Below, piece after piece: positions 1 through 64,000 of a DNA stretch of 64,000 nt (position 1 is the stretch's first letter; each line of letters begins with the position of its first letter). This stretch comes from Spirochaetes bacterium ADurb.Bin133 (GTDB lineage: Bacteria; Spirochaetota; GWE2-31-10; MWDO01), in NCBI GenBank assembly GCA_002070605.1, contig MWDO01000003.1, positions 11,853 to 75,852 on the forward strand, read 5' to 3'. Made by a program: the position numbers and the translations under genes. Under the pieces are notes generated by a model. That model was not told where the DNA came from. It ran no database searches and was given only the letters and a program-made list of their open reading frames with translations.

Positions 1-2
1 TA

Positions 3-563
3 AATGATATCAGAGCAACAGAGCTGACTAATGAAGGAATTGAACTTGCAAAAAGTTTTGGTCGAGGTATAGGATGTAAGATTGGTTTTGTAGGCTCAAG
101 TACGTGTACGAGGAATATCCAAACCTGCGAAGAAATATTCAATGGGTGCGGCTATGTATTACCAATAAATCATGCTCGAAATGAATTGGAGCTTCCACAA
201 GTAAACAACAAAGAATTAAGCAATAAAACATTTAAAGAATATAACTTTGAGAATACAAGAATTATTTATGCACTAAAAAATAACGGTCTTCCCGGATTTA
301 ATTCATTAGAAAAAGCAAGTAAGATAATGTTTGATTACATGTTTAGCAATGGAAATAAGGAAAACACTGTAGACTTGTTTTGCACTCATGATTTTCAGAT
401 GGCTATTCTCTATGCACATTTATTTGATTTTGGAAAAACAAAAGATGATTTTGCTAAGTATAAATGGCCCATGATGCTTGAAGGAATGATTACTTGGGGA
501 ACCAAAAGTCATTTTTGGTGTTCGTGGAGGGGAGAAATAAAAGAGTTTGTTGATATGTTTTAA
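3..563 (+). CDS. Histidine phosphatase family protein, 5'-truncated by the window edge
   Basis: Frame is open from position 3, upstream of the ORF-track start at 186. It gives LTNEGIELA..G, GSSTCTRNIQT and LFCTHD, matching His_Phos_1 LT.xG..A, SS..R..QT and THx motifs; the RHG motif lies outside the window. Confidence 0.65.
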   Translation, partial: NDIRATELTNEGIELAKSFGRGIGCKIGFVGSSTCTRNIQTCEEIFNGCGYVLPINHARNELELPQVNNKELSNKTFKEYNFENTRIIYALKNNGLPGFNSLEKASKIMFDYMFSNGNKENTVDLFCTHDFQMAILYAHLFDFGKTKDDFAKYKWPMMLEGMITWGTKSHFWCSWRGEIKEFVDMF

Positions 564-597
564 ATTAACTTTATTTTTCGAGTACAGGAAAACAAAT

Positions 598-625
598 GTA
601 TCCGCCAAATTAGCTCCATAGTAGT
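598..625 (+). mobile_element. Probable IS66-family left end (remnant)
   Basis: GTATCCGCCAAATTAGCTCCATAGTAGT recurs at 11661-11688 with 2 mismatches and lies directly upstream of a tnpA-like remnant; IS66 ends start GTAA/GTAT. Confidence 0.5.
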
Positions 626-678
626 CAAGATAAAAATAATTTTTTATACTTCCGTAAATTATTTTGGGAGTTATAAAA

Positions 679-819
679 ATGAAAGAGGAGACGATAAAAT
701 TCTGGCGGGAGCATATAGAAGGGCTTAGTAAGTTCGGATTGAAGCGCAGGGAGTATTGCGCGACTAAAACGTATTGCGGAATTGCGAAGCGTGGAAACGC
801 AAGCCGGCGAACCGTATGA
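679..819 (+). pseudogene. IS66 TnpA (orfA) N-terminal remnant
   Basis: GGGAG RBS, then MKEETIKFWREHIEGLSKFGLKRREYC, matching the IS66 TnpA W..H...w..SGl....yC pattern. Similarity is lost after a GTATTGCG duplication (752-759/771-778). Confidence 0.55.
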
Positions 820-1570
820 TCTAAAAAGTTTTGACGTGGAGTTTAAGGGCGTTGAGTTTTCCTACAAAGACGGCGTTAAGGTTATCGACGGTATAAGCTT
901 TACCGCAAAGCAAAATACGGTTACGGCTTTTGTCGGTCCGTCGGGCTGCGGGAAAACGACGGTTTTACGTTTGATGTCGAGGCTTTATGATTACGACTCC
1001 GGCGAAATTACGATTGACGGAAAGGATATTAAAACGATCGACGCCGATAGCCTCTTTGATAAAATATCGATTGTATTTCAGGACGTGATGCTTTTTAATA
1101 CTTCTGTTTTGGAAAACATTCGCCTCGGCAATCGCAGCGCCGCCGATGAAGAAGTAAAAAAAGCCGCCGAGCTTGCGAACTGTACCGAGTTTATCGAAAA
1201 GCTGCCTGAAAAGTACGATACGTTTATCGGCGAAAACGGCGCAAAACTTTCCGGCGGCGAGCGTCAGCGTATTTCGATCGCCCGAGCTTTTTTGAAAAAC
1301 GCCCCGATAATAATCCTCGACGAAATATCAGCCTCGCTCGATGTGGAAAACGAAATGGCAATTCAGGGAAGCTTAAACAAACTTTTGGAAAACCGTACTG
1401 TTGTAATAATTTCTCACCGCCTAAAGAGCGTTGAAAATGCAGACAAGATAATCGTAATGAACGAAGGAAAAATCGATGCGAAGGGAAGCCATGATGAGTT
1501 ATTAAAAAGCTCGGAGCTGTACCGAACCTTGATTGAAAAGTCGCAAGCGACGGAGAAGTTTGCGTATTAA
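782..1570 (+). pseudogene. ABC transporter fragment: nucleotide-binding domain only of a TMD-NBD exporter
   Basis: Walker A GPSGCGKT, LSGGERQR, IIILDE and H-loop present. Begins at the TMD-NBD linker (GEPYDLKSFDVEFKGVEFSY) with no membrane domain or RBS, fused to the IS66 remnant. Confidence 0.75.
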
Positions 1571-1580
1571 TTAAACCCAC

Positions 1581-1609
1581 TTGCAAATAATCTAAACTTA
1601 TACTATAAT
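1581..1609 (+). promoter_or_regulatory. sigma70 promoter of the R-M operon (probably leaderless)
   Basis: TTGCAA-17 nt-TATAAT; ATG at 1617 is 7 nt after the -10 box and has no SD. Confidence 0.7.
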
Positions 1610-1616
1610 AGCGCGT

Positions 1617-3827
1617 ATGCAAAAAATGGATGTCATAGAAGAAACTGAAGTTATCACAGAAGAAAATTTGTTGGAAAAAACAGAACTTGAATATCGATTT
1701 TTAGATATACCTCAGAACACATTTTTTTCGATTCTTTTTGAAATGAATCGATATTTTGATAAAAGTTTTGTTCAATGGATTCGTGAAAAAAATCTTAAAC
1801 TAACCCAAGATGAAAGAAATGCTTTAAGAAAATATTTTTACTATGGAGATAAAAAGTTTTTGGCTGAAGCTGGAGTAAAAACTTTTCCACAGTATGTAGC
1901 AACGGAAGAAGATAAATGTCAAGTTTTAATTTCTTTTGATACTCGAACAAAAAAATATGACGCAAAAAAAATTATCAAGTCCATTCAAAAAAGATACCAG
2001 CTTTTGCATAGCAAAAATATGCATGATAATAGCGAAGTTTGGCTTAATTGGTATGAACAGAAGCGTGAAAAATTTGCTTACTCGCTTTTTGTTTTTGAAT
2101 ACAGTATGAGCGATTTTATTGCAGATAATTTTTCTATTGATAACATATTAAAAACTATACAAGATTCCTATGCTAGAATAGAAAACTACCGGTATTTTGT
2201 TTTTAAGTTGGAAGGAAAATTATTTAATGAGCAAAATGAAGACGTAACTTGGCAGACGCTTTACAAGGCGAGCCTTTACGCAGAAAATTTTATGCAGGTT
2301 AAAAACTTTGCCCCCTTTAATCAAAATAAGCGAAAAAAGAAAATTAAAAAACTCGCAAGTTTTTTAGAAGAAAGGTTTTCTTTTTCTGATGATAAAATTT
2401 CTGATAATACGATAAATCAAAATGCTGAAAGTCTTGCCGAAGAGTTTTATCAAAACATTTCTACCGGTTATAAGTTTTCCGATTGTTTAATAAGCGAAAC
2501 CCAAAACAATATTTTGCTTATATTTCAAAAAATTACTCTTGATGAAAATCCTATTCCTTGTCCCGCTTGTATGTCAACTATCCAAAACGGAAACTCTTAT
2601 CCTGAGATGTTTATGAAAAGCTATGAGTGTAAAAATCCTCACTGTCCTGAGCGAAGCAAGTCGGGGCGTGGAAAGCGTTTTACAGAATATTCGGCGTATC
2701 GTTACTTTAAGCTTTCACAAAAAAAAGCAGAGGATGAAATCGATCTGGATATTTTAAAAAAGTGGCGTAAAGATGTTTTTGCTGATCGAAATGATATTGA
2801 TACAATGCTTATAAAATTATATAGCTTTTCAGGAGAAACAGTTTGCTTTACAAAAGAAAAAAGTCTTACAGAAAATTATAAACGCAAAATTAGCCTGTAT
2901 AAAAAAAACGCTGAAAAAGAAATTAACCAAAAAGAAAACGCCGGAGACAAAAGCAACAAAAATAAAAACGCCGGAAACCCAAACAACGAAGACCAAAACA
3001 AATCTTTTAGTAGTTTTGAAAGCTTACCTATTTATCAGCTTTTTTATAAAATAAATAAACTTATAAATTTTAAACATGGTTCAAAAAAATTATCAAAGCA
3101 AATTGAAGTTTTCAATCAAAACTCAAAAACAGGACTTGCAGAATTAGCTCCTAATCAAATCGGAAGCGCAATAACTTCGCCGCCTTATTATAACGCGCGG
3201 GAATACTCGACTTGGGAAAACTTGATTTTTTATTTAATCGATATGATGGATAATGCGAAGACTGTTTATAATTCTTTAATTCCGGATGCTTTTTATTTTT
3301 ATAATATTGGAGATATTGTTTCTCAGGATAATATTTATATAAATTCAAACATGTCAAAAAGGCGTTTGCAACTTGGCTTTCTTTCAGCTTTGGTTTTTGA
3401 AATTGCAGGCTTTAATTTGGTCGGTAATATAATTTGGGATAAGGGGGAGGTGCAATCAAAGCGAAATTCCACAACGAATAATTTTCCTCTTTATGTAAAA
3501 TGTATTAATGTTTACGAACATGTTTTGGTTTTCAAAAAAGGACGCTCTAAAGAAATTATAAGTTCAGTGAAAAAAATTACGCCAGTGATTAAAATTAATT
3601 GCAAAGGCGAAAACATTGCTAAGCACACAGCCCCTTATCCGCTTGAGTTGGTGGAGCTACTTAAACCTTATGCAAAGGACTATGCGCTTGATCCGTTTTT
3701 AGGTTCGGGAACAACGCTTCTTTGGTGCAAACAAAATAATTTTAAAGGTGTGGGGTTTGAAATTAACAAAGAATATTTTGAGCTTGCAAAAGAAAATATT
3801 GAAAATTATCAAAGGGAGCTTTTTTAA
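1617..3827 (+). CDS. beta-class N4/N6 DNA methyltransferase with a long N-terminal extension and Zn ribbon
   Basis: TSPPY (motif IV), HTAPYP and DPFLGSGTT (motif I) in the C-terminal ~250 aa; CPAC...CKNPHC in the extension. Confidence 0.85.
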   Translation: MQKMDVIEETEVITEENLLEKTELEYRFLDIPQNTFFSILFEMNRYFDKSFVQWIREKNLKLTQDERNALRKYFYYGDKKFLAEAGVKTFPQYVATEEDKCQVLISFDTRTKKYDAKKIIKSIQKRYQLLHSKNMHDNSEVWLNWYEQKREKFAYSLFVFEYSMSDFIADNFSIDNILKTIQDSYARIENYRYFVFKLEGKLFNEQNEDVTWQTLYKASLYAENFMQVKNFAPFNQNKRKKKIKKLASFLEERFSFSDDKISDNTINQNAESLAEEFYQNISTGYKFSDCLISETQNNILLIFQKITLDENPIPCPACMSTIQNGNSYPEMFMKSYECKNPHCPERSKSGRGKRFTEYSAYRYFKLSQKKAEDEIDLDILKKWRKDVFADRNDIDTMLIKLYSFSGETVCFTKEKSLTENYKRKISLYKKNAEKEINQKENAGDKSNKNKNAGNPNNEDQNKSFSSFESLPIYQLFYKINKLINFKHGSKKLSKQIEVFNQNSKTGLAELAPNQIGSAITSPPYYNAREYSTWENLIFYLIDMMDNAKTVYNSLIPDAFYFYNIGDIVSQDNIYINSNMSKRRLQLGFLSALVFEIAGFNLVGNIIWDKGEVQSKRNSTTNNFPLYVKCINVYEHVLVFKKGRSKEIISSVKKITPVIKINCKGENIAKHTAPYPLELVELLKPYAKDYALDPFLGSGTTLLWCKQNNFKGVGFEINKEYFELAKENIENYQRELF

Positions 3828-3829
3828 CT

Positions 3830-4453
3830 ATGACGGAAATTGAAGAAAAGAAAAAACAAGTTATCGGTTTATATGGCGAGATGCGATTATCAATGGAACT
3901 ACACGAGTTTGGTTGGCAGGTCCACCGGGCTTATATCGATGAAGGTATAGACTTTGTTATTACAAAATATTATTGTCCTAAATGTAAAAAGTACTCAAAC
4001 CAATGGATAAGATACGCAAAATACAATGGCAAAAAAAGAAAATGTGTTACAAATCTTTGTGAGCATTGTCAAAAAACAGAGCTTGCTGTAATTTCTCGTT
4101 ATTTGCAAGTTAAAACTTCCGAAGGTGTTTCTACGAGAAAAACCAATGTTCGTAAATTTAGCTTTCATCCAAAGATTCGTTACAATATGGGAGAGGAAAT
4201 CTTTTATGTGTGGATTGCTGTGTTCGATACTCCTCGTGAAAAGCTTTGTCATTTTTATATTTTAAACACAAAAGAAGTTTCCAAGTTTGATAATATGTCT
4301 TTACCAACCTACCAAATAACAGACAACCAAAAAACCACTCTTACAATAAATGAGTTCGGCGAGGTTTTAAACAAAGGCGCAAACTATGATTACTCCTGCT
4401 TTAACGCCAAGTTTTTTCAAAACTGGAAAGCTCTTGAGATTGAGATGGAGTAG
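3830..4453 (+). CDS. Putative restriction endonuclease, PD-(D/E)XK fold with Zn-ribbon insertion
   Basis: G..GE...D.GIDF....QVKT catalytic pattern with CPKC...CEHC inserted; starts 2 nt after the MTase stop. Confidence 0.65.
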   Translation: MTEIEEKKKQVIGLYGEMRLSMELHEFGWQVHRAYIDEGIDFVITKYYCPKCKKYSNQWIRYAKYNGKKRKCVTNLCEHCQKTELAVISRYLQVKTSEGVSTRKTNVRKFSFHPKIRYNMGEEIFYVWIAVFDTPREKLCHFYILNTKEVSKFDNMSLPTYQITDNQKTTLTINEFGEVLNKGANYDYSCFNAKFFQNWKALEIEME

Positions 4454-4488
4454 GCGTTGGACGATTGGCTCTTTTGAATTAACCGGCA

Positions 4489-5715
4489 TTAAATACAAGA
4501 AACAGGACAATACCACGTCTCTCTGTTGTAAGGGATAAACTCGTCAGCCATGCAGATTATGAGTCCCGGTTTTACATCCTTTTTTAAGCGCTTTAGCGCA
4601 TCAAAGTTCTTATGAGCGTCTGCGGGGTTCTTTGCCTTTTTAATCTCGATAGGGAAAATTGCATCTCCCTCCGCTACGATGAGGTCTATTTCTCTTTTGT
4701 CTATATCGCGATAGTAAAATAAATTCGGCTCTTTACCGGCATTATGATAAGATTTGACTATTTCGCTCACAACATATGTTTCAAAAAATGCGCCGTCCAT
4801 AGCGCCCTTTTCCAAGGTTTCTGCGCTTGGCCACCTCAAAAGATAGGCAGCCAAGCCGGTATCCATAAAATATGCTTTTGCTGTCTTAACAAGACGCTTC
4901 GTAACATTGGAATAGTACGGCTTTAGAATAAAAATAACGCCCGAGCGCTCCAGGATAGACGCCCAGGCTTTGGCTGTAGGCGCCGATATGCCGATAGAAT
5001 TGGCGATGTCGTCGTACTTTAATTGCTGTCCCGTCCGCGCCGCCATATATACAAGAAAATCATAGAACTCATTTAACTTTCCAACTTGCGCAAGGTCTTT
5101 TATATCCCGCTCAATATATGTATTGATATAATCCATGTAGAACCGATCTCTATCCAAATCCGTAGTATGTAGCTTTGGCATACCGCCGCGAAAGATAGCG
5201 GCATAGACTTCATGGACAGTTTTCGCTTTACTGAATTTTTGCCTCTCTCGTATACGTTCGATTCCAGGATGAAAAACGCGAGCCGGTCTCTCTTCTATCT
5301 CGGCTGACGAAAGGGCTGCCATCTCAAATACAGCTACTCTGCCTGCCAAGGATTCCGACACATCCTGCATCATTTTAAATTTCTGCGATCCGGTCAGCCA
5401 AAACATGCCCATATGCGCTTCGCCGTTCAGAGCTTTTTGGTCGACTATCTTTTTTATTTCTAAAAGAACGGACGGAACGCGCTGAAATTCGTCTATCAGT
5501 AAAGGATATCCGTACGTTTCAAAAAAGAGCGCAGGGTCCGTCTCTGCCAAACGGCGGGCATTACCGTCGTCAAATGTTACATAGCGACGCTCAGGCTCCC
5601 GAATATGATGTAACATAGTCGACTTTCCCACCTGACGCATACCGGTAAGCATGACTACCGGATAATACTGAGACGCTTTAAGAATCTGCTCTTCTAAATG
5701 CCTTTTAATGTACAT
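4489..5715 (-). CDS. AAA_14 + DUF4143 ATP-binding protein
   Basis: GMRQVGKS Walker A, LIDEFQ, LTGSQ, YFMDTGL and EIDL...IEIK; start moved to ATG 5715 (GGGAG RBS). Confidence 0.9.
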   Translation of the reverse strand: MYIKRHLEEQILKASQYYPVVMLTGMRQVGKSTMLHHIREPERRYVTFDDGNARRLAETDPALFFETYGYPLLIDEFQRVPSVLLEIKKIVDQKALNGEAHMGMFWLTGSQKFKMMQDVSESLAGRVAVFEMAALSSAEIEERPARVFHPGIERIRERQKFSKAKTVHEVYAAIFRGGMPKLHTTDLDRDRFYMDYINTYIERDIKDLAQVGKLNEFYDFLVYMAARTGQQLKYDDIANSIGISAPTAKAWASILERSGVIFILKPYYSNVTKRLVKTAKAYFMDTGLAAYLLRWPSAETLEKGAMDGAFFETYVVSEIVKSYHNAGKEPNLFYYRDIDKREIDLIVAEGDAIFPIEIKKAKNPADAHKNFDALKRLKKDVKPGLIICMADEFIPYNRETWYCPVSCI

Positions 5716-6149
5716 GAAAACAGTCTCCCTTTGAGAAATATAAACGAGAAATATAAAACCTGACTTTATTTTACTCGAATTTTGATAAAAAAGCAAGACA
5801 TTCTCATTAGAAAACAGACGCAAAGCGCGCTAAGATTTTAAAAGTTTTAGGTATGAAAGAAAACAGTCCGAAAGATAATTGGTTTTATTTGCTTGAAGAG
5901 CTCGAAAACCGAGGCAAACAGGCGGATTTAAAAATAGTGAAAAAGGTTGAATTTTGTCCGTTTTTCGGAATTGGTGTTTTACAAAAAAAATTCTAAATAA
6001 TTCATAAAGACTTTTATCCTCGTTGCATCTGCGCATATATTTTAGTATTTGTTCCGTGCAAATGCAACAATCAATATTGTAAATAAACGTAAAAACAGTC
6101 TTCACATTAAATTTTTATTCTGGTACGCTCAGAAAAAGAGGCAGAGATT

Positions 6150-7133
6150 ATGTATCATTCAAGATGGAAAAAAGATCATTATTCAGCCGGATTTGCGTAT
6201 GGGAATCGACTGCGCGAAAATAATGTAAAGATTGATTTTAAAGAATTTTTAACTGATAAAAAACTTGAATATGGAAAAGAAGCATTGAGTATCTATCAAA
6301 GGTACTACTCTGATATTATTCAAGAAATTCAAGGTTTTGCAGATGGACAAAAAGCCGGTTTTAACGAAGTCTTTTCATTTCTTGTTGGGATGTATGTATT
6401 TACTTATGGTACATATTGTTCTATGTTTGCCATTTCAAATAAAAATGGATTTTATTTTGCAAGAAATAGCGATTTCAAAACTGAAATTGAAAAATTATCA
6501 GATAGCGCATTTTATGCTTTAGACACAGGCTATTCTTTTATTGGAAACACTACCGCAATGATCCAAGTGGAAGACGGGATAAATGAAGAAGGGTTGGCTT
6601 GCGGACTGACCTTTGTATATCCTACAGTAAAAGACAAAGGGTTCAATGCCGGCTTCCTGGTAAGATATATTTTAGAAAAATGTAAGACCGTTGAAGAAGT
6701 CAAAGATTTTTTAGAAAATGTTCCAATCGGGTCTTCACAAAATATTATTGCAATAGATAAAAAAGGAAAGATTTTATCTGCAGAATTAAATTCAAAATGT
6801 AAAAACATAGAAATATGCAAGAACGCATATAAGTCAAATCATTTTATATCAGAAAAATTAAAACCATATCAATACAATGGCGAAGATGATATTTTTTCTC
6901 ACGAAAGATACCAAACTTTAGAAAAACAAAATTTTAATGAATATGTATTAGATGATATATTTGCTTTATTAAGAGGGGATAACGGCTTTATGTGTCAATA
7001 TGATAGAAAAAGAGGTTTTGATACCATTTGGTCATCAGTATACGATATCGGAAATAAGACTATTTATAGATGTGAAGGCAATCCTTGTAGAAAAAAATAC
7101 AAAATAGATGAAAGGTTGGAGTTTAAATGCTAA
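6150..7133 (+). CDS. C45-family (acyl-CoA:6-APA acyltransferase-like) Ntn hydrolase
   Basis: YCS nucleophile followed by FARNSDF; DGINEEGLACG, SNHF and GTIW-like DTIWS. Confidence 0.85.
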   Translation: MYHSRWKKDHYSAGFAYGNRLRENNVKIDFKEFLTDKKLEYGKEALSIYQRYYSDIIQEIQGFADGQKAGFNEVFSFLVGMYVFTYGTYCSMFAISNKNGFYFARNSDFKTEIEKLSDSAFYALDTGYSFIGNTTAMIQVEDGINEEGLACGLTFVYPTVKDKGFNAGFLVRYILEKCKTVEEVKDFLENVPIGSSQNIIAIDKKGKILSAELNSKCKNIEICKNAYKSNHFISEKLKPYQYNGEDDIFSHERYQTLEKQNFNEYVLDDIFALLRGDNGFMCQYDRKRGFDTIWSSVYDIGNKTIYRCEGNPCRKKYKIDERLEFKC

Positions 7134-7171
7134 AAAAAGACAGATTGAAAAACTGGTTGGAAAAAGGTAAT

Positions 7172-7363
7172 CCTATCGGTTTTTTGGAAATTGACACATA
7201 TGGGTCTCATAACCGCCGCCGCGCTCCCCGATGAAAATTCGACGCATATGGAGCTATATGCGCCGCGCGACAATTATCATATAAAAATTGAACGCGCATG
7301 CGTCAATTTTATCTTTAGCGCCATATGTGTCAATTTTGTTTCGTCCCCCAAAAAACCGATAGG
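7172..7363. repeat. MITE-like modular repeat, complete copy
   Basis: Perfect 16-bp terminal inverted repeats CCTATCGGTTTTTTGG (7172-7187) / CCAAAAAACCGATAGG (7348-7363) enclosing four CATATG-type units; near-identical inverted copy at 27460-27676. Confidence 0.9.
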
Positions 7364-7387
7364 GATACATTTACCTTATTATTTTTC

Positions 7388-7436
7388 TTGACTCAGTTAC
7401 AAAGAAGTTGTATTATTTAGTTAGTCTTAGCTAACA
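7388..7436 (+). promoter_or_regulatory. sigma70 promoter plus palindromic operator (TetR-like)
   Basis: TTGACT-17-TATTAT followed by TTAGTTAG-N6-CTAAC; the same operator occurs at 27381-27401. Confidence 0.65.
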
Positions 7437-7458
7437 TAAAGCCAAGGAGATATATACA

Positions 7459-7684
7459 ATGGGAATTATAAAAAAAAATTTTCAGTCATACGTGTAAGCC
7501 GGAGGGCTTTCTTGGAAAAATGATGCTAAACAGAATGAATGCAGGACACGCAAAAATTATCGACGGCATGAAATGTTATGCAATAGAGGAAATCGAAGCG
7601 GCGCTGAGGAATGCAGGCTTTTCAGAGGTTGAATCCGAACATCATCATGCAAAGCCGTGGATTACGGTTTTGGCAAAGAAGTAA
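7459..7684 (+). pseudogene. Class I SAM methyltransferase, frameshifted and internally deleted
   Basis: AAGGAG RBS. After removing one A from a 9-A run it reads MGIIKKIFSHTCKPEGFLGKMMLNRMNAGHAK joined directly to IIDGMKCY...GFSEVESEHHHAKPWITVLAKK*, i.e. the N- and C-termini of a known MTase family without the SAM-binding core. Confidence 0.7.
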
Positions 7685-7713
7685 ATGGGAAAGATGAATA
7701 CGAGGAAACTTTG

Positions 7714-8331
7714 ATGAAAAAAAATACGCTGTTTTGGGATCGCGTTGCCTTCGTCTACGATATTTTTGTGAATGTCATAAATGTAAAAACGCATCGGCAA
7801 TTGCGCCGCGAGATTTGTGATTTAATTGAGCCGTCCGATGTCGTTTTAGAATGCGCATGCGGAACGGGTATGCTCGCGGAAGTCATTGCGCCTCGATGCG
7901 CAAAATTGATAGCGACGGATTTTTCAACAAAGATGTTACAAAAGACAGAGAAAAAATGCAAGCGATTTACAAATACAACATATACGATAGCTAACATACT
8001 AGATTTAAATTTTGAAACCGGCTCGTTCGACACAGTTGTCGCCGGCAACGTCGTTCACCTGCTCCGCGATCCGCGCGAAGCGTTGCAAGAATTAGACCGC
8101 GTGTGCCGTCCGGGCGGAAAAATTATTATACCGACCTATATCAATAAAGATGAAAACAACAAAGAGAATAAATTTGCAAAAATAGCTGGGAAAATCGGGA
8201 CAGGTTTTAAAAATAAATTTACGTTTGATTCATACGAGCGATTTTTTATTGACGCGGGTTACGACGATGCAAAGTTTATTACGGTCGAGGGAAAAATTCC
8301 CTGCTCAATTGCGGTGATAGAGAAAAAGTAA
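7714..8331 (+). CDS. Class I SAM-dependent methyltransferase
   Basis: VLECACGTG, ATDFS and FDTVVAGNVVH motifs; start moved to ATG 7714 (GAGGA RBS). Confidence 0.9.
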   Translation: MKKNTLFWDRVAFVYDIFVNVINVKTHRQLRREICDLIEPSDVVLECACGTGMLAEVIAPRCAKLIATDFSTKMLQKTEKKCKRFTNTTYTIANILDLNFETGSFDTVVAGNVVHLLRDPREALQELDRVCRPGGKIIIPTYINKDENNKENKFAKIAGKIGTGFKNKFTFDSYERFFIDAGYDDAKFITVEGKIPCSIAVIEKK

Positions 8332-8351
8332 AAAAATAAAGGAGTATTGAT

Positions 8352-9185
8352 ATGAAAAAGATTAAAATAGAAAAAAATACCGTTCAGGAAACGCTTATAA
8401 TTCCTCTGTACGGAAGAAAAATGTGTTCCGAGAAATTCCCCAAACTCTATACGGATATTTTTGCAAAGGAATTATGCGATAGGTTGGACTATGATTTTTC
8501 AGAATTAGAAAAAAAGAATAATTCGTTTTTGTATGAATTTGGTTCTCTTGAAGCTGCGATGCGGCAGTTGGATATGATATGGGAGATTAAAGCGTATTTA
8601 AAAAAGCGCCCCAAAGCAACGATTGTCAATCTCGGCTGCGGCTTGGACGAAACAGGAAAAGCCTGCGATAACGGACTGTGTCGTATCGTAAATGTTGATT
8701 TTCCCGACGTCATATCAGCTCGTAAGCAATTAATTACTGAACAGGAACGAGAAAAAAATATTGCCTGCGATTTAAAAGATTATTCGTGGATGGATGAAGT
8801 CGACGGTTCTAACGGAGTTATTTTTTTTGCCGCCGGAGTATTTCATTATTTTAAGATGGACGAAGTAAAGTCTTTGGCGTTAGAACTTTCAAAAAGATAT
8901 TCGGGGGGACGCTTAGTTTTTGACAGCGTAGGCAAGCTCGGTTTAAAACTGATGATGGCAACGGCATTAAAGAACATGGGTATTAACAATGTAGACGGTT
9001 TATTTTACGTAAATAATCCAAAAAAAGAACTAAATTGGTCGGAAAGAATTAAGGTTACTTCAAAAGGCTATATGCTGGGATATTACGATATGAAAAGTCC
9101 GGGTATTCGTTTTTCACATCGCCTGCTTGCAAAAATGGCAGATAAAATAATAAAGATGGCGATAAACAAAATGGAATTTGAATAA
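8352..9185 (+). CDS. LCM/TcmP-like O-methyltransferase
   Basis: VQETLIIPLYGR, IVNLGCGLD, NVDFPDV and FFAAGVFHYF. Confidence 0.9.
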   Translation: MKKIKIEKNTVQETLIIPLYGRKMCSEKFPKLYTDIFAKELCDRLDYDFSELEKKNNSFLYEFGSLEAAMRQLDMIWEIKAYLKKRPKATIVNLGCGLDETGKACDNGLCRIVNVDFPDVISARKQLITEQEREKNIACDLKDYSWMDEVDGSNGVIFFAAGVFHYFKMDEVKSLALELSKRYSGGRLVFDSVGKLGLKLMMATALKNMGINNVDGLFYVNNPKKELNWSERIKVTSKGYMLGYYDMKSPGIRFSHRLLAKMADKIIKMAINKMEFE

Positions 9186-9238
9186 AGGAAAAAAAACCAT
9201 GTTCGATTGCGGCGATAGAGAGACAAGGAGAAAATAAA

Positions 9239-9925
9239 TTGATTATGGGACGAAAAGAAAAAATCCAAAGCGTATATCGTCTTACCGGAAGCAATAAGTT
9301 TTATGACGGCATGATAACTTGTTCTACGCTTTCCGGCAAGATAGTCAGCCGGATAATTTGGAATATGAATGCGGAAGAAAGTTCCGAATATCAGATGCGG
9401 GCGTTATCAGGCATTCCGGAGGATTTTTCAGGCGCATTGTTGGAAGTTCCTGTAGGTACGGGAATTTTAACGGTTCCGATTTATCAAACAATCCCTCATG
9501 CCGACATTACATGCTTGGACTATTCGCCGGATATGATGGCGCAAGCCCGAGAAAAGGCGGAGCGAATAGGTCTTACAAATATTTCTTTCAGGCAGGGGGA
9601 TGTGGGAGCGTTGCCTTTTGAAGACGGCAGTTTCGATATTGTTCTTTCGCTCAACGGTTTTCACGCGTTCCCGGATAAAGAAGCGGCATACCGAGAAACG
9701 TTCCGGGTCTTGAAAAGCGGCGGCGTATTTTGCGGTTGTTTTTATGTGAAAGGTCTTTGCAAACAAACGGATTTTTTTATCCGTTATCTTTATCAACCGC
9801 TAAAATTTTTTACGCCGCCGTATGAGACAATGAACAGCTTGAACATACGCCTTAAAAATATGTATGAACGCGCGGAGTTAAGCAATGTAAAGGGAATCGC
9901 CTGTTTTATGTGTCGTAAAAAATGA
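9239..9925 (+). CDS. Class I SAM-dependent methyltransferase (UbiE/Methyltransf_11-like)
   Basis: LLEVPVGTG, CLDYS, QGDVGALPFEDGSFD and RVLKSGG. Confidence 0.9.
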   Translation: MIMGRKEKIQSVYRLTGSNKFYDGMITCSTLSGKIVSRIIWNMNAEESSEYQMRALSGIPEDFSGALLEVPVGTGILTVPIYQTIPHADITCLDYSPDMMAQAREKAERIGLTNISFRQGDVGALPFEDGSFDIVLSLNGFHAFPDKEAAYRETFRVLKSGGVFCGCFYVKGLCKQTDFFIRYLYQPLKFFTPPYETMNSLNIRLKNMYERAELSNVKGIACFMCRKK

Positions 9926-9944
9926 ATATATTAAGGAAAAAATC

Positions 9945-10679
9945 ATGACGGAAAAAATTGCGCTCAAAGAAAACATCAATTGGGACAAAGCGCGTCTTTT
10001 GCTGGCGATCGGTATTGCGGGGGCTAGCATTAACCTTGCAGGCGACATGCTCATGGGTTGGGGCGCGCGGGACGCAAGTTTGACAGGGGTAGAGGGGTAC
10101 GTTTCTCAGTATCTTACGATAGCTGATTGGAGAATGTTTTGGTCGGCGCTGTTGGGACTGATTGGCGTTCCCGTTAGTCTTGTAGGACATATCGGAATTT
10201 ACAAGCTTATTAAGCCGTATTCTAAAAAATATGCGCGATTGTACGGCGTTGGAATTTTTGGCGGCTTTACGTTCGGCGGCGCCGGCGTTCATGTCTCGTC
10301 CGTCGCTTCTGCCTTTTTTTATAAATATATGACAGCTGCAAGTTCTGAAACGGCTCTTGCAACATCGATACAATTTGTATGCTACTTTTCAGTACCGCTG
10401 TACATCGCGCTTTTGATATGCGTTCTTATACAATCGTATGCTCATATACGAGCGCTTGCGACAGGCTTAACCCCCTATCCCCGTTGGTGTTGGCTCTGTT
10501 CTCTGCCTGTGGGCGCATTGCTTGTTAGCCTTGTTTCTCTCTTCGGAAACTACGCGCTTGTAAATGCAATCATGGTCGGCGTTTTTTCCTTGGGAAATAT
10601 ATGGACGCAAAGTTGGCACTTGATATTGCTGGATAAAGCGAAAGGAGTTTACAACCCCAATGCTCCGTATGATGGATAA
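9945..10679 (+). CDS. Multi-pass membrane protein (DUF6796-like)
   Basis: About 6 hydrophobic segments and an AAGGA RBS; family recognised from GDMLMGW..G and YP(R/K)W motifs. Confidence 0.7.
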   Translation: MTEKIALKENINWDKARLLLAIGIAGASINLAGDMLMGWGARDASLTGVEGYVSQYLTIADWRMFWSALLGLIGVPVSLVGHIGIYKLIKPYSKKYARLYGVGIFGGFTFGGAGVHVSSVASAFFYKYMTAASSETALATSIQFVCYFSVPLYIALLICVLIQSYAHIRALATGLTPYPRWCWLCSLPVGALLVSLVSLFGNYALVNAIMVGVFSLGNIWTQSWHLILLDKAKGVYNPNAPYDG

Positions 10680-10691
10680 AGGAGGGCTTTT

Positions 10692-11606
10692 ATGGCGCTT
10701 AGCAATAAAATTATTATGACCAGTATGCGTTTGCTTTCTTATTTTTTTCCGGATAAGCCTGCGGAGGAAATCTATGCTCATGCAAAAGCGCATAATGAGA
10801 AACAGGTCTTTAAGGTTCCAAAAGATAGAAGAATCGACTATGAAGACTTAAAAATCCACACCAAAATTGGAATTTACCACTGTCTTCGCATGAAAAAGAA
10901 AGGGCAAATACCAAAGCGAGCTACGCTCTATATCTGCGGCGGAGGCGGAGTGTACGACTATTGTCAGCCGCAACTTTTTCTTGCTAAGCAACTTTTAAAT
11001 CGGGTAAATTGTGAAATTTATTACCCATTTTATCCGCCTTCGACAAAGCATCCTATCAAAGAAGCATACCGAATGGTTTTTGAAACGTACAGGCTGATGT
11101 TGAATGAGCATGATCACACAAAAATAGGCGTTGTAGGCGTGTCGTTCGGAGCAACAGCGGCAATGACGATGCTTTCGTGGAACAATTATTACAATGAAAA
11201 CCTTCCCATGCCGTCGCTCACTGTCGGCTTGTCCCCCGGTCATGCGCCGGCAAACTCAGCTGAAAAAGAAATGCTTGAAGCCTATCGGGGTATAGACCCC
11301 ATGATCTCTGTCGATTTGGTCGAGGCATATGGGCGCATACATAAGGGAGGAGAAGATTTAGACGATTGGCTCATTCATACCGCCCACGGCGACTTTCGAA
11401 ATGCAGGAAAAATCTATCTCTATTTTGGTGAAAAAGAAAGCTTGGCTTATGCAGCCCCCATCTACAGAAACTCTTTTGAAAGAGCAGGAGCAGACTATAA
11501 GATTCATATAGAGCCGGATATGCCCCATTGCTATGGAGTAATGCGGATAAATAAAGCTTGCAGAAAGACTTATGATGAGTATGTAAGTCGTATACATAAC
11601 CTTTAA
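10692..11606 (+). CDS. alpha/beta hydrolase (Abhydrolase_3/HSL-like esterase)
   Basis: CGGGG oxyanion-like motif, GVSFG nucleophile elbow, DP(M)IS and C-terminal PHC His. Confidence 0.85.
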   Translation: MALSNKIIMTSMRLLSYFFPDKPAEEIYAHAKAHNEKQVFKVPKDRRIDYEDLKIHTKIGIYHCLRMKKKGQIPKRATLYICGGGGVYDYCQPQLFLAKQLLNRVNCEIYYPFYPPSTKHPIKEAYRMVFETYRLMLNEHDHTKIGVVGVSFGATAAMTMLSWNNYYNENLPMPSLTVGLSPGHAPANSAEKEMLEAYRGIDPMISVDLVEAYGRIHKGGEDLDDWLIHTAHGDFRNAGKIYLYFGEKESLAYAAPIYRNSFERAGADYKIHIEPDMPHCYGVMRINKACRKTYDEYVSRIHNL

Positions 11607-11660
11607 AAAAATGTTTCCTATGCTTGACAACCCTCAAACCAGGCGTTAGATTGAACTAGC

Positions 11661-11688
11661 GTATCCGCCAAATTGGCTCCATAGTTGT
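11661..11688 (+). mobile_element. Second copy of the IS66-like left end
   Basis: 26/28 identical to 598-625, same orientation. Confidence 0.5.
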
Positions 11689-11733
11689 TGGAGATCAAGT
11701 AGAGAATCCGGTATGAAAAAAGGAGAAAAACCG

Positions 11734-12387
11734 ATGTCGAGAAAAGCTACGAATTTTCAAAAAGCCGTTATGAGCAGATTGTTTCGAGGCAGGAGAATTT
11801 TCAATCCGTTGAACGCCAGCTATGTTGACGAACACGTCGCTTCGCTCAGAGAGTGAGTTGCGAATATTTTTTTCTATACGAAAAGCGGAAACACAATTAT
11901 GATCGATGCCGGCTACAACTATGACCGCTTGGAAGAAAAAATGTCGCGGCTCAATCTTAAACCCAAAGACGTCAAGCATATTTTAATCACACATCAAGAC
12001 ACTGACCATATGGGAGCAGTTGAAAGGGACAGCGACCGCTTATTTAAACATGCAACGCTCTATATCGGTGAAATCGAAAACAGATATCTCGCCGGCGAGA
12101 TTCGCAGAAAAGTGTTCCGCGGTCTTTACAAACTGCCCAAAGTCAATACAGACAATGAAAAAGTACTTTTAAAAGACGGGGAGATTTTTTATATCTACGA
12201 TATCAAAATAAAATGTATACTCGTTCCCGGACATACCGGTTACACTTGGGATTTGGATTTCGCATTTAAATATGTTGATAAAGTATGCAAACCTTTATCC
12301 AAGAAATTTTATAATCCTCTTGCTCCATATGACGGATACGATGAGTCCGACGATACGGAAGAAAATGCAAGAAAATATAAGATTTAA
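11734..12387 (+). pseudogene. Metallo-beta-lactamase-fold hydrolase with a nonsense codon and internal deletion
   Basis: AAGGAG RBS and ATG 11734; in-frame TGA at 11854-11856 in RE*VANIFFY. THQDTDH motif intact, but PGHT runs straight into the C-terminal GYT segment, so the xGD motif region is missing. Confidence 0.75.
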
Positions 12388-12431
12388 ATGTTATATTTCT
12401 ATGCAAGAAAAACTAAAATAAGGAAATTTTT

Positions 12432-12902
12432 ATGAAAACGAAAACAATTATTACGTCTTCTAAATTTCATGCCGGCAAGGAAGAAGTATTTTGCAGATTA
12501 CAAAAACTTGAAACATTGCAATACATTGCCGCTCCTTTTGCCCGATTTATTCCTTTAGGCAATAATCAGATTACTGAATGGAAGGAAGGAGCTACGCTTT
12601 CTTTTCAATTACACATTTTTGGTAAAATTTCTTTCGGCGCTCACATAATACGCGTTCTTTCGTTTAATAAAGATTCAGGTATAAACACTCGCGAGTACAA
12701 CAAATATGTTCCTATTTGGAATCATCGAATTTACCTTGAATCTATTGACGAAAATACAACACGCTATACTGATGAAGTAGAAGTCGGCGCCGGTTGGAAA
12801 ACTCCGTTTGTAGCTCTATGGGCAAAAATGTTTTATGCTCATCGACAACGAAAATGGAAAAAGCTTTTGCAAATAGAAACAAACAAGCAAGGAAGCGCAT
12901 GA
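12432..12902 (+). CDS. SRPBCC/START-like hypothetical protein
   Basis: WNHRI.L....TRYTDEV...FY.HRQ..W pattern; AAGGA RBS. Confidence 0.7.
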   Translation: MKTKTIITSSKFHAGKEEVFCRLQKLETLQYIAAPFARFIPLGNNQITEWKEGATLSFQLHIFGKISFGAHIIRVLSFNKDSGINTREYNKYVPIWNHRIYLESIDENTTRYTDEVEVGAGWKTPFVALWAKMFYAHRQRKWKKLLQIETNKQGSA

Positions 12903-13035
12903 AGGAGAAATAAATGAAGATACTAAACGCCGGGAACCGAATAATGAACGCAACTCATGAAACTATGTATTGCCGAAAACGCAGAAATTCTATTACCGGC
13001 GCGCGGCGCTCCGTTCCCAATCAGAGACCTAAAAC

Positions 13036-13139
13036 GCAATATGCGTCGAATTTTTATCGAGGCGCGGCAATTATGTAGCGCATATGTGTCATTTTAATTT
13101 TAACGCCATATGCGTCGAATTTCCCAAAAAACCGGCGGG
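13036..13139. repeat. Modular repeat cluster (partial, one terminal motif)
   Basis: Three reverse CATATG(C/T)GTC units ending in CCAAAAAACCGGCGGG (13124-13139), between convergent genes. Confidence 0.8.
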
Positions 13140-13156
13140 CGCTTCTGCGTCTAATA

Positions 13157-13963
13157 TTAAAGCTGTATCGTATTTCCGGTCCAATTATAAAAAACGTTTG
13201 ATTTTACGATTTTATTTTTTAACGACAGATATTTATCGATTCCTGTACAATGCGACGCGCCGATATGCGTTATATCAAGCTCTTTTAGCGCGTCTATAAC
13301 TTTATCCGTAGTCGCGTCGTCCTCGCCCGAAAGATGATAGCCCCCCAACGCGTAGTCGATTGGCAGGTTAAATTCTGCGCTCGCCGTTTTTACGATATTC
13401 GTTATTCCTCTGTGCGAACAACCGCTAACGATATTTATTTTTCCGCCGTTTTTAATAACTAAAAACTGTTCGTCTGGAAAATTGTCTTCTATAAATTTGT
13501 TTTCTTCATTGAGGATATACATATTTTTAAAATGAGTATCAAAGTTATTATATATTTTTATGTCGGGAATAATAAAAAAATCTTTCGCGATCTCGGCGTT
13601 TTCTTTGATAAAAACTACCCTCTCCCCAATAGCCGATACGTCGAAAGGTATGCCGATATACTCCTTTTTTGATTTATATTTCTTGAAAAGCGCCTCTTTT
13701 TTTATGTAAATCGACGCTTTGTCGTTGCGTTTGACGAATTCCTCGATACCGCCCGTATGATCGTAATGCCCGTGGCTTATAACTAACGCGTCGATTTTGG
13801 AAATATCGATACCCAGAGTTTTAGCGTTATCGGCAAATATTCCCGACCGCCCCGTATCAAATAGTATCTTTAGTTCGTCCGTCTCAATCAGTAATGAAAA
13901 TCCATGCTCGCCAAAAAGATTTTTACCGTAGACTACGTTGTCTATTAATGTCGTTATTTTCAT
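13157..13963 (-). CDS. MBL-fold metallohydrolase (COG1237-type)
   Basis: EHGFS, LFDTG, SHGHYDHTGG, GCSH, GGYH and HCTG. Confidence 0.9.
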   Translation of the reverse strand: MKITTLIDNVVYGKNLFGEHGFSLLIETDELKILFDTGRSGIFADNAKTLGIDISKIDALVISHGHYDHTGGIEEFVKRNDKASIYIKKEALFKKYKSKKEYIGIPFDVSAIGERVVFIKENAEIAKDFFIIPDIKIYNNFDTHFKNMYILNEENKFIEDNFPDEQFLVIKNGGKINIVSGCSHRGITNIVKTASAEFNLPIDYALGGYHLSGEDDATTDKVIDALKELDITHIGASHCTGIDKYLSLKNKIVKSNVFYNWTGNTIQL

Positions 13964-14739
13964 ATTTGTCTCTCGTATAAATATTTTACGACTAACTGAA
14001 CAAAACTTAGCGATATTACGATGAACAATATAATTTTTAAAATTTTTGGCGGCGCGATTTTACTTACTCTGGCGCCAAATTGAGCGGAAATCAACGAACC
14101 GAGGACGACCGGCGCCAACAATATATAGTCGACTTGAAACGATAAAATCTTACCTATCGAGCCGAAAAGCGCGCCGATAAATATTATTCCAAGACTAGTG
14201 CCGATAGTAATTTTTAGAGGAATCTTTAAGATTTTAGTCATAATCGGTATTAATATAAATCCGCCGCCCGCGCCGACTATTCCCGAAATAGCGCCTACCG
14301 CTACCCCCGTGGGTATCAATAGCTTTTTATTCACTACAACGTCAGATAGTTCCTCGTTATCGTTTTGATTGCGCTCCAATAAGAGAAGCGCCAAAGACAA
14401 TAAGATAGTCGCGGCAAATATTATTAGAATAATATCGTTATTTAAATATTTTGAAAAATAAGAGCCTAATAAAGACGAAATTCCCATAGATATACCGACA
14501 TATAGCAATATTTGATAGTGTACAAAACGGTTTTTTCCATGGATAATAAGTCCGGATATTGAAGAAAAAAACGCTTGAACCATCGATAATCCGGCAACCG
14601 ATTTCATCGTTAGCGCGCCTACGTTGAATAGCGGAGGAATATTTAGCATAAGCGGTACAATAACGACCGCGCCGCCCAATCCCAAAAAACCGGATAAAAA
14701 TCCGCCGACTAAACTTATTAAGAATAATGTAATAATCAA
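13960..14739 (-). CDS. TauE/SafE sulfite-exporter family membrane protein
   Basis: Two GFLSGFLGLGG / GAISGIVGAGGG repeats and about 8 TM segments. Confidence 0.9.
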   Translation of the reverse strand: MIITLFLISLVGGFLSGFLGLGGAVVIVPLMLNIPPLFNVGALTMKSVAGLSMVQAFFSSISGLIIHGKNRFVHYQILLYVGISMGISSLLGSYFSKYLNNDIILIIFAATILLSLALLLLERNQNDNEELSDVVVNKKLLIPTGVAVGAISGIVGAGGGFILIPIMTKILKIPLKITIGTSLGIIFIGALFGSIGKILSFQVDYILLAPVVLGSLISAQFGARVSKIAPPKILKIILFIVISLSFVQLVVKYLYERQI

Positions 14740-14761
14740 ATTATTTTCCTACTTTTTTGCG

Positions 14762-14894
14762 CCCGTCGGTTTTTAATTTACTAATTAAAAATATTTTTTC
14801 CATATGCGTCGAATTTTTATTCTTAACATCATATGTGTCGAATTTTCTCCTTAACGTCATATGTGTCATTTTTCTCCTCCAAAAAACTAATGGG
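14762..14894. repeat. MITE-like modular repeat
   Basis: CCCGTCGGTTTTT ... CCAAAAAACTAATGGG ends enclosing three ~28-bp CATATG units; the right end overlaps the radical SAM stop codon. Confidence 0.85.
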
Positions 14895-15837
14895 GCGTCT
14901 TTTTTTTATTCGTTAGCGCAATAAAATTTTTTCCTTCGACCGTTTCAACTTGCGCTTCTTTTTCTTCCAGCAACTTATTGGCAAGCTTCGTCGCCTCGTT
15001 TCTGTTTATTTGTAGCCCGCTCGCTATATCGTCGATCGAACAGGGGCGGCGGCGCAACAGGTTTATTACGTCGAATTTGTCTACGACATTATCGCTCTCA
15101 ATTTTAGGTTGAAATTTATATATAATTTCAACGTCTTTATGTTTAAAAAAAGTTTTATATCTATTCATCTCTTCGGTTGTCGGCGCTTTAGCGTAACTTT
15201 CGGCGGGAGGTCTATCCACGCTGTTCAACTGAACCTTATCGACTCTCATTTTATTGACAATCTGAGCTATAATATCGATTTTGCCGTCGTTCATCGCCGT
15301 ATCTTTCAATAAAAAAACTTCGAGCCATATTTTGTTTTTAAAACCATGACTAAATTCAATCAATCCCTCTATTATTTTCTCGCGCGACAACTGTTTTTCA
15401 GGTCTGTTTACTTTTTGAAAACTATCGTCGTCCCAAAAATCTAGCGAAGGTTTAACCAGATCGGCGTTCTTTATATCGTCGCGTACTTTCTCGTCCCACA
15501 AAAGCGAGCCGTTGGTAAGTATCGCCGCGGGTATATCGGTAACGCTTTTTATAAAATCAATAAGTTCGCCTAACTTCGAATAAAGCGTCGGCTCGCCGGA
15601 ACCGGCGATTGTTATATAATCGATCTTGATATTCTCCTTTAACTTTTCGGTTAATTCGCGCTTAATATCTTCCAGCGGTATATACTCTTTTCTTTCGACG
15701 GTCTTATTGGTAGTTCTTCCAAGTTCGCAATAAACGCAATCAAAACTACAGGTTTTGAAAGGTATAACGTCCGCTCCAAGAGAAAGCCCAAGACGTCTCG
15801 ACGGTACGGGTCCGAATATATATTTGTAATTACTCAT
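14887..15837 (-). CDS. Radical SAM protein (COG0731-like) with a C-terminal HTH-like extension
   Basis: FGPVPSRRLG.SLG, CSFDCVYC, GSGEPTL and LTNGSLL. Confidence 0.9.
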   Translation of the reverse strand: MSNYKYIFGPVPSRRLGLSLGADVIPFKTCSFDCVYCELGRTTNKTVERKEYIPLEDIKRELTEKLKENIKIDYITIAGSGEPTLYSKLGELIDFIKSVTDIPAAILTNGSLLWDEKVRDDIKNADLVKPSLDFWDDDSFQKVNRPEKQLSREKIIEGLIEFSHGFKNKIWLEVFLLKDTAMNDGKIDIIAQIVNKMRVDKVQLNSVDRPPAESYAKAPTTEEMNRYKTFFKHKDVEIIYKFQPKIESDNVVDKFDVINLLRRRPCSIDDIASGLQINRNEATKLANKLLEEKEAQVETVEGKNFIALTNKKKTPH

Positions 15838-15926
15838 TTTTTTTCTTCGCTTTTTTTGCCATATAATATCTTCTGCGCATTTTATATTATTTGACTAAAT
15901 ACGCAAAATTATTTATAGACTCCTTT

Positions 15927-17279
15927 TTATTTTTTTCTTAAAAAAATTATATTTTCTTTTAGCATTGTATCGCATAATACCCCTTTTTCATTTGTCGGAG
16001 AATTTTTGGAGGGCATTCTTTTATTGATTATATTCCTATACAAAATTTTCTCAACATTAAAACCTATTTTTCCCGCTAATTCGCTTATTATCAAATCTGT
16101 TCTCAAAAACACATTCTTTACGGTTCTATTGCCGGTAACTAAAACAAAATATTTGTCTCTTTTTAAATAGTAATACGCATTAATTAGAGTTTTGTTTAAA
16201 TCAATATAAAACGATAAGACGTCTTTTGCTCTTTTATTACAATTATTTTTTATTTGTTCAAGTTGTTGTTTTAACATTGGCGAATAATCGAGCGTCTCGT
16301 CGTCTAAATTAATATTATTTTTTCCGCCCAGTAGATTACCGTCAAGCGAATAAATATTATTATCATTATTCAACCATTGCCACGAAAGTCGCGAAAATTG
16401 ACCATACGCTACGGTAGTTCTTGAATCTCCATAAGGAGGAGAAGTCAATATAAAGTCAACCGACTCTTCGTCTATATTCTGTCTAATTCTCGAATCGCCA
16501 TATATTATCTTAATATTCGTTTTATTTAATTTTACATTACTATAAAATTTAATCATTAAATTAATATTTCTATTGCATACTTTATTATATTCATCAAAAA
16601 CATTTGGATTAAAACTATCATTGATTTTATTTTTGTCTCTATGTAATTTAAATCCGCCGTGATTTGTCAAAGATACTCTTCTTATAACCTCGCTTAGACA
16701 TAAGAGGAAAAAGTTTTTGATATTTTCATTTTCAATATCCGTTATGATTGATTTTAGTTTTGACAAATGCGTAATTACGTCTTTTTTAAACCAAAATTCA
16801 ATATTATGAAATTTTTGATTTTCAAAATTATTATCGCTCCTAAAATACATATTCTCAATTTCATAGAATTTATTCTTTAATAAAACCGGATCAATTGGGG
16901 TAACTTTTACTTTTGCCATAAAACAAGCAAATGGATTCAATTCTATTCCAATCGCTTTTTTTCTATTTAGAAGTAAACATTCGATTAATGTCGTCCCCGA
17001 ACCGGAAAAATTATCCAGAACCACGCTATTTTCGTTCGTAAATACTCTCAATATTTTCCTTGCAAGTTGAGGGATAAATTTTGCCGGATATTGATGAAAA
17101 CCGTGAGAATAGATATTTGGATTAAAATCTTTAAAATCCCATTCGGAATACCAATCTTTAATATCGCTAGCGGTATAATAATTTTCGTCTTCTATATTTT
17201 CATTATACCGCGTATTAACGACGTCAAACAAATTTGCCGAAGAATAATTGATATTCATTTTTTTTAATTCAGCGATCAT
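15927..17279 (-). CDS. alpha-class N4-cytosine DNA methyltransferase (M.MvaI-like)
   Basis: HQYPAKFIP, LDNFSGSGTT (motif I) before TSPPYGDSRTTVAYGQFSRLS (motif IV), and KRMPSKNSPTN. Confidence 0.9.
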   Translation of the reverse strand: MIAELKKMNINYSSANLFDVVNTRYNENIEDENYYTASDIKDWYSEWDFKDFNPNIYSHGFHQYPAKFIPQLARKILRVFTNENSVVLDNFSGSGTTLIECLLLNRKKAIGIELNPFACFMAKVKVTPIDPVLLKNKFYEIENMYFRSDNNFENQKFHNIEFWFKKDVITHLSKLKSIITDIENENIKNFFLLCLSEVIRRVSLTNHGGFKLHRDKNKINDSFNPNVFDEYNKVCNRNINLMIKFYSNVKLNKTNIKIIYGDSRIRQNIDEESVDFILTSPPYGDSRTTVAYGQFSRLSWQWLNNDNNIYSLDGNLLGGKNNINLDDETLDYSPMLKQQLEQIKNNCNKRAKDVLSFYIDLNKTLINAYYYLKRDKYFVLVTGNRTVKNVFLRTDLIISELAGKIGFNVEKILYRNIINKRMPSKNSPTNEKGVLCDTMLKENIIFLRKK

Positions 17280-18068
17280 TTACAGTTCCTCATTTACAAA
17301 ATCGATTATCTCGGAGAGAGGAGAAATAAAATTTTCATTTACCGGTTTTGAAATAAAAGCTTTGTCAAAAAATTTGAACATTCCGCGATGTTGAGGATTA
17401 TTAATTTCATTGTAAAAATTTACAGTGGCAAAACAAACCATTGGCATGTCGTTTGTTTCATAAGAAATGTTATATTTATCTTTGATAGTATTTTCAGAAG
17501 TCGCAATTTCCATTAGCAATTTCCATTTATAAGTTTGCCCCGCTCGTTCTCTTAACGACGTTTTTAACGATAAGATAATACATTTATCTACATCGTCGTT
17601 TTCCTTTTTGGTGTAGATTATTAAATCTGCGTCGGGTTTTTGCGTTTCTCCGTCGACATTTATTGTCGCTAATTTATCAAAGTTTTTGACTTTCGATTTT
17701 TTACTTGTTATAAAAATATTTGGTTTTATATTTCCAATTATTTTATTTTTTAAAAAAATATAAACAATCGAATTTGAAAATACGTTTCCAGCAATAGACT
17801 TTATTGATTGACTAATATCGGTAATTTCGCCTTTAATTTTTCTATCATTTAAAAGTTTTCGAACGTCTTGCTCTGCGCCTTTTAAAATTTCGTATAAATG
17901 ATTAAATACTTCTCTCCAAGAATTTTTAGTAATTCCATTTTTTATTACAAATTCATTAATACCTTTCAATGTAGGTAACATATAATCTGTTTTTTCAATC
18001 TTTACTAGGTCTCTATTTTCTTCTTTGTTCAACTCATAATTCAAAATAACAATCCTTATATCTACCAA
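17280..18068 (-). CDS. Type II restriction endonuclease, BsaWI/CCGG-family
   Basis: PD..D....K-TSLRER motif typical of CC-recognising enzymes; adjacent to the m4C MTase; start uncertain (TTG 18068 or ATG near 17981). Confidence 0.8.
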   Translation of the reverse strand: MVDIRIVILNYELNKEENRDLVKIEKTDYMLPTLKGINEFVIKNGITKNSWREVFNHLYEILKGAEQDVRKLLNDRKIKGEITDISQSIKSIAGNVFSNSIVYIFLKNKIIGNIKPNIFITSKKSKVKNFDKLATINVDGETQKPDADLIIYTKKENDDVDKCIILSLKTSLRERAGQTYKWKLLMEIATSENTIKDKYNISYETNDMPMVCFATVNFYNEINNPQHRGMFKFFDKAFISKPVNENFISPLSEIIDFVNEEL

Positions 18069-19909
18069 ACATTAACATTCTCTTTTATCTTTTGCCAAAT
18101 ATCTTTAATTTCATCGGTTATCTCGCTATCTGTAAACTCAATTACCGAAAGCCCTTTAATCTGCGCTTTTGTAACGGACTTATCGTATCCGATTTTTCCC
18201 AGAAAATCGGCGCCGTACTCTTTTGCAATGGCGATTATATCATTTGCTTTATCAATGTTCAAATCAAATTTATTAACGACTACTCCGGATTTTATACCGA
18301 AGAATTTGATAACGTCGAGAACCCGTTTTAAATCGTGGACTCCCGATACGGTCGGCTCGGTTACGATTACGGCGTAATCCGTTCCGGTTATCGAAGCTAT
18401 TACCGGACAACCGGTCCCCGGAGAGCCGTCTATGATAGAAAGATTTATATTATTTTTCGCCGCAAGTTGATTCTTTTTGTTCCTTATTAAGGTTACAAGT
18501 TTACCGGAGTTCTCTTCGGCGGCGCCGAGTTTCGCATGGCTCATCGGTCCAAAACGGGTATCGGATAAAAACCATTCTCCATTTATAGCGGTCTTAAATT
18601 TGATCGAGCCGGTCGGGCAAACTATAGCGCAGGCGGCGCAACCTTCGCAAGATTTTTTATCTACCATATAAACCGCGCAGCCCTCTTCATAATTTTTGAT
18701 AACGGCGCCGAAACGACATGTCTCGCGGCATCGACCGCAAGAGATACATTTTACGTTATCGATTTGCGCGACCTTGCCGCCTGAAAAAAGTCCCGACTCG
18801 ACGATCCGGGGTTTTAGTATCAAATGAAGGTCGGCGGCGTCCACGTCGCAGTCGGATATGGCGATACTTTTTTCGAGAGCGCAGAAACTTGCGACAATCG
18901 AGGTTTTACCCGTACCCCCTTTGCCGCTTATAACGACTACCTCTTTTTGATTTGGATCGACTTCCATTTTTTCTTTAACTGAACATTCCGCCTTATCGAG
19001 CGCGTCGGCTTTATCTGTTTCAATTTCAGCGCTTCTCGCTTTTTTACCGGTCGTATTATCCTTTTTTGACTGATGAAGAATTTTTTTCGCTATTTCTAAA
19101 AAAACATCGTTATAACGGTCGTTTTCGTCTACTATTAAATCCCCTCTTGAGTAAACTTCCGCTATCAATCGATCGTCGGGAATCTCGGCGATTATATCTA
19201 GCGACTCCTTCGAGCAGTAATCCCTAAGTTCGCTATCCGGATATTCGGCTCTGTTTACCAAAACGACCGGCTCTATTCCAAGTTCGCGACACATATCTAC
19301 CGCCAATTTGAGATCGTTGACCCCAAACGGCGTCGGATCGGTAACGAGTATTGTTAAGTCCGAATCCCTAACCGTTTCGACGACGGGACAAGAGGTCCCG
19401 GGCGGCGAGTCGACGATATTAACTCCTTCGCCGATATTTTTTTTGACGCTCTTTATTAGTCGAGGCGTCATTCCCCCCTCGCCCGTTTCGAGAAGACCGT
19501 AATGAATGTCGATATTTCCGGATTTGCCGCGCCTAACAACCCCTATTTTACGATCTTCTTCGACAATAGCGTCTTTAGGACAAACCAAAGCGCAAGCGCC
19601 GCATATGTGGCAAAGATTCTTAAATATTAATATCCTATCCTTAACCTTTGCCATAGCGTTGTATTTACACGCTTCGACGCATTTGACGCATATGTTGCAT
19701 TTTTCTGCGTCGACTCCGACGGGCGATAATAAATTTATAGTCTCTTCCTTGAGCGTATCGGGCTTTAGAAATAGATGCCCGTTCGGCTCCTCGACGTCGC
19801 AATCGAGATAAGTTACCTGTTTGCCCATTTTTTCGAGGACTCTGGCAATGTTTGTAGAAACAAACGTCTTCCCGGTTCCCCCTTTTCCGCTTGAAATCGC
19901 TATATTCAT
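18062..19909 (-). CDS. Fused tandem MinD-family P-loop ATPase / 2x[4Fe-4S] ferredoxin protein (two COG1149-type units)
   Basis: Two SGKGGTGKT Walker A motifs, two DCDV(E/D) motifs, four CxxCxxCxxxC ferredoxin motifs and two D(S/G)xPGT.CPV motifs in one ORF. Confidence 0.9.
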   Translation of the reverse strand: MNIAISSGKGGTGKTFVSTNIARVLEKMGKQVTYLDCDVEEPNGHLFLKPDTLKEETINLLSPVGVDAEKCNICVKCVEACKYNAMAKVKDRILIFKNLCHICGACALVCPKDAIVEEDRKIGVVRRGKSGNIDIHYGLLETGEGGMTPRLIKSVKKNIGEGVNIVDSPPGTSCPVVETVRDSDLTILVTDPTPFGVNDLKLAVDMCRELGIEPVVLVNRAEYPDSELRDYCSKESLDIIAEIPDDRLIAEVYSRGDLIVDENDRYNDVFLEIAKKILHQSKKDNTTGKKARSAEIETDKADALDKAECSVKEKMEVDPNQKEVVVISGKGGTGKTSIVASFCALEKSIAISDCDVDAADLHLILKPRIVESGLFSGGKVAQIDNVKCISCGRCRETCRFGAVIKNYEEGCAVYMVDKKSCEGCAACAIVCPTGSIKFKTAINGEWFLSDTRFGPMSHAKLGAAEENSGKLVTLIRNKKNQLAAKNNINLSIIDGSPGTGCPVIASITGTDYAVIVTEPTVSGVHDLKRVLDVIKFFGIKSGVVVNKFDLNIDKANDIIAIAKEYGADFLGKIGYDKSVTKAQIKGLSVIEFTDSEITDEIKDIWQKIKENVNVW

Positions 19910-20040
19910 TTTAATTCCTTAATTATCGTTGAATTCTCATCCTCTCCCGATTCTTTTTTTAATCCAATGATTTTTGCTACCGTTTCTCTGAAGAGTTCTT
20001 CCGTAATCCTAAAAATCTGAATTCCGCTAATTTTTTTCAT
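19906..20040 (-). CDS. Possible 44-aa small protein coupled to the ATPase
   Basis: GGAG RBS; MKKISGIQIFRITEELFRETVAKIIGLKKESGEDENSTIIKELK*; its stop overlaps the ATPase ATG (ATGA). Confidence 0.35.
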   Translation of the reverse strand: MKKISGIQIFRITEELFRETVAKIIGLKKESGEDENSTIIKELK

Positions 20041-20120
20041 AAAATTTGCGCTCCTTGCAACTATATTACAAGGTTTAATTATACATTTTTTTCAAATAAA
20101 AATAAAGCGCTTTTTGTAAT

Positions 20121-20287
20121 CCGTCAGTTTTTTTTGCGGGGGACGGGGAAATTGACGTATGCGACGTTAAGAATAAAATTGACACATATGCGTTAGATAA
20201 AAAAAATCGACGCATATAGCGTTAGGAATAAATTGACACATATGCGTCGGCTCTAAATTATTTGTTATCCTCCAAAAAACTGACGGG
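20121..20287. repeat. MITE-like modular repeat
   Basis: CCGTCAGTTTTTT ... CCAAAAAACTGACGGG ends; four tandem ~27-bp AAATTGACACATATGCG units. Confidence 0.9.
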
Positions 20288-20301
20288 ATGCGCGCTTTTT
20301 T

Positions 20302-20667
20302 TTATTTCATTCCGCTATGAGGCTCCGCCGTCGCTTTGTCGGTACTATTGTATTCTCCTTTTTTGAATTTCTCTATAGATTCTCTAACGGTTCCCGACGC
20401 GCCGGTAAATACCTTTATCCCCGCGGCGTTTAATACCTGAAACGCGTTCGGTCCGACGGCGCCGGTAAGCACGGCTTCGCATTTTTTATCCGCTACTAAC
20501 TGCCCCGATTGGATTCCGGCTCCGCCGCCGCTCTGTCCGGCGGGATTATTGATCGCTTCGTAAGACATTAAGTCCGTATCGACTATTATAAAATAGTCGC
20601 ATCTGCCGAATCTGGGATCGACTTTTGATTCCAGATCGCTTCCATAAGACGTTACGCATAATTTCAT
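20302..20667 (-). CDS. NifB/NifX-family FeMo-cofactor-binding domain protein
   Basis: VDPRFGRCDYF, GAGIQSGQ and GAVGPNAF.VL. Confidence 0.9.
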   Translation of the reverse strand: MKLCVTSYGSDLESKVDPRFGRCDYFIIVDTDLMSYEAINNPAGQSGGGAGIQSGQLVADKKCEAVLTGAVGPNAFQVLNAAGIKVFTGASGTVRESIEKFKKGEYNSTDKATAEPHSGMK

Positions 20668-20747
20668 CTTTGACTCCTTTTCTTTGTTTTATCTACATCT
20701 TCATAAAAGACGATTTGCTTCGCCTCTTATTATCTCTTTCGCGTAAT

Positions 20748-20848
20748 CCGTCAGTTTTTTGGGGCGAGGAAATGAATAACGCGGGTCTGTCTCAAAAAAA
20801 TTGACACATATGGAACAAATATTTTCTATTCCTCAAAAAACTGACGGG
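20748..20848. repeat. Short MITE-like repeat
   Basis: CCGTCAGTTTTTTG / CAAAAAACTGACGG inverted ends with one TTGACACATATG core. Confidence 0.85.
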
Positions 20849-20882
20849 GTACTCTTCCGCGTATAGCGCGGTTAATTTTTAA

Positions 20883-21284
20883 TTAATGGCGATGTCCATG
20901 TTTTCCGCCGCCCTCGCATCCGCCGACCTTGTCTAGGCCGTAACCGCGACCTCCTCCGGGAGAACATAACGATTTGCCGCCGGAAAGAGTTCCGGTCAGT
21001 AAGCGCTCTACAATTGCGTCGATTTTCCCGGAAACTCCCATATATTGTTTGATATTATACTGAGTAAAAAGATTTTGAGCGTTTACGCCCATTCCGCCGG
21101 CGACGATACATTCCGCCCCTTTTTCATGGAAAAACTGCGGCAGGTATCCCGGGCTGTGTCCCGGATTGTCAATAACCTCTTTTGAAATTACCTTACCGTC
21201 TTGTATCTCTACAATTGTAAATTGAGGGCATCGTCCAAAATGCGCCGAAACATATTCGCCGTCCGTTGAAATTACCGCTTTCAT
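20883..21284 (-). CDS. NifB/NifX-family protein with Gly/His-rich tail
   Basis: VSAHFGRCPQF, HSPG.LP and AGGMG; tail GGGRGYG...CEGGGKHGHRH; start moved to ATG 21284 (AGGAGA RBS). Confidence 0.9.
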   Translation of the reverse strand: MKAVISTDGEYVSAHFGRCPQFTIVEIQDGKVISKEVIDNPGHSPGYLPQFFHEKGAECIVAGGMGVNAQNLFTQYNIKQYMGVSGKIDAIVERLLTGTLSGGKSLCSPGGGRGYGLDKVGGCEGGGKHGHRH

Positions 21285-21336
21285 AAATTTTCTCCTATCT
21301 CTTAAATTCCGTCGACTAAAGTCTCCGTCTTTTTCA

Positions 21337-21558
21337 TTATTTTTCAATTTTCTCAGAAACATCGTCTACTATATAATATTTCCCTTTCTTGTCTGAAATT
21401 TGCTTTCTTTTAAAGAAGGGTAGTTTATTGATTAGCGTCTTAATAACGCTATTTTCTTTTGAAAGATCGCTTATTACAAAATAACCGACTGCTCCGAGAA
21501 TTCCCGAAATAGCGCTCGCTTTTCCCATGCCAAATCTTAGTCTTTTACGCATACGCAT
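21337..21558 (-). CDS. Small hypothetical protein with one hydrophobic segment
   Basis: AGGAG RBS, in-operon position, 73 aa. Confidence 0.6.
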   Translation of the reverse strand: MRMRKRLRFGMGKASAISGILGAVGYFVISDLSKENSVIKTLINKLPFFKRKQISDKKGKYYIVDDVSEKIEK

Positions 21559-21576
21559 AGTTTTCTCCTATTTTAG

Positions 21577-21604
21577 ACAACGGCGGGCTTCGGCCTACCG
21601 TTGT
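21577..21604. terminator. GC-rich stem-loop within the operon
   Basis: ACAACGGCGGGC-TTCG-GCCTACCGTTGT immediately after the DUF5320 stop. Confidence 0.55.
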
Positions 21605-21611
21605 TTAAAAA

Positions 21612-21932
21612 CTACTCCTGATTTTCGAGTTCTTTGATTCTTTTATTGATGTTTTCAATACTTTGATTCATATATCGAGCTTGATTTTTCAAAACCTCAA
21701 GTTCGTCTTCTTTCGATAACTCGCGATTCATACCGCTCGCTTGATTATATCTAGCCCACCTCGGCAAACCGGTAGCGTTATAGATATTTCTACGACCTCT
21801 ACCCCCTCCAAAAAAACCTCTTCCAACCCCAAAATTAGCGTATCCCGACGTAGCGAAGCCCGAACAAAAGCCTCTCGCTCCCCCGGTCATACTTCCCAGT
21901 CCCATAGGACCCGTTCCGTCTCTTCCAGACAT
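21612..21932 (-). CDS. DUF5320-family Gly/Arg-rich protein
   Basis: M.G.DGTGPMG.G.MTG..RGFC.G, GRGFFGGGRGRR and C-terminal coiled coil (E.E.LK.QA..M...IE.I.KRI.EL). Confidence 0.85.
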   Translation of the reverse strand: MSGRDGTGPMGLGSMTGGARGFCSGFATSGYANFGVGRGFFGGGRGRRNIYNATGLPRWARYNQASGMNRELSKEDELEVLKNQARYMNQSIENINKRIKELENQE

Positions 21933-22044
21933 GATAAACCTCCTTAAAATTGTAAAATTTGAACAGCGAATTTAAGCCCGCCGTTCTATATCAGACGTAT
22001 ATATTCGTCTGATAAAATAGCTCGAACTATTTTTCAATTCTATA

Positions 22045-22059
22045 TGATAATTATTTTCA
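22045..22059. promoter_or_regulatory. Fur box upstream of the DUF5320/NifX operon
   Basis: TGATAAT-T-ATTTTCA, 1 mismatch to the 7-1-7 consensus TGATAAT-N-ATTATCA. Confidence 0.7.
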
Positions 22060-22107
22060 TTTAGGTTTTAAAAATAATGCGCAATTATGTTTAAATAGAC
22101 GTCTAAA

Positions 22108-22587
22108 TTATATTTTTTTTCCCCTTCCATTTTTAACGTAGCAACCTCCGCATAATCCGTGAAATTGTATTATATGATGTTCGATCTTAAAATTCCGCTT
22201 TTTTTCCAACGTTTTTTCTATTTTGGTTATCAATTCTATCTCTTCGTCGATAAAATCGGAGTAATCCTCTATTCTTCCGCAACCATCGCAAACAAAATGA
22301 TGATGATGAGTTTTATTACCGTGATTTTCCGACAATTCGTATCGGGACTTTCCGTCCCCTATCTCCAATTTTACAACAATCCCCAATCTTACCAATATCT
22401 CAAGCGTCCTGTAAACCGTCGTCAGTCCAATTTCGGGATACTCTTTCGACGCTATCGCGTATATCTCTTCGGGACTTAGATGTTCGTCGTTTGATTCAAG
22501 AACTTCAAGGACGGCCTCTCTTCCCGGCGTGCATTTATATCCGCATTGTCTTAATCTATGTCCCCACTGTCCGCAATTTCTCTTCAC
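22108..22587 (-). CDS. fur: Fur-family transcriptional repressor
   Basis: T..R..VL, GLTTVYRTL, HHHHFVCDGC and CGGC. Confidence 0.9.
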   Translation of the reverse strand: MKRNCGQWGHRLRQCGYKCTPGREAVLEVLESNDEHLSPEEIYAIASKEYPEIGLTTVYRTLEILVRLGIVVKLEIGDGKSRYELSENHGNKTHHHHFVCDGCGRIEDYSDFIDEEIELITKIEKTLEKKRNFKIEHHIIQFHGLCGGCYVKNGRGKKI

Positions 22588-22600
22588 ATCTCTACCTAAT

Positions 22601-22649
22601 TGATAATCACTTTCATTTAGAATATAATATAAAGTTTTATGTAAGTCAA
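22601..22649 (-). promoter_or_regulatory. fur promoter with overlapping autoregulatory Fur box
   Basis: Minus-strand TTGACT-17-TATATT; box TGATAATCACTTTCA (22601-22615) shares 18/20 nt with the box at 22045. Confidence 0.7.
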
Positions 22650-22706
22650 GCGTTATTTTTTAAAATTTGCTCCCCGTGTCATTCAAAAAACCGACGTATT
22701 CTATAT

Positions 22707-22735
22707 TTGACAAATTGCTACTTTTTTTGTATATT
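22707..22735 (+). promoter_or_regulatory. ileS sigma70 promoter
   Basis: TTGACA-17-TATATT. Confidence 0.75.
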
Positions 22736-22771
22736 GGCTCAAAAATTAATATTCGCAAATCGAGGTATGGT

Positions 22772-25700
22772 ATGGCTTTTAAGGACGTCGATAAACAGGT
22801 AAATTTCTCAAAACTGGAAGAAGAAGTTTTAAAAATATGGAAAAAGAACAGGTATTTCGAAAAATCTCTCGAAAAAACCAGAAACAACGAGCAGTATGTA
22901 TTTTACGACGGACCTCCGTTTGCTACGGGATTACCGCACTACGGACATATTTTGCCCGGAACTATAAAGGACATAGTCCCAAGGTATCAAACGATGAAAG
23001 GCAAATACGTCGAAAGGAGATGGGGATGGGATTGCCACGGACTTCCCGTTGAAAATTTGATAGAAAAAGATCTGAATCTCAATAGCAAAAAAGAGATACT
23101 GGAATACGGAATAGATAAATTTAACGAAGCGTGCCGCGCCAGCGTTTTGAGATATACAAACGAATGGGAAAAAACTATCGATCGCATGGGGCGATGGGTG
23201 GATTTCAAAAATTCTTACAGAACGATGGACCTCGATTATATGGAGTCTATATGGAACGTTTTTAAGTCGCTCTGGGAGAAGGGGCTTATTTACGAAGGAC
23301 ACAAGATCCTACCGTACTGTCCTAGGTGCGCCACGCCGCTATCGAATTTTGAGACTAATCAGGGCTACAAAGACGTTCAAGACCCGGCTATTACCGTCGC
23401 GTTCAAGATAAAGGGCGAGGAGAATTGTTATATTCTCGCGTGGACGACGACTCCGTGGACGCTCCCTTCAAATATGGGTTTAGCGGTCGGCGAAGATATA
23501 ACATATGTGAAAATCGAAGACGAAGGGCAAAATTATATTTTAGCGGAAGCGCTTCTGTCCAAATATTATAAAAATCCCGATTTGGTAAATATACTAAAAA
23601 GATATACGGGAAAAGAACTCGTCGGAATGAGATACGAGCCGCTTTTTCCATATTTTAAAGACGAGGAGAAAAACGGCGCGTTTAGAATTACGCTTGGTCA
23701 TCACGTATCGACCGAGTCGGGAACCGGAATCGTGCATATAGCTCCGGGATTTGGCGAGGACGACGCCGAGATCGGTAAAAAAGAGGGACTTCCGACGAAA
23801 TGTCCCATCGACGACGAGGCGAAATTTACCGAGGAGATATACGACTACAAAGGAATCGGCGTAAAAAAAGCGGACAAAGAGATAATGAAACGCTTAAAAG
23901 ACGAGAAGAAACTGATAAAACATGAAACATATCAACACTCGTACCCGCACTGCTGGAGATGCGACGAGCCGCTTATCTATAAAGCGGTATCAAGTTGGTT
24001 TGTCGATATTCAGGCGATCAAACAGGATATGATCGACGCCAATAGTAAAATTAACTGGGTTCCCGCGCATATAAAAGACGGAAGATTTGGCAAATGGATC
24101 GAACAAGCGCGGGACTGGGCTATAAGCCGCAACAGATATTGGGGTTGTCCGATACCGGTATGGAAGTGCGAAGAGTGCGGCGAAACGCTTTGCGTCGGAA
24201 GCGTCGAGGAGCTTGAGAAACTTAGCGGCGCAAAGATTAACGACATCCATATACATTTTGTCGATCCTATCAAACTTAAATGTAAAAAATGCGGCTCGTC
24301 TATGAGCCGTATCGAGGAGGTGCTGGACTGCTGGTTTGAGTCGGGAGCGATGCCTTACGCTCAAAATCACTACCCGTTTGAAAATAAAGAAAAATTTGAA
24401 TCGACTTACCCCGCCGACTTTATAGCCGAAGGGCTTGATCAAACGAGGGGCTGGTTTTATACTCTGGTAGTTTTGGGGGCGGGGCTCTTCAAAAAGAACG
24501 CCTTCAAAAACGTCGTAGTCAACGGGCTTGTGTTGGCGGAAGACGGCAGAAAAATGTCTAAAAGATTGAAAAATTACCCGGAAGTCGACTATATTTTCGA
24601 TAAATACGGCGCCGACGCCCTGAGGCTGTATCTTATGAACTCCGCCGCCGTTAAAGCGGGAGAATTGCTCTTTTCTGAAAACGGAGTTTCTGAAGTAGTC
24701 AGAAACTTTCATCTGCCTCTTTGGAACTCCTATTCGTTTTTTGTAACCTACGCTAATATTGATAAATGGACGCCCAAAAATAAAACGGACAATTTTCAGA
24801 ATCCTCTCGATATATGGCTAAACAGCTCCGTCGAGAAGCTCTCTTCAGAAGTCGACGCGGCTTTGTCGGAATACGATTTTCAGAAAGCGATAAAATTTTT
24901 GTATAAATTTATCGACGGATTAACCAATTGGTATATACGAAGATCGAGAAGGCGATTTTGGAAGTCCGAAGACGACAGCGATAAAAACGAGGCGTATTCG
25001 GCTTTGTATAACGCGTTGATGAAATTTACAATCTTATCCGCGCCCATCGCCCCTTTTTTGTCCGATTATATCTATTCGAATTTAAAAAGCGAAGAGGCGC
25101 CGGAGTCCGTCCACCTTTGCGATTACCCCGAAGAGAATCCGGCGATACGGGACAAAGAGTTGGAAGCCGAGATGGATATAGTTCAAATCGCCGTCGAAAT
25201 GGGAAGAAGTCTAAGGTCCAAAATAGGAATAAACCTGCGAAAACCGTTAAACTCGCTATATTGCATCACCAAAAACGAGAACGATATAAGATTGCTTTCC
25301 AAGATGGAGTCTATACTCAAAGAGGAACTCAACGTCAAAAACGTCGTATTCGAACAGGAAGAAGAGAAACTTGTAACTCTTACCTGTAAAGCAAACTTTA
25401 GAGTTTTGGGAAAAAAGGCGGGAAAAGATATGAAAACTCTAGCCGATATTATCTCAAAATTCGGAGCCAAAGAAGCGCGCGATCTAGAGGACGGCAAAGA
25501 TGTAAAAGTTAAAGTCGGAGAGGTAGAATATTCTCTAGCCATAGAAGACGTTCTTGTAGAAAGAAAGGAAAAAGAGGGCTTAACGATACTTAACGAAGGG
25601 TCTCTTACCGTCGCTCTGGATTCGACCTTGACAAAAGAACTTGTCGAGGAAGGAATAGCCCGGGAATTTATCAGGCATATTCAGAATCTTAGAAAGGATA

Positions 25701-25894
25701 AAAACTTGCATGTCGCGGATAGAATAAAAATAACGTATAACGCGCCGGAACATATATGCGCCGCTATTACCTCGTGGGATAAAACCGTCAAAGACGAAAC
25801 GCTCGCCCTCGATATATCGATCGACGGCGCCGCTAAATTCGACGCCAACGTCGACGAAGTAGATATTAAAATAGACTTAGAGAAGGTTTCATAG
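22772..25894 (+). CDS. ileS: Isoleucine--tRNA ligase (type 2)
   Basis: FYDGPPFATGLPHYGH (HIGH), GWDCHGLP, DWAISR.RYWG and KMSKR; start moved to ATG 22772 (GAGG RBS). Confidence 0.97.
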   Translation: MAFKDVDKQVNFSKLEEEVLKIWKKNRYFEKSLEKTRNNEQYVFYDGPPFATGLPHYGHILPGTIKDIVPRYQTMKGKYVERRWGWDCHGLPVENLIEKDLNLNSKKEILEYGIDKFNEACRASVLRYTNEWEKTIDRMGRWVDFKNSYRTMDLDYMESIWNVFKSLWEKGLIYEGHKILPYCPRCATPLSNFETNQGYKDVQDPAITVAFKIKGEENCYILAWTTTPWTLPSNMGLAVGEDITYVKIEDEGQNYILAEALLSKYYKNPDLVNILKRYTGKELVGMRYEPLFPYFKDEEKNGAFRITLGHHVSTESGTGIVHIAPGFGEDDAEIGKKEGLPTKCPIDDEAKFTEEIYDYKGIGVKKADKEIMKRLKDEKKLIKHETYQHSYPHCWRCDEPLIYKAVSSWFVDIQAIKQDMIDANSKINWVPAHIKDGRFGKWIEQARDWAISRNRYWGCPIPVWKCEECGETLCVGSVEELEKLSGAKINDIHIHFVDPIKLKCKKCGSSMSRIEEVLDCWFESGAMPYAQNHYPFENKEKFESTYPADFIAEGLDQTRGWFYTLVVLGAGLFKKNAFKNVVVNGLVLAEDGRKMSKRLKNYPEVDYIFDKYGADALRLYLMNSAAVKAGELLFSENGVSEVVRNFHLPLWNSYSFFVTYANIDKWTPKNKTDNFQNPLDIWLNSSVEKLSSEVDAALSEYDFQKAIKFLYKFIDGLTNWYIRRSRRRFWKSEDDSDKNEAYSALYNALMKFTILSAPIAPFLSDYIYSNLKSEEAPESVHLCDYPEENPAIRDKELEAEMDIVQIAVEMGRSLRSKIGINLRKPLNSLYCITKNENDIRLLSKMESILKEELNVKNVVFEQEEEKLVTLTCKANFRVLGKKAGKDMKTLADIISKFGAKEARDLEDGKDVKVKVGEVEYSLAIEDVLVERKEKEGLTILNEGSLTVALDSTLTKELVEEGIAREFIRHIQNLRKDKNLHVADRIKITYNAPEHICAAITSWDKTVKDETLALDISIDGAAKFDANVDEVDIKIDLEKVS

Positions 25895-25981
25895 CAGTCT
25901 TTTGCGCGACGGCGACAATCCAATTTCAGAATTCGATTGATTTGGCGCTATCTTAAATCAGATTGTTTTCATCTTTTATTT

Positions 25982-27277
25982 TCATCTTTGCGCTTGTCCG
26001 AGCCCGGAATCAAGGAATTCTTCCAATCTTTCGGCGGATAGAGGCTTTGAAAAATAATATCCCTGTATTTCATCGCATCCCAAATTTTTTAAAAAATCAA
26101 CCTGATTTCTTGTTTCAGCTCCCTCGGCTGTAGTACATGCTTTGAAAGCCTTAGCCAATGAAACGACTATTTCAGCTACAGTAGCGTTTTTTCTTTCCAA
26201 GTTAATATTATCTATAATGCTTTTATCTATTTTGATTCTATCAAAAGGAATAGACTCCAACCGATGTAATGATGAATATCCTTTGCCGAAATCATCTATG
26301 GCGACGCTTATTCCCAATTTCTTCAATTTTGATATTTTTTCTATCGTATCCGGTAAATTCTCGGACAGAGCGCCTTCGGTGATTTCCAATTCAATATATT
26401 TCGGATCTACCCCGCTTTCTTTTATAATTTTTACAACGTCGTCTGCAAAATCGTCCCTTTGCAACTGTACAACCGATACGTTTATAGAGAAGCGAAGAGG
26501 CAAAAATCCCTTTGACGCAAGCCTATTGCGCTCTCGGAGCGACTGTTCCAACACCCACTTACCCACATTATGAATTAACCCCGTAGTTTCAAGTATGGGT
26601 ACAAATTTATCGGGTCCCACTTTCCTCCTGTCGTCAGGTTTCAATCTGAGCAAGACCTCAACCCCGGCAATTTTACCCGTATCGCAGCTAATTTGAGGCT
26701 GAAACTCTAGAAAGAATTCTTCTTTTTGCAACGATCTGAAAAGTCTGTTAGTAAGCAATGTGGTTTCGGCAATACGAGTCTTTATTTGTTCGGTATAGAA
26801 AGCGATTTTATTATCGGCAGTTTTGGCTTTATGTACCGCCAAATGAGCGTTTTCCAAAAGCGTATCCGCATCTTTTCCGTCTTCCGGATACAACGCTATA
26901 CCTACGCTGACAGTAACAAATAATGCTTCTATTTCTGTATCGATTAGTAGAGGATCGGAGAAGGAATCGATTACTTTTCTTGCCTGAATTTTTATCTGCT
27001 CATTATTTCCATGTTGGGGTAAAACGATAACAAACTCTCTTTCGCCTGTCCTTGAAATGTAAAGGCAATCCTCAAACAAATCATTGAGTATTTCTGCCGA
27101 TTTTATTATTACTTGCTCCCCGACTGCATGACCGAATGTATTATCAATCATCCAGATATTTTCTATTTCTACGTCTAAAATTGCTATTTTTTCTGTTTCT
27201 TCCATATTACACAGTATTTGCTCAAGGCCTTTTTTTAGCATATTTCTGTTGATAAATTTTGTAGCTTTTTTCGACAT
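25982..27277 (-). CDS. EAL-domain c-di-GMP phosphodiesterase with degenerate GGDEF domain
   Basis: GGDEF replaced by GEREF; E(V)L, INVS, ELEITE, DDFGKGYSS, IKIDKS, AEGAE and QGYYFSKP. Confidence 0.88.
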   Translation of the reverse strand: MSKKATKFINRNMLKKGLEQILCNMEETEKIAILDVEIENIWMIDNTFGHAVGEQVIIKSAEILNDLFEDCLYISRTGEREFVIVLPQHGNNEQIKIQARKVIDSFSDPLLIDTEIEALFVTVSVGIALYPEDGKDADTLLENAHLAVHKAKTADNKIAFYTEQIKTRIAETTLLTNRLFRSLQKEEFFLEFQPQISCDTGKIAGVEVLLRLKPDDRRKVGPDKFVPILETTGLIHNVGKWVLEQSLRERNRLASKGFLPLRFSINVSVVQLQRDDFADDVVKIIKESGVDPKYIELEITEGALSENLPDTIEKISKLKKLGISVAIDDFGKGYSSLHRLESIPFDRIKIDKSIIDNINLERKNATVAEIVVSLAKAFKACTTAEGAETRNQVDFLKNLGCDEIQGYYFSKPLSAERLEEFLDSGLGQAQR

Positions 27278-27380
27278 ACTTCCTTTTCCTTTCTAATCTA
27301 TTTTTTTACCGGTCGCGCAATCTGGTTTTTATAATTTGGTTTTGTTTCCATAAGGCGTTCTCCAAAAATATGCATAAGCA

Positions 27381-27435
27381 TTAGTTAGCCTGATCTAACT
27401 AGTATAGATTTTAATATTAATATTTTTTTTGTCAA
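27381..27435 (-). promoter_or_regulatory. sigma70 promoter plus TAGTTAG-N6-CTAACTA operator
   Basis: Minus-strand TTGACA-16-TAAAAT followed by a 7-6-7 inverted repeat similar to 7417-7436. Confidence 0.6.
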
Positions 27436-27459
27436 GTACTATTAGTTTTTACGCTGTAC

Positions 27460-27786
27460 CCTATCGGTTTTTTGGCGGGCGGAACAAAATTGACACATAT
27501 GATGTTGCGGAGAAAATTCGACGCATGTGGCGCTAAAGATAAAATTGACGCATGCGCGTTCAATTTTTATATGATAATTGCCGCGCGGCGCATATAGCTC
27601 CATATGCGTCGAATTTTCATCGGGGGACGCGGCGGCTATGAGACCCATATGCGTCGATTTTCCAAAAAATCGACGGACGGGGCGCGCGTCTCCGCTAAAT
27701 ACATTATATTAGTATATTCAAAACGGGAATTCCCGTTTTTTTATTAATAGCGTCCCATATGCGTCATTTTCCAAAAAACTGACGGG
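27460..27786. repeat. Composite modular repeat (MITE-like copy, palindrome module and second terminal motif)
   Basis: 27460-27676 is the reverse complement of 7172-7363 with one extra internal unit; then AAAACGGGAATTCCCGTTTT and CCAAAAAACTGACGGG (27771-27786). Confidence 0.9.
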
Positions 27787-27807
27787 CGCGGGTTAGCGCG
27801 TTTTTTC

Positions 27808-27836
27808 TTGACTTATAGCGCTATTAATAGTATTAT
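27808..27836 (+). promoter_or_regulatory. TA operon promoter
   Basis: TTGACT-17-TATTAT. Confidence 0.7.
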
Positions 27837-27864
27837 TAATAATATTATTATTTAAGGCAGGTAG

Positions 27865-28122
27865 ATGAGTATTTTAATAACCGCTAACGATTTAAAAACT
27901 AAAGGGGTATCGGCTTTTAACGACTTTGATAAAGACGATTCTGAGATTATCATAACGGTTAGAGGCAAGAGTAAATATGTCGTTTTACCGATCGAAAAGT
28001 ACAATTACCTTAGAGAATGCGAATTAGATACGGCTATTCGCGAATCTCAAGAAGATATTATTAATAACAGGTACATTATTGAAAGCGTTGAAAACCACAT
28101 AAAACGAATTAATAATGTATAA
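27865..28122 (+). CDS. Phd/YefM-family antitoxin
   Basis: ITANDLKTKG, IITVRGKSKYVVL; overlaps the toxin start. Confidence 0.85.
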   Translation: MSILITANDLKTKGVSAFNDFDKDDSEIIITVRGKSKYVVLPIEKYNYLRECELDTAIRESQEDIINNRYIIESVENHIKRINNV

Positions 28123-28390
28123 AATATTATTTACCGAAACTTATAATAAAAAAGCTGCAAATTTTATTAAAAAACATAAATCGCTGTTAAAACAATATGA
28201 AAAAACATTAAAACTGATGGAAATTGATCCTTTTCATCCATCTTTGAGGTTACACAAACTTGAAGGTAAGTTTCAAGAGGTATATTCCGTTTCCATAAAC
28301 ATATCGTATAGAATTACTATCGAGTTTATTATAAAAGAGAATATTATCATTCCTCTAGACGTTGGAACGCATAGCGAAATATATAAATAA
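28115..28390 (+). CDS. RelE/YoeB-superfamily mRNA interferase toxin
   Basis: DPFHPSLRLHKL.G, YSVSIN.SYRI and DVGTH.EIY. Confidence 0.85.
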   Translation: MYKILFTETYNKKAANFIKKHKSLLKQYEKTLKLMEIDPFHPSLRLHKLEGKFQEVYSVSINISYRITIEFIIKENIIIPLDVGTHSEIYK

Positions 28391-28408
28391 GAAGTTGTGT
28401 TATATTAT

Positions 28409-28470
28409 TATATTCAAAACGGGAATTCCCGTTTTTTTATTAATAGCGCCCCATAGATGTGTCAAATTTA
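28409..28470. repeat. Palindrome module and core unit of the repeat family
   Basis: 28409-28448 is identical (40/40) to 27713-27752; followed by a reverse GACACATCTATG unit. Confidence 0.9.
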
Positions 28471-28530
28471 TACGACAATTGTTTATTTTAAATTTTGACA
28501 TCGCCGTTATATTCTGTTATAAAATATTCA

Positions 28531-29814
28531 ATGAAGATAGAAAATTTTATCGCGCTCAGGTATATTATTCAGAACAGGAAAAACAGGGAGATAGCCTCTT
28601 CCTCCGTCGTCGTATGCGCGGCGATTGCCAGCGCGATAGTTTTTTTTATAGCGGCGGTGTCGATAATGAACGGATACATTCGGGGAAGGATGCAGATTCA
28701 GTTTGAAGTTACGTCGTTTCATCTTGCTTATTTTGATATAAACGAAAAGCGCGACGCCGATTTTATTGTCGATAAATTGAGCGGGGATAAGGAGGTTAAG
28801 AGCGTTTTTATCTATCGCGAAACCAAAGCGTTATTATCGGCTAACGGCGTTAACAGCGGATTGGTTTATTTTAGGGCGGTTCCGAGGGATATTTTCTCCT
28901 ACGACGAGGGGTTTGCGAATTATCTTAGGTTAGAGGGCAAGACTTCCCAAATCGGCGACGACGAGATAGTTCTTTCAAGGAAAACGGCGAGTAAGTTGAA
29001 GGTATCGACGGGGGAGTATATTTACCTGACGGCGATGGCTCTTGAGGATAAGGCTAAGATCAAATTCAAGCGGCTTAAGGTTGCCGATCTGTTTTCTACG
29101 GGATTTATCGAACTCGACGAGCAGATGTCTTATATCAATCTTGAGACTTGCGAGGAGATTTTCGGAAGAGACGTCGACTATTCGGTCGCCGTAAAATTGA
29201 ACGATTATAGAGATACGCTTAGTTTCGCCCGAAATCATAAATTTAACTCGTTTTCTTATCAATCGACGTGGATTGAGGAGAATTTCAACGAATTTACCGC
29301 TTTAAAGTTTGAAAAAAACGTTATAGCGTTTATCGTGCTTTTGGTCGTAATCGTCGCGGCTCTAAACGTCTTGACGGCGATACATATAGCGGTTTTGGAG
29401 AAAATCAAAGACGTGGGGATACTGAAGGCGACGGGCTATTCTCCGAGAAATATTATACTGATTTTTTTGTTGAACGGGTATTATATCGGTTTTATCGGAT
29501 TATTTATCGGCGTTTTTATCGGGCTTTTTGTTATGAGTAATCTCAATGAAATTATTGTCTTTTTCGGATATTTGATAGACTATTATCAAAACTTTATATA
29601 TACTATTTTAAAGAATTTTATCGATATTGCCCGTCCGGAGAATGTAGAAATATTTTCAAAGGATTTTTATCTTGATAAAATATACACGGATATCTCTTTT
29701 TGGGAGATAGCGCTCGTCGGATTTGTCGCGTTGCATTTTTCTCTGATAGCGGCTATTATCCCTTCCGTCAAGGCGGGGCGAGTTAAACCTTACGAGGTAA
29801 TTAGAAATGGTTGA
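28531..29814 (+). CDS. LolC/LolE-family lipoprotein-release ABC permease
   Basis: MacB/FtsX architecture, SIMNG, EK...GILKA.G; start moved to ATG 28531. Confidence 0.85.
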   Translation: MKIENFIALRYIIQNRKNREIASSSVVVCAAIASAIVFFIAAVSIMNGYIRGRMQIQFEVTSFHLAYFDINEKRDADFIVDKLSGDKEVKSVFIYRETKALLSANGVNSGLVYFRAVPRDIFSYDEGFANYLRLEGKTSQIGDDEIVLSRKTASKLKVSTGEYIYLTAMALEDKAKIKFKRLKVADLFSTGFIELDEQMSYINLETCEEIFGRDVDYSVAVKLNDYRDTLSFARNHKFNSFSYQSTWIEENFNEFTALKFEKNVIAFIVLLVVIVAALNVLTAIHIAVLEKIKDVGILKATGYSPRNIILIFLLNGYYIGFIGLFIGVFIGLFVMSNLNEIIVFFGYLIDYYQNFIYTILKNFIDIARPENVEIFSKDFYLDKIYTDISFWEIALVGFVALHFSLIAAIIPSVKAGRVKPYEVIRNG

Positions 29815-30487
29815 AGTAGTTAAAACAAAAAATCTTACTAAAATATACAAAACCGCCGCGGAGAGTCTTTTGATTTTAGATAATATCAATTTTGCGTTGA
29901 ACGAGGGGGAGTCCGCCGCTATAACCGGAGAGAGCGGCTCCGGCAAATCTACGTTTCTGAATATGATCGGCGGACTTGATGCTTCCAGCGGCGGTCAGAC
30001 TTTTATCGACGGCGTAGATATAACGGAGCTCGACGAGTACGAGATGACGGTCTTTAGAAATCTCAAAATAGGATTTATTTTTCAAGCCCACTATCTTTTG
30101 GAAGAATTCAACGCCGTCGAAAACGCTATGATTCCGTTTTTGATGCGCAATTTTAATAAAAAAGAGGCAAGGGCGCGCGCGCTTGAACTTCTGGATTACG
30201 TCGGGCTTAGCGGAAGGATCAATCACTATCCGTCGCAGTTATCCGGCGGCGAGAAGCAGAGGGCGGCGATAGCGAGAGCGTTTATAAATAATCCCAAGTT
30301 GATACTTGCCGACGAACCGACGGGTAATCTCGACGAGAAAAATTCGGGTAAAGTTCTTGAGTTGCTATTTAACATAGCGAAAGAAAAAAAACAGTCTCTT
30401 GTCATAGTAACTCACTCGAAAGCTATCGCCGATCTCGCGGATTACAACTACCGTCTTGAATTTGGCGCTTTGAATAGGATTAGATAA
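29807..30487 (+). CDS. lolD: LolD lipoprotein-release ABC ATPase
   Basis: GESGSGKST, IGFIFQAHYLL, LSGGEKQR and LADEPTGNLD. Confidence 0.88.
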   Translation: MVEVVKTKNLTKIYKTAAESLLILDNINFALNEGESAAITGESGSGKSTFLNMIGGLDASSGGQTFIDGVDITELDEYEMTVFRNLKIGFIFQAHYLLEEFNAVENAMIPFLMRNFNKKEARARALELLDYVGLSGRINHYPSQLSGGEKQRAAIARAFINNPKLILADEPTGNLDEKNSGKVLELLFNIAKEKKQSLVIVTHSKAIADLADYNYRLEFGALNRIR

Positions 30488-30488
30488 A

Positions 30489-30689
30489 ATGGTCGTTTTG
30501 GGATTGCTTAAAGTCGTAGCGATAATCTTTTCGATTTTTTTTATAGCGGCGTTGATAGGTTTTGTGAAAAATATTTTTAACAAAAATTGGGAGAAAAACT
30601 ATTGCATCGGATGTAAGTTTTATCAAACGGACGAATGTATAGGCGACGGATTTAATTGTTTCAGAAAAAAAAGCTTCTATAAAAAGTAA
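30489..30689 (+). CDS. Small membrane protein with Cys-rich C-terminus
   Basis: Starts 1 nt after the lolD stop; one TM segment, then CIGC...C....C. Confidence 0.5.
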   Translation: MVVLGLLKVVAIIFSIFFIAALIGFVKNIFNKNWEKNYCIGCKFYQTDECIGDGFNCFRKKSFYKK

Positions 30690-30803
30690 AACAAAAATAA
30701 AAAAATAGATCATAAATTGGTAAATATTTGAAATTCATATAACAATAAACTAAATATTATGATACATTTGCGGTATAAACATATCTCAAAAAAAGGAACT
30801 GTA

Positions 30804-33800
30804 ATGGCTTCGTTGAAAAAGGTTTGGTTGAAAAAGATTTGGATGAAAAAGATTTGGATATTACTTTTTGCTCTCGTCTCTGCAAACGCGCTTTATTCCG
30901 ACGTTTTCGAGGAGGTCGTAAGTAAGATTAAAGATAAGTCCTTGCTGGAGCAGATACTCTATCTTGACAAATACGTCGAAGAGGGCTCGGACGTCAGATT
31001 TTTTATATTGAAAGCTAAGAATGAGATCAAAAGCGGGGATTTTATAGGAGCCGCCAAAACTTCTCTTTTAGCTCGGGAGCGTTTTGGCGATAGTTCCGAG
31101 ATTCTCAATCTTCTGGGATTAAGTTATTTTTACCTGAACGATTATGAAAAATCGTTTCGCTGTTTTAATAAATCTCTCGCTATCGATAATGAAGATAATT
31201 TTGCTAAAGGTTATCTCTCCATAATCGATCCCTATACAAAGCCGTCGTATAAAAATATTGAGAATACCGAGTCGATCGATATAGCGGGATTATTGGAAGA
31301 ATTTAACGCTAAATACGACCCGGCCGATCTGAAGAATAGCTACGTCTATCTGTTGAATGAAAAAGAGGTAGAGATTATCGATTCCGGCAGATTCAACTAC
31401 GTCGTCCATTGCGTCGTGAAAATTCTTTCAAACGACGGAGTCGGGATGTTTCGAGATTTCTCCTACTCTTACAACTCTTACGAATACAAAGCCGACGTTT
31501 TGCGAGCCGGCTCTTATTCGACGGAGCTTGAATTTAAAAGCATAAATCCAAAAAATATCGTGAATATAGACAAAAACTCTTCGTCGGAGAATTCTTTTTA
31601 TTCAAATAGAAAATATGTCGCGTTTCCTTTTCCCGATTTACAAAGCGGCAGTTTGCTGGAGTTTAAGATTAAATTCAGTTCGACGGGAAAAACGTTATCG
31701 CCTAAGTTGTTCGATCAATATCTGTTTTCGTCGTCGGTTCCGGTTTCTACCGCTCGATATAAGATAACTTACCCCGGCTATTTGAAGCCGAACATTCGCG
31801 TTATAGGCGGCGACGTTTTGAGAAGCGAGTCGACCGACGGCGAAAAAATTTCGGAGGTATTCGAGTATTCATATCCGCCGGTTTTTAATCTCGCTTACGA
31901 ATCGGTTTCAATTTACGACGTATCTCCTCAGGTTTTAGTCGGATTCTACGATTCGTGGGACGAGGTGTCGCTGTGGTATAACGGCATTTTTGAAAGAGCG
32001 GTAAGCGCTAAAGACGGCGATCTGGACGAGGCTCTGCTTAAAGAATTGGCGATATACGAGCCGGATAAGTTGAAAACCGTTGAAAAAATTTATCAATACG
32101 TTCAAAAAAATATCCGATACGTCGCGCTCGAATTGGGCGAAGGCGCTATGGTTCCGCATACGCCAAAAGAGATATATAAGAACAAATTCGGCGATTGCAA
32201 AGACCAAGCGGTTTTTATGGCTTACATTCTAAACCTTTTTGGAATAGACGCCAAACCGGCGCTGATCTCTACGATCGATAACGGCCGCGTTAACGAGGAA
32301 ATTCCTTCGCCATACTACTTCAATCACGTGATCGTCTATATTCCCGTTCAAAACGGCATATCGTCGGAAATATTCTGCGACACGACAAGTTCGGTAACTC
32401 AGTTTCTCAATCTCCCCTCCGTCGATCAAGGGGTAAGGGGTTTGGTCGTCGATAAGAGCGGCGCCGGATTTTTTGCGACGACTCCCGTTATAGCTCCCGA
32501 ACAAAACCGCATTGTCGAGATTTATAAGGCGGCTCTTAATCTAAGCGGTTCGGGGGAGATATTTTATAGCGAAACGTTTTCGGGGAGTTATTCCGAAATT
32601 CTCAGATATTCGTTTATTAATAGAAGCGAAAAAGAGATAGAAGGCTATCTGCTGGATATTCAAAAGAAAAATTTCCCCCAACTAAAGCCCCAAAATTTTT
32701 CTTTAAAAGGCGCTAAAGAGCAGTCCGGACCTATAGAGGCTTCTTACAGCGCGTTTGAAAAGAATCTCGCTTCAGTTTTCTACGACGGCAGGTTAAAGAT
32801 AAAATATACCGTCGGCAATTTAGCCGGCTTTTTAAACCTGCCGGAAAAATCAAATTTTGATCATAGGCGCGATTTTTTGAGTTCTTATTATAAAATGATT
32901 GAATATAAAGCGCCCGAGAATTACGATATAATAGAAGGGGAGGTCAGAAATTTTTCAAGAGAAAACAAATATGTCTATCTCGATTTTAAAGTTGACAAAA
33001 AAGAGGTTAATACTTTAACTTTTGAATTTGAACTTAAATTTAAAAAGAGAACTATACCTAAAGAGGATTTGCCGGAACTTCATAAGACGCTAAACGAATT
33101 TACTTCCGCTACGACGTTTGAGCTAACTTTGGCAAATACCAAGGATTTTGATCATATCGGATTTTACGAATCGTTAGTAAAAGATTACGAGCTGAAAGAG
33201 GCGTATGAGAATTATATAAGAAAAATGATCGAATTAAGAAATTATGATAAGGCGATGGAGGTCTCCAATAGAGCTATATCAAAATTCAAGGATCATATCA
33301 ACTTTTATCTTATCAAATCTTCTATCCAATTTGACAGAGGAGATAACAAAGGCGCTGAAAATACCTTATTAGCGGCTCTTTCTGTTGATTCAAAAAATGT
33401 TGAAATATACTATTATTTAATCGATTTGTATAAAAAGAGCTCGAACGATATGAAACTTGAGAAAATTTTGTTGGAAATCAATGAAAAAATCCCCAATAAT
33501 CCGGCTTTTATCGGAGAAACGACCTCTTTTTATAACCGAATCGGCGAGTATCAAAAAGCGGTTGATTTTATCAAATCGGCGATAGAAAAAGATAAAAATA
33601 ATTCCAACTACTACTCGGATCTCGGCTACTCTTACTCTCTTATGCGGAATTTTAGCGAAGCCGAACGGGCTTTTTTGAAGTCGATAGAGTTGGATAAAAA
33701 AAATCATCCGGCTCTTAATAATTTGGCGTGGCTTTATTGCGAGAATAACGTCTTTATTAAAGAGGCGATCGGCTATTCGATCAAGGCTTGCGAATTATCG

Positions 33801-33977
33801 CCGCTGAACGACGCCTATCTTGACACTTTGGCGGAGGCGTATTATCTTGATAAACAGTACGATAAAGCGATAGAGACGATTAATAAAGCGATAAAGATAA
33901 ATCCTAACTATACTTATCTTACTCAACAACTTGAGAAGATCAAGAAAGCCCGCGAAGAGATGGAGAAGAATAAGTAG
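30804..33977 (+). CDS. Exported DUF3857 + transglutaminase-like + TPR protein
   Basis: Signal peptide, N-terminal TPRs, GSLLEF (DUF3857), IRYVA, GDCKD, FNHVI, DTT and C-terminal TPRs; start moved to ATG 30804. Confidence 0.88.
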   Translation: MASLKKVWLKKIWMKKIWILLFALVSANALYSDVFEEVVSKIKDKSLLEQILYLDKYVEEGSDVRFFILKAKNEIKSGDFIGAAKTSLLARERFGDSSEILNLLGLSYFYLNDYEKSFRCFNKSLAIDNEDNFAKGYLSIIDPYTKPSYKNIENTESIDIAGLLEEFNAKYDPADLKNSYVYLLNEKEVEIIDSGRFNYVVHCVVKILSNDGVGMFRDFSYSYNSYEYKADVLRAGSYSTELEFKSINPKNIVNIDKNSSSENSFYSNRKYVAFPFPDLQSGSLLEFKIKFSSTGKTLSPKLFDQYLFSSSVPVSTARYKITYPGYLKPNIRVIGGDVLRSESTDGEKISEVFEYSYPPVFNLAYESVSIYDVSPQVLVGFYDSWDEVSLWYNGIFERAVSAKDGDLDEALLKELAIYEPDKLKTVEKIYQYVQKNIRYVALELGEGAMVPHTPKEIYKNKFGDCKDQAVFMAYILNLFGIDAKPALISTIDNGRVNEEIPSPYYFNHVIVYIPVQNGISSEIFCDTTSSVTQFLNLPSVDQGVRGLVVDKSGAGFFATTPVIAPEQNRIVEIYKAALNLSGSGEIFYSETFSGSYSEILRYSFINRSEKEIEGYLLDIQKKNFPQLKPQNFSLKGAKEQSGPIEASYSAFEKNLASVFYDGRLKIKYTVGNLAGFLNLPEKSNFDHRRDFLSSYYKMIEYKAPENYDIIEGEVRNFSRENKYVYLDFKVDKKEVNTLTFEFELKFKKRTIPKEDLPELHKTLNEFTSATTFELTLANTKDFDHIGFYESLVKDYELKEAYENYIRKMIELRNYDKAMEVSNRAISKFKDHINFYLIKSSIQFDRGDNKGAENTLLAALSVDSKNVEIYYYLIDLYKKSSNDMKLEKILLEINEKIPNNPAFIGETTSFYNRIGEYQKAVDFIKSAIEKDKNNSNYYSDLGYSYSLMRNFSEAERAFLKSIELDKKNHPALNNLAWLYCENNVFIKEAIGYSIKACELSPLNDAYLDTLAEAYYLDKQYDKAIETINKAIKINPNYTYLTQQLEKIKKAREEMEKNK

Positions 33978-34077
33978 AAACAGCTTAATCCGAGTTTATA
34001 AAGATTGATTTTTTTTAAATTTAATCATATAATCCGGTAAAAAATTTTATGTATATTTTAATCTTGGAGGATTATAA

Positions 34078-36762
34078 ATGAGCAATAAGTATGTCTATTT
34101 TTTTGGCGATAAAAAGACGGAGGGCGACGGCAGTATGAGAGAACTGCTTGGAGGCAAAGGCGCCGGGCTCGCCGCGATGACAAAAATAGGTTTGCCGGTG
34201 CCGGCGGGATTTACGATAACTACCGAAGTATGCGATCTGTATTACAAAAACGGTAAAGCGTATCCGGACGGGTTGGATAAACAGGTAGACGAGTGTATCG
34301 AAAAACTGGAGAGATCGATCGGTAAAAAACTTGGAGATCGCGACGATCCGTTATTAGTATCGGTAAGATCCGGCGCGGTTGTATCGATGCCCGGTATGAT
34401 GGAGACGATACTGAATCTCGGGTTGACCGACGAATCTGTGGAGGGGCTTGCCAAAAAAACCGGCAATAAAAGATTTGCTCTCGACGCTTACAGAAGATTT
34501 ATAATGATGTACGGCTCGACGGCGATGGGAATCAACCGGGAGAAATTTGATCGTATATTCGACGCCGTTAAAAATGAAAAGACGAGAAAACGATTAAATA
34601 TTTCCGCCGATAAAAAAGTTAACGACACCGACGTCGACGATAACGAATTAGGCGAGGTAGTTAAACTTTTTAAAGAACTTTATAAAAAAGAGATTGGCAA
34701 AGATTTTCCGCAAGATCCAAAAGAGCAACTTTGGGGCTCCATTTCGGCGGTCTTTAATTCGTGGATGGCTGAAAAAGCGGTAACTTACAGAAGAGTCGAG
34801 AATATAAAGGGCGTCGTCGGGACCGCCGTTAACGTTATGCAGATGGTTTTTGGGAACAAAGGGGATACGAGCGGAACGGGAGTCTGTTTTACAAGAGACC
34901 CCAATACCGGCGAGAACATTTTTTACGGAGATTATTTGATAAACGCTCAAGGGGAGGACGTCGTCGCCGGAATAAGAACCCCGATAAAACTATCGGATTT
35001 TGAAAAAGCCGACAAAAAGGCTTACGATCAGCTGGTAGGGGTGCGAAAAACGCTTGAAGAGAACTACAAAGATATGCAGGATCTTGAATTTACCGTTGAA
35101 GAGGGCAAGCTCTATATGTTGCAATGCAGGACGGGGAAAAGATCGCCGTTTGCCGCTTTTAAGATTGCGACGGATATGGTAGAGGAGGGGTTGATTACAA
35201 AGAACGACGCTATCAGAAGGATCAAAGATAGAGATATAGAGGGGATATTTTACCCGATAATCGATCCTTCTCAAAAAGACGAGTTAAAAAAGAAGTACCT
35301 GGTAAACGGTATCGGAGCGGTGCCGGGAGCGGCTACCGGTATAGTAGTCTTCAACGCTAAAGACGCCGAGGATAGAGCCGCCGAAGGTAATAAAGTAATA
35401 TTAGTTAGAAAAGAGACCAGTCCCGAGGACGTAGGCGGAATGCACGCGGCGGCGGGCATACTGACCGCAACGGGCGGTAAAACGTCTCACGCCGCCGTAG
35501 TCGCAAGGGGCTGGGGGAAATGCTGTATAGTCGGATGCGAGAGTTTAAATATTGACTATAAAAAGGGAGAGTTCAGCGTCGGCGACGTAGTCGTAAGAGC
35601 GGGGGATAGTATAACGCTTGACGGTACTTCCGGCGACGTGTATATCGGAGAATTAAAACTCAAAACGTCTGAACTGCCCGATTCGTATCAAAAAATAATG
35701 AAATGGGCTGATGAGATAAAAAAAATCAAGGTAAGAACAAACGCCGACACCCCTTACGACGCTAAGAAAGCGATTGAATTGGGAGCGGAAGGGATAGGAC
35801 TTTGCAGAACGGAACATATGTTCTTTGATACGGAAGAGAGAAGATTGGCGATTCAGGAGATGATTGTTGCAAATAAAGTCGAGGATAGAGTAAAAGCGTT
35901 AAATAAACTTTTACCTTTTCAAAGAGAAGATTTTGTCGGTATATTCAGAGAGATGAACGGCAAACCGGTTACGGTAAGACTAATCGATCCGCCCCTGCAC
36001 GAGTTTGTTCCTCACGACGAATCGAAACAGAGAGAGTTGGCGGCTAAAATCGGCGTGAAATATGAGACCGTTAAACAGAGGGTAGATCAACTCCATGAAG
36101 CCAATCCGATGTTGGGACATAGAGGATGCAGGTTGGCAATAACCTATCCTGAAATATTAGATATGCAGGTTAGAGCTATTATAGAGGCGGCTTGTAAATG
36201 CAAGAAAGACGGGATAGACGTTAAGCCGGAGATTATGGTTCCGTTGATTATCGACTACAAAGAGTTTGGATTGATTGAAGAGAGAATCAGAAAATTATCC
36301 GACGAAATTATTAAACAGAACGGAGCCTCGGTAACGTATATGGTAGGAACTATGCTTGAAGTTCCGAGAGCCGCTCTTCTTGCCGATAAAATTGCCGAAA
36401 GGGCGGAGTTTTTCTCATTCGGCACAAACGATCTTACGCAGATGACAATGGGAATATCGAGAGACGACGCCGGAAAATTTTTACCGGATTACGTAGACGA
36501 AAGGAAGACCGGAATATTTATGAACGATCCTTTTCAGTCGTTGGATACGGAGGGCGTCGGGGAGTTAGTAAAGATTGCCGCCGAGAGAGGCCGAAAATCC
36601 AGACCTAACTTGAAACTTGGCATATGCGGAGAGCACGGCGGAGATATCGCCAGCGTGAAGTTTTGCGCGAGCGTAGGGCTTGATTACGTTTCATGTTCGC
36701 CTTTTAGAGTTCCGATAGCGAGATTAGCGGCGGCTCAATATGAAGCTGAAAAAAAATCGTGA
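34078..36762 (+). CDS. ppdK: Pyruvate, phosphate dikinase
   Basis: LLGGKGAGL, SVRSGA..SMPGMM, GGKTSHAAVVARG, GIGLCRTEHMF and SFGTNDLTQ. Confidence 0.98.
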   Translation: MSNKYVYFFGDKKTEGDGSMRELLGGKGAGLAAMTKIGLPVPAGFTITTEVCDLYYKNGKAYPDGLDKQVDECIEKLERSIGKKLGDRDDPLLVSVRSGAVVSMPGMMETILNLGLTDESVEGLAKKTGNKRFALDAYRRFIMMYGSTAMGINREKFDRIFDAVKNEKTRKRLNISADKKVNDTDVDDNELGEVVKLFKELYKKEIGKDFPQDPKEQLWGSISAVFNSWMAEKAVTYRRVENIKGVVGTAVNVMQMVFGNKGDTSGTGVCFTRDPNTGENIFYGDYLINAQGEDVVAGIRTPIKLSDFEKADKKAYDQLVGVRKTLEENYKDMQDLEFTVEEGKLYMLQCRTGKRSPFAAFKIATDMVEEGLITKNDAIRRIKDRDIEGIFYPIIDPSQKDELKKKYLVNGIGAVPGAATGIVVFNAKDAEDRAAEGNKVILVRKETSPEDVGGMHAAAGILTATGGKTSHAAVVARGWGKCCIVGCESLNIDYKKGEFSVGDVVVRAGDSITLDGTSGDVYIGELKLKTSELPDSYQKIMKWADEIKKIKVRTNADTPYDAKKAIELGAEGIGLCRTEHMFFDTEERRLAIQEMIVANKVEDRVKALNKLLPFQREDFVGIFREMNGKPVTVRLIDPPLHEFVPHDESKQRELAAKIGVKYETVKQRVDQLHEANPMLGHRGCRLAITYPEILDMQVRAIIEAACKCKKDGIDVKPEIMVPLIIDYKEFGLIEERIRKLSDEIIKQNGASVTYMVGTMLEVPRAALLADKIAERAEFFSFGTNDLTQMTMGISRDDAGKFLPDYVDERKTGIFMNDPFQSLDTEGVGELVKIAAERGRKSRPNLKLGICGEHGGDIASVKFCASVGLDYVSCSPFRVPIARLAAAQYEAEKKS

Positions 36763-36810
36763 TAAATTTAATTGAAAGTTAGAGAAATACCGAGATTTCT
36801 ATTAGTATGT

Positions 36811-36848
36811 TAATATAACGACGGCGAAGGACCGCCGTTGTTATATTA
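36811..36848. terminator. Intrinsic terminator-like hairpin after ppdK
   Basis: TAATATAACGACGGCG / CGCCGTTGTTATATTA 16-bp stem. Confidence 0.65.
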
Positions 36849-36931
36849 ATTAAAAAAAATTATTTTTTTGTTTAAAAGTATTTACTTTCTTAAAAAAATA
36901 AACTACAATAACATTGTTTTAAGAGGAAAAG

Positions 36932-37468
36932 ATGGGACAAGAAGAAGTAATTGTAATAAAAGATTCGCTAAGAATATATCTGGAAAAAGATAGCGACGAC
37001 GCTTCTATGTTAACAATGAATCTAAAGGGGTTCCTTGATACTTATAATTCCGCCGATTTTCAAAGAGAGGTCAATAAGGTTATTGAAAGCGGATTTATTA
37101 AAATACTGTTTAACTGTAGCGAGTTAAATTATGTTTCTTCGACGGGAATAGGGGCTTTTACGGCGTTTTTGAAGACGTTAAAGCAGAAAAATGGAGATCT
37201 TGTTCTTTTATATCTACAACCGAAGGTGTTTGAGGTTTTTCAGCTTTTAGGTTTCTCCAAATTTTTTAATATTTCTTCAAATTTAGAAGAAGCCAGAAAG
37301 AGTTTGAGCGGCAAAAAGGAAGAAATTTCCAAAAGCGTTTTTCCTAAAATATTTAAGTGTCCGATATGTAAGAAAAATCTTAAAGCGGTAAAATCGGGAA
37401 GATTTAGATGTTCCGAATGTAAGACAATATTAAACGTCGACGAAGAAGGTCGCGTATATTTTGGCTAA
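36932..37468 (+). CDS. STAS anti-anti-sigma factor with C-terminal Zn ribbon (spirochaete type)
   Basis: GFLDTYN, YVSSTGIG (phospho-Ser motif), CPIC...CSEC. Confidence 0.9.
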   Translation: MGQEEVIVIKDSLRIYLEKDSDDASMLTMNLKGFLDTYNSADFQREVNKVIESGFIKILFNCSELNYVSSTGIGAFTAFLKTLKQKNGDLVLLYLQPKVFEVFQLLGFSKFFNISSNLEEARKSLSGKKEEISKSVFPKIFKCPICKKNLKAVKSGRFRCSECKTILNVDEEGRVYFG

Positions 37469-37499
37469 CCGGTAATCTTAGGTTTTTCGCGAACGTCGG

Positions 37500-38366
37500 A
37501 TGAAAAGTTATCAATCGTATTCTAAAATAAATCTGTTTCTAAACGTAACCGGAAGGTATAAGAGCGGTTATCACTCTATAAAGAGTCTATTTTGCCGCGC
37601 TACGTTGTCGGATAGCATATCCTATTCTCTAAACGATACAAATAAAATCAAAATTATAGACAAAAAAAATATATTGCCGGAGAATAATCTTTTAAAAACG
37701 GCGGCAGATAAAATTATTTCGAGTTTGAACGGTAGAATTCCTTTTGGCATAGATTTTACAGTCGAGAAAAAAATACCTATAGGCGGCGGGCTTGGCGGCG
37801 GCTCTTCTAACGCCGCTTCCGTTTTAAAAATTTTAAATAAAGAGTGGCGGCTAAATTTCGGGGTTGAAAAATTAAAAAAAATCGCGCGACAAATCGGAGC
37901 GGACGTCCCCTTTTTTATCGAGGGGGGGACGCAAAAAGTTTTCGGCGTCGGGGAGATAGTCAAATCAATAAAAACGGGAATTCCCGTTTTTTATTTAATT
38001 CTGGTTTTCCCGGAAATTCAGGTATCCACTCCCGCCGCTTATAAATTGATTGACGACAATAATATGGCTTGCGAATCTTACGAAGAACGAAAAATGTTTA
38101 AAAAATTAATCGAAGGGTACCGCTCTAACGATTACAAAAAAATAATTTCTAATGTTTATAATAAATTTGAATATCCCGTATTTGCTCAAAACAAAATATT
38201 ATCTGATATAAAAAACGACGTTCTTGACAGCGGAGCCGACGCGTCGGTTATGTCTGGATCCGGCTCGACGATAATCGGCATATACGAGACTTATGAAAAA
38301 AGAAAAACGGGAATCGAGCGTTTACAATCTTACGGATATAACGTCGAGCCGGTAGAAATATTTTAG
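37500..38366 (+). CDS. ispE: 4-diphosphocytidyl-2-C-methyl-D-erythritol kinase
   Basis: KINLFL, GYHSI, KKIPIGGGLGGGSSNAA, GADVPFF and MSGSGST. Confidence 0.95.
   Translation: MKSYQSYSKINLFLNVTGRYKSGYHSIKSLFCRATLSDSISYSLNDTNKIKIIDKKNILPENNLLKTAADKIISSLNGRIPFGIDFTVEKKIPIGGGLGGGSSNAASVLKILNKEWRLNFGVEKLKKIARQIGADVPFFIEGGTQKVFGVGEIVKSIKTGIPVFYLILVFPEIQVSTPAAYKLIDDNNMACESYEERKMFKKLIEGYRSNDYKKIISNVYNKFEYPVFAQNKILSDIKNDVLDSGADASVMSGSGSTIIGIYETYEKRKTGIERLQSYGYNVEPVEIF
37970..37991. repeat. Repeat-family palindrome inside ispE
   Basis: AAAAACGGGAATTCCCGTTTTT (22-bp perfect palindrome) encoding KTGIPVF. Confidence 0.85.
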
Positions 38367-38384
38367 AAAAATTGGACGCATATG

Positions 38385-38760
38385 CGTCAAAAAAAACAAC
38401 AACATATGCGTTAAAAAAACAAATTGACACATATGGAGCTGTAGGCCGCGCCCTGATAAAACCGGGAATTCCCGTTTTGAATATATTAAAATACTAACAC
38501 CCTCTTCATACCGGGACCTTATCGGGCTCGCGTCGCTCCCCGACGAATAATTTGACACATATGGAGCTATACGCGCGGGACGCGAAATCGAGGGTTCAGT
38601 TCTACACATACCGCCGCGGCTACTCCCCGATAAAAATTTGACACATATGAGCTACATAACTGCCGCGCCGCTCCCCCAATAGAATTTGACACATATGGAG
38701 CTATACGCCGCGCGACTATTGAACCATTGATTTTCCCTCGTATACGCGCGGGGCGCGATA
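38385..38760. repeat. Large modular repeat cluster between ispE and parC
   Basis: About six TTGACACATATG units with GC-rich GGAGCTA..GCCGCGCCGCTCCCCGA linkers and a palindrome module at ~38461. Confidence 0.9.
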
Positions 38761-38849
38761 AAATTTATTTAATTTTTGACAAATTTATAAATAATTAGTA
38801 TATGTAGGGTATTAACGTTGGATAACCCAAATGGGAGGGGGATGCGGAT

Positions 38850-40742
38850 ATGTCTTTTGTTAAAAATATGATTAGCCGGAATTTTATCGAATTTGCCTCT
38901 TACGTCATTAAGGACAGGGCTATTCCGGATATAAGCGACGGCTTGAAGCCCGCGCAGAGGAGAATATTTCATTCGTTAAATGAAATGGACGACGGTAAGT
39001 TCAACAAGGTCGCTAACGTTATCGGCAATACTATGAAGTATCATCCTCACGGGGACGCCTCTATCTCCTCGGCTCTTATAGTCCTTGCGAATAAAGAGTA
39101 TTTCATTGAAAAACAGGGAAACTTCGGCAATATTTATACCGGCGACGAGGCTTCGGCGGCGAGATATATAGAGTGCCGGTTAACTTCGTTAGCCAAGGAG
39201 ACTATGTTTAACGACGAGTTGACCGAGTATGTCGATAGTTACGACGGAAGAAACAAGGAGCCGGTCTCGCTTCCTACTAAAATTCCGGTTCTTTTATTAT
39301 CTGGAACCGAGGGGATCGCCGTAGGAATGTCCACAAAAATATTATCTCACAATTTCAACGAGTTGTTGAAAGCTCAGATTGCGATCTTAAACAACCAAGA
39401 GTTTGAAATATATCCCGATTTTTTTCAGGGGGGGATAATGGACGTTTCAGAGTATGCTAACGGAAACGGTAAGGTTAAAATAAGAGCTTTAATAGAGAAA
39501 CCAAACGATAAAACTCTAATTATTAAAGAAATTCCTTACTGTACTACGACCGAATCGCTTATAGAGTCAATTGATAACGCTTCGAAAAAGGGTAAAATAA
39601 AGATCAGTTCAATAAACGATTTTACTACGGAAAAAGTAGAGATCGAGATAAAGGTATCAAGAGGCGAAAATTCGACGGACGTAGAAAAGCTTTTATACGC
39701 ATATACGGACTGCGAAGTAAGCGTTAGTTTGAATTGCATAGTTATAAAAGACGGCAGACCTCATGAATGCGGGGTTAGCGATTTATTAAGATATAATACT
39801 GAAAAACTCGTCGTAGACTTAAAAAGAGAGCTTGAAATTGAGAAGGACAAGCTAACCGAGAAATTAAACGATTTGACTTTGGAGATGATATTTATTGAGA
39901 ATAGAATATATAAAAAGATAGAAGAGATAGCGGTTTACGACGAGATTATCTCTACCATTACTAAAGAGTTAAATAAACATAAAAAATTATTTATTAGGGA
40001 ACTTAAAACCGAAGACGTCGAACGGCTTCTTGAAATAAAGATTAGGAGAATATCAAGATTTGACATAGAGAATCACAAAAAAAATATGGACGATATAGTT
40101 CGCCGGTTAGACTTGGTTAAAGAAAGACTTAAAGACGTAGTAAAATACGCGATCGAATATATTGATAATTTGATAAAGAAATACGGCGGCGCTTATCGCC
40201 GGAAAACGAAGATAAGGAAAATTAAAACTCTATCGGCAAGCGAGATAGTTCAGCCCGACGTAAAAGTTTATTGGGACAAAAAAACGGGGTTTTTGGGAAC
40301 CGACGTAAAGAGCGACGAGCGATTTACGGCGTCGCCGATCGATAAATTCCTTGTAATATCTAAGGATTGTTCTTATAAAGTCGTTTCTATAGATAGTAAG
40401 ACGTTTATTGACACAAAGGTAGAATATTTAGCTAAATACGACGATAACGTTACCTTTTCTCTTATATATACCGATCCGGAATCTAAAATTTCTTACGCAA
40501 AAAAATTTAAAATAACGAAATATTTAACCAATAAAGTTTATAATTTAGCTTTTTGCGAAAAGGGAAGAGTCGACTATTTAAGCGTAAATCCTAAGGATAA
40601 GGTAGTAATAGAATATGTTAAGAAGCCCAGACAAAAAATAAACAGCGAGATTTTTTCCTTTTCCGAAGTCGAAATAAAGTCGTCGTCGGCAAAAGGAGTA
40701 AGAGTCTCTACAAAAGAGTTGAAGAAAGTTACAAAAAAATAG
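38850..40742 (+). CDS. parC: DNA topoisomerase IV subunit A (short spirochaete type)
   Basis: DRAIP...DGLKP.QRR, YHPHGD and AARY(IE) catalytic Tyr; 630 aa with no GyrA-box. Confidence 0.88.
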   Translation: MSFVKNMISRNFIEFASYVIKDRAIPDISDGLKPAQRRIFHSLNEMDDGKFNKVANVIGNTMKYHPHGDASISSALIVLANKEYFIEKQGNFGNIYTGDEASAARYIECRLTSLAKETMFNDELTEYVDSYDGRNKEPVSLPTKIPVLLLSGTEGIAVGMSTKILSHNFNELLKAQIAILNNQEFEIYPDFFQGGIMDVSEYANGNGKVKIRALIEKPNDKTLIIKEIPYCTTTESLIESIDNASKKGKIKISSINDFTTEKVEIEIKVSRGENSTDVEKLLYAYTDCEVSVSLNCIVIKDGRPHECGVSDLLRYNTEKLVVDLKRELEIEKDKLTEKLNDLTLEMIFIENRIYKKIEEIAVYDEIISTITKELNKHKKLFIRELKTEDVERLLEIKIRRISRFDIENHKKNMDDIVRRLDLVKERLKDVVKYAIEYIDNLIKKYGGAYRRKTKIRKIKTLSASEIVQPDVKVYWDKKTGFLGTDVKSDERFTASPIDKFLVISKDCSYKVVSIDSKTFIDTKVEYLAKYDDNVTFSLIYTDPESKISYAKKFKITKYLTNKVYNLAFCEKGRVDYLSVNPKDKVVIEYVKKPRQKINSEIFSFSEVEIKSSSAKGVRVSTKELKKVTKK

Positions 40743-40747
40743 ATAGT

Positions 40748-42052
40748 ATGATAAAAAATATCGACGACGCTTACGATTATATATATTCGTTTATTAATCT
40801 CGAAAATAAAATTGAGAAGAAATATCTGAATAAAGAGTATTCTTTGGACAATATTAAAAATATTATCCGATATTTCAATATTGATACCGAATCGTTTAAG
40901 ATATACCATATAGCCGGAACAAAAGGGAAGGGGAGCGTAGCGTATTTTATTTCGCAATTTTTATACTATTCCGGACAGGATTGCGCTTCGTTTTTGTCGC
41001 CTCATTTGATAAAACCGAACGAAAGGATATTGTTTAACCTGAAAGCTATTGGCGACGAAGAGTTAATTGATTTATGCTCGGAAGTTAAGGATAAATTATT
41101 ACGATCAAATTTTATGCCTACTACTTTTGAACTGTTTTTTCTTATTTTTCTTTTGTATTCGAAAAAGAAGGGCGCTAAGCGTCTTGTCGTTGAGACGGGA
41201 CTCGGTGGGCGGCTCGACGCGACAAACGTTTTGAAATCTAAAGTTTCGGTTATTACCCCTATAGGTTACGATCATACAAATATATTGGGAGATACCATAG
41301 CCGAAATCGCCGAAGAAAAAGCCGAAATAATCAAGAATGATTCTATAACCGTCGTTTCAAACCAGTATTACAGATGCAAGGAGGTATTCAGAAGAAAAGC
41401 GAAAGAAAAATGCGCTAAAGTTTATTTCTTAGACGATTATTTTGATTTAATAAACGCGACGCCTACAAATTTTGGATTGAACTGCGATTTTAAGTTTAAT
41501 AGAAATAGATATAACGGTATTAACTTCAACTTTTTTGGAGAACATCAAATATATAATTTTTTTACGGCGTTTTTGTCGGTTTTTTTATATGAAACAAAGG
41601 TAATAAATCTTCTAAACGACGACATGATATCTAAGTTTAACCTGTTTAGAGGTAGAATTGAGGTAATATCAAGGCACCCTTTGATCGTCGTCGACGTATC
41701 GCATAATAAGGAGTCTGCGCGAAGTTTGGTCGACGCGCTAAAACTGCATTTTAGAGATATAAAGTGGGTTGTTATATCGGGAATCGCTACGGACAAGGAT
41801 TATAAGAGATATTATAAAACGTTATCAGAAATAGCGGATAAATTTATAATAACAAGTTTATCAGAATATAAGAAATCAGACCCGAAAATAATTTTTAATT
41901 ATGCAAAAAAAATAAATAAAAACAGCCTCTTTATTGAAGATCAAGAAAGCGCGTTCGAATATGCGCTGAAGAACGCCGATATAATATTGGCAACCGGATC
42001 GTTTTACTTAGTCGGTCCTTTCATAGAATATTATGAAAAAAGAATATTATGA
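40748..42052 (+). CDS. folC: Folylpolyglutamate/dihydrofolate synthase
   Basis: HIAGTKGKGS, SPHL...ERI, ETGLGGRLDATN, DH...LG and TGSFYL. Confidence 0.93.
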   Translation: MIKNIDDAYDYIYSFINLENKIEKKYLNKEYSLDNIKNIIRYFNIDTESFKIYHIAGTKGKGSVAYFISQFLYYSGQDCASFLSPHLIKPNERILFNLKAIGDEELIDLCSEVKDKLLRSNFMPTTFELFFLIFLLYSKKKGAKRLVVETGLGGRLDATNVLKSKVSVITPIGYDHTNILGDTIAEIAEEKAEIIKNDSITVVSNQYYRCKEVFRRKAKEKCAKVYFLDDYFDLINATPTNFGLNCDFKFNRNRYNGINFNFFGEHQIYNFFTAFLSVFLYETKVINLLNDDMISKFNLFRGRIEVISRHPLIVVDVSHNKESARSLVDALKLHFRDIKWVVISGIATDKDYKRYYKTLSEIADKFIITSLSEYKKSDPKIIFNYAKKINKNSLFIEDQESAFEYALKNADIILATGSFYLVGPFIEYYEKRIL

Positions 42053-42058
42053 AAAAAA

Positions 42059-42481
42059 TTAATAAATAGGTTTTTTATATATATCGAAGTTTAGTATTTT
42101 AAATCGGTTGTTTTCTTTAACAAAGGTCAATTCGATTTCGCCGGGACCTTTATCAAATTTGACTTGATATCTCGCTTTTACGAAAAAACCTCCGGTTATG
42201 CCAAAACTGCTTCCCGAGTAGAAATAGGTGTTTTCATATTCTTTTATCAAACCAAGTTCCGCGTCGATCCATTTTCTTAGTTTATTTAAACGAACTCGAT
42301 CTACTTTTTTTTTGTAAGTTTCAGACGCGTTATTCCAGAAAAAATCCCAATTATTACAAGATAACTCCTTCAAAACGTTGTCTGAAAAAAGTTTTGCCGA
42401 CGATAGACTTGGAAAAGAACAAGAAGAGAAGAGCATAATAACGAGGCAGTATGCAATAGAAATAGTAAGTTTTTTAAACAT
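42059..42481 (-). CDS. Putative lipoprotein (DUF3887/DUF4019-like)
   Basis: Spirochaete-type lipobox MLFSSC; Y.VKF......ELTF pattern; start moved to ATG 42481. Confidence 0.6.
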   Translation of the reverse strand: MFKKLTISIAYCLVIMLFSSCSFPSLSSAKLFSDNVLKELSCNNWDFFWNNASETYKKKVDRVRLNKLRKWIDAELGLIKEYENTYFYSGSSFGITGGFFVKARYQVKFDKGPGEIELTFVKENNRFKILNFDIYKKPIY

Positions 42482-42544
42482 ATAATACAAACGATAACAT
42501 TTGCCGCAGAAAAAAAACAAAATTATTACTAAATTTTACAATCG

Positions 42545-42618
42545 AGGAGAAAAAAAAGGGGAGAGAAAAAAGGGAATAAAGAGAAAAAAGAGAAAAAAAG
42601 CGCCGGAATAACCGACGC
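42545..42618 (-). terminator. Intrinsic terminator with long pyrimidine tail
   Basis: Minus-strand GCGTCGG-TTATT-CCGGCGC followed by a T/C-only tract. Confidence 0.5.
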
Positions 42619-42626
42619 CCATAATT

Positions 42627-43391
42627 TTATTTAACTATATACCAAACCATATCAAAACCGACTTTGCTCTGATAGCAGAATATCTTCGTAGCGGCGTCGG
42701 ACGGACCGGAAATGGAAGCTAAGGAGTTGTAATATCGCGTAAACTCGTCGAAATCCTTAATAGCGTATTGATAATGAAGTCCAATCGTAAAACTGATAAA
42801 ATTGAGTTCGAGACCTAACCTAAAGTGCATACCGGGTCTAAATAGGAAGTTTTTAAATCCCGCGTAATTGCTCTTCCACTCTTCTACTTTCAAAAATTCG
42901 TCGGGGTAAAAACTGAAATTAAATAATATTCCGGTCATTAGATAAGGCTGTATAAAAAACGGCGCGCGGATCCCCGCGTTTAAAGATAGACCTAAATCAA
43001 TACGTCCGTTATAAGAGCCGTCGAACGGTAAAAAAGCAAGATCCGCGTCGGCAATAAGCATATGGTACATAAATCTGAATTTTACTCCGTATTCAAGTCC
43101 CGCAAGTATATTTGCCGTTATTATAGCGGATTGCATTCCAACGTCTAAGGATTTTAGAGCGTCTTTTTGTTCGTCGGTTAAGCCCGGATAGTTATAATCT
43201 TCGCCTTTATTAATAGCTTCATACATTTTCGCCGATTCTATTAATCCGAGCATATTTGGAGTTTGAACGGAAAAACCAATGCCGAATTTAAATCCTAACA
43301 ACATTCTTTTAAGATCAATATTGGATTTGGCAAATGTAGAAAATGTCAATAACAATAATAACATAACCAATAAAAATTTCTTTCTCTTCAT
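42627..43391 (-). CDS. Putative small outer-membrane beta-barrel protein
   Basis: Signal peptide, alternating hydrophobic strands (GFKFGIGF, GVKFRF, GLELNF, GLHYQY) and aromatic C-terminus. Confidence 0.55.
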   Translation of the reverse strand: MKRKKFLLVMLLLLLTFSTFAKSNIDLKRMLLGFKFGIGFSVQTPNMLGLIESAKMYEAINKGEDYNYPGLTDEQKDALKSLDVGMQSAIITANILAGLEYGVKFRFMYHMLIADADLAFLPFDGSYNGRIDLGLSLNAGIRAPFFIQPYLMTGILFNFSFYPDEFLKVEEWKSNYAGFKNFLFRPGMHFRLGLELNFISFTIGLHYQYAIKDFDEFTRYYNSLASISGPSDAATKIFCYQSKVGFDMVWYIVK

Positions 43392-43552
43392 AAAAGTCCT
43401 CCTAAAATAACTACTCTAGCGCCTTATATGCCGTAAGTAAACCTAAAACATTAATTATAACGCTAAAAAAAATAATAACAAATATTTTACTAATTAATTG
43501 GAAATATTTATAAACTGTATAAATATTCATACCCATTTACGGTAAGTATAGT

Positions 43553-44194
43553 TTAAAAAATAGCATTAATCAAGTTATTAATGACGTTTAAAATCATTTC
43601 TTTCCTTTTCTCGTCGGCAACGACGGTTTTATTTACAGCGTCTCCGGTCGTATCTATAGTTATAACGTCGTCGCCGTTAAGAATAGTTCGGTCGTTTTGT
43701 AAAAGAGAACTAAATCTGAGCGTCTGATTTTGAATATTAGACGACGCTACCGTTCCGTTTACGATGTCCTTTACGTTAACCGTCCCGCTTATTTGAATAC
43801 TACTTATTTTATTGTTTAAATAAATCTGTTTTTGAGCTGTTATTCCTAGATTTTCTCCATTAACGGCTACAACTCTGCCTTGAAGTTCAGTTTTTATTTT
43901 TAAATCGTCGTTTTCGCTCGAATTTTTATTATCGCTCGTATCTCCGGTTGGTAAGAAATTCAATAGAGCCGAATATTCTCCCCCCTTGATATTTATTGAA
44001 AAATTTTTAACGGATTTGACCCCTGATTTGTAAACTAAAGAGCTGTTTTCATTAACCAATATTAAGACAGAATCGCCTATCGAGTAATTTATTTTGGAAT
44101 TGTAAATATTAGCGTAGTTATCGTTCCACAACGTTTCGGGATAAAAAAAAACGCAAAAACTTAAGAAACCTAATACTAAAAATTTTTTTTTCAT
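43553..44194 (-). CDS. FlgH (flagellar L-ring)-like exported protein
   Basis: TLW...IY......IGD.VLILV.E, RVVAV..ENL.I...KQI.LN....IQISG.V...DI..GTV.S. Confidence 0.65.
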   Translation of the reverse strand: MKKKFLVLGFLSFCVFFYPETLWNDNYANIYNSKINYSIGDSVLILVNENSSLVYKSGVKSVKNFSINIKGGEYSALLNFLPTGDTSDNKNSSENDDLKIKTELQGRVVAVNGENLGITAQKQIYLNNKISSIQISGTVNVKDIVNGTVASSNIQNQTLRFSSLLQNDRTILNGDDVITIDTTGDAVNKTVVADEKRKEMILNVINNLINAIF

Positions 44195-44265
44195 ATTACT
44201 TCCGTTTACTGTGATTACTAAATTATCGGAATATTTATAAAAAAATAGAATTATATGAACTGTTT

Positions 44266-44430
44266 TTTTAGTATATTCAAAACGGGAATTCCCGTTTTGA
44301 ATATACTAAAACACTAAAGCGTTCTTCATACTGGGACCTTATCGGAGCTCGCGTCGCTCCCCGATGTAATTTGACACATATGGAGCTGCATACGTCGCGC
44401 CGCTCCCTGAGAGAATTTGACACATCTATG
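44266..44430. repeat. Repeat cluster with a perfect 46-bp palindrome
   Basis: TTTTAGTATATTCAAAACGGGAA|TTCCCGTTTTGAATATACTAAAA (44266-44311), linker and two core units. Confidence 0.92.
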
Positions 44431-44804
44431 CCGAGAAAATATTGCTAGCCGGCGGGCATGGTTATATAATGAAAACAGAAATTCTTGAAAAAATGATAGA
44501 AGCGATAAGGATCGTATTTAACGGCGGTATATATGTCAGCGAAAATATTAAAGACCGGCTGTTAATTAAAAAATATTCTCAAAAAACCGGTTTAATAAAA
44601 AATGTTGAAGATACGCTGTCTCAAAGAGAATACGAAATTTTTAAATACGTCGGCGCGGGTTATTCCCCAAGCGAAATATCCAATCTTTTGAATTTATCCG
44701 TCTCGAGCGTAAATACTTACAAAAAAAGAATTCAAGATAAACTAAATATAAACGATTCTTGCGAGCTTAAAAAATACGCTATTAAATATTTTAAAAGTTT
44801 GTGA
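44421..44804 (+). pseudogene. NarL/FixJ-family response regulator lacking most of the receiver domain
   Basis: IYAEKILLAGGHGYIMK (end of REC) plus LSQREYEI...LSVSSVNTYKKRI (LuxR HTH); in-frame TGA at 44418 inside the repeat. Confidence 0.75.
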
Positions 44805-44817
44805 AACAATAGTTTTT

Positions 44818-44890
44818 AATTTTGACGCATAGACGCCGCGCCCCGATGAATAAATTGACACATATGGAGTAACATACTCGCCGCGAATTA
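44818..44890. repeat. Repeat cluster
   Basis: Two TTGAC(A/G)CAT units with CCGCGCCCCGATGAATAAA linker. Confidence 0.8.
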
Positions 44891-44896
44891 ATTTTA

Positions 44897-45151
44897 TTAT
44901 TTATACGCATCTTTTCTAAAAACAACTCTTGATACTACTACTTTTTTTTCTTTTTCTTCAATGTAAAATAATATTCGATAATTCCCAGATCTTAATCTAT
45001 ATTCATTATCTCTATCTACTAATTTTTTAACATTCTGATTTCGAGGATTTTCTTTTAGAGTTTCAATATTTTTCAAAATGACCGAATAAAAAGGTTCATT
45101 AATATCTTCTAAATCTTTAACAGCGCTTTTTTTCAACGCAATATTATACAA
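44897..45151 (-). CDS. RelE/ParE-family toxin
   Basis: KSAVKDL, L..NPR...KKL, YRLRSGNYRILF and R.DAY. Confidence 0.88.
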   Translation of the reverse strand: MYNIALKKSAVKDLEDINEPFYSVILKNIETLKENPRNQNVKKLVDRDNEYRLRSGNYRILFYIEEKEKKVVVSRVVFRKDAYK

Positions 45152-45338
45152 TTTTTTTTAACCTTTTATAGTCGTCAAAATTAACTTCATCTTCGTCTAT
45201 TGTTTTTTTAATTAATTCTGAATCTATCTTATCTTCAATTATTTCTATCAGTTTAAGAAAATCATTATAATCAATTATTACTTTCGTTTTATTCCCCTGA
45301 TCGTCGACTATATATTCTCTTGTTAATGATAAATTCAT
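45144..45338 (-). CDS. Cognate antitoxin (RelB-like, 64 aa)
   Basis: YIVDDQG.KT.VII....F..L.E..ED; acidic; overlaps the toxin start. Confidence 0.8.
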   Translation of the reverse strand: MNLSLTREYIVDDQGNKTKVIIDYNDFLKLIEIIEDKIDSELIKKTIDEDEVNFDDYKRLKKIV

Positions 45339-45370
45339 AATTTTTCCCTTACGCGCTTAATATTATTATT

Positions 45371-45399
45371 AATTTAATATTTTTAAACAAAAATATCAA
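45371..45399 (-). promoter_or_regulatory. TA operon promoter
   Basis: Minus-strand TTGATA-17-TAAATT. Confidence 0.55.
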
Positions 45400-45419
45400 T
45401 AAAATTTACTCCAAAAATG

Positions 45420-45590
45420 GTAATTCGTTAGTTTTTTGAGAATTTAAAACATCTGTCCCATATTCGCCGCGCCGCTCCCCCGATAGAAATTTGACACATA
45501 TGTGTCAAAATAAAATTCGACACATATGGGTATCCACCGACCCCTCGATTTCGCATCCCGCGGCGCGTAGTCGAGGGTTTGAAATACGTC
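45420..45590. repeat. Repeat cluster with degenerate terminal motif
   Basis: GTAATTCGTTAGTTTTTTGA (compare GTAATCCGTCAGTTTTTTGG at 20743); perfect palindrome TTTGACACATATGTGTCAAA at 45490-45509. Confidence 0.85.
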
Positions 45591-45635
45591 TACTGAATCG
45601 TATTTATCCATGGTACAGATTTAATTTATTTACCT

Positions 45636-45948
45636 TTAAAATTTTTTCAAAATATTATCATAATCTGCATGAGAACCTATCCAAAACCAAATGATTTCAT
45701 CTTTATTTGCAAAAACGCCTAAGGCTCTCCACCCTATGCCAACTCTAATAGAATATTGTTTTTCCGGCTTTATAATTTGAGACGGCTTCTTCAGCCATAC
45801 TTTCTAATATGTCTTGAGACTCTATAAATAAATTATCTCATTTTAATTCCGACTCAATCTCATCAAGTATCTGTTGAGCCAATAGATTTTGAATTGAATC
45901 GGGCAAATTAGAACTTTTTTTAAAAGCTTTTTCTAATAATTTTGTCAT
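45636..45948 (-). pseudogene. Inactivated type II TA pair (antitoxin with nonsense codon plus C-terminal half of a RelE-like toxin)
   Basis: MTKLLEKAFKKSSNLPDSIQNLLAQQILDEIESELK*DNLF..SQDILESMAEEA....AGKT (TGA at 45840-45838); in another frame YSIRVGIGWRALG...IIWFWIGSHADYD* with no toxin N-terminus; absent from the ORF track. Confidence 0.8.
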
Positions 45949-46056
45949 TATTACCGCCTATCGTCTAATAAATTTAAACAATTAAGACAAATTTGTCAAT
46001 AATTATTTAATCGTAAAATAGCCGCATGTCATTCAAAAAAACAAAGATTATCGTTG

Positions 46057-46304
46057 ACTTTTACCATAGATGTCAAAAAATAAATTTGACACATATGGAT
46101 CTGCATAGTCGCCGCGCCGCTCCCCGATGAAAATTGACACATATGCGCCGCTTCCTGATAAAAGCGGGAATTCCCGTTTTGAATATACTAAAACACTAAA
46201 GCGCCCTTCATGCCAAGACCTTATCGGGACTTGCGGCGCTCCCTGATATAAAATGACACATATGTGTTAAAATTCCTATCGCCCTAAAAAACCTATAGAG
46301 GTAC
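46057..46304. repeat. Repeat cluster with palindrome module and degenerate terminal motif
   Basis: Three core units, GCGGGAATTCCCGTTTTGAATATACTAAAAC and CTAAAAAACCTATAGAGGTAC (46284-46304). Confidence 0.88.
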
Positions 46305-46323
46305 GATTCAAGAATATTTTTAT

Positions 46324-46352
46324 TTGACTTTATTAATACCAATATGTATATT
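46324..46352 (+). promoter_or_regulatory. TA operon promoter
   Basis: TTGACT-17-TATATT. Confidence 0.7.
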
Positions 46353-46378
46353 ATGTATAAGTTTGAGGAGGATTAATT

Positions 46379-46606
46379 ATGAATAATTATTTAGATAGAA
46401 TTGAAACAAATCCAAATATCATGCTTGGTAAACCAATAATAAAAGGAACAAGAATTACTGTTGAATTGATTATAAAAAAATTATCAGAAGGTATGTCTTA
46501 TGACGATATTAAAAAAGCTTATCCTATTTTAAAAGACGAAGATATTTTTGCAGTTTTATCTTACTCCTACGAGGTTATTTCTAAGGAGGAGATGCTTGCT
46601 ATATAA
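46379..46606 (+). CDS. DUF433 antitoxin
   Basis: RIETNPNIMLGKPIIKGTRITVE.I...YP.L..EDI.A.L.Y. Confidence 0.92.
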   Translation: MNNYLDRIETNPNIMLGKPIIKGTRITVELIIKKLSEGMSYDDIKKAYPILKDEDIFAVLSYSYEVISKEEMLAI

Positions 46607-46946
46607 AATTGTAGCGGATGAAAGCGTTGACTACAGAATTATAAAAAAACTGACAAAAACTGGAAACCAAGTTATATCTATTCATGAAAAGTATTCCGGA
46701 ATAACCGATAAGGAAGTAATCAAAATAGCGATAGAAAATAATGCAATAATAATAACCGAAGATAAAGATTTTGGCGAATTGGTATTCTCGCATAAAGAAA
46801 AATCAACAGGAGTAATATTATTAAGATATACTGCGATAGATTATGATAAAATTTCGCAAGTAGCGCTAAATGTTATTGAAAATTACAATTTATATAATAA
46901 ATTTTGCGTTCTTACGATAAATAAAATAAGAATAAGAGAAATATAA
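46596..46946 (+). CDS. DUF5615 PIN-like toxin (VapC45-like)
   Basis: ADESV, ITD.EVI..A, IITEDKDFG.L and GVILLR; start moved to TTG 46596 after AAGGAGGA. Confidence 0.88.
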   Translation: MLYKIVADESVDYRIIKKLTKTGNQVISIHEKYSGITDKEVIKIAIENNAIIITEDKDFGELVFSHKEKSTGVILLRYTAIDYDKISQVALNVIENYNLYNKFCVLTINKIRIREI

Positions 46947-47059
46947 ATATTATTTAATCTTTTTTAAGGTTGTAAATATTTTAGAATAGACGCCTATACA
47001 TATCGCTTATTGTCAACATATCTGGCGAGGGAAACTCGAGAACTATTATATCGAGAGTT

Positions 47060-47425
47060 ACAGCCCCGATGAATAAATTGACACATATGATACCGACAAA
47101 CATCGGGGTGCGCTCTACTGTTTTAAAAATTTGGCACATATGGAGCCGCATAACCGCCACGCCGCTTCCCGATGGAAATTCGACGCATATGAAGCTACAT
47201 GCGCCGCTATGCCCCCCGACGAATAATTTGACACATACGGAGCTATACTCGTCGCGCTCCCCGATAGAAATTTGACGTATATGGGGTGTTTTGTTCTTAA
47301 CGGCGCAAGCCCCGATATGAGCATATTTAGTATTTTAGTATATTCAAAACGGGAATTCCCGCTTTTATCGGGGCGCGACAATTGTCGCATAGAAATTGAC
47401 ACATATGGAGCTACATGCGTCGCTA
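47060..47425. repeat. Large repeat cluster
   Basis: Six core units at ~45-50 bp period and a palindrome module (47327-47372) inverted relative to 46150-46200. Confidence 0.9.
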
Positions 47426-47427
47426 AA

Positions 47428-48813
47428 TTAGAACTGATAGCCGCCCGAAATAAATACGTTCATAGATAGCGCGTCTACGGTTTGAATATTAACTGTATTG
47501 CCGATAATTTGAGCTTTACCTCTTCCTCCGGACGCCACTATGCCCAGGTTTACGCAGAGGTCCGACGTGGCGAATCCAAACGTCAAACTGCCTCCAAACA
47601 TATGGACATGGTCTTTCTTATTTCGGTCGCCTTCGTTAATGACCTGAGTATTGGAAAAGTTGGTAAAAAATCCCACTCTTAACGGGAAATTCGGAGTAAT
47701 ATACCATTCGTATCCGATAGCTACGTTGCCGATTATATTAAGTTTTTCGCTGTTTCCCAGAAGAACTTCATCGTGTTTTTTTGTGGTAGAGTTGTATTGA
47801 TATCGGATAACCTGTTGAGAAGCGTTGAAGTGTTGTATAGGGATGTAAAGGTATCCGTCTAGACTTAAAAGCATCGATTTGCTGATGAAAACGCATATTC
47901 CCAGCGCTTGTTTGATATAAAGAGGTCTAAATAGGCCGTTTTCGGCAATATTTAGTACTTTAAGCGTATTATTAACTACGTTGTCTTGATCAACCGCCAG
48001 TACCCAAGAGTCGGTGGTCTGATCGAGGTATTTTAGTTTATAGCTCGACGTCGATTGATAAGTATTAATGTTTACTATATCGAACGGGGTAGAAATCGAA
48101 TAGCCGATTGAGAGTTTATCTATCGGCATAAACTGAAGTCCCAGTTGAAAATTCAAACCGATAATTCTTTCGTTTTTATAGATACTTCCGTCTTGAAAGA
48201 AGTCGAGCGCTTTGGTATTCATTTTATAAATTGTTTGAGAAATAAGTTTCTTATCGCGATATCTTATAAAAGCGTTGAACCCCAGAGATACCTTTTTATG
48301 CAACAAAAAAGCGAAAGAGGGTCCGGCTTCGTAAACCATATCCGTAAAGTTAAAATTAACGTTTAAATTAGTAGGTCTTACTCCTAAATTTCCGTAGTTA
48401 TTTAGGATTGTCGCGTTGTCCCTTTGATCGTAAAATTCGCTGTCGGCGCTTGTTACCGTTATAGCGAACGTAAAATGCTTTTGTCTCTGTATAAACCCAA
48501 AAAAGTTCGGTATAAAAGAAAAAGAATATCTGAGGTAATCGAAATAGTCTCCGCCGGACTTTGGAAAAACGTCGTGATAATACAGCATTTTAAACTGTAT
48601 AGCGTTGACCGACAATGAAAAGTACTTCGAAGAGGAGTAGGCTAATCCCGCCGGGTTGTAGAAAGCGCCTTCCGGTCCGTCCGCTATAGCCGTATAAGCT
48701 CCGGCTAGTCCCGCCGCTCTATCTCCGACAAATAAATTTATATAGTGATTCTCGTCCGCCGAAACGTTAAATAGTAATAAAAGCGATATCGAGATTAAAA
48801 CTACTCTTCTCAT
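47428..48813 (-). CDS. FadL/OmpP1-like outer-membrane beta-barrel
   Basis: Signal peptide, GDRAAGLAGAY.A...FYNPAGL plug motif, alternating strands and C-terminal GGYQF. Confidence 0.8.
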   Translation of the reverse strand: MRRVVLISISLLLLFNVSADENHYINLFVGDRAAGLAGAYTAIADGPEGAFYNPAGLAYSSSKYFSLSVNAIQFKMLYYHDVFPKSGGDYFDYLRYSFSFIPNFFGFIQRQKHFTFAITVTSADSEFYDQRDNATILNNYGNLGVRPTNLNVNFNFTDMVYEAGPSFAFLLHKKVSLGFNAFIRYRDKKLISQTIYKMNTKALDFFQDGSIYKNERIIGLNFQLGLQFMPIDKLSIGYSISTPFDIVNINTYQSTSSYKLKYLDQTTDSWVLAVDQDNVVNNTLKVLNIAENGLFRPLYIKQALGICVFISKSMLLSLDGYLYIPIQHFNASQQVIRYQYNSTTKKHDEVLLGNSEKLNIIGNVAIGYEWYITPNFPLRVGFFTNFSNTQVINEGDRNKKDHVHMFGGSLTFGFATSDLCVNLGIVASGGRGKAQIIGNTVNIQTVDALSMNVFISGGYQF

Positions 48814-49643
48814 TTTTTCTCCTCCCCGCCGCTTTTAACCAAAGATTTAAATTTTAGGAAATTTTCAGAATCGCTTAGTTTGTCTATGTTGGGAATAATA
48901 TGCTCCTCCATTCTCTTTACTCTCTCCTCGATTTTTGGGTGAGTAGCGTCGAGATTTTCCAGCGCTTTTACGTCCGGATAGTTCGACAGCGCCGAAAGAT
49001 AGTCGATATAATCTCTCGCATTAATATTCAAACTTTGAAGAAGATCGAGAGCGTATCTGTCCGCTTCAAATTCATCTTCGTTATCCAGACCTTTAACAAA
49101 CAGCTCCTCCTCAATTTGATCGGATATCTGATTTGCTATATTGGTAATAACCTGTCTAGGACCGGCAATAACTCTAGCCAACATCTCGAAGAAGTTATAT
49201 CTGACCTCTACCTTAACCCTTTTTAATATATGCTTTTTATTGATATGCCCCAATTCGTGAGCAAGAACGCCTAATAGAGCCGATTGATTATCTATGCTGT
49301 TAATAGCGCCCTTAGAGATCAATATATACCCGCCGGGAAGCGAATAAGCGTTTATCTGATCGGTATTTAATATTGCAAAAAAGTACTCGATCTCTTGTCT
49401 CTCCGTATACAGGGCTAACGATTTGCCGAGTTTGTTTAAGTAAGACGTCGCTTCCTCATTCTTTAGAACGCCGTATTTTCCGGCGATCTTAGCAAAAGCC
49501 GCTCTTCCTACCTCTTTCTCTTTCTCCGCGATTTCGAGTTGCTTTTCAACCTCGTTTTCGCGTTTTATCTCCTCCATACTTTTGCAACTTACGAGCAAAA
49601 TTAACAAAATTGAAAGCGCCAACGCAATTTTTAGAATTCTCAT
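48810..49643 (-). CDS. M48 metalloprotease lipoprotein (BepA-like)
   Basis: LLVSC lipobox, INAYSLPGG, LAHELGH, EFEAD and THP. Confidence 0.9.
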   Translation of the reverse strand: MRILKIALALSILLILLVSCKSMEEIKRENEVEKQLEIAEKEKEVGRAAFAKIAGKYGVLKNEEATSYLNKLGKSLALYTERQEIEYFFAILNTDQINAYSLPGGYILISKGAINSIDNQSALLGVLAHELGHINKKHILKRVKVEVRYNFFEMLARVIAGPRQVITNIANQISDQIEEELFVKGLDNEDEFEADRYALDLLQSLNINARDYIDYLSALSNYPDVKALENLDATHPKIEERVKRMEEHIIPNIDKLSDSENFLKFKSLVKSGGEEKK

Positions 49644-49829
49644 ATACTCCCTCTACTCCCTCGACGTATTGCACAAATTTTTTAACCTATGGTAGCATTA
49701 TAAATATTTTATACCTTATTGTAAATAAAAAAGTACAAATATTTAGCTTTTTAAATTTTAAACTTTAAATTAAACAAAAAAGATCGCCTTCAGACAGACG
49801 ACCTTTATTAAACAATCTTTTATATTTAA

Positions 49830-50324
49830 CTAGAAGTTTATAAACTCCGCCTCTGAAAACGCCACTAACTCCTCTTCCGTAAAACTAAACGTATTCTCAA
49901 CCCACTTGATGGATTCAAAATCGTAGTCGCTGAAAGATAAATTCTCTCTATCCCTGACGCTCTCGCTTGAAAGCCCTCTTACCGCCGCTGCGCTTGACGT
50001 AAAGTTGCTGGCTCTTTTTCTTATCTCTACGGAAGACAAATCGGCTTTACTATCGGCGACGCTGCTAACCTTGACCCCGGGCTCTTCGCCCAAAAACATA
50101 TTCTTGACGTATCCCGAAACGCCGTTTATCTTTATAAAACTCCAATCCCCTTTGATCTCGATAACTTCCACTTTATCGTTATGGTTTAACGCTCCGATTT
50201 TTGTTGAAGACATATTTGCTTCTTGAAAATATGGACAAATTCTTGCTTTTACAAACGCTTCCTTCGCAAAACCAAAAGAAGCTACCAAGAACAGAGATAT
50301 AATTACAACAAATCTTTTATTCAT
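49830..50324 (-). CDS. Exported SH3b-domain protein
   Basis: Signal peptide, KVEVIE..GDW..I.....SGYV, SAAAVRGL; start moved to ATG 50324 (GGAGG RBS). Confidence 0.8.
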   Translation of the reverse strand: MNKRFVVIISLFLVASFGFAKEAFVKARICPYFQEANMSSTKIGALNHNDKVEVIEIKGDWSFIKINGVSGYVKNMFLGEEPGVKVSSVADSKADLSSVEIRKRASNFTSSAAAVRGLSSESVRDRENLSFSDYDFESIKWVENTFSFTEEELVAFSEAEFINF

Positions 50325-50548
50325 AAAACTTCCTCCTTTTATCTTTATATAAAGTATATTATAACACAAAAAAAAAAAAAAACACTATTTAATTAATAAA
50401 TATTTCTTTTTGCGCATTATTTTTTTTAAAATAGTTAGCGCAAAAGCGCGTTGTTATAATTATATATAAAGTGTAAAATGTATTGAGTATTAAGCGGTTT
50501 TTCATATAAACTATACAGTATTATATTCAAGCGCATAGGAGTTGATAT

Positions 50549-51535
50549 ATGGATTCTCAGGTTAAAGAGATACATTCAAAAGTTGAAAGAGAGGCTCCGA
50601 CGATAGAATCGGTCATGTCCGAGTTGAAAAAACGTATTGTCGGGCAGGAAGAGATGTTGCAGGGGTTGCTTATCGGGCTGTTGGCTAAAGGTCATATATT
50701 AGTCGAGGGGGTTCCGGGGCTTGCAAAAACGTTGACCGTTAAGACTTTGTCCGAGGTATTAGATATAGATTTTAAAAGAATTCAATTTACTCCGGATTTA
50801 TTGCCGTCGGATATTGTCGGCACGCTGATATATAACCAAAAAATCGGCGAATTTGAGCCCAAAAAAGGTCCCGTTTTTACCAACTTTGTTTTGGCGGACG
50901 AGATAAACCGCGCTCCGGCTAAAGTTCAGGCGGCTCTGCTCGAGGCGATGCAGGAGAAGCAGGTAACTATCGGAGAACGCGGTTATAAATTGGACGAACC
51001 GTTTTTGGTTATGGCTACGCAAAATCCTATCGAGCAGGAGGGGACTTACAATCTCCCCGAAGCGCAAATAGACAGGTTTATGTTAAAAATCAAAGTCGGC
51101 TATCCAAAAAAGGAAGAGGAGAAGATCATACTCGACAGAATGATTAGTCAGGAAGAGATAAAAGTATCAAAAGTATTATCGCGGGATAAGATTGTCGAAT
51201 TGACAAATTTATCCGACGAGATATATATCAGCGATAGGATTAAAAATTATATAGTAGACATCGTGCACTCCACAAGAGAGCCGGAGGGGTATAATTTAAA
51301 AATTAAGTCTTTTATAGATTACGGCGCGTCCCCCAGAGCTAGTATATTTTTAGCGCGGGCGGCTAAAGCTAACGCTTTATTGTCGGGAAGGGGATTTGTT
51401 ACGGCGGACGATATTAAGTCGGTAAGTTTCTCCGTTTTAAGACACAGGATTATTTTGAGTTATGAAGCGGAAGCCGAAGGGGTTGCGTCGGAAGATATTA
51501 TAACGCAAATTTTTAATACTATAATGGTTCCTTAA
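50549..51535 (+). CDS. moxR: MoxR-family AAA+ ATPase
   Basis: GHILVEGVPGLAKT, RIQFTPDLLPSD, DEINR, ATQNP, DRF and GASPR. Confidence 0.95.
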   Translation: MDSQVKEIHSKVEREAPTIESVMSELKKRIVGQEEMLQGLLIGLLAKGHILVEGVPGLAKTLTVKTLSEVLDIDFKRIQFTPDLLPSDIVGTLIYNQKIGEFEPKKGPVFTNFVLADEINRAPAKVQAALLEAMQEKQVTIGERGYKLDEPFLVMATQNPIEQEGTYNLPEAQIDRFMLKIKVGYPKKEEEKIILDRMISQEEIKVSKVLSRDKIVELTNLSDEIYISDRIKNYIVDIVHSTREPEGYNLKIKSFIDYGASPRASIFLARAAKANALLSGRGFVTADDIKSVSFSVLRHRIILSYEAEAEGVASEDIITQIFNTIMVP

Positions 51536-51548
51536 TAAAAGGTAAGTC

Positions 51549-52439
51549 ATGAAAGAAGAAGAGAAGATTCCGTTAGAACTGCTGAAAAAAATCAAAAAAA
51601 TTGAGATCCGCTCGCGTCTTGTAGTCAACGAAGCGATGAGCGGCGGATATAACTCTGTATTTCGCGGATACGGAATGGAATTTCAGGAGGTCAGAGAGTA
51701 CTCTATAGGCGACGATTTTAGAAGAATCGATTGGAACGTTACCGCCAGGCATAACAACCTCTATATAAAAACCTTTAAAGAAGAGCGCCAGCTAAACGTT
51801 ATGTTACTATTGGATATCTCCGGATCTTTGGGATTTGGTTCAAAATCTTCCACTAAACATGATAAAATGGTAGAGACTTCGGCGATCTTGGCGTTAACGG
51901 CTATGGACAATCAAGATAAGATCGGAGCTGTTTTTTTTACCGATAAGGTTGAGAAAGTTATTATTCCCACCAAAAATAAAAATACTATACTGCGGCTTCT
52001 GAGGGAGATACTGTTTATAAAGCCGCAGTCTAACGGAACGGATATAAATAACGCGATTGATTTTGCCGTTGAGAATATGAAAAGAAGAGGCGTTATATTT
52101 ATTCTGTCCGATTTCTTGGCGGAGGTAAGTTTTAAAAAGATTTTTATCGCCTCTAAAAAACACGATATTATTCCGGTAGTTTTGACCGACGAATTTGAAG
52201 AATATCCGATAAATCTCGGGCTTGTCGATATGGTCGATAACGAGAGCGGCGAGTTGATGTTGGTAGATACTTCGTCCGAGAGTTATAAAAAATTTGTCGA
52301 AGAGAGAAAAGCTCGGAAAGCGAAATTCTTTTTAGAGTTGAAAAAACTCAATATCGAGCCGCTTATTATCGATACCGGCGCGGACGTCGAGCTTCCGATA
52401 ATGAGATATTTTGAGAAAAGAAGAAAAAAAATCAGATAG
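51549..52439 (+). CDS. DUF58 (VWA-like) protein
   Basis: G.GMEF.EVREY..GDD.R.IDWNVTAR and EEER. Confidence 0.93.
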   Translation: MKEEEKIPLELLKKIKKIEIRSRLVVNEAMSGGYNSVFRGYGMEFQEVREYSIGDDFRRIDWNVTARHNNLYIKTFKEERQLNVMLLLDISGSLGFGSKSSTKHDKMVETSAILALTAMDNQDKIGAVFFTDKVEKVIIPTKNKNTILRLLREILFIKPQSNGTDINNAIDFAVENMKRRGVIFILSDFLAEVSFKKIFIASKKHDIIPVVLTDEFEEYPINLGLVDMVDNESGELMLVDTSSESYKKFVEERKARKAKFFLELKKLNIEPLIIDTGADVELPIMRYFEKRRKKIR

Positions 52440-52450
52440 GGTAGAATATA

Positions 52451-53428
52451 ATGAGAAAATATCCGGCGGCTTTGTTACTTTTTTTATCCTTATTTCGGCT
52501 TTTTTCCGACTCAAGCGACGATATAATCTCTGAAATAACAAAGAGCTCTATTAAAATAGGCGAAAAAGCCGTAATAACGACGAAATTATCCGGAATGAAG
52601 GATATGAAGATACTTTGGCAGGATTTATCCAAATCCGAAGCGGATATCGAAGTATTGTCGACAAAAGATTCCTATATTAAAGATTATCTGAATTTAGAGA
52701 TAGTTTTTACCTCTTTCAAACCGAAAGAGTATGTCGATCTATATTTTACTATTCCGATGGTAGACCCCGCCGGCGAATCTTTTTATCTTGAGACGAAGAA
52801 ATATTCTATTTCGGTTAACGGCGTATTATCCCCGACGGATTTGGAGGCGGCGAAGAGTATTCAAGACCCTTCAAAGATTGAACTTAAGCCCGAAAAAGGA
52901 CAGGAGAAATTTAGTTTTAATTTTCGACCTTACGCGGCCGTTATCGTTACTATACTAATAGCGCTCGCGTGCGCCGCCGTTATTTTTTATCTCCTTTATA
53001 ACTATTTTATTAAAAAGAAGTTTAAGGAGGTTAAAAAAGCCGATATTTCTCCTTACGAGAGATTTTTAGCGAGTATGAATATGATAGTATTTGAGCCGGA
53101 TGAAGATAGAAAAGAGTCCGAATATAAACTCTCGGTTTTATCGGAGTCGCTAAAGGAGTTGATATTTGGCGAGTTTATGATTAGCGCCCCGTCCGAGACG
53201 ACGAGGGAGCTGATTCGCGCGCTAAAATTGAATAATTTTGACGAAGACGTAACTTTTATTATTAACAAGCTTTTTACCGAGATGGATATGATAAAATTTG
53301 CCAAAGCGCCTTACGACTTTGACAGACTGCATTTTTTTTACGAAAAAATAAAAGAACTCGGCGGGAGAATTCATGAACTTTATAAATACCAAAATATCGA
53401 GAAAAAAGAGGACGGGGCGAATAAATGA
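52451..53428 (+). CDS. Bat-operon membrane-anchored protein
   Basis: Signal peptide, Ig-like region, one TM segment, TTRE...KFAK helical tail; operon position. Confidence 0.7.
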   Translation: MRKYPAALLLFLSLFRLFSDSSDDIISEITKSSIKIGEKAVITTKLSGMKDMKILWQDLSKSEADIEVLSTKDSYIKDYLNLEIVFTSFKPKEYVDLYFTIPMVDPAGESFYLETKKYSISVNGVLSPTDLEAAKSIQDPSKIELKPEKGQEKFSFNFRPYAAVIVTILIALACAAVIFYLLYNYFIKKKFKEVKKADISPYERFLASMNMIVFEPDEDRKESEYKLSVLSESLKELIFGEFMISAPSETTRELIRALKLNNFDEDVTFIINKLFTEMDMIKFAKAPYDFDRLHFFYEKIKELGGRIHELYKYQNIEKKEDGANK

Positions 53429-54375
53429 GAATATATCGGCTTGATAATCCTTACGGACTGCTGTTTCTATTAATTCCTTTACTGTGTCTCGCCGTCGTAA
53501 TACTATCTCGATTTTTTTTTAAAAAAGGCGCCCTCGTCTCCGCTATTTACGGATACAAGAACTTCCGGTCTTTAAAGATATACGGATATTTTGTATCGTT
53601 ATCTTTGATATTGTTAGGTATGTCGTTGATAGCGTTTAGTCTTTCCAAGCCTCAATTTGGAATAAAAAAGGAAAAAATTATTACGGAAGGCATCGATATT
53701 ATGATCGCTTTAGACGTATCGGGGAGTATGACGACTTCGGATTTTTTTTCATACAGCAGGATCGAAGGGGCTAAAAACATACTGCAGAAATTTGTCGCTA
53801 AACGCAAAGGGGATCGCATAGGGCTCGTTACTTTCGCGGAGAGCTCTTTTCTAAAATGTCCCGCTACCGTTAACTTCGATCTTTTAACGAAAGTTATAGG
53901 GAAAATATTTATCGATCCGAATAAACAGAGCTCCACCTCCATCGGTATCGGGCTGGCGAGCGCTATAAACAGGCTTCTACAGATGAAGGATAACGCTAAT
54001 CCCGATTCGAAGATAGCGATCCTTGTTACCGACGGAATTAACAACTCCGGCGAGATTAGTCCGGAGGCGGCTACGGAGATAGCTCTGCAAACGGGGATAA
54101 AAGTATATACCGTAGGAATCGGCGAATCTAACGAAGTGGACGTTAAACTTCTTGGCGATATAGCGAATAGAACTAAAGGGAAGTTTTTTCACGCGAAAAA
54201 TGCCGGCGAACTCGGACCTATTTTTGACGAAATAGATAAAATAGAAAAACGTAAAATTGAAACTTTGGAGTTTGTAAGATATAAAGACGTCGGTTACAAA
54301 TACGCTCTGGCGGGGATAATAATAATGATATCCGGACTTTTATTTAACGGACTATTTTTTAAGAGGTTAGGCTGA
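53425..54375 (+). CDS. batA: BatA VWA-domain protein
   Basis: IMIALDVSGSM MIDAS, RIGLV.F, T.IG.GL, LVTDG.NN.G and terminal TM. Confidence 0.9.
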   Translation: MRIYRLDNPYGLLFLLIPLLCLAVVILSRFFFKKGALVSAIYGYKNFRSLKIYGYFVSLSLILLGMSLIAFSLSKPQFGIKKEKIITEGIDIMIALDVSGSMTTSDFFSYSRIEGAKNILQKFVAKRKGDRIGLVTFAESSFLKCPATVNFDLLTKVIGKIFIDPNKQSSTSIGIGLASAINRLLQMKDNANPDSKIAILVTDGINNSGEISPEAATEIALQTGIKVYTVGIGESNEVDVKLLGDIANRTKGKFFHAKNAGELGPIFDEIDKIEKRKIETLEFVRYKDVGYKYALAGIIIMISGLLFNGLFFKRLG

Positions 54376-54377
54376 AA

Positions 54378-56135
54378 ATGTTTGAGAATAAGTATTTTTT
54401 CTGGTTATTTTTAGCGATTCCGGTTATATCTCTAATATTTATAGCGGATATTCTGCTTTTAAGGAAAAAATCAAAGTTGTTAGCCGGTAAAAACGTAGCG
54501 AGTATCATACCTTTCTATACGGAAGGTCAAAAATGGCTGCGGCTGATATTCTACGTTTTGGGTTTTGCCCTGGCGGTTCTGGCTTTGGCGAGACCGAGAT
54601 GGGGAGTCGAGACCATAGAGACGGAGGTTAAGGGGAGGGACATTCTTCTGATACTGGACGTTTCGTATTCGATGGCGGCAAACGACGTCGTTCCGTCGCG
54701 GTTGGACTCGGCTAAAAGGTATATCGTCGAACTTCTTGAAATGGAGACCGGCGATAGGATAGGGCTATCCGTATTTAGCGGAGCTTACGAACTTGTGTCG
54801 CCTATTACCCACGACTATGCGGCGATCAATTTTTTTACAGAGTCTCTCTATCCGGGGATGCTCGGCAAAGGGGGGACTAATATCGGCGACGCGATAATTA
54901 ACGGTATAGACTCTTTCGACGATACCGAACCCCGCAATAAAATGATAGTTCTTATTACCGACGGCGAAGATATCGAAGGACCTTATTATCAGATGTTGAA
55001 AAAGGCTAAAGAATCGAAGATCAAAGTTTTTACGGTGGGCGTCGGGACAAAGAGCGGCGAGCCCATTCCGATAAGAAACGCCAAAGGGGAGATCGAGTCT
55101 TACGTAAAAGATGAAAATAATAGACATGTTATCAGCAAACTTGACGAAAGACGGTTGATTGAGATAGCCGAGTCGTCGGGAGGCGCTTATCTGAAGACGT
55201 CGAATAAAAAAGGGGAGTTAAGGAAGTTTATTGAATCGATCTCTTCGGTCGAATCGGAGGAGTTGGAAGAGTTGAAATATGAACAAAAAAAAGAGAGATA
55301 CGATATATTCTTAATTCCGGCGTTGATATTTTTCGCTATAGGATTTATCCTTGATCAAGGGAGAATGATAAGATCGTCAAAAAACAGACTTAGCTGGCTT
55401 TTGGGTAAAAACAGCTTGATAACGATATTTGTTTTGTTAATGTTGCTCGGTTCTAACTATTTATCGTTTTCTCAAACCGATCCGAGCGACGACGTTTCCG
55501 GTAAAAATACCAACGAGATGAGAGATAATAAAAGCGCTTTTGGAGATCCAAACGGCGGTTTCTGGGGAAACAGAAAGTTTAAGAAAGGGGATTTCAACAA
55601 AGCGCTTGAGAAATATGCGTCGGCGATCAATCATCTTCGCGAAAACCAGCTGGCGAAGCTATACTACAATATAGGAAATACCTATATGAAATTGAACGAT
55701 CATAAAAACGCCGCGCAATATTTTGAAACCGCCGGCTCTTTTGCAAAAGAGGACTCGGTCAAATCAAAAATATTTTATAATATGGGGCTTGTAGCTTTTA
55801 AAAATAACGATTTTGCAAGCGCTAAAAATTTATTTAAAGAATCTATAAAACTCAACGAATTAGACGACGACGCGCGGTATAACTACCAGATAGCCGAGTT
55901 GATGGATGAAAAAACAAAAAAGGATAATAAACAGGATAATCAAGAACAAAAGGATAATAAACAATCAGAGGAAAAGAAGGACGAAAATCAAGATCAAAAT
56001 AGAGAAGAAGAAAAATTATCTAAGGAAGATATTGAGAAACTTCTAAAATCGCTCGATGATAAAGAAAAAAGCGAAAATAGAGATAAAACTTTGAAAGAAC
56101 AAAAAAATATTAATCGGAGAGGTAAATATTGGTAA
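54378..56135 (+). CDS. batB: BatB-BatC fusion (VWA + TPR + low-complexity tail)
   Basis: LARPRWG, LDVSYSM.A.DV.PSRL, ITDGED; then TM, TPRs (YNIGN, YNMG) and a Q/D/K/N-rich tail ending in W. Confidence 0.85.
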   Translation: MFENKYFFWLFLAIPVISLIFIADILLLRKKSKLLAGKNVASIIPFYTEGQKWLRLIFYVLGFALAVLALARPRWGVETIETEVKGRDILLILDVSYSMAANDVVPSRLDSAKRYIVELLEMETGDRIGLSVFSGAYELVSPITHDYAAINFFTESLYPGMLGKGGTNIGDAIINGIDSFDDTEPRNKMIVLITDGEDIEGPYYQMLKKAKESKIKVFTVGVGTKSGEPIPIRNAKGEIESYVKDENNRHVISKLDERRLIEIAESSGGAYLKTSNKKGELRKFIESISSVESEELEELKYEQKKERYDIFLIPALIFFAIGFILDQGRMIRSSKNRLSWLLGKNSLITIFVLLMLLGSNYLSFSQTDPSDDVSGKNTNEMRDNKSAFGDPNGGFWGNRKFKKGDFNKALEKYASAINHLRENQLAKLYYNIGNTYMKLNDHKNAAQYFETAGSFAKEDSVKSKIFYNMGLVAFKNNDFASAKNLFKESIKLNELDDDARYNYQIAELMDEKTKKDNKQDNQEQKDNKQSEEKKDENQDQNREEEKLSKEDIEKLLKSLDDKEKSENRDKTLKEQKNINRRGKYW

Positions 56136-57958
56136 ACAGAGCGTTTTTCACGACATTATTACTGCTTCTCTTATATCCAGTTTTTTCTCAAAATATCGAG
56201 GTTAAAATCTATTCTAACAAAGACGCCGTCGCAGTAGGGGAGTTGTTTAAAGTATCGGTCGAAGCGACGGGCGCAAACAGATTTGATTTTGCGGAGAAAC
56301 CTCAATTCGATCCTTCGATCATTCAGATCCGAAGCGAACAGTTTATGAACGTTAGTATGGTTAACGGCTCTTTTACCTCCTCCTTTACGCTCTCTTTTTA
56401 CTTGAAAGGTACGGCGGCGGGGGACTATACGCTGGGACCGTTTATGGTCAAAATTAAAAACAGCGTTTATACTACAAACGAGATCAAAATTAGCGTATCG
56501 GACGCCGGCGACGAGACGGGGTCGAACGGTCGCAACGGCTCAAACTCCGGTCAAACCAATAGAGCCGAGGATACTTCCAAATATAAATCTTCGAGCGACG
56601 TTAATAAAAATTATCTTTTAAAGCTGGATATACCCAAAAATACGTTTTATCGGGAAGAGCCGTTTGTCGTAAGCGTTAATCTTTATATTAGAGCTCAACT
56701 GCAAACTATATCTTACGAACCTCTAAAATTTCCCCCGTCCGCCTGGATAGAAAAGATGGAGGGCAAAGACAACTATAAAGGAAGAACGGTCGTCGGTAGA
56801 ATAGAGTACGAGCAGTATGAAATAGAAAAAAAGAGAGTATATATATCTAAAGAGGGGGAGTATGAAATTCCTCCGGTAGTTTACAATTTTCACGGACTAT
56901 CCGGCAGTAGTTTTTTTTACTATTCGGAAGCGATGTCCATTAAGACGGATCCTGTGAAAATTGTCGTTAAGCCGCTTCCGACGGAAAATAAGCCGACGAA
57001 TTTCAACGGAGCTATAGGAGATTTTGTTTATGAAGTCGACGTCGATCCGTTGAATTTAAAAGTAAAAGAGCTCTCTACTCTTAAAATCGTCGTATCCGGC
57101 GAAGGTAATTTTCACAATCTAAAAGATATCAATTATAATATTTCGGGCGACGTCGACGTGTTTTCTTCAAAAAATAATGTTGAAACTCTTAGAGACGGCA
57201 GGAAAACAAAAAAATGGGAGATACTTCTTTCGCCTAACAAACCGGGCGTTCAAACTATAACGGTAGGCGATTTTTCTTTTTTCAATCCCAAAACTAGCGG
57301 TTATTCGACGCTAAAAGGTAAAAAAATTACTTTAAGGGTAGATCCTAGCGATAAAGAGAGGGAAGAGTCCCGTATAGTAAGATCGGAAGAACAAAGTAAA
57401 AACGGTTTGTCAAACGACGTCGATATTAGCGGTATAAAAGATATATCGTATATCAAAACCGGTATCGGCAATACTTCAAAGCTGTTATCTTACGATTTTA
57501 TAATCAAAACGGTAATCTATTCATATTTGATTTTGATTTTATCTATAACGGTTTTTATCGTCGGTAAATATTTAATATTTAATAAGAACAAAAATCTGGC
57601 GGAGATCAATAAAAAGAACGCTTATAAAGTTTTTTTAAGAAATATTAATAAACTGCATTCAAGGGTAAAAAGCGAGAAACAGACGGTTTTGATAGATAAT
57701 TTGTATAAAATTCTCGAAAGATATTTTATATCAAAATTTAATATCGATTCGGTCGAATTTACCGCCAAAGGAATAAAGGACAAACTCAGCGGGTATCTGG
57801 AAGAGAGTCAAATTAACGAGTTGAAAGATATTATACTTAGTTTTGATATGGCTAGATTTGGCGGTTTTGGGAGTGAAAAAAACGATATTATTGATAAGAT
57901 AGCGGAGATAAAAAAGATTATAGCCGCCGTGGAGACGGAGAAAAAAAATGAAAGCTAA
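56129..57958 (+). CDS. batD: BatD family protein
   Basis: Repeated Ig-like domains, VKPLP...P.NF.GA.G.F, G.GN, and C-terminal TM plus ..ARF. Confidence 0.88.
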   Translation: MVNRAFFTTLLLLLLYPVFSQNIEVKIYSNKDAVAVGELFKVSVEATGANRFDFAEKPQFDPSIIQIRSEQFMNVSMVNGSFTSSFTLSFYLKGTAAGDYTLGPFMVKIKNSVYTTNEIKISVSDAGDETGSNGRNGSNSGQTNRAEDTSKYKSSSDVNKNYLLKLDIPKNTFYREEPFVVSVNLYIRAQLQTISYEPLKFPPSAWIEKMEGKDNYKGRTVVGRIEYEQYEIEKKRVYISKEGEYEIPPVVYNFHGLSGSSFFYYSEAMSIKTDPVKIVVKPLPTENKPTNFNGAIGDFVYEVDVDPLNLKVKELSTLKIVVSGEGNFHNLKDINYNISGDVDVFSSKNNVETLRDGRKTKKWEILLSPNKPGVQTITVGDFSFFNPKTSGYSTLKGKKITLRVDPSDKEREESRIVRSEEQSKNGLSNDVDISGIKDISYIKTGIGNTSKLLSYDFIIKTVIYSYLILILSITVFIVGKYLIFNKNKNLAEINKKNAYKVFLRNINKLHSRVKSEKQTVLIDNLYKILERYFISKFNIDSVEFTAKGIKDKLSGYLEESQINELKDIILSFDMARFGGFGSEKNDIIDKIAEIKKIIAAVETEKKNES

Positions 57959-58703
57959 AACTGCTCTTATAACCTTCTTAATTGTTTTATTATTGCCGCT
58001 TAGTTTGTTCTCCTCCGAAGAGGTAAACGCGCTATTCAACTACGCTCTTCAACATTATAATAATAAAGAGTATGAAAAAGCTCTCGATTATTTTTTGAAA
58101 ATAAGAAACGATAATAAAATCGATAATTTTGAAATAAATTTTAATATCGGTTCGTGCTATTTTAAATTAGATAGATACGGCGAATCAAGATTCTATTTTG
58201 AAAGAGGACTTCTCTATAATCCCTTTGATAACGATCTTAATTTTAATTTAAAGGTTTTATACAATATTTTATTAAAAAATCCAAAATCCGGCGAACAGGA
58301 GATAATGAACCAAAGAATTATATTCTTTTTACCAAAAATGGTTCTTTTTTCTCTATTTCTAGTTTTATTAATAGTCGTAGTCGTTTTTATGGTTTTATTC
58401 GTTACAATCGAACGCTTTAGAAAAACTTTTTTGGTCTTATTAATAGGCTTTTTTATTTTTTTGGTTATGATTACGTCGTTAATATTTGTCCAAAACTACG
58501 AATATAATAAAAAAGTATTTGTCGTAACGGATAAAACGGCAAACGTATATCTCAACCCTACCGACAACAATTCATTAATGATGTCAATATCGGTCGGGTC
58601 AAAAGGGAGAGTAATAAACGACATAGGCGATTATATCAAGATAAATACCCCCGACGGATCGTCCGGGTGGATCAGAAAAGACAAGGTTATATCGAATAAA
58701 TAG
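57948..58703 (+). CDS. batE: BatE (TPR + TM + SH3) protein
   Basis: TPRs (FNIG.CY), two TM segments and KI..PDG..GWI. Confidence 0.85.
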   Translation: MKAKTALITFLIVLLLPLSLFSSEEVNALFNYALQHYNNKEYEKALDYFLKIRNDNKIDNFEINFNIGSCYFKLDRYGESRFYFERGLLYNPFDNDLNFNLKVLYNILLKNPKSGEQEIMNQRIIFFLPKMVLFSLFLVLLIVVVVFMVLFVTIERFRKTFLVLLIGFFIFLVMITSLIFVQNYEYNKKVFVVTDKTANVYLNPTDNNSLMMSISVGSKGRVINDIGDYIKINTPDGSSGWIRKDKVISNK

Positions 58704-58754
58704 TCTTTTTATAGTCTCTTTATAGTCTCTTTATAACTCTTTATAGGCAAGCGC

Positions 58755-58805
58755 TCCGCGTCGAATCGATCAAAAATAGAAATTTGATTAAAAATTCGAC
58801 GCGGA
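58755..58805. terminator. Inverted repeat between convergent batE and PilZ genes, containing repeat-family AAATTCGACGC
   Basis: TCCGCGTCGAAT / ATTCGACGCGGA 12-bp stem. Confidence 0.5.
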
Positions 58806-58815
58806 CAGGTTTGCG

Positions 58816-59556
58816 TTATCTGGACTCTTGTTTGCCGACTTTTTGTAGAAGCTTAACGTAGTCTCTTATAATATGTCGGTCTTTTTTGGTAATCTTTTCG
58901 AATTTGATTCCGTAACCCTTCGGATATTTGGTTTTATCGTTATTTATCCATCGGATCTCAGAAAAACAGTTAATAGTCTTGTCATCAATGATAAGCGTCA
59001 TCTGAACCAACTCTCCGACGCTGTATTCGTCGTCCAAGTCGCTTTTTAGAAAAACTCCCGTTTGAGAAATATCGTAAGTTTCGTACTCTTTGCCTTCTAT
59101 GATAACTTTTAAGTCCTGAATAAATCTTTTGGATTGCTCCCACCATCTAACTCTGGGGTTGAAATAAGGGGTGCGTATCTCTTTTGATATAAAATATCCG
59201 ATTGGTATTAAAAATAAAACGTTGACAATTGTCGCAAATGAAAAATGAATTTTAAAATCGCTTCCAAATAAACTTAATATTACCATTCCGATAGAGTGTA
59301 CCAAGAAGTAGTACCACGCCCACAATCTTACTTTGAATAAACCGTAAGATAAGGGTAAGGCGGATAACCAAAATATAATGTTTAGTATTATAATGACGTT
59401 GCCTTGCGACGCCAAAGCCAACAAGGTTTTGAAATTATGCATTGGAGAGTTTGTAGTATTTAGGTAAATTACCGAAATCAAATTCCCGATAGGGTTCAAT
59501 AGATAGATCAAAGCAAAAATTTCAATTAACAACGGTTTCTGTTTATATCCTTTCAT
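58816..59556 (-). CDS. Membrane protein with C-terminal PilZ domain
   Basis: About 4 TM segments, then R.....KRF, DISQTG and G.GIKF. Confidence 0.8.
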   Translation of the reverse strand: MKGYKQKPLLIEIFALIYLLNPIGNLISVIYLNTTNSPMHNFKTLLALASQGNVIIILNIIFWLSALPLSYGLFKVRLWAWYYFLVHSIGMVILSLFGSDFKIHFSFATIVNVLFLIPIGYFISKEIRTPYFNPRVRWWEQSKRFIQDLKVIIEGKEYETYDISQTGVFLKSDLDDEYSVGELVQMTLIIDDKTINCFSEIRWINNDKTKYPKGYGIKFEKITKKDRHIIRDYVKLLQKVGKQESR

Positions 59557-59838
59557 ATTCCTCGCCTTTTATAAAAATATTTTTTTTTATTATAAATAAT
59601 GATTATAAAATTTGCAATAATTTTCTAAATAATAATAAAAAAAATATTTAATTATCTTTTTTATAAAAATTATTGGATTTTTTATAAAAAATATTATAAG
59701 ATGGCTCGAGTAAAAAATTTAGTATCGTTGATGCTAATAAAAATGATCTTTTTTATAAAAAAAGGTTTTATACAAAATAAAACCGATTAATTAAAGAGAT
59801 GAGCGTCGCTTGTCTTTATAATTTAGGAGGCAAATAAT

Positions 59839-60072
59839 ATGGTATTCACTCAATGCGACAGTTGCGGTAAAACTTTTGCCGTAAATAATCATACGGCCGA
59901 TCCGAATATTTTTTACGTTCAAAATATGGATTTTTGCGGCGATTGTTATGAAGAGTACGGTAAAAATTTAAGGGCGGAGTTGAGAAAATCAGGAAACGAT
60001 ATGAAGATTTATCTACCTAAGTCTCATGAAGTAGCCAAAGCTATGTGCTCCGGCGGAAAAAAGAAAAGGTAA
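59839..60072 (+). CDS. Small CxxC..CxxC (Zn-binding) hypothetical protein
   Basis: Strong AGGAGG RBS; CDSC...CGDC. Confidence 0.7.
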   Translation: MVFTQCDSCGKTFAVNNHTADPNIFYVQNMDFCGDCYEEYGKNLRAELRKSGNDMKIYLPKSHEVAKAMCSGGKKKR

Positions 60073-60231
60073 TATTCGGATTTTAATTAAATTTTCTAAT
60101 TCAAAAGACTGCGCGACGATAGAAATCTTGCAGTCTTTTTTTTTGTATTTACTATTATCTGAAAATATTTCTTTATAAATTTGCGTATGAATGATATATT
60201 TCATTAAAATCTGATATATGCGGGATCAAAA

Positions 60232-61782
60232 ATGAAAAAAATAGAAATAATGGATACTACTCTTCGCGACGGCGAACAGATGCAAAACGTTTCATACACG
60301 GCGGACGAGAAATTAACGATAGCTCAGATATTATTGCAGGAGGTAAAGGTCGATAGACTCGAGATTACTTCGGCGAGAGCTAGCGAGGGCGAGAAAGTTA
60401 TGGTTAGAAAGATAACCGATTGGGCTGAGAATTTCGGATTTATCAAGTCGCTGGAGATATTAAGTTTTGTAGATAAAGAAAAATCTGTCGATTGGGCTAA
60501 ATCCGTCGGAATCAAAAGGATCAACTTGCTTACAAAGGGGTCTCGAAAGCATTGCGAAAAGCAACTTGGCAAGAGTCTGAGCGAACATCTCGCCGATATA
60601 GAAGAGACCGTCGATTACGCCGTAAAAAACGATATTGAGGTTAATATATATTTGGAAGATTTTTCAAGCGGAATTTTAAACTCGCCCGATTATCTTTTTG
60701 AAATGGTAGACCGCATAGTAAAAATTCCCGTTATTAGAATAATGCTTCCCGATACTCTTGGGATGTTAGAACCGTTTACGGTCTATGAAAAAGTGAAACT
60801 TATGGCAGACAGATACCCGGGCGTCAAATTTGATTATCACCCTCACAACGATTACGGATTGGGGACGGCTAACGCCCTTGCCGCCGCCAGAGCGGGAATC
60901 TCCGGATTGCATACTACCGTCAACGGTCTTGGAGAGAGGGCGGGCAACTCCTCTCTCGACGAAGTAGTGGTCGGTTTAAAAGATCTGTATAACATTGAGA
61001 CAAATATCGACGAAACGAAATTATACAAAGTATCCAAATTCGTCGAGATGTTTTCAGGACAGAGATTAGCGAGCAACAAGCCGATTTACGGCTCGAACGT
61101 TTTTACTCAGACGGCGGGAATTCACGCGGACGGCGATAAAAAAGGGGACCTTTATGCGAACAAGCTTATACCGGAGAGATTTGGAAGAACCAGAGAGTAC
61201 GCTTTGGGTAAACTGGCGGGAAAGGCGAACCTCGATATTAATTTGAAAAAATTAGGAATAGAGCTTGACGCGGAAAAGAAAAAAATCTTATTAAATAAAA
61301 TTGTCGAATTGGGGGATAAAAAAGAGAGCATAACTCTGGAGGATCTTCCCTATCTGATAAGCGATATTTTTGAAGTTAGAGACAAACTGCCGTTTAAATT
61401 AGTAAATTGCGTAGTTAATACGACCTATCAATTTAAGCCGTTTTCCGCCGTAAAATGCTCTTATAACGGTAAAACTATGGAAGCATACTCGTACGGCGAC
61501 GGCGGTTACGACGCGTTTATGAATAGTTTGAAGCAAATTTTGCAAACATTCGGAATAGAAATTCCAAAACTATCGGACTATATCGTTACTATACCCCCCG
61601 GCGGTAAAACCGACGCTCTCGTACAAACGACGATCTATTGGGAACCGCGGGATAAAGAGAGCCGAAAAACTATAGTAACTAAAGGCATAAATTCGGATCA
61701 AATTATGGCGGCTATTGAAGCGACGATTCGTATGGTTAACATTATATTAACTATGAAAACCGACAATAATTCTCATCAATAG
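60232..61782 (+). CDS. cimA: (R)-citramalate synthase (Leptospira/Bacteroides type)
   Basis: MDTTLRDGEQ, EK..IA..LL.E.KVDR.E..SAR.S.GE, HPHND, GERAGN and YIVTIPPGGKTDALV regulatory domain. Confidence 0.85.
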   Translation: MKKIEIMDTTLRDGEQMQNVSYTADEKLTIAQILLQEVKVDRLEITSARASEGEKVMVRKITDWAENFGFIKSLEILSFVDKEKSVDWAKSVGIKRINLLTKGSRKHCEKQLGKSLSEHLADIEETVDYAVKNDIEVNIYLEDFSSGILNSPDYLFEMVDRIVKIPVIRIMLPDTLGMLEPFTVYEKVKLMADRYPGVKFDYHPHNDYGLGTANALAAARAGISGLHTTVNGLGERAGNSSLDEVVVGLKDLYNIETNIDETKLYKVSKFVEMFSGQRLASNKPIYGSNVFTQTAGIHADGDKKGDLYANKLIPERFGRTREYALGKLAGKANLDINLKKLGIELDAEKKKILLNKIVELGDKKESITLEDLPYLISDIFEVRDKLPFKLVNCVVNTTYQFKPFSAVKCSYNGKTMEAYSYGDGGYDAFMNSLKQILQTFGIEIPKLSDYIVTIPPGGKTDALVQTTIYWEPRDKESRKTIVTKGINSDQIMAAIEATIRMVNIILTMKTDNNSHQ

Positions 61783-61820
61783 AGAGCGTATAGGAAGCCA
61801 AAGACAAAACTTTCTGAGCA

Positions 61821-61849
61821 TGGATTGTCGCATTGCTCCTCGCAATGAC
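61821..61849 (-). repeat. Eroded REP-like element of the GTCATTGCGAGGAGC...GCAATC type (different family)
   Basis: Reverse complement GTCATTGCGAGGAGCAATGCGACAATCCA at the 3' boundary of the GH5 gene. Confidence 0.5.
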
Positions 61850-61853
61850 TAAG

Positions 61854-63542
61854 CTAAGGCTTGTCTATTTTAACCTCGTCAATCCATAATTCAAGATTCA
61901 ACATATCGGAAAACTCACTGACGAACTCAAGCGTCTCGATTTTTCTCCAGTCAAATTTTCCTTTCGGATCGAACCATTTATCTTTCCACGCGCCCGATTC
62001 CTCCATCGAGCTGAAGGGGATAAATACTTCATGCCACTTGTTGTCAGCGGGAATATGGCTGTTATCAATTTTATAACTCATCCGCCACGGGATTTCACCA
62101 TACGGGTTTCTGAGGCGAACTTGAAGTTGTAAATTTGACTCTTTCGTTTTTGCCCAAAAGCTGATGCCGTAACCGGCGTCTCGATATTGCGCGAAGTTCA
62201 TCATTCGGGAAAAATTGAACATACAAGAGCTGTATCGTTTTAGACCGGAAATCTTTATCGCATATTTCCCCGAGTAGACTTCTTCCGTGTTATAAAAAGC
62301 GATGCTTCCGCGATCTACATAAACATTTGCGCTTGCAATCTTCGCCGCATAGTCATCGTAAATCACGAGTGTTTGCGGAATGTCGAATGATACGTTGTTT
62401 TGTATATGAGGATTTTTAAATCTGAGCGCGTTCAATTTTTCCGGATCGAGATCACTGAAACCGAGCGTTTGATCCATCTGTTGAAATATGCCGAATCTGC
62501 CGAACACATCCCACAGCGACCACATAATCCCGCCTTGTTCCAAGTGGGTTGTAACGAGTTCAAGCCATCTGTTTTGATCAGCATTTTTACTGTATGGTCT
62601 GTACACGCCGAGTTCTCCGCAAAAAACAAGGATATCATTTTCTTTTGCAAAGGCAATCGCCGCATCAAGTTGTTCTTTAACAAACTCAGGCGTTCCTTTC
62701 GTCTTATATTCCGCAACAGCGCCTTCAATCCATGTTCCCTTGAGCGACTTCGGAACCGCCGGAATCGTGCCTGCACTTGGCGGAAACGGAACGTTTGCAA
62801 GCCCCTCTAATGTCGGAGCTCCCCAGTTTGCTCCTTGGTGGGTAAAAACAAACGGCTCGTAAAAATGAAATGTGTATATCAGTTTTTTGTCTTGATACAC
62901 GGGAAGTTTCAGCATAGCATCAAGCGAATTATAACCGGAGCCGCCAATGATAATATATCGGTTCGGGTCGATTGCGCGAATCGTTTTCACAACACGTTCT
63001 TGAATTTCTTGCCATGTTTTAAAATCAAGCTCGATATCAGGGGCAAGTCCGTGCGGTTCATTGAGTACTTCAAAAATAATGTAGTCGGAACAGTGTTTGT
63101 ATCGCTTTGCAAGTTGTGTCCATAGCGGATGTAAAATATATTCAACTTCGGGTAATGTCGGGTAGACAGGATGATAACTGTGGTTGTCGATAATGAGAAA
63201 CATTTCCAGCTCTTCCGCCCAACCGACAATTTCGTCGATAAAGCCAAGCAAAACAGGATCGAGAGCGTAGTTGTTATTTTTGTCCACCATATCGCGCATT
63301 TTTATCGGGAGGCGAATCGCTTCTACGCCCATTTTTTTCAGTATGGCAAAATCGTTTTTGTCGTATTGTCGGAACTGTATATGCTGGACTGACGATTGTT
63401 CCAACCACACCGAAATGTTTACCGCTCGAGTAAACAGCTGTCGCGAGGTAGACGCTGTTTGAGAAGAGAGTGGTTGATGTATACACGAAAAGAGCATTAT
63501 ACATAACATACAGAAAATGTCGAAGCAAAGTTTTTTTATCAT
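61854..63542 (-). CDS. GH5 endoglucanase lipoprotein with C-terminal CBM11/CIA30-like domain
   Basis: Lipobox LFSC, AIRLP, IDNH, FEVLNEP (acid/base), FHFYEP, CGELG (nucleophile); WHEV.IP.S and IDEV. Confidence 0.9.
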   Translation of the reverse strand: MIKKLCFDIFCMLCIMLFSCIHQPLSSQTASTSRQLFTRAVNISVWLEQSSVQHIQFRQYDKNDFAILKKMGVEAIRLPIKMRDMVDKNNNYALDPVLLGFIDEIVGWAEELEMFLIIDNHSYHPVYPTLPEVEYILHPLWTQLAKRYKHCSDYIIFEVLNEPHGLAPDIELDFKTWQEIQERVVKTIRAIDPNRYIIIGGSGYNSLDAMLKLPVYQDKKLIYTFHFYEPFVFTHQGANWGAPTLEGLANVPFPPSAGTIPAVPKSLKGTWIEGAVAEYKTKGTPEFVKEQLDAAIAFAKENDILVFCGELGVYRPYSKNADQNRWLELVTTHLEQGGIMWSLWDVFGRFGIFQQMDQTLGFSDLDPEKLNALRFKNPHIQNNVSFDIPQTLVIYDDYAAKIASANVYVDRGSIAFYNTEEVYSGKYAIKISGLKRYSSCMFNFSRMMNFAQYRDAGYGISFWAKTKESNLQLQVRLRNPYGEIPWRMSYKIDNSHIPADNKWHEVFIPFSSMEESGAWKDKWFDPKGKFDWRKIETLEFVSEFSDMLNLELWIDEVKIDKP

Positions 63543-63586
63543 AGTTTATTTCCTCCACGCATTCAATGATTAAGCGCATAAAACGT

Positions 63587-64000
63587 TTATAACTCGAAAG
63601 AGATTTTTATAGAAAATCCTTTTTTGCAATCGATAACGTATTCGCCTTCAAGTTGATTTATAAGGCTTTTTATTAATTGAAACCCTAGAGTTTTGCCGTC
63701 GTCAATATTAAAATCTTTTGGCAATCCGGGACCGTCGTCGCCGTAAGTCAGTTCAAATTTGATCATATCGTCGCTCTCTAATTTAATAAAAATGTTGCCT
63801 TTTTTGGTTTTTTGAAAAGCGTGTTTCAAAGAATTAGTCAACAATTCGTTAAGCAGAAGTCCGATAGGCGCCATAGCGTTGACGTCAAATTGTATGTTTT
63901 TTAGATCTAAATTAATTTTAACCGCTTTATTTAGGTCGTAATGATACAATAATAAGTTTGATAAATCGGTTATATACTCGGAGAGATCGATATTTGCCAA
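63587..64000 (-). CDS. Sensor histidine kinase C-terminal HATPase domain (HisKA_2/HWE type), 5'-truncated by the window edge
   Basis: PIGLLLNELLTNSLKHAF, YGDDGPG and TLG..LI..L..QL.G. Confidence 0.9.
   Translation of the reverse strand: MANIDLSEYITDLSNLLLYHYDLNKAVKINLDLKNIQFDVNAMAPIGLLLNELLTNSLKHAFQKTKKGNIFIKLESDDMIKFELTYGDDGPGLPKDFNIDDGKTLGFQLIKSLINQLEGEYVIDCKKGFSIKISFEL

Follow-up and report, generated by a model that had tools for sequence, protein, structure and literature searches.

The interval 44266-47425 of the window (the 64-kb stretch of DNA analysed here, from an uncultured spirochaete of anaerobic digesters; Spirochaetota MAGs, ~38% GC) is probably an accessory islet that varies among strains and lies at a lineage-specific rearrangement junction, and in which REP/BIME/MITE-like, presumably selfish repeats serve as recombination substrates. 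The islet would consist of self-contained, self-promoted type II toxin-antitoxin (TA) operons and a gene fragment, with every gap filled by species-specific repeats; the repeat family would work like REP/BIME, BOX or NIME mosaics and be related to TIR-bounded MITEs with p171 copies (see below). Recombination between units would delete, or less probably insert, whole TA-containing blocks because co-oriented copies flank each operon, and repeat-associated rearrangement may truncate neighbouring genes too. TA operons would pile up at the islet because these modules, acquired horizontally, are short, are tolerated and have free flanks, and no dedicated capture machinery would place them.

Genes and repeats of the islet

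Gene content, assigned with Pfam and NCBIfam profiles, and repeat maps bear out the repeat/gene alternation reported in a preliminary description of this DNA: repeats alternate with a 5'-truncated NarL-type regulator, RelB/ParE, a decayed ParE-like pair and DUF433/DUF5615(PIN) (Table 1), in mixed orientations (+,-,-,+). The regulator corresponds to residues 94-206 of the ~217-aa UvrY/NarL-type response regulators (NF007018 alignment), of which it retains the GerE HTH and only the last part of the receiver; the truncation falls precisely on a core motif of the repeats. RelB/ParE, DUF433/DUF5615 and Phd/YafQ, the latter being a fourth TA pair of the window that lies outside the islet with repeats on both sides, are predicted type II TA operons, judging from adjoining small genes with the antitoxin first and TA-family domains; the partner genes overlap by 8-11 nt. 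The Phd/YafQ locus sits between 56-nt direct repeats (27704-27759 and 28400-28455, 96% identical) that carry a half-palindrome. In the decayed pair, the antitoxin frame has a TGA nonsense at codon 37, after 36 codons, and the toxin is reduced to its C-terminal ~40 aa, in another frame, its N-terminal half being gone. An intact relative of this toxin's family, an 87-aa ParE_like toxin with a 74-aa partner, is found at locus L123.

Table 1. Positions of the genes, repeats and variable segment in the window
Feature	Position	Strand	Evidence or remark
Phd/YefM (27865-28122) and YafQ/RelE (28115-28390), repeat-flanked	27704-28455	+	Pfam and NCBIfam
FlgH-like lipoprotein gene	43553-44194	-	PF02107 E=3.2e-13; left conserved flank; syntenic in sister species up to 44298
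Perfect 46-nt palindrome (TTTTAGTATATTCAAAACGGGAA/TTCCCG...), terminator-like	44266-44311		Inverted repeat 23+23 nt, 100% complementary
Palindrome extension and two 47-nt TTGACACATATG units	44312-44425	+	Wrap-around alignment: array 44327-44425
NarL/UvrY-type response regulator, 5'-truncated	44442-44804	+	GerE HTH PF00196 E=4.6e-13
~1.5 repeat units	44812-44885	+	Direct-repeat families; array 44834-44885
ParE/RelE-family toxin, 84 aa	44897-45151	-	ParE_toxin PF05016 E=1e-9
RelB-like antitoxin, 64 aa	45144-45338	-	PF18506 E=3.6e-10; 8-nt overlap with toxin
One unit, palindromic double core TTTGACACATATGTGTCAAA and one more core	45437-45546	+	Left breakpoint of haplotype-A-specific segment
Segment of haplotype A (window) missing from haplotype B	45507-47126		Holds decayed pair and DUF433/PIN
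Decayed ParE-like TA pair	45634-45948	-	Translations; PF24732 (ParE_like) E=4e-4, profile positions 34-67 only
IS110-family right-end remnant, 43 nt, joined to repeat core	46031-46073	+	100% identical to element ends in 8 other loci
Two units, inverted palindrome module with extension, palindromic core 46253-46270, degenerate TIR-like end	46076-46302	+	Array 46082-46145; sequence read directly
DUF433 antitoxin-like protein, 75 aa	46379-46606	+	PF04255 E=8.6e-21
DUF5615/PIN-like toxin, 116 aa	46596-46946	+	PF18480 E=6.8e-21; PIN_10 0.003; public gene call
4-5 co-oriented units, palindrome module 47326-47377, last unit	47063-47425	+	Array 47064-47284; direct-repeat copy 47392-47425
FadL/Toluene_X-like outer-membrane protein	47428-48813	-	PF03349 E=1.9e-6; right conserved flank

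Each TA had been assigned its own predicted promoter, and a sigma70-like consensus match indeed stands ahead of each antitoxin gene: TTGATA-17-TAAATT at 45399-45371 for relB, TTGACA-18-GATAAT at 46076-46047 (minus strand, 11/12) for the decayed pair, and TTGACT-17-TATATT at 46324-46352 for DUF433. These calls are consensus matches only, 30 being found against 17.8 +/- 4.4 in shuffles. The inverted palindrome modules said to bracket DUF433-PIN are likewise present, as 52-nt arms (46149-46200 and 47326-47377) that are 92% complementary.

The repeat family is made of 47-nt TTGACACATATG units and a 46-nt terminator-like palindrome. The window has 30 copies of TTGACACATATG at <=1 mismatch (0.14 expected), 13 of them in 44371-47407, and 7 copies of AAACGGGAATTCCCGTTT (0.02 expected); of its 34 relaxed cores, 33 lie between genes. 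Each unit has a 12-nt invariant core and a TTGACA. The 13 cores of the array all have + orientation despite the differing orientations of the genes; two of these cores fall in palindromic double cores, so they match the - strand too. The last core before the truncated regulator is a variant, TTGACACATCTATG, abutting the gene, while the last unit of the right array stops 2 nt short of the fadL-like stop codon. A 104-nt module (44279-44382) is 86% identical to 46161-46264. The leftmost palindrome is ancestral, as the core palindrome stands at the same place in four sister loci.

Some of these features would suit domesticated regulatory modules, the palindrome being a bidirectional terminator or insulator and the units supplying -35 boxes, kept to insulate or drive TA operons. 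The TTGACA of every unit fits this explanation, as do the palindrome's A-tract/GC-stem/T-tract hairpin and its position after convergent or 3' gene ends in sister species, the 11/12 promoter match that the junction of core and IS110 end presents to the decayed pair, and a 5-bp GGAGC/GCTCC stem that is paired in 77-96% of 104 units, with G-T changes tolerated on one strand. However, the pairing is due mostly to conservation, with compensatory double changes almost absent from the 104 units. Moreover, the best relB and DUF433 promoter matches are in unique DNA outside the repeats, the number of units varies freely, even between strains, there was no Rfam match, and a terminator scan did not call the palindrome. 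We consider a regulatory role of this kind very improbable.

Gain or loss of blocks at the edges of repeats

Two haplotypes were found at the islet. Haplotype B, represented by at least six assemblies (including GCA_029571205.1) that are 97.5-99% identical to the window (haplotype A) on both sides, carries an unbroken run of 6-7 co-oriented units in place of the A-specific segment (Table 1), with one unit fewer in one assembly. Its homology ends at 45506 on the left, and both A/B breakpoints lie within repeat units, at or beside the CATATG core. The block indel maps to repeats, so the gain or loss of blocks takes place at their boundaries. We infer that this indel arose when units recombined homologously, and not through a site-specific enzyme; the event was probably a deletion in haplotype B. 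Since A and B differ in their junction units, these do not demonstrate a simple recent crossover between present-day units, and a crossover at or beside CATATG, which is also the IS110 target, leaves room for a site-specific event. Similarly, locus L146 has a 1.59-kb block, holding MITEs and a VapBC-like pair, that is missing from the 99%-identical L090; the block is flanked by a 72-nt duplication, with no short target-site duplication.

Comparison with sister species identified the islet interval as a lineage-specific rearrangement junction. On the left, sister-species homology stops at 44298, inside the palindrome, and on the right its boundary is at 47417, 11 nt past fadL, at the first unit. 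In the sisters, the MoxR/Bat operon comes straight after SH3-M48-FadL, and FlgH stands in the order FlgH-palindrome-unknown gene; compared with them, the block 47417-50412 is inverted relative to 50453-59716.

The preliminary description had also proposed that TA addiction stabilises an otherwise deletion-prone locus. This is somewhat contradicted by our data, since a common haplotype lacks an intact DUF433/PIN and one pair is already dead. Neither TA stabilisation of the locus nor active capture of TA operons is supported.

IS110-family and MITE-like elements

A multi-copy IS110-family element, whose 381-aa ORF matches PF02371 (E=9e-22), is found elsewhere in the genome. It has a DEDD/IS110 transposase and no TIRs, and is inserted at one defined sequence: in 4/4 left-end junctions CATATG is followed immediately by ATGCTAAGG, and in 9/9 right-end junctions CCATAGATG is followed by the core flanks, the nine occurrences representing eight locus-distinct positions with the window's truncated remnant included. 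All 13 junction occurrences are at the CATATG of the core, which is the insertion site of this element. The islet had been called integrase-free; this is correct for the 64-kb window, where no ORF encodes an integrase, recombinase or transposase, but an IS110 recombinase encoded elsewhere targets the core and has left an end remnant within the haplotype-A-specific segment. Remnant and core together form the outward promoter-like site facing the decayed pair.

TIR-bounded copies without an ORF are present in the window at 7173-7362, 20121-20286, 20748-20847 and 27461-27676. Their TIR, CCGWCRGTTTTTTGG, has 12 matches against 0.8 expected, paired as ends of 100-216-nt elements. ORF-carrying relatives with the same ends encode a multi-copy ORFan of 171 aa (p171), present in dozens of copies per genome. 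With TIRs, no ORF and an ORF-carrying relative, the TIR-type members are MITEs, whereas the units within 44266-47425 are not. No consistent target-site duplication is visible in 13 aligned copies. Searches of Pfam, NCBIfam and PDB with p171 found nothing, no catalytic domain can be recognised in it, and its AlphaFold model is poor (pLDDT 51).

An IS110-family bridge-type recombinase, or the p171 protein, might use TGACACATATG cores to insert, excise or invert TA segments, which would make the islet an RNA-guided functional analogue of an integron. The exact insertion at the core and the A/B breakpoints at or beside CATATG are in line with this, and so is the position of the remnant inside the A-specific segment. 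Core variants CATAGATG, equal to the last 8-9 nt of the IS110 element end, are found where the regulator is truncated (44417-44432) and next to the Phd/YafQ cassette (28441-28456). In addition, the 5' untranslated region of the element folds stably (z=-3.9), with two near-identical hairpins flanked by copies of target and donor sequences. A 2026 preprint describes IS110 loci that expand with cargo via half-match recombination (10.64898/2026.08.14.744561). On the other hand, the 64-kb window has no intact IS110 or p171 copy, no TA operon is bracketed by a left-end/right-end pair, each TA cassette is found in one context only, and the repeats flanking cassettes vary in number and module type. 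p171 brings no recognisable catalytic domain to the explanation, and the array boundaries near the core, seen in wrap-around phase analysis of 168 arrays, may be produced by the scoring scheme alone. Overall, we judge such enzyme-driven mobilisation unlikely. A more elaborate version, in which the p171 TIR element seeds co-oriented TGACACATATG arrays that then act as landing pads for an RNA-guided IS110 recombinase moving or deleting, via half-match recognition, the TA operons that lie between cores, a natural bridge-RNA-driven counterpart of the integron, appears slightly less likely still.

Spread of the repeats, TA genes and related systems

Repeats are present in 13/38 intergenic gaps of the window, many of them non-TA gaps, including those beside methyltransferase, radical-SAM, NifB-like, GHMP-kinase and topoisomerase genes. 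In ~552 kb of further DNA of the same species (sample ~600 kb) we found 192 repeat clusters combining several module types, and 41% (~40%) of the gaps >=60 nt carry repeats. The longest head-to-tail array has at least 19 units (L052), and the repeat/TA/repeat/TA layout recurs at five loci, L052 and L123 among them. No unit was found in >100 kb of sister-species DNA (84-87% identity), and sisters have ~55 nt instead of the 390-nt repeat cluster at 38368-38757 of the window. The repeat expansion is lineage-specific, the family being confined to one species-level lineage. Its high copy number, extragenic location and mosaic clusters are those of REP/BIME-type repeats; no cognate RAYT was found among the multi-copy proteins of the same-species sample. 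The data are metagenome assemblies, in which breaks and sometimes mis-joins (L004) occur at repeats; the repeats at 44812-44885, for example, break L004 and L009.

TA enrichment beside repeats is real but modest, with an odds ratio (OR) of ~5 among small proteins and ~2 per available gap. TA components make up ~21/78 repeat-adjacent small proteins vs ~8/116 non-adjacent ones (OR 5, p=2e-4; without the window OR 4.1, p=0.002). Per gap, repeats are found in 19/30 flanks of TA-like pairs vs 92/223 other gaps (OR 2.5, p=0.03), and in 15/25 vs 85/200 without the window, which is not significant (p=0.13). In the window itself, 6/6 gaps flanking TA operons carry repeats vs 7/32 elsewhere. Pure coincidence, in which repeats fill tolerated gaps, TA operons supply many short gaps and repeats have no role in cassette turnover, would account for the weak per-gap test, for the many housekeeping genes flanked by repeats, and for the sister-MAG palindromes, 0/12 copies of which (11 loci) adjoin a TA pair. 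It does not sit well with the A/B breakpoints, the ends of sister homology and the regulator truncation all being inside repeats, nor with the protein-level enrichment, which stays significant without the window. We regard coincidence as unlikely, at about the level of enzyme-driven mobilisation; enrichment beyond a model in which repeats fill every gap, together with the 6/6 occupied TA gaps, leaves room for a specific repeat-TA link.

On the points by which the preliminary description had proposed in advance to judge its reading, cassette content differs between the two strain clusters, breakpoints lie in repeats and TA genes are enriched beside repeats, so that its hypothesis withstands these tests. 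Its view of the repeats as capture or recombination platforms stands for recombination (strain indel, sister breakpoints, truncation at the core) but not for integron-like capture. Capture is not supported because repeats fill ~40% of gaps >=60 nt, including those beside housekeeping genes, because TA enrichment is ~2-fold per available gap and non-significant without the window, and because the DUF433, YafQ and ParE proteins each have one genomic context only, with no DNA paralogue of any TA cassette elsewhere in ~600 kb of same-species DNA. The lack of attC was also confirmed: the RYYYAAC...GTTRRRY regex, run on both strands, gave 0 matches in 44000-47600 and 2 in the whole window vs ~15 in shuffles. 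The islet is like integron and superintegron arrays in that small self-promoted TA operons alternate with repeats and content varies among strains. Unlike them, it has no IntI, attI, Pc or attC core sites, and its cassettes are in mixed orientation with a promoter-like site for each TA operon, whereas integron cassettes are mostly promoterless and co-oriented; the number of repeat units between its cassettes varies, and the repeats are also in ~40% of ordinary gaps.

Recombination between selfish repeats, our preferred reading, has parallels elsewhere. Enterobacterial REP/BIME elements, too, are short extragenic repeats in high copy number that have a small GC-rich stem, cluster in mosaics whose copy number varies and receive insertions of IS110-family elements (PMC12288879, PMC11208160), but the family described here has a 47-nt unit, a 12-nt invariant core, a 5-bp stem and long head-to-tail arrays, shows no RAYT and is restricted to one lineage. 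The E. coli folA-apaH ccdO157 TA region has REP elements in a strain-variable gap with intact, decayed or absent TA genes (PMC3184786). BOX of S. pneumoniae and NIME/dRS3 of Neisseria are modular and intergenic too, with end modules and a variable number of ~45-nt internal units, and are tied to variable regions and genome rearrangement; their sequences are unrelated, and in our family the TIR form has a p171 relative while the array form is an IS110 target. A BOX element beside yefM-yoeB supplies a promoter. MITE-bounded composites (TIMEs, PMC4133298) resemble the TIR-bounded ORF-less copies and the L146 block, which is bounded by such ends; in contrast, the islet-array repeats have no TIRs, p171 has no known domain and the L146 block has its 72-nt duplication.

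These data describe a lineage-restricted system of three linked layers, namely tandem 47-nt units, TIR MITEs with p171, and a core-targeting IS110-family element. For these digester spirochaetes there is a practical lesson, in that short-read assemblies are broken and mis-joined at the repeats. Should the IS110 enzyme act on core-core pairs, the islet would be a case of natural RNA-guided cassette shuffling; otherwise it would be an ordinary accessory islet rich in repeats. The two strain clusters, which co-exist, differ in a single TA-containing block that is cut exactly at repeats, and the islet may be a natural example of short selfish repeats shaping both the placement and the loss of accessory TA modules.

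Genes and repeats of the interval

Pfam and NCBIfam searches bear out the alternation of repeats with genes that the preliminary description had reported between 44266 and 47425 (see table). The pair in the middle is decayed, a TGA ending its antitoxin frame after 36 codons and the toxin being reduced to its last ~40 residues, in another frame. The same description had assigned each toxin-antitoxin (TA) pair its own promoter and had placed the DUF433/PIN pair between inverted repeat copies. Promoter-like sites, which are consensus matches only, were found 5' of each antitoxin gene, and DUF433/PIN does lie between inverted arms of 52 nt (46149-46200 and 47326-47377). Its view that intI and attC sites are missing agrees with our searches, in which no integrase or transposase gene was found within the 64-kb window and no attC-like core pair in the array.

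Coordinates of genes and repeat elements (window positions unless a fetched contig locus, L, is named)
Feature	Position	Strand	Remarks
GerE-type HTH ORF (regulator)	44442-44804	+	Alignment to NarL/UvrY-type response regulators (~217 aa) covers residues 94-206 only (Pfam, NCBIfam)
ParE	44897-45151	-	Pfam, NCBIfam
RelB	45144-45338	-	Pfam, NCBIfam
Decayed ParE-like pair	45634-45948		Between RelB/ParE and DUF433/PIN pairs
DUF433	46379-46606	+	Pfam, NCBIfam
DUF5615/PIN-like	46596-46946	+	Pfam, NCBIfam
Phd/YefM	27865-28122		Fourth TA pair, within 27704-28455
YafQ/RelE	28115-28390		Fourth TA pair, within 27704-28455
MITE copy	7173-7362
MITE copy	20121-20286
MITE copy	20748-20847
MITE copy	27461-27676
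p171 element	L055 6104-6844		Also at no fewer than 12 other loci

The fourth TA pair, Phd/YefM-YafQ, is flanked by 56-nt direct repeats that are 96% identical and each carry a half-palindrome; in a sister-species locus (L028), a single palindrome occupies the site homologous to its right-hand flank. Elsewhere in the window, an N6_N4 methyltransferase at 15927-17279 is paired with a BsaWI-like endonuclease at 17280-18068; this restriction-modification pair, in a segment of 28-29% GC, was probably acquired horizontally. Near the left end, a protein of 736 aa that has a DNA-methylase domain at its C-terminus (1617-3827) and an AAA_14/DUF4143 ATPase call (4489-5823) may represent further defence-type or mobile genes.

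A genome-wide repeat family and an IS110-family element at its core

The 47-nt unit has the consensus TTGACACATATGGAGCTAtATgCGCCGCGcCGCTCCCCGATgAAAAA, derived from 165 units. Repeat numbers in the window are far above chance: its core, TTGACACATATG, occurs 30 times at no more than one mismatch (0.14 expected), and the core of the palindrome, whose perfect 46-nt copy is at 44266-44311, occurs seven times (0.02 expected). Relaxed cores are intergenic in 33 of 34 cases, and repeats are present in 13 of the 38 gaps of at least 30 nt, many of them adjoining ordinary genes (7.2, 13.0, 14.8, 20.2, 20.8, 27.5 and 38.4 kb). Scanning metagenomes with an 18-mer from the unit yielded 111 loci, of which the 95 with three or more cores add ~552 kb of non-redundant DNA from the same species. 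This sample contains 192 repeat clusters, with 41% of gaps of at least 60 nt occupied, making the repeats a genome-wide family. Rfam gave no match anywhere in the window. A CRISPR-like reading of the arrays, whose period is 46-48 nt, was rejected because nearly every position is conserved, leaving no spacers. By wrap-around phase analysis, 51% of 168 arrays stop just past the core; since the core is also the best-scoring stretch of the unit, this figure is blind to site-specific versus random boundaries and was set aside. One palindrome, AAAACGGGAATTCCCGTTTT (37972-37989), is in frame within a GHMP-kinase ORF (37500-38366), its position being kept in sister loci L036, L037 and L038.

The second flavour of the family is a MITE bounded by terminal inverted repeats (TIRs), with ends CCGWCRGTTTTTTGG and short internal units. 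Larger relatives of ~800 nt, present in at least 13 copies in the sample at 85-92% nucleotide identity, consist of a TIR (CCGTCRGTTTTTTGG), a TGACACATATG core, a promoter, an ORF for a 171-aa ORFan that we call p171, and a second TIR. About 100 p171 protein clusters were retrieved, every one from Spirochaetota MAGs. The protein has no match in Pfam, NCBIfam or PDB sequences, and its AlphaFold2 model reaches a pLDDT of 51. The window contains no p171 copy; in sister species, homologues are found at each of the two junctions of the interval (L036 253-807 and L030 11671-12192).

Within the array, 43 nt (46031-46073) match the end of a multi-copy element at eight other loci with 100% identity. In one of these (L066, 2643-4072), this end lies 8 nt 3' of the stop codon of a 381-aa ORF whose product has the transposase domain of the IS110 family (PF02371, E=9e-22). 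The left-end junction is ...CATATG|ATGCTAAGG in four of four cases. At the right end, each of the nine occurrences, one of them the truncated remnant in the window, reads ...CCATAGATG| followed by the sequence usual after the core. As all junctions agree, the element inserts into the core of the repeat, at its CATATG centre, paralleling the insertion of IS110-family elements into REPs (PMC12288879, PMC11208160). The 245-nt region upstream of the ORF folds stably (z=-3.9) and holds two near-identical hairpins flanked by copies of target and donor sequence, and would fit a bridge-type guide RNA; the element's untranslated region had no match in Rfam. A miniature derivative, comprising left and right ends, is found in another locus (L073, 1517-1907). 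Core variants reading CATAGATG or CATAGATGTGTCAA occur at 28441-28456, beside the Phd/YafQ cassette, and at 44417-44432, precisely where the regulator gene is truncated; the CATAGATGTGTCAA variants have a 2-nt insertion and correspond to the final 8-9 nt of the right end of the IS110 element joined to TGTCAA.

Variation among strains and sister species

Identical flanking proteins occur on contigs of anaerobic-digester metagenomes and in MAGs with the label Spirochaetes or Spirochaetota. All the sequence data are metagenome assemblies of short reads, in which these repeats cause breaks or wrong joins. Exact look-ups of the FlgH-like and FadL-like proteins were uninformative on gain or loss, the first 15 contigs being one clone (99.94-100% identical). 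An exact ParE look-up separated two haplotypes: A, the window type (at least 10 assemblies, 99.9-100% identity), and B (GCA_029571205.1 and five further assemblies, 97.5-99% identity). In B, fadL is followed by an unbroken co-oriented run of six to seven units and then the relB upstream region, one assembly having one unit fewer. The segment missing, 45507-47126, contains the decayed pair and DUF433/PIN along with the inner repeats; both breakpoints are at or adjoin a CATATG core. In this comparison, which the preliminary description had called for, cassette content differs between strains with breaks at repeats.

Elsewhere, L146 has a block of 1.59 kb (5569-7164), containing a VapBC-like PIN pair, one more small ORF and MITEs, that a 99%-identical locus (L090, 1922-1993) lacks. 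The block's borders carry a 72-nt direct duplication of host DNA, a length unusual among target-site duplications. The repeat/TA/repeat/TA layout recurs in five loci (L052, L102, L061, L050 and L123). Two apparent variants were rejected. An odd 219-aa 'gene' at the start of one contig (L004) arose where the assembler strayed into a unit array of 517 nt, and a supposed replacement of the Phd/YafQ cassette (L114) has as its unique end the left end of the IS110-family element; because the contig ends there, no TA loss can be claimed.

Sister species share 86-92% identity with the window lineage in the FadL protein and 84-87% in DNA. In them, SH3-M48-FadL leads directly into the MoxR/Bat operon, and after FlgH come the core palindrome and, next, an unknown 184-aa gene. 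Homology to the window ends on the left at 44298, the palindrome centre, and on the right at 47417, 11 nt beyond the fadL stop; relative to three sister lineages, 47417-50412 (SH3-M48-FadL) is inverted with respect to the MoxR/BatA-D operon (50453-59716). Since homology stops at these two points and the FadL block is inverted, the entire GerE-plus-TA interval is lineage-specific and sits at a rearrangement junction. The window gene order requires at least two rearrangement steps from the sister arrangement.

No TGACACATATG unit was found across >100 kb of sister DNA, and ~55 nt stand in place of the 390-nt repeat cluster that separates the GHMP-kinase gene from the topoisomerase gene (38368-38757), so the unit family expanded recently in this species. 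Unit number in that cluster also varies between the two strain clusters (38368-38757 versus L114 2784-3071). A sister MAG has the palindrome alone, in gaps 3' of housekeeping genes, and the bare palindrome is older than the unit family. A genome-collection scan with the palindrome returned only the sister MAG and three chance matches.

TA association and the nature of the islet

The proposed enrichment of TA loci beside repeats is present, real and modest. Dereplicated proteins of 55-160 aa matched TA families in about 21 of 78 cases next to a repeat cluster and in about 8 of 116 cases elsewhere (OR 5.0, p=2e-4; OR 4.1, p=0.002 without the window), the counts being approximate, from aggregated Pfam tables, and gene calls in fetched loci being simple ORF calls. 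Because TA operons have two free flanks, the test was redone per gap: repeats occupy 19 of 30 flanks of TA-like pairs versus 92 of 223 other gaps (OR 2.5, p=0.03), or 15 of 25 versus 85 of 200 without the window (OR 2.0, p=0.13).

The repeats had been proposed as capture or recombination platforms. The difference between haplotypes A and B, a block indel at repeats, favours recombination. Active, enzyme-driven capture of TA cassettes is less probable and lacks key evidence, since no cassette was found in two contexts and no TA operon is bracketed by element ends; DNA paralogues of the cassettes were absent from ~600 kb, and the exact DUF433, YafQ and ParE proteins each have one context only. 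The suggested stabilising effect of TA addiction on the locus is hard to reconcile with a common haplotype from which intact DUF433/PIN is absent and with one pair already dead. The best-supported reading of the interval is a repeat-rich accessory islet, in which selfish REP/BIME/MITE-like repeats occupy gaps between genes and, being co-oriented, would serve as crossover points for the loss (or gain) of TA-containing blocks.
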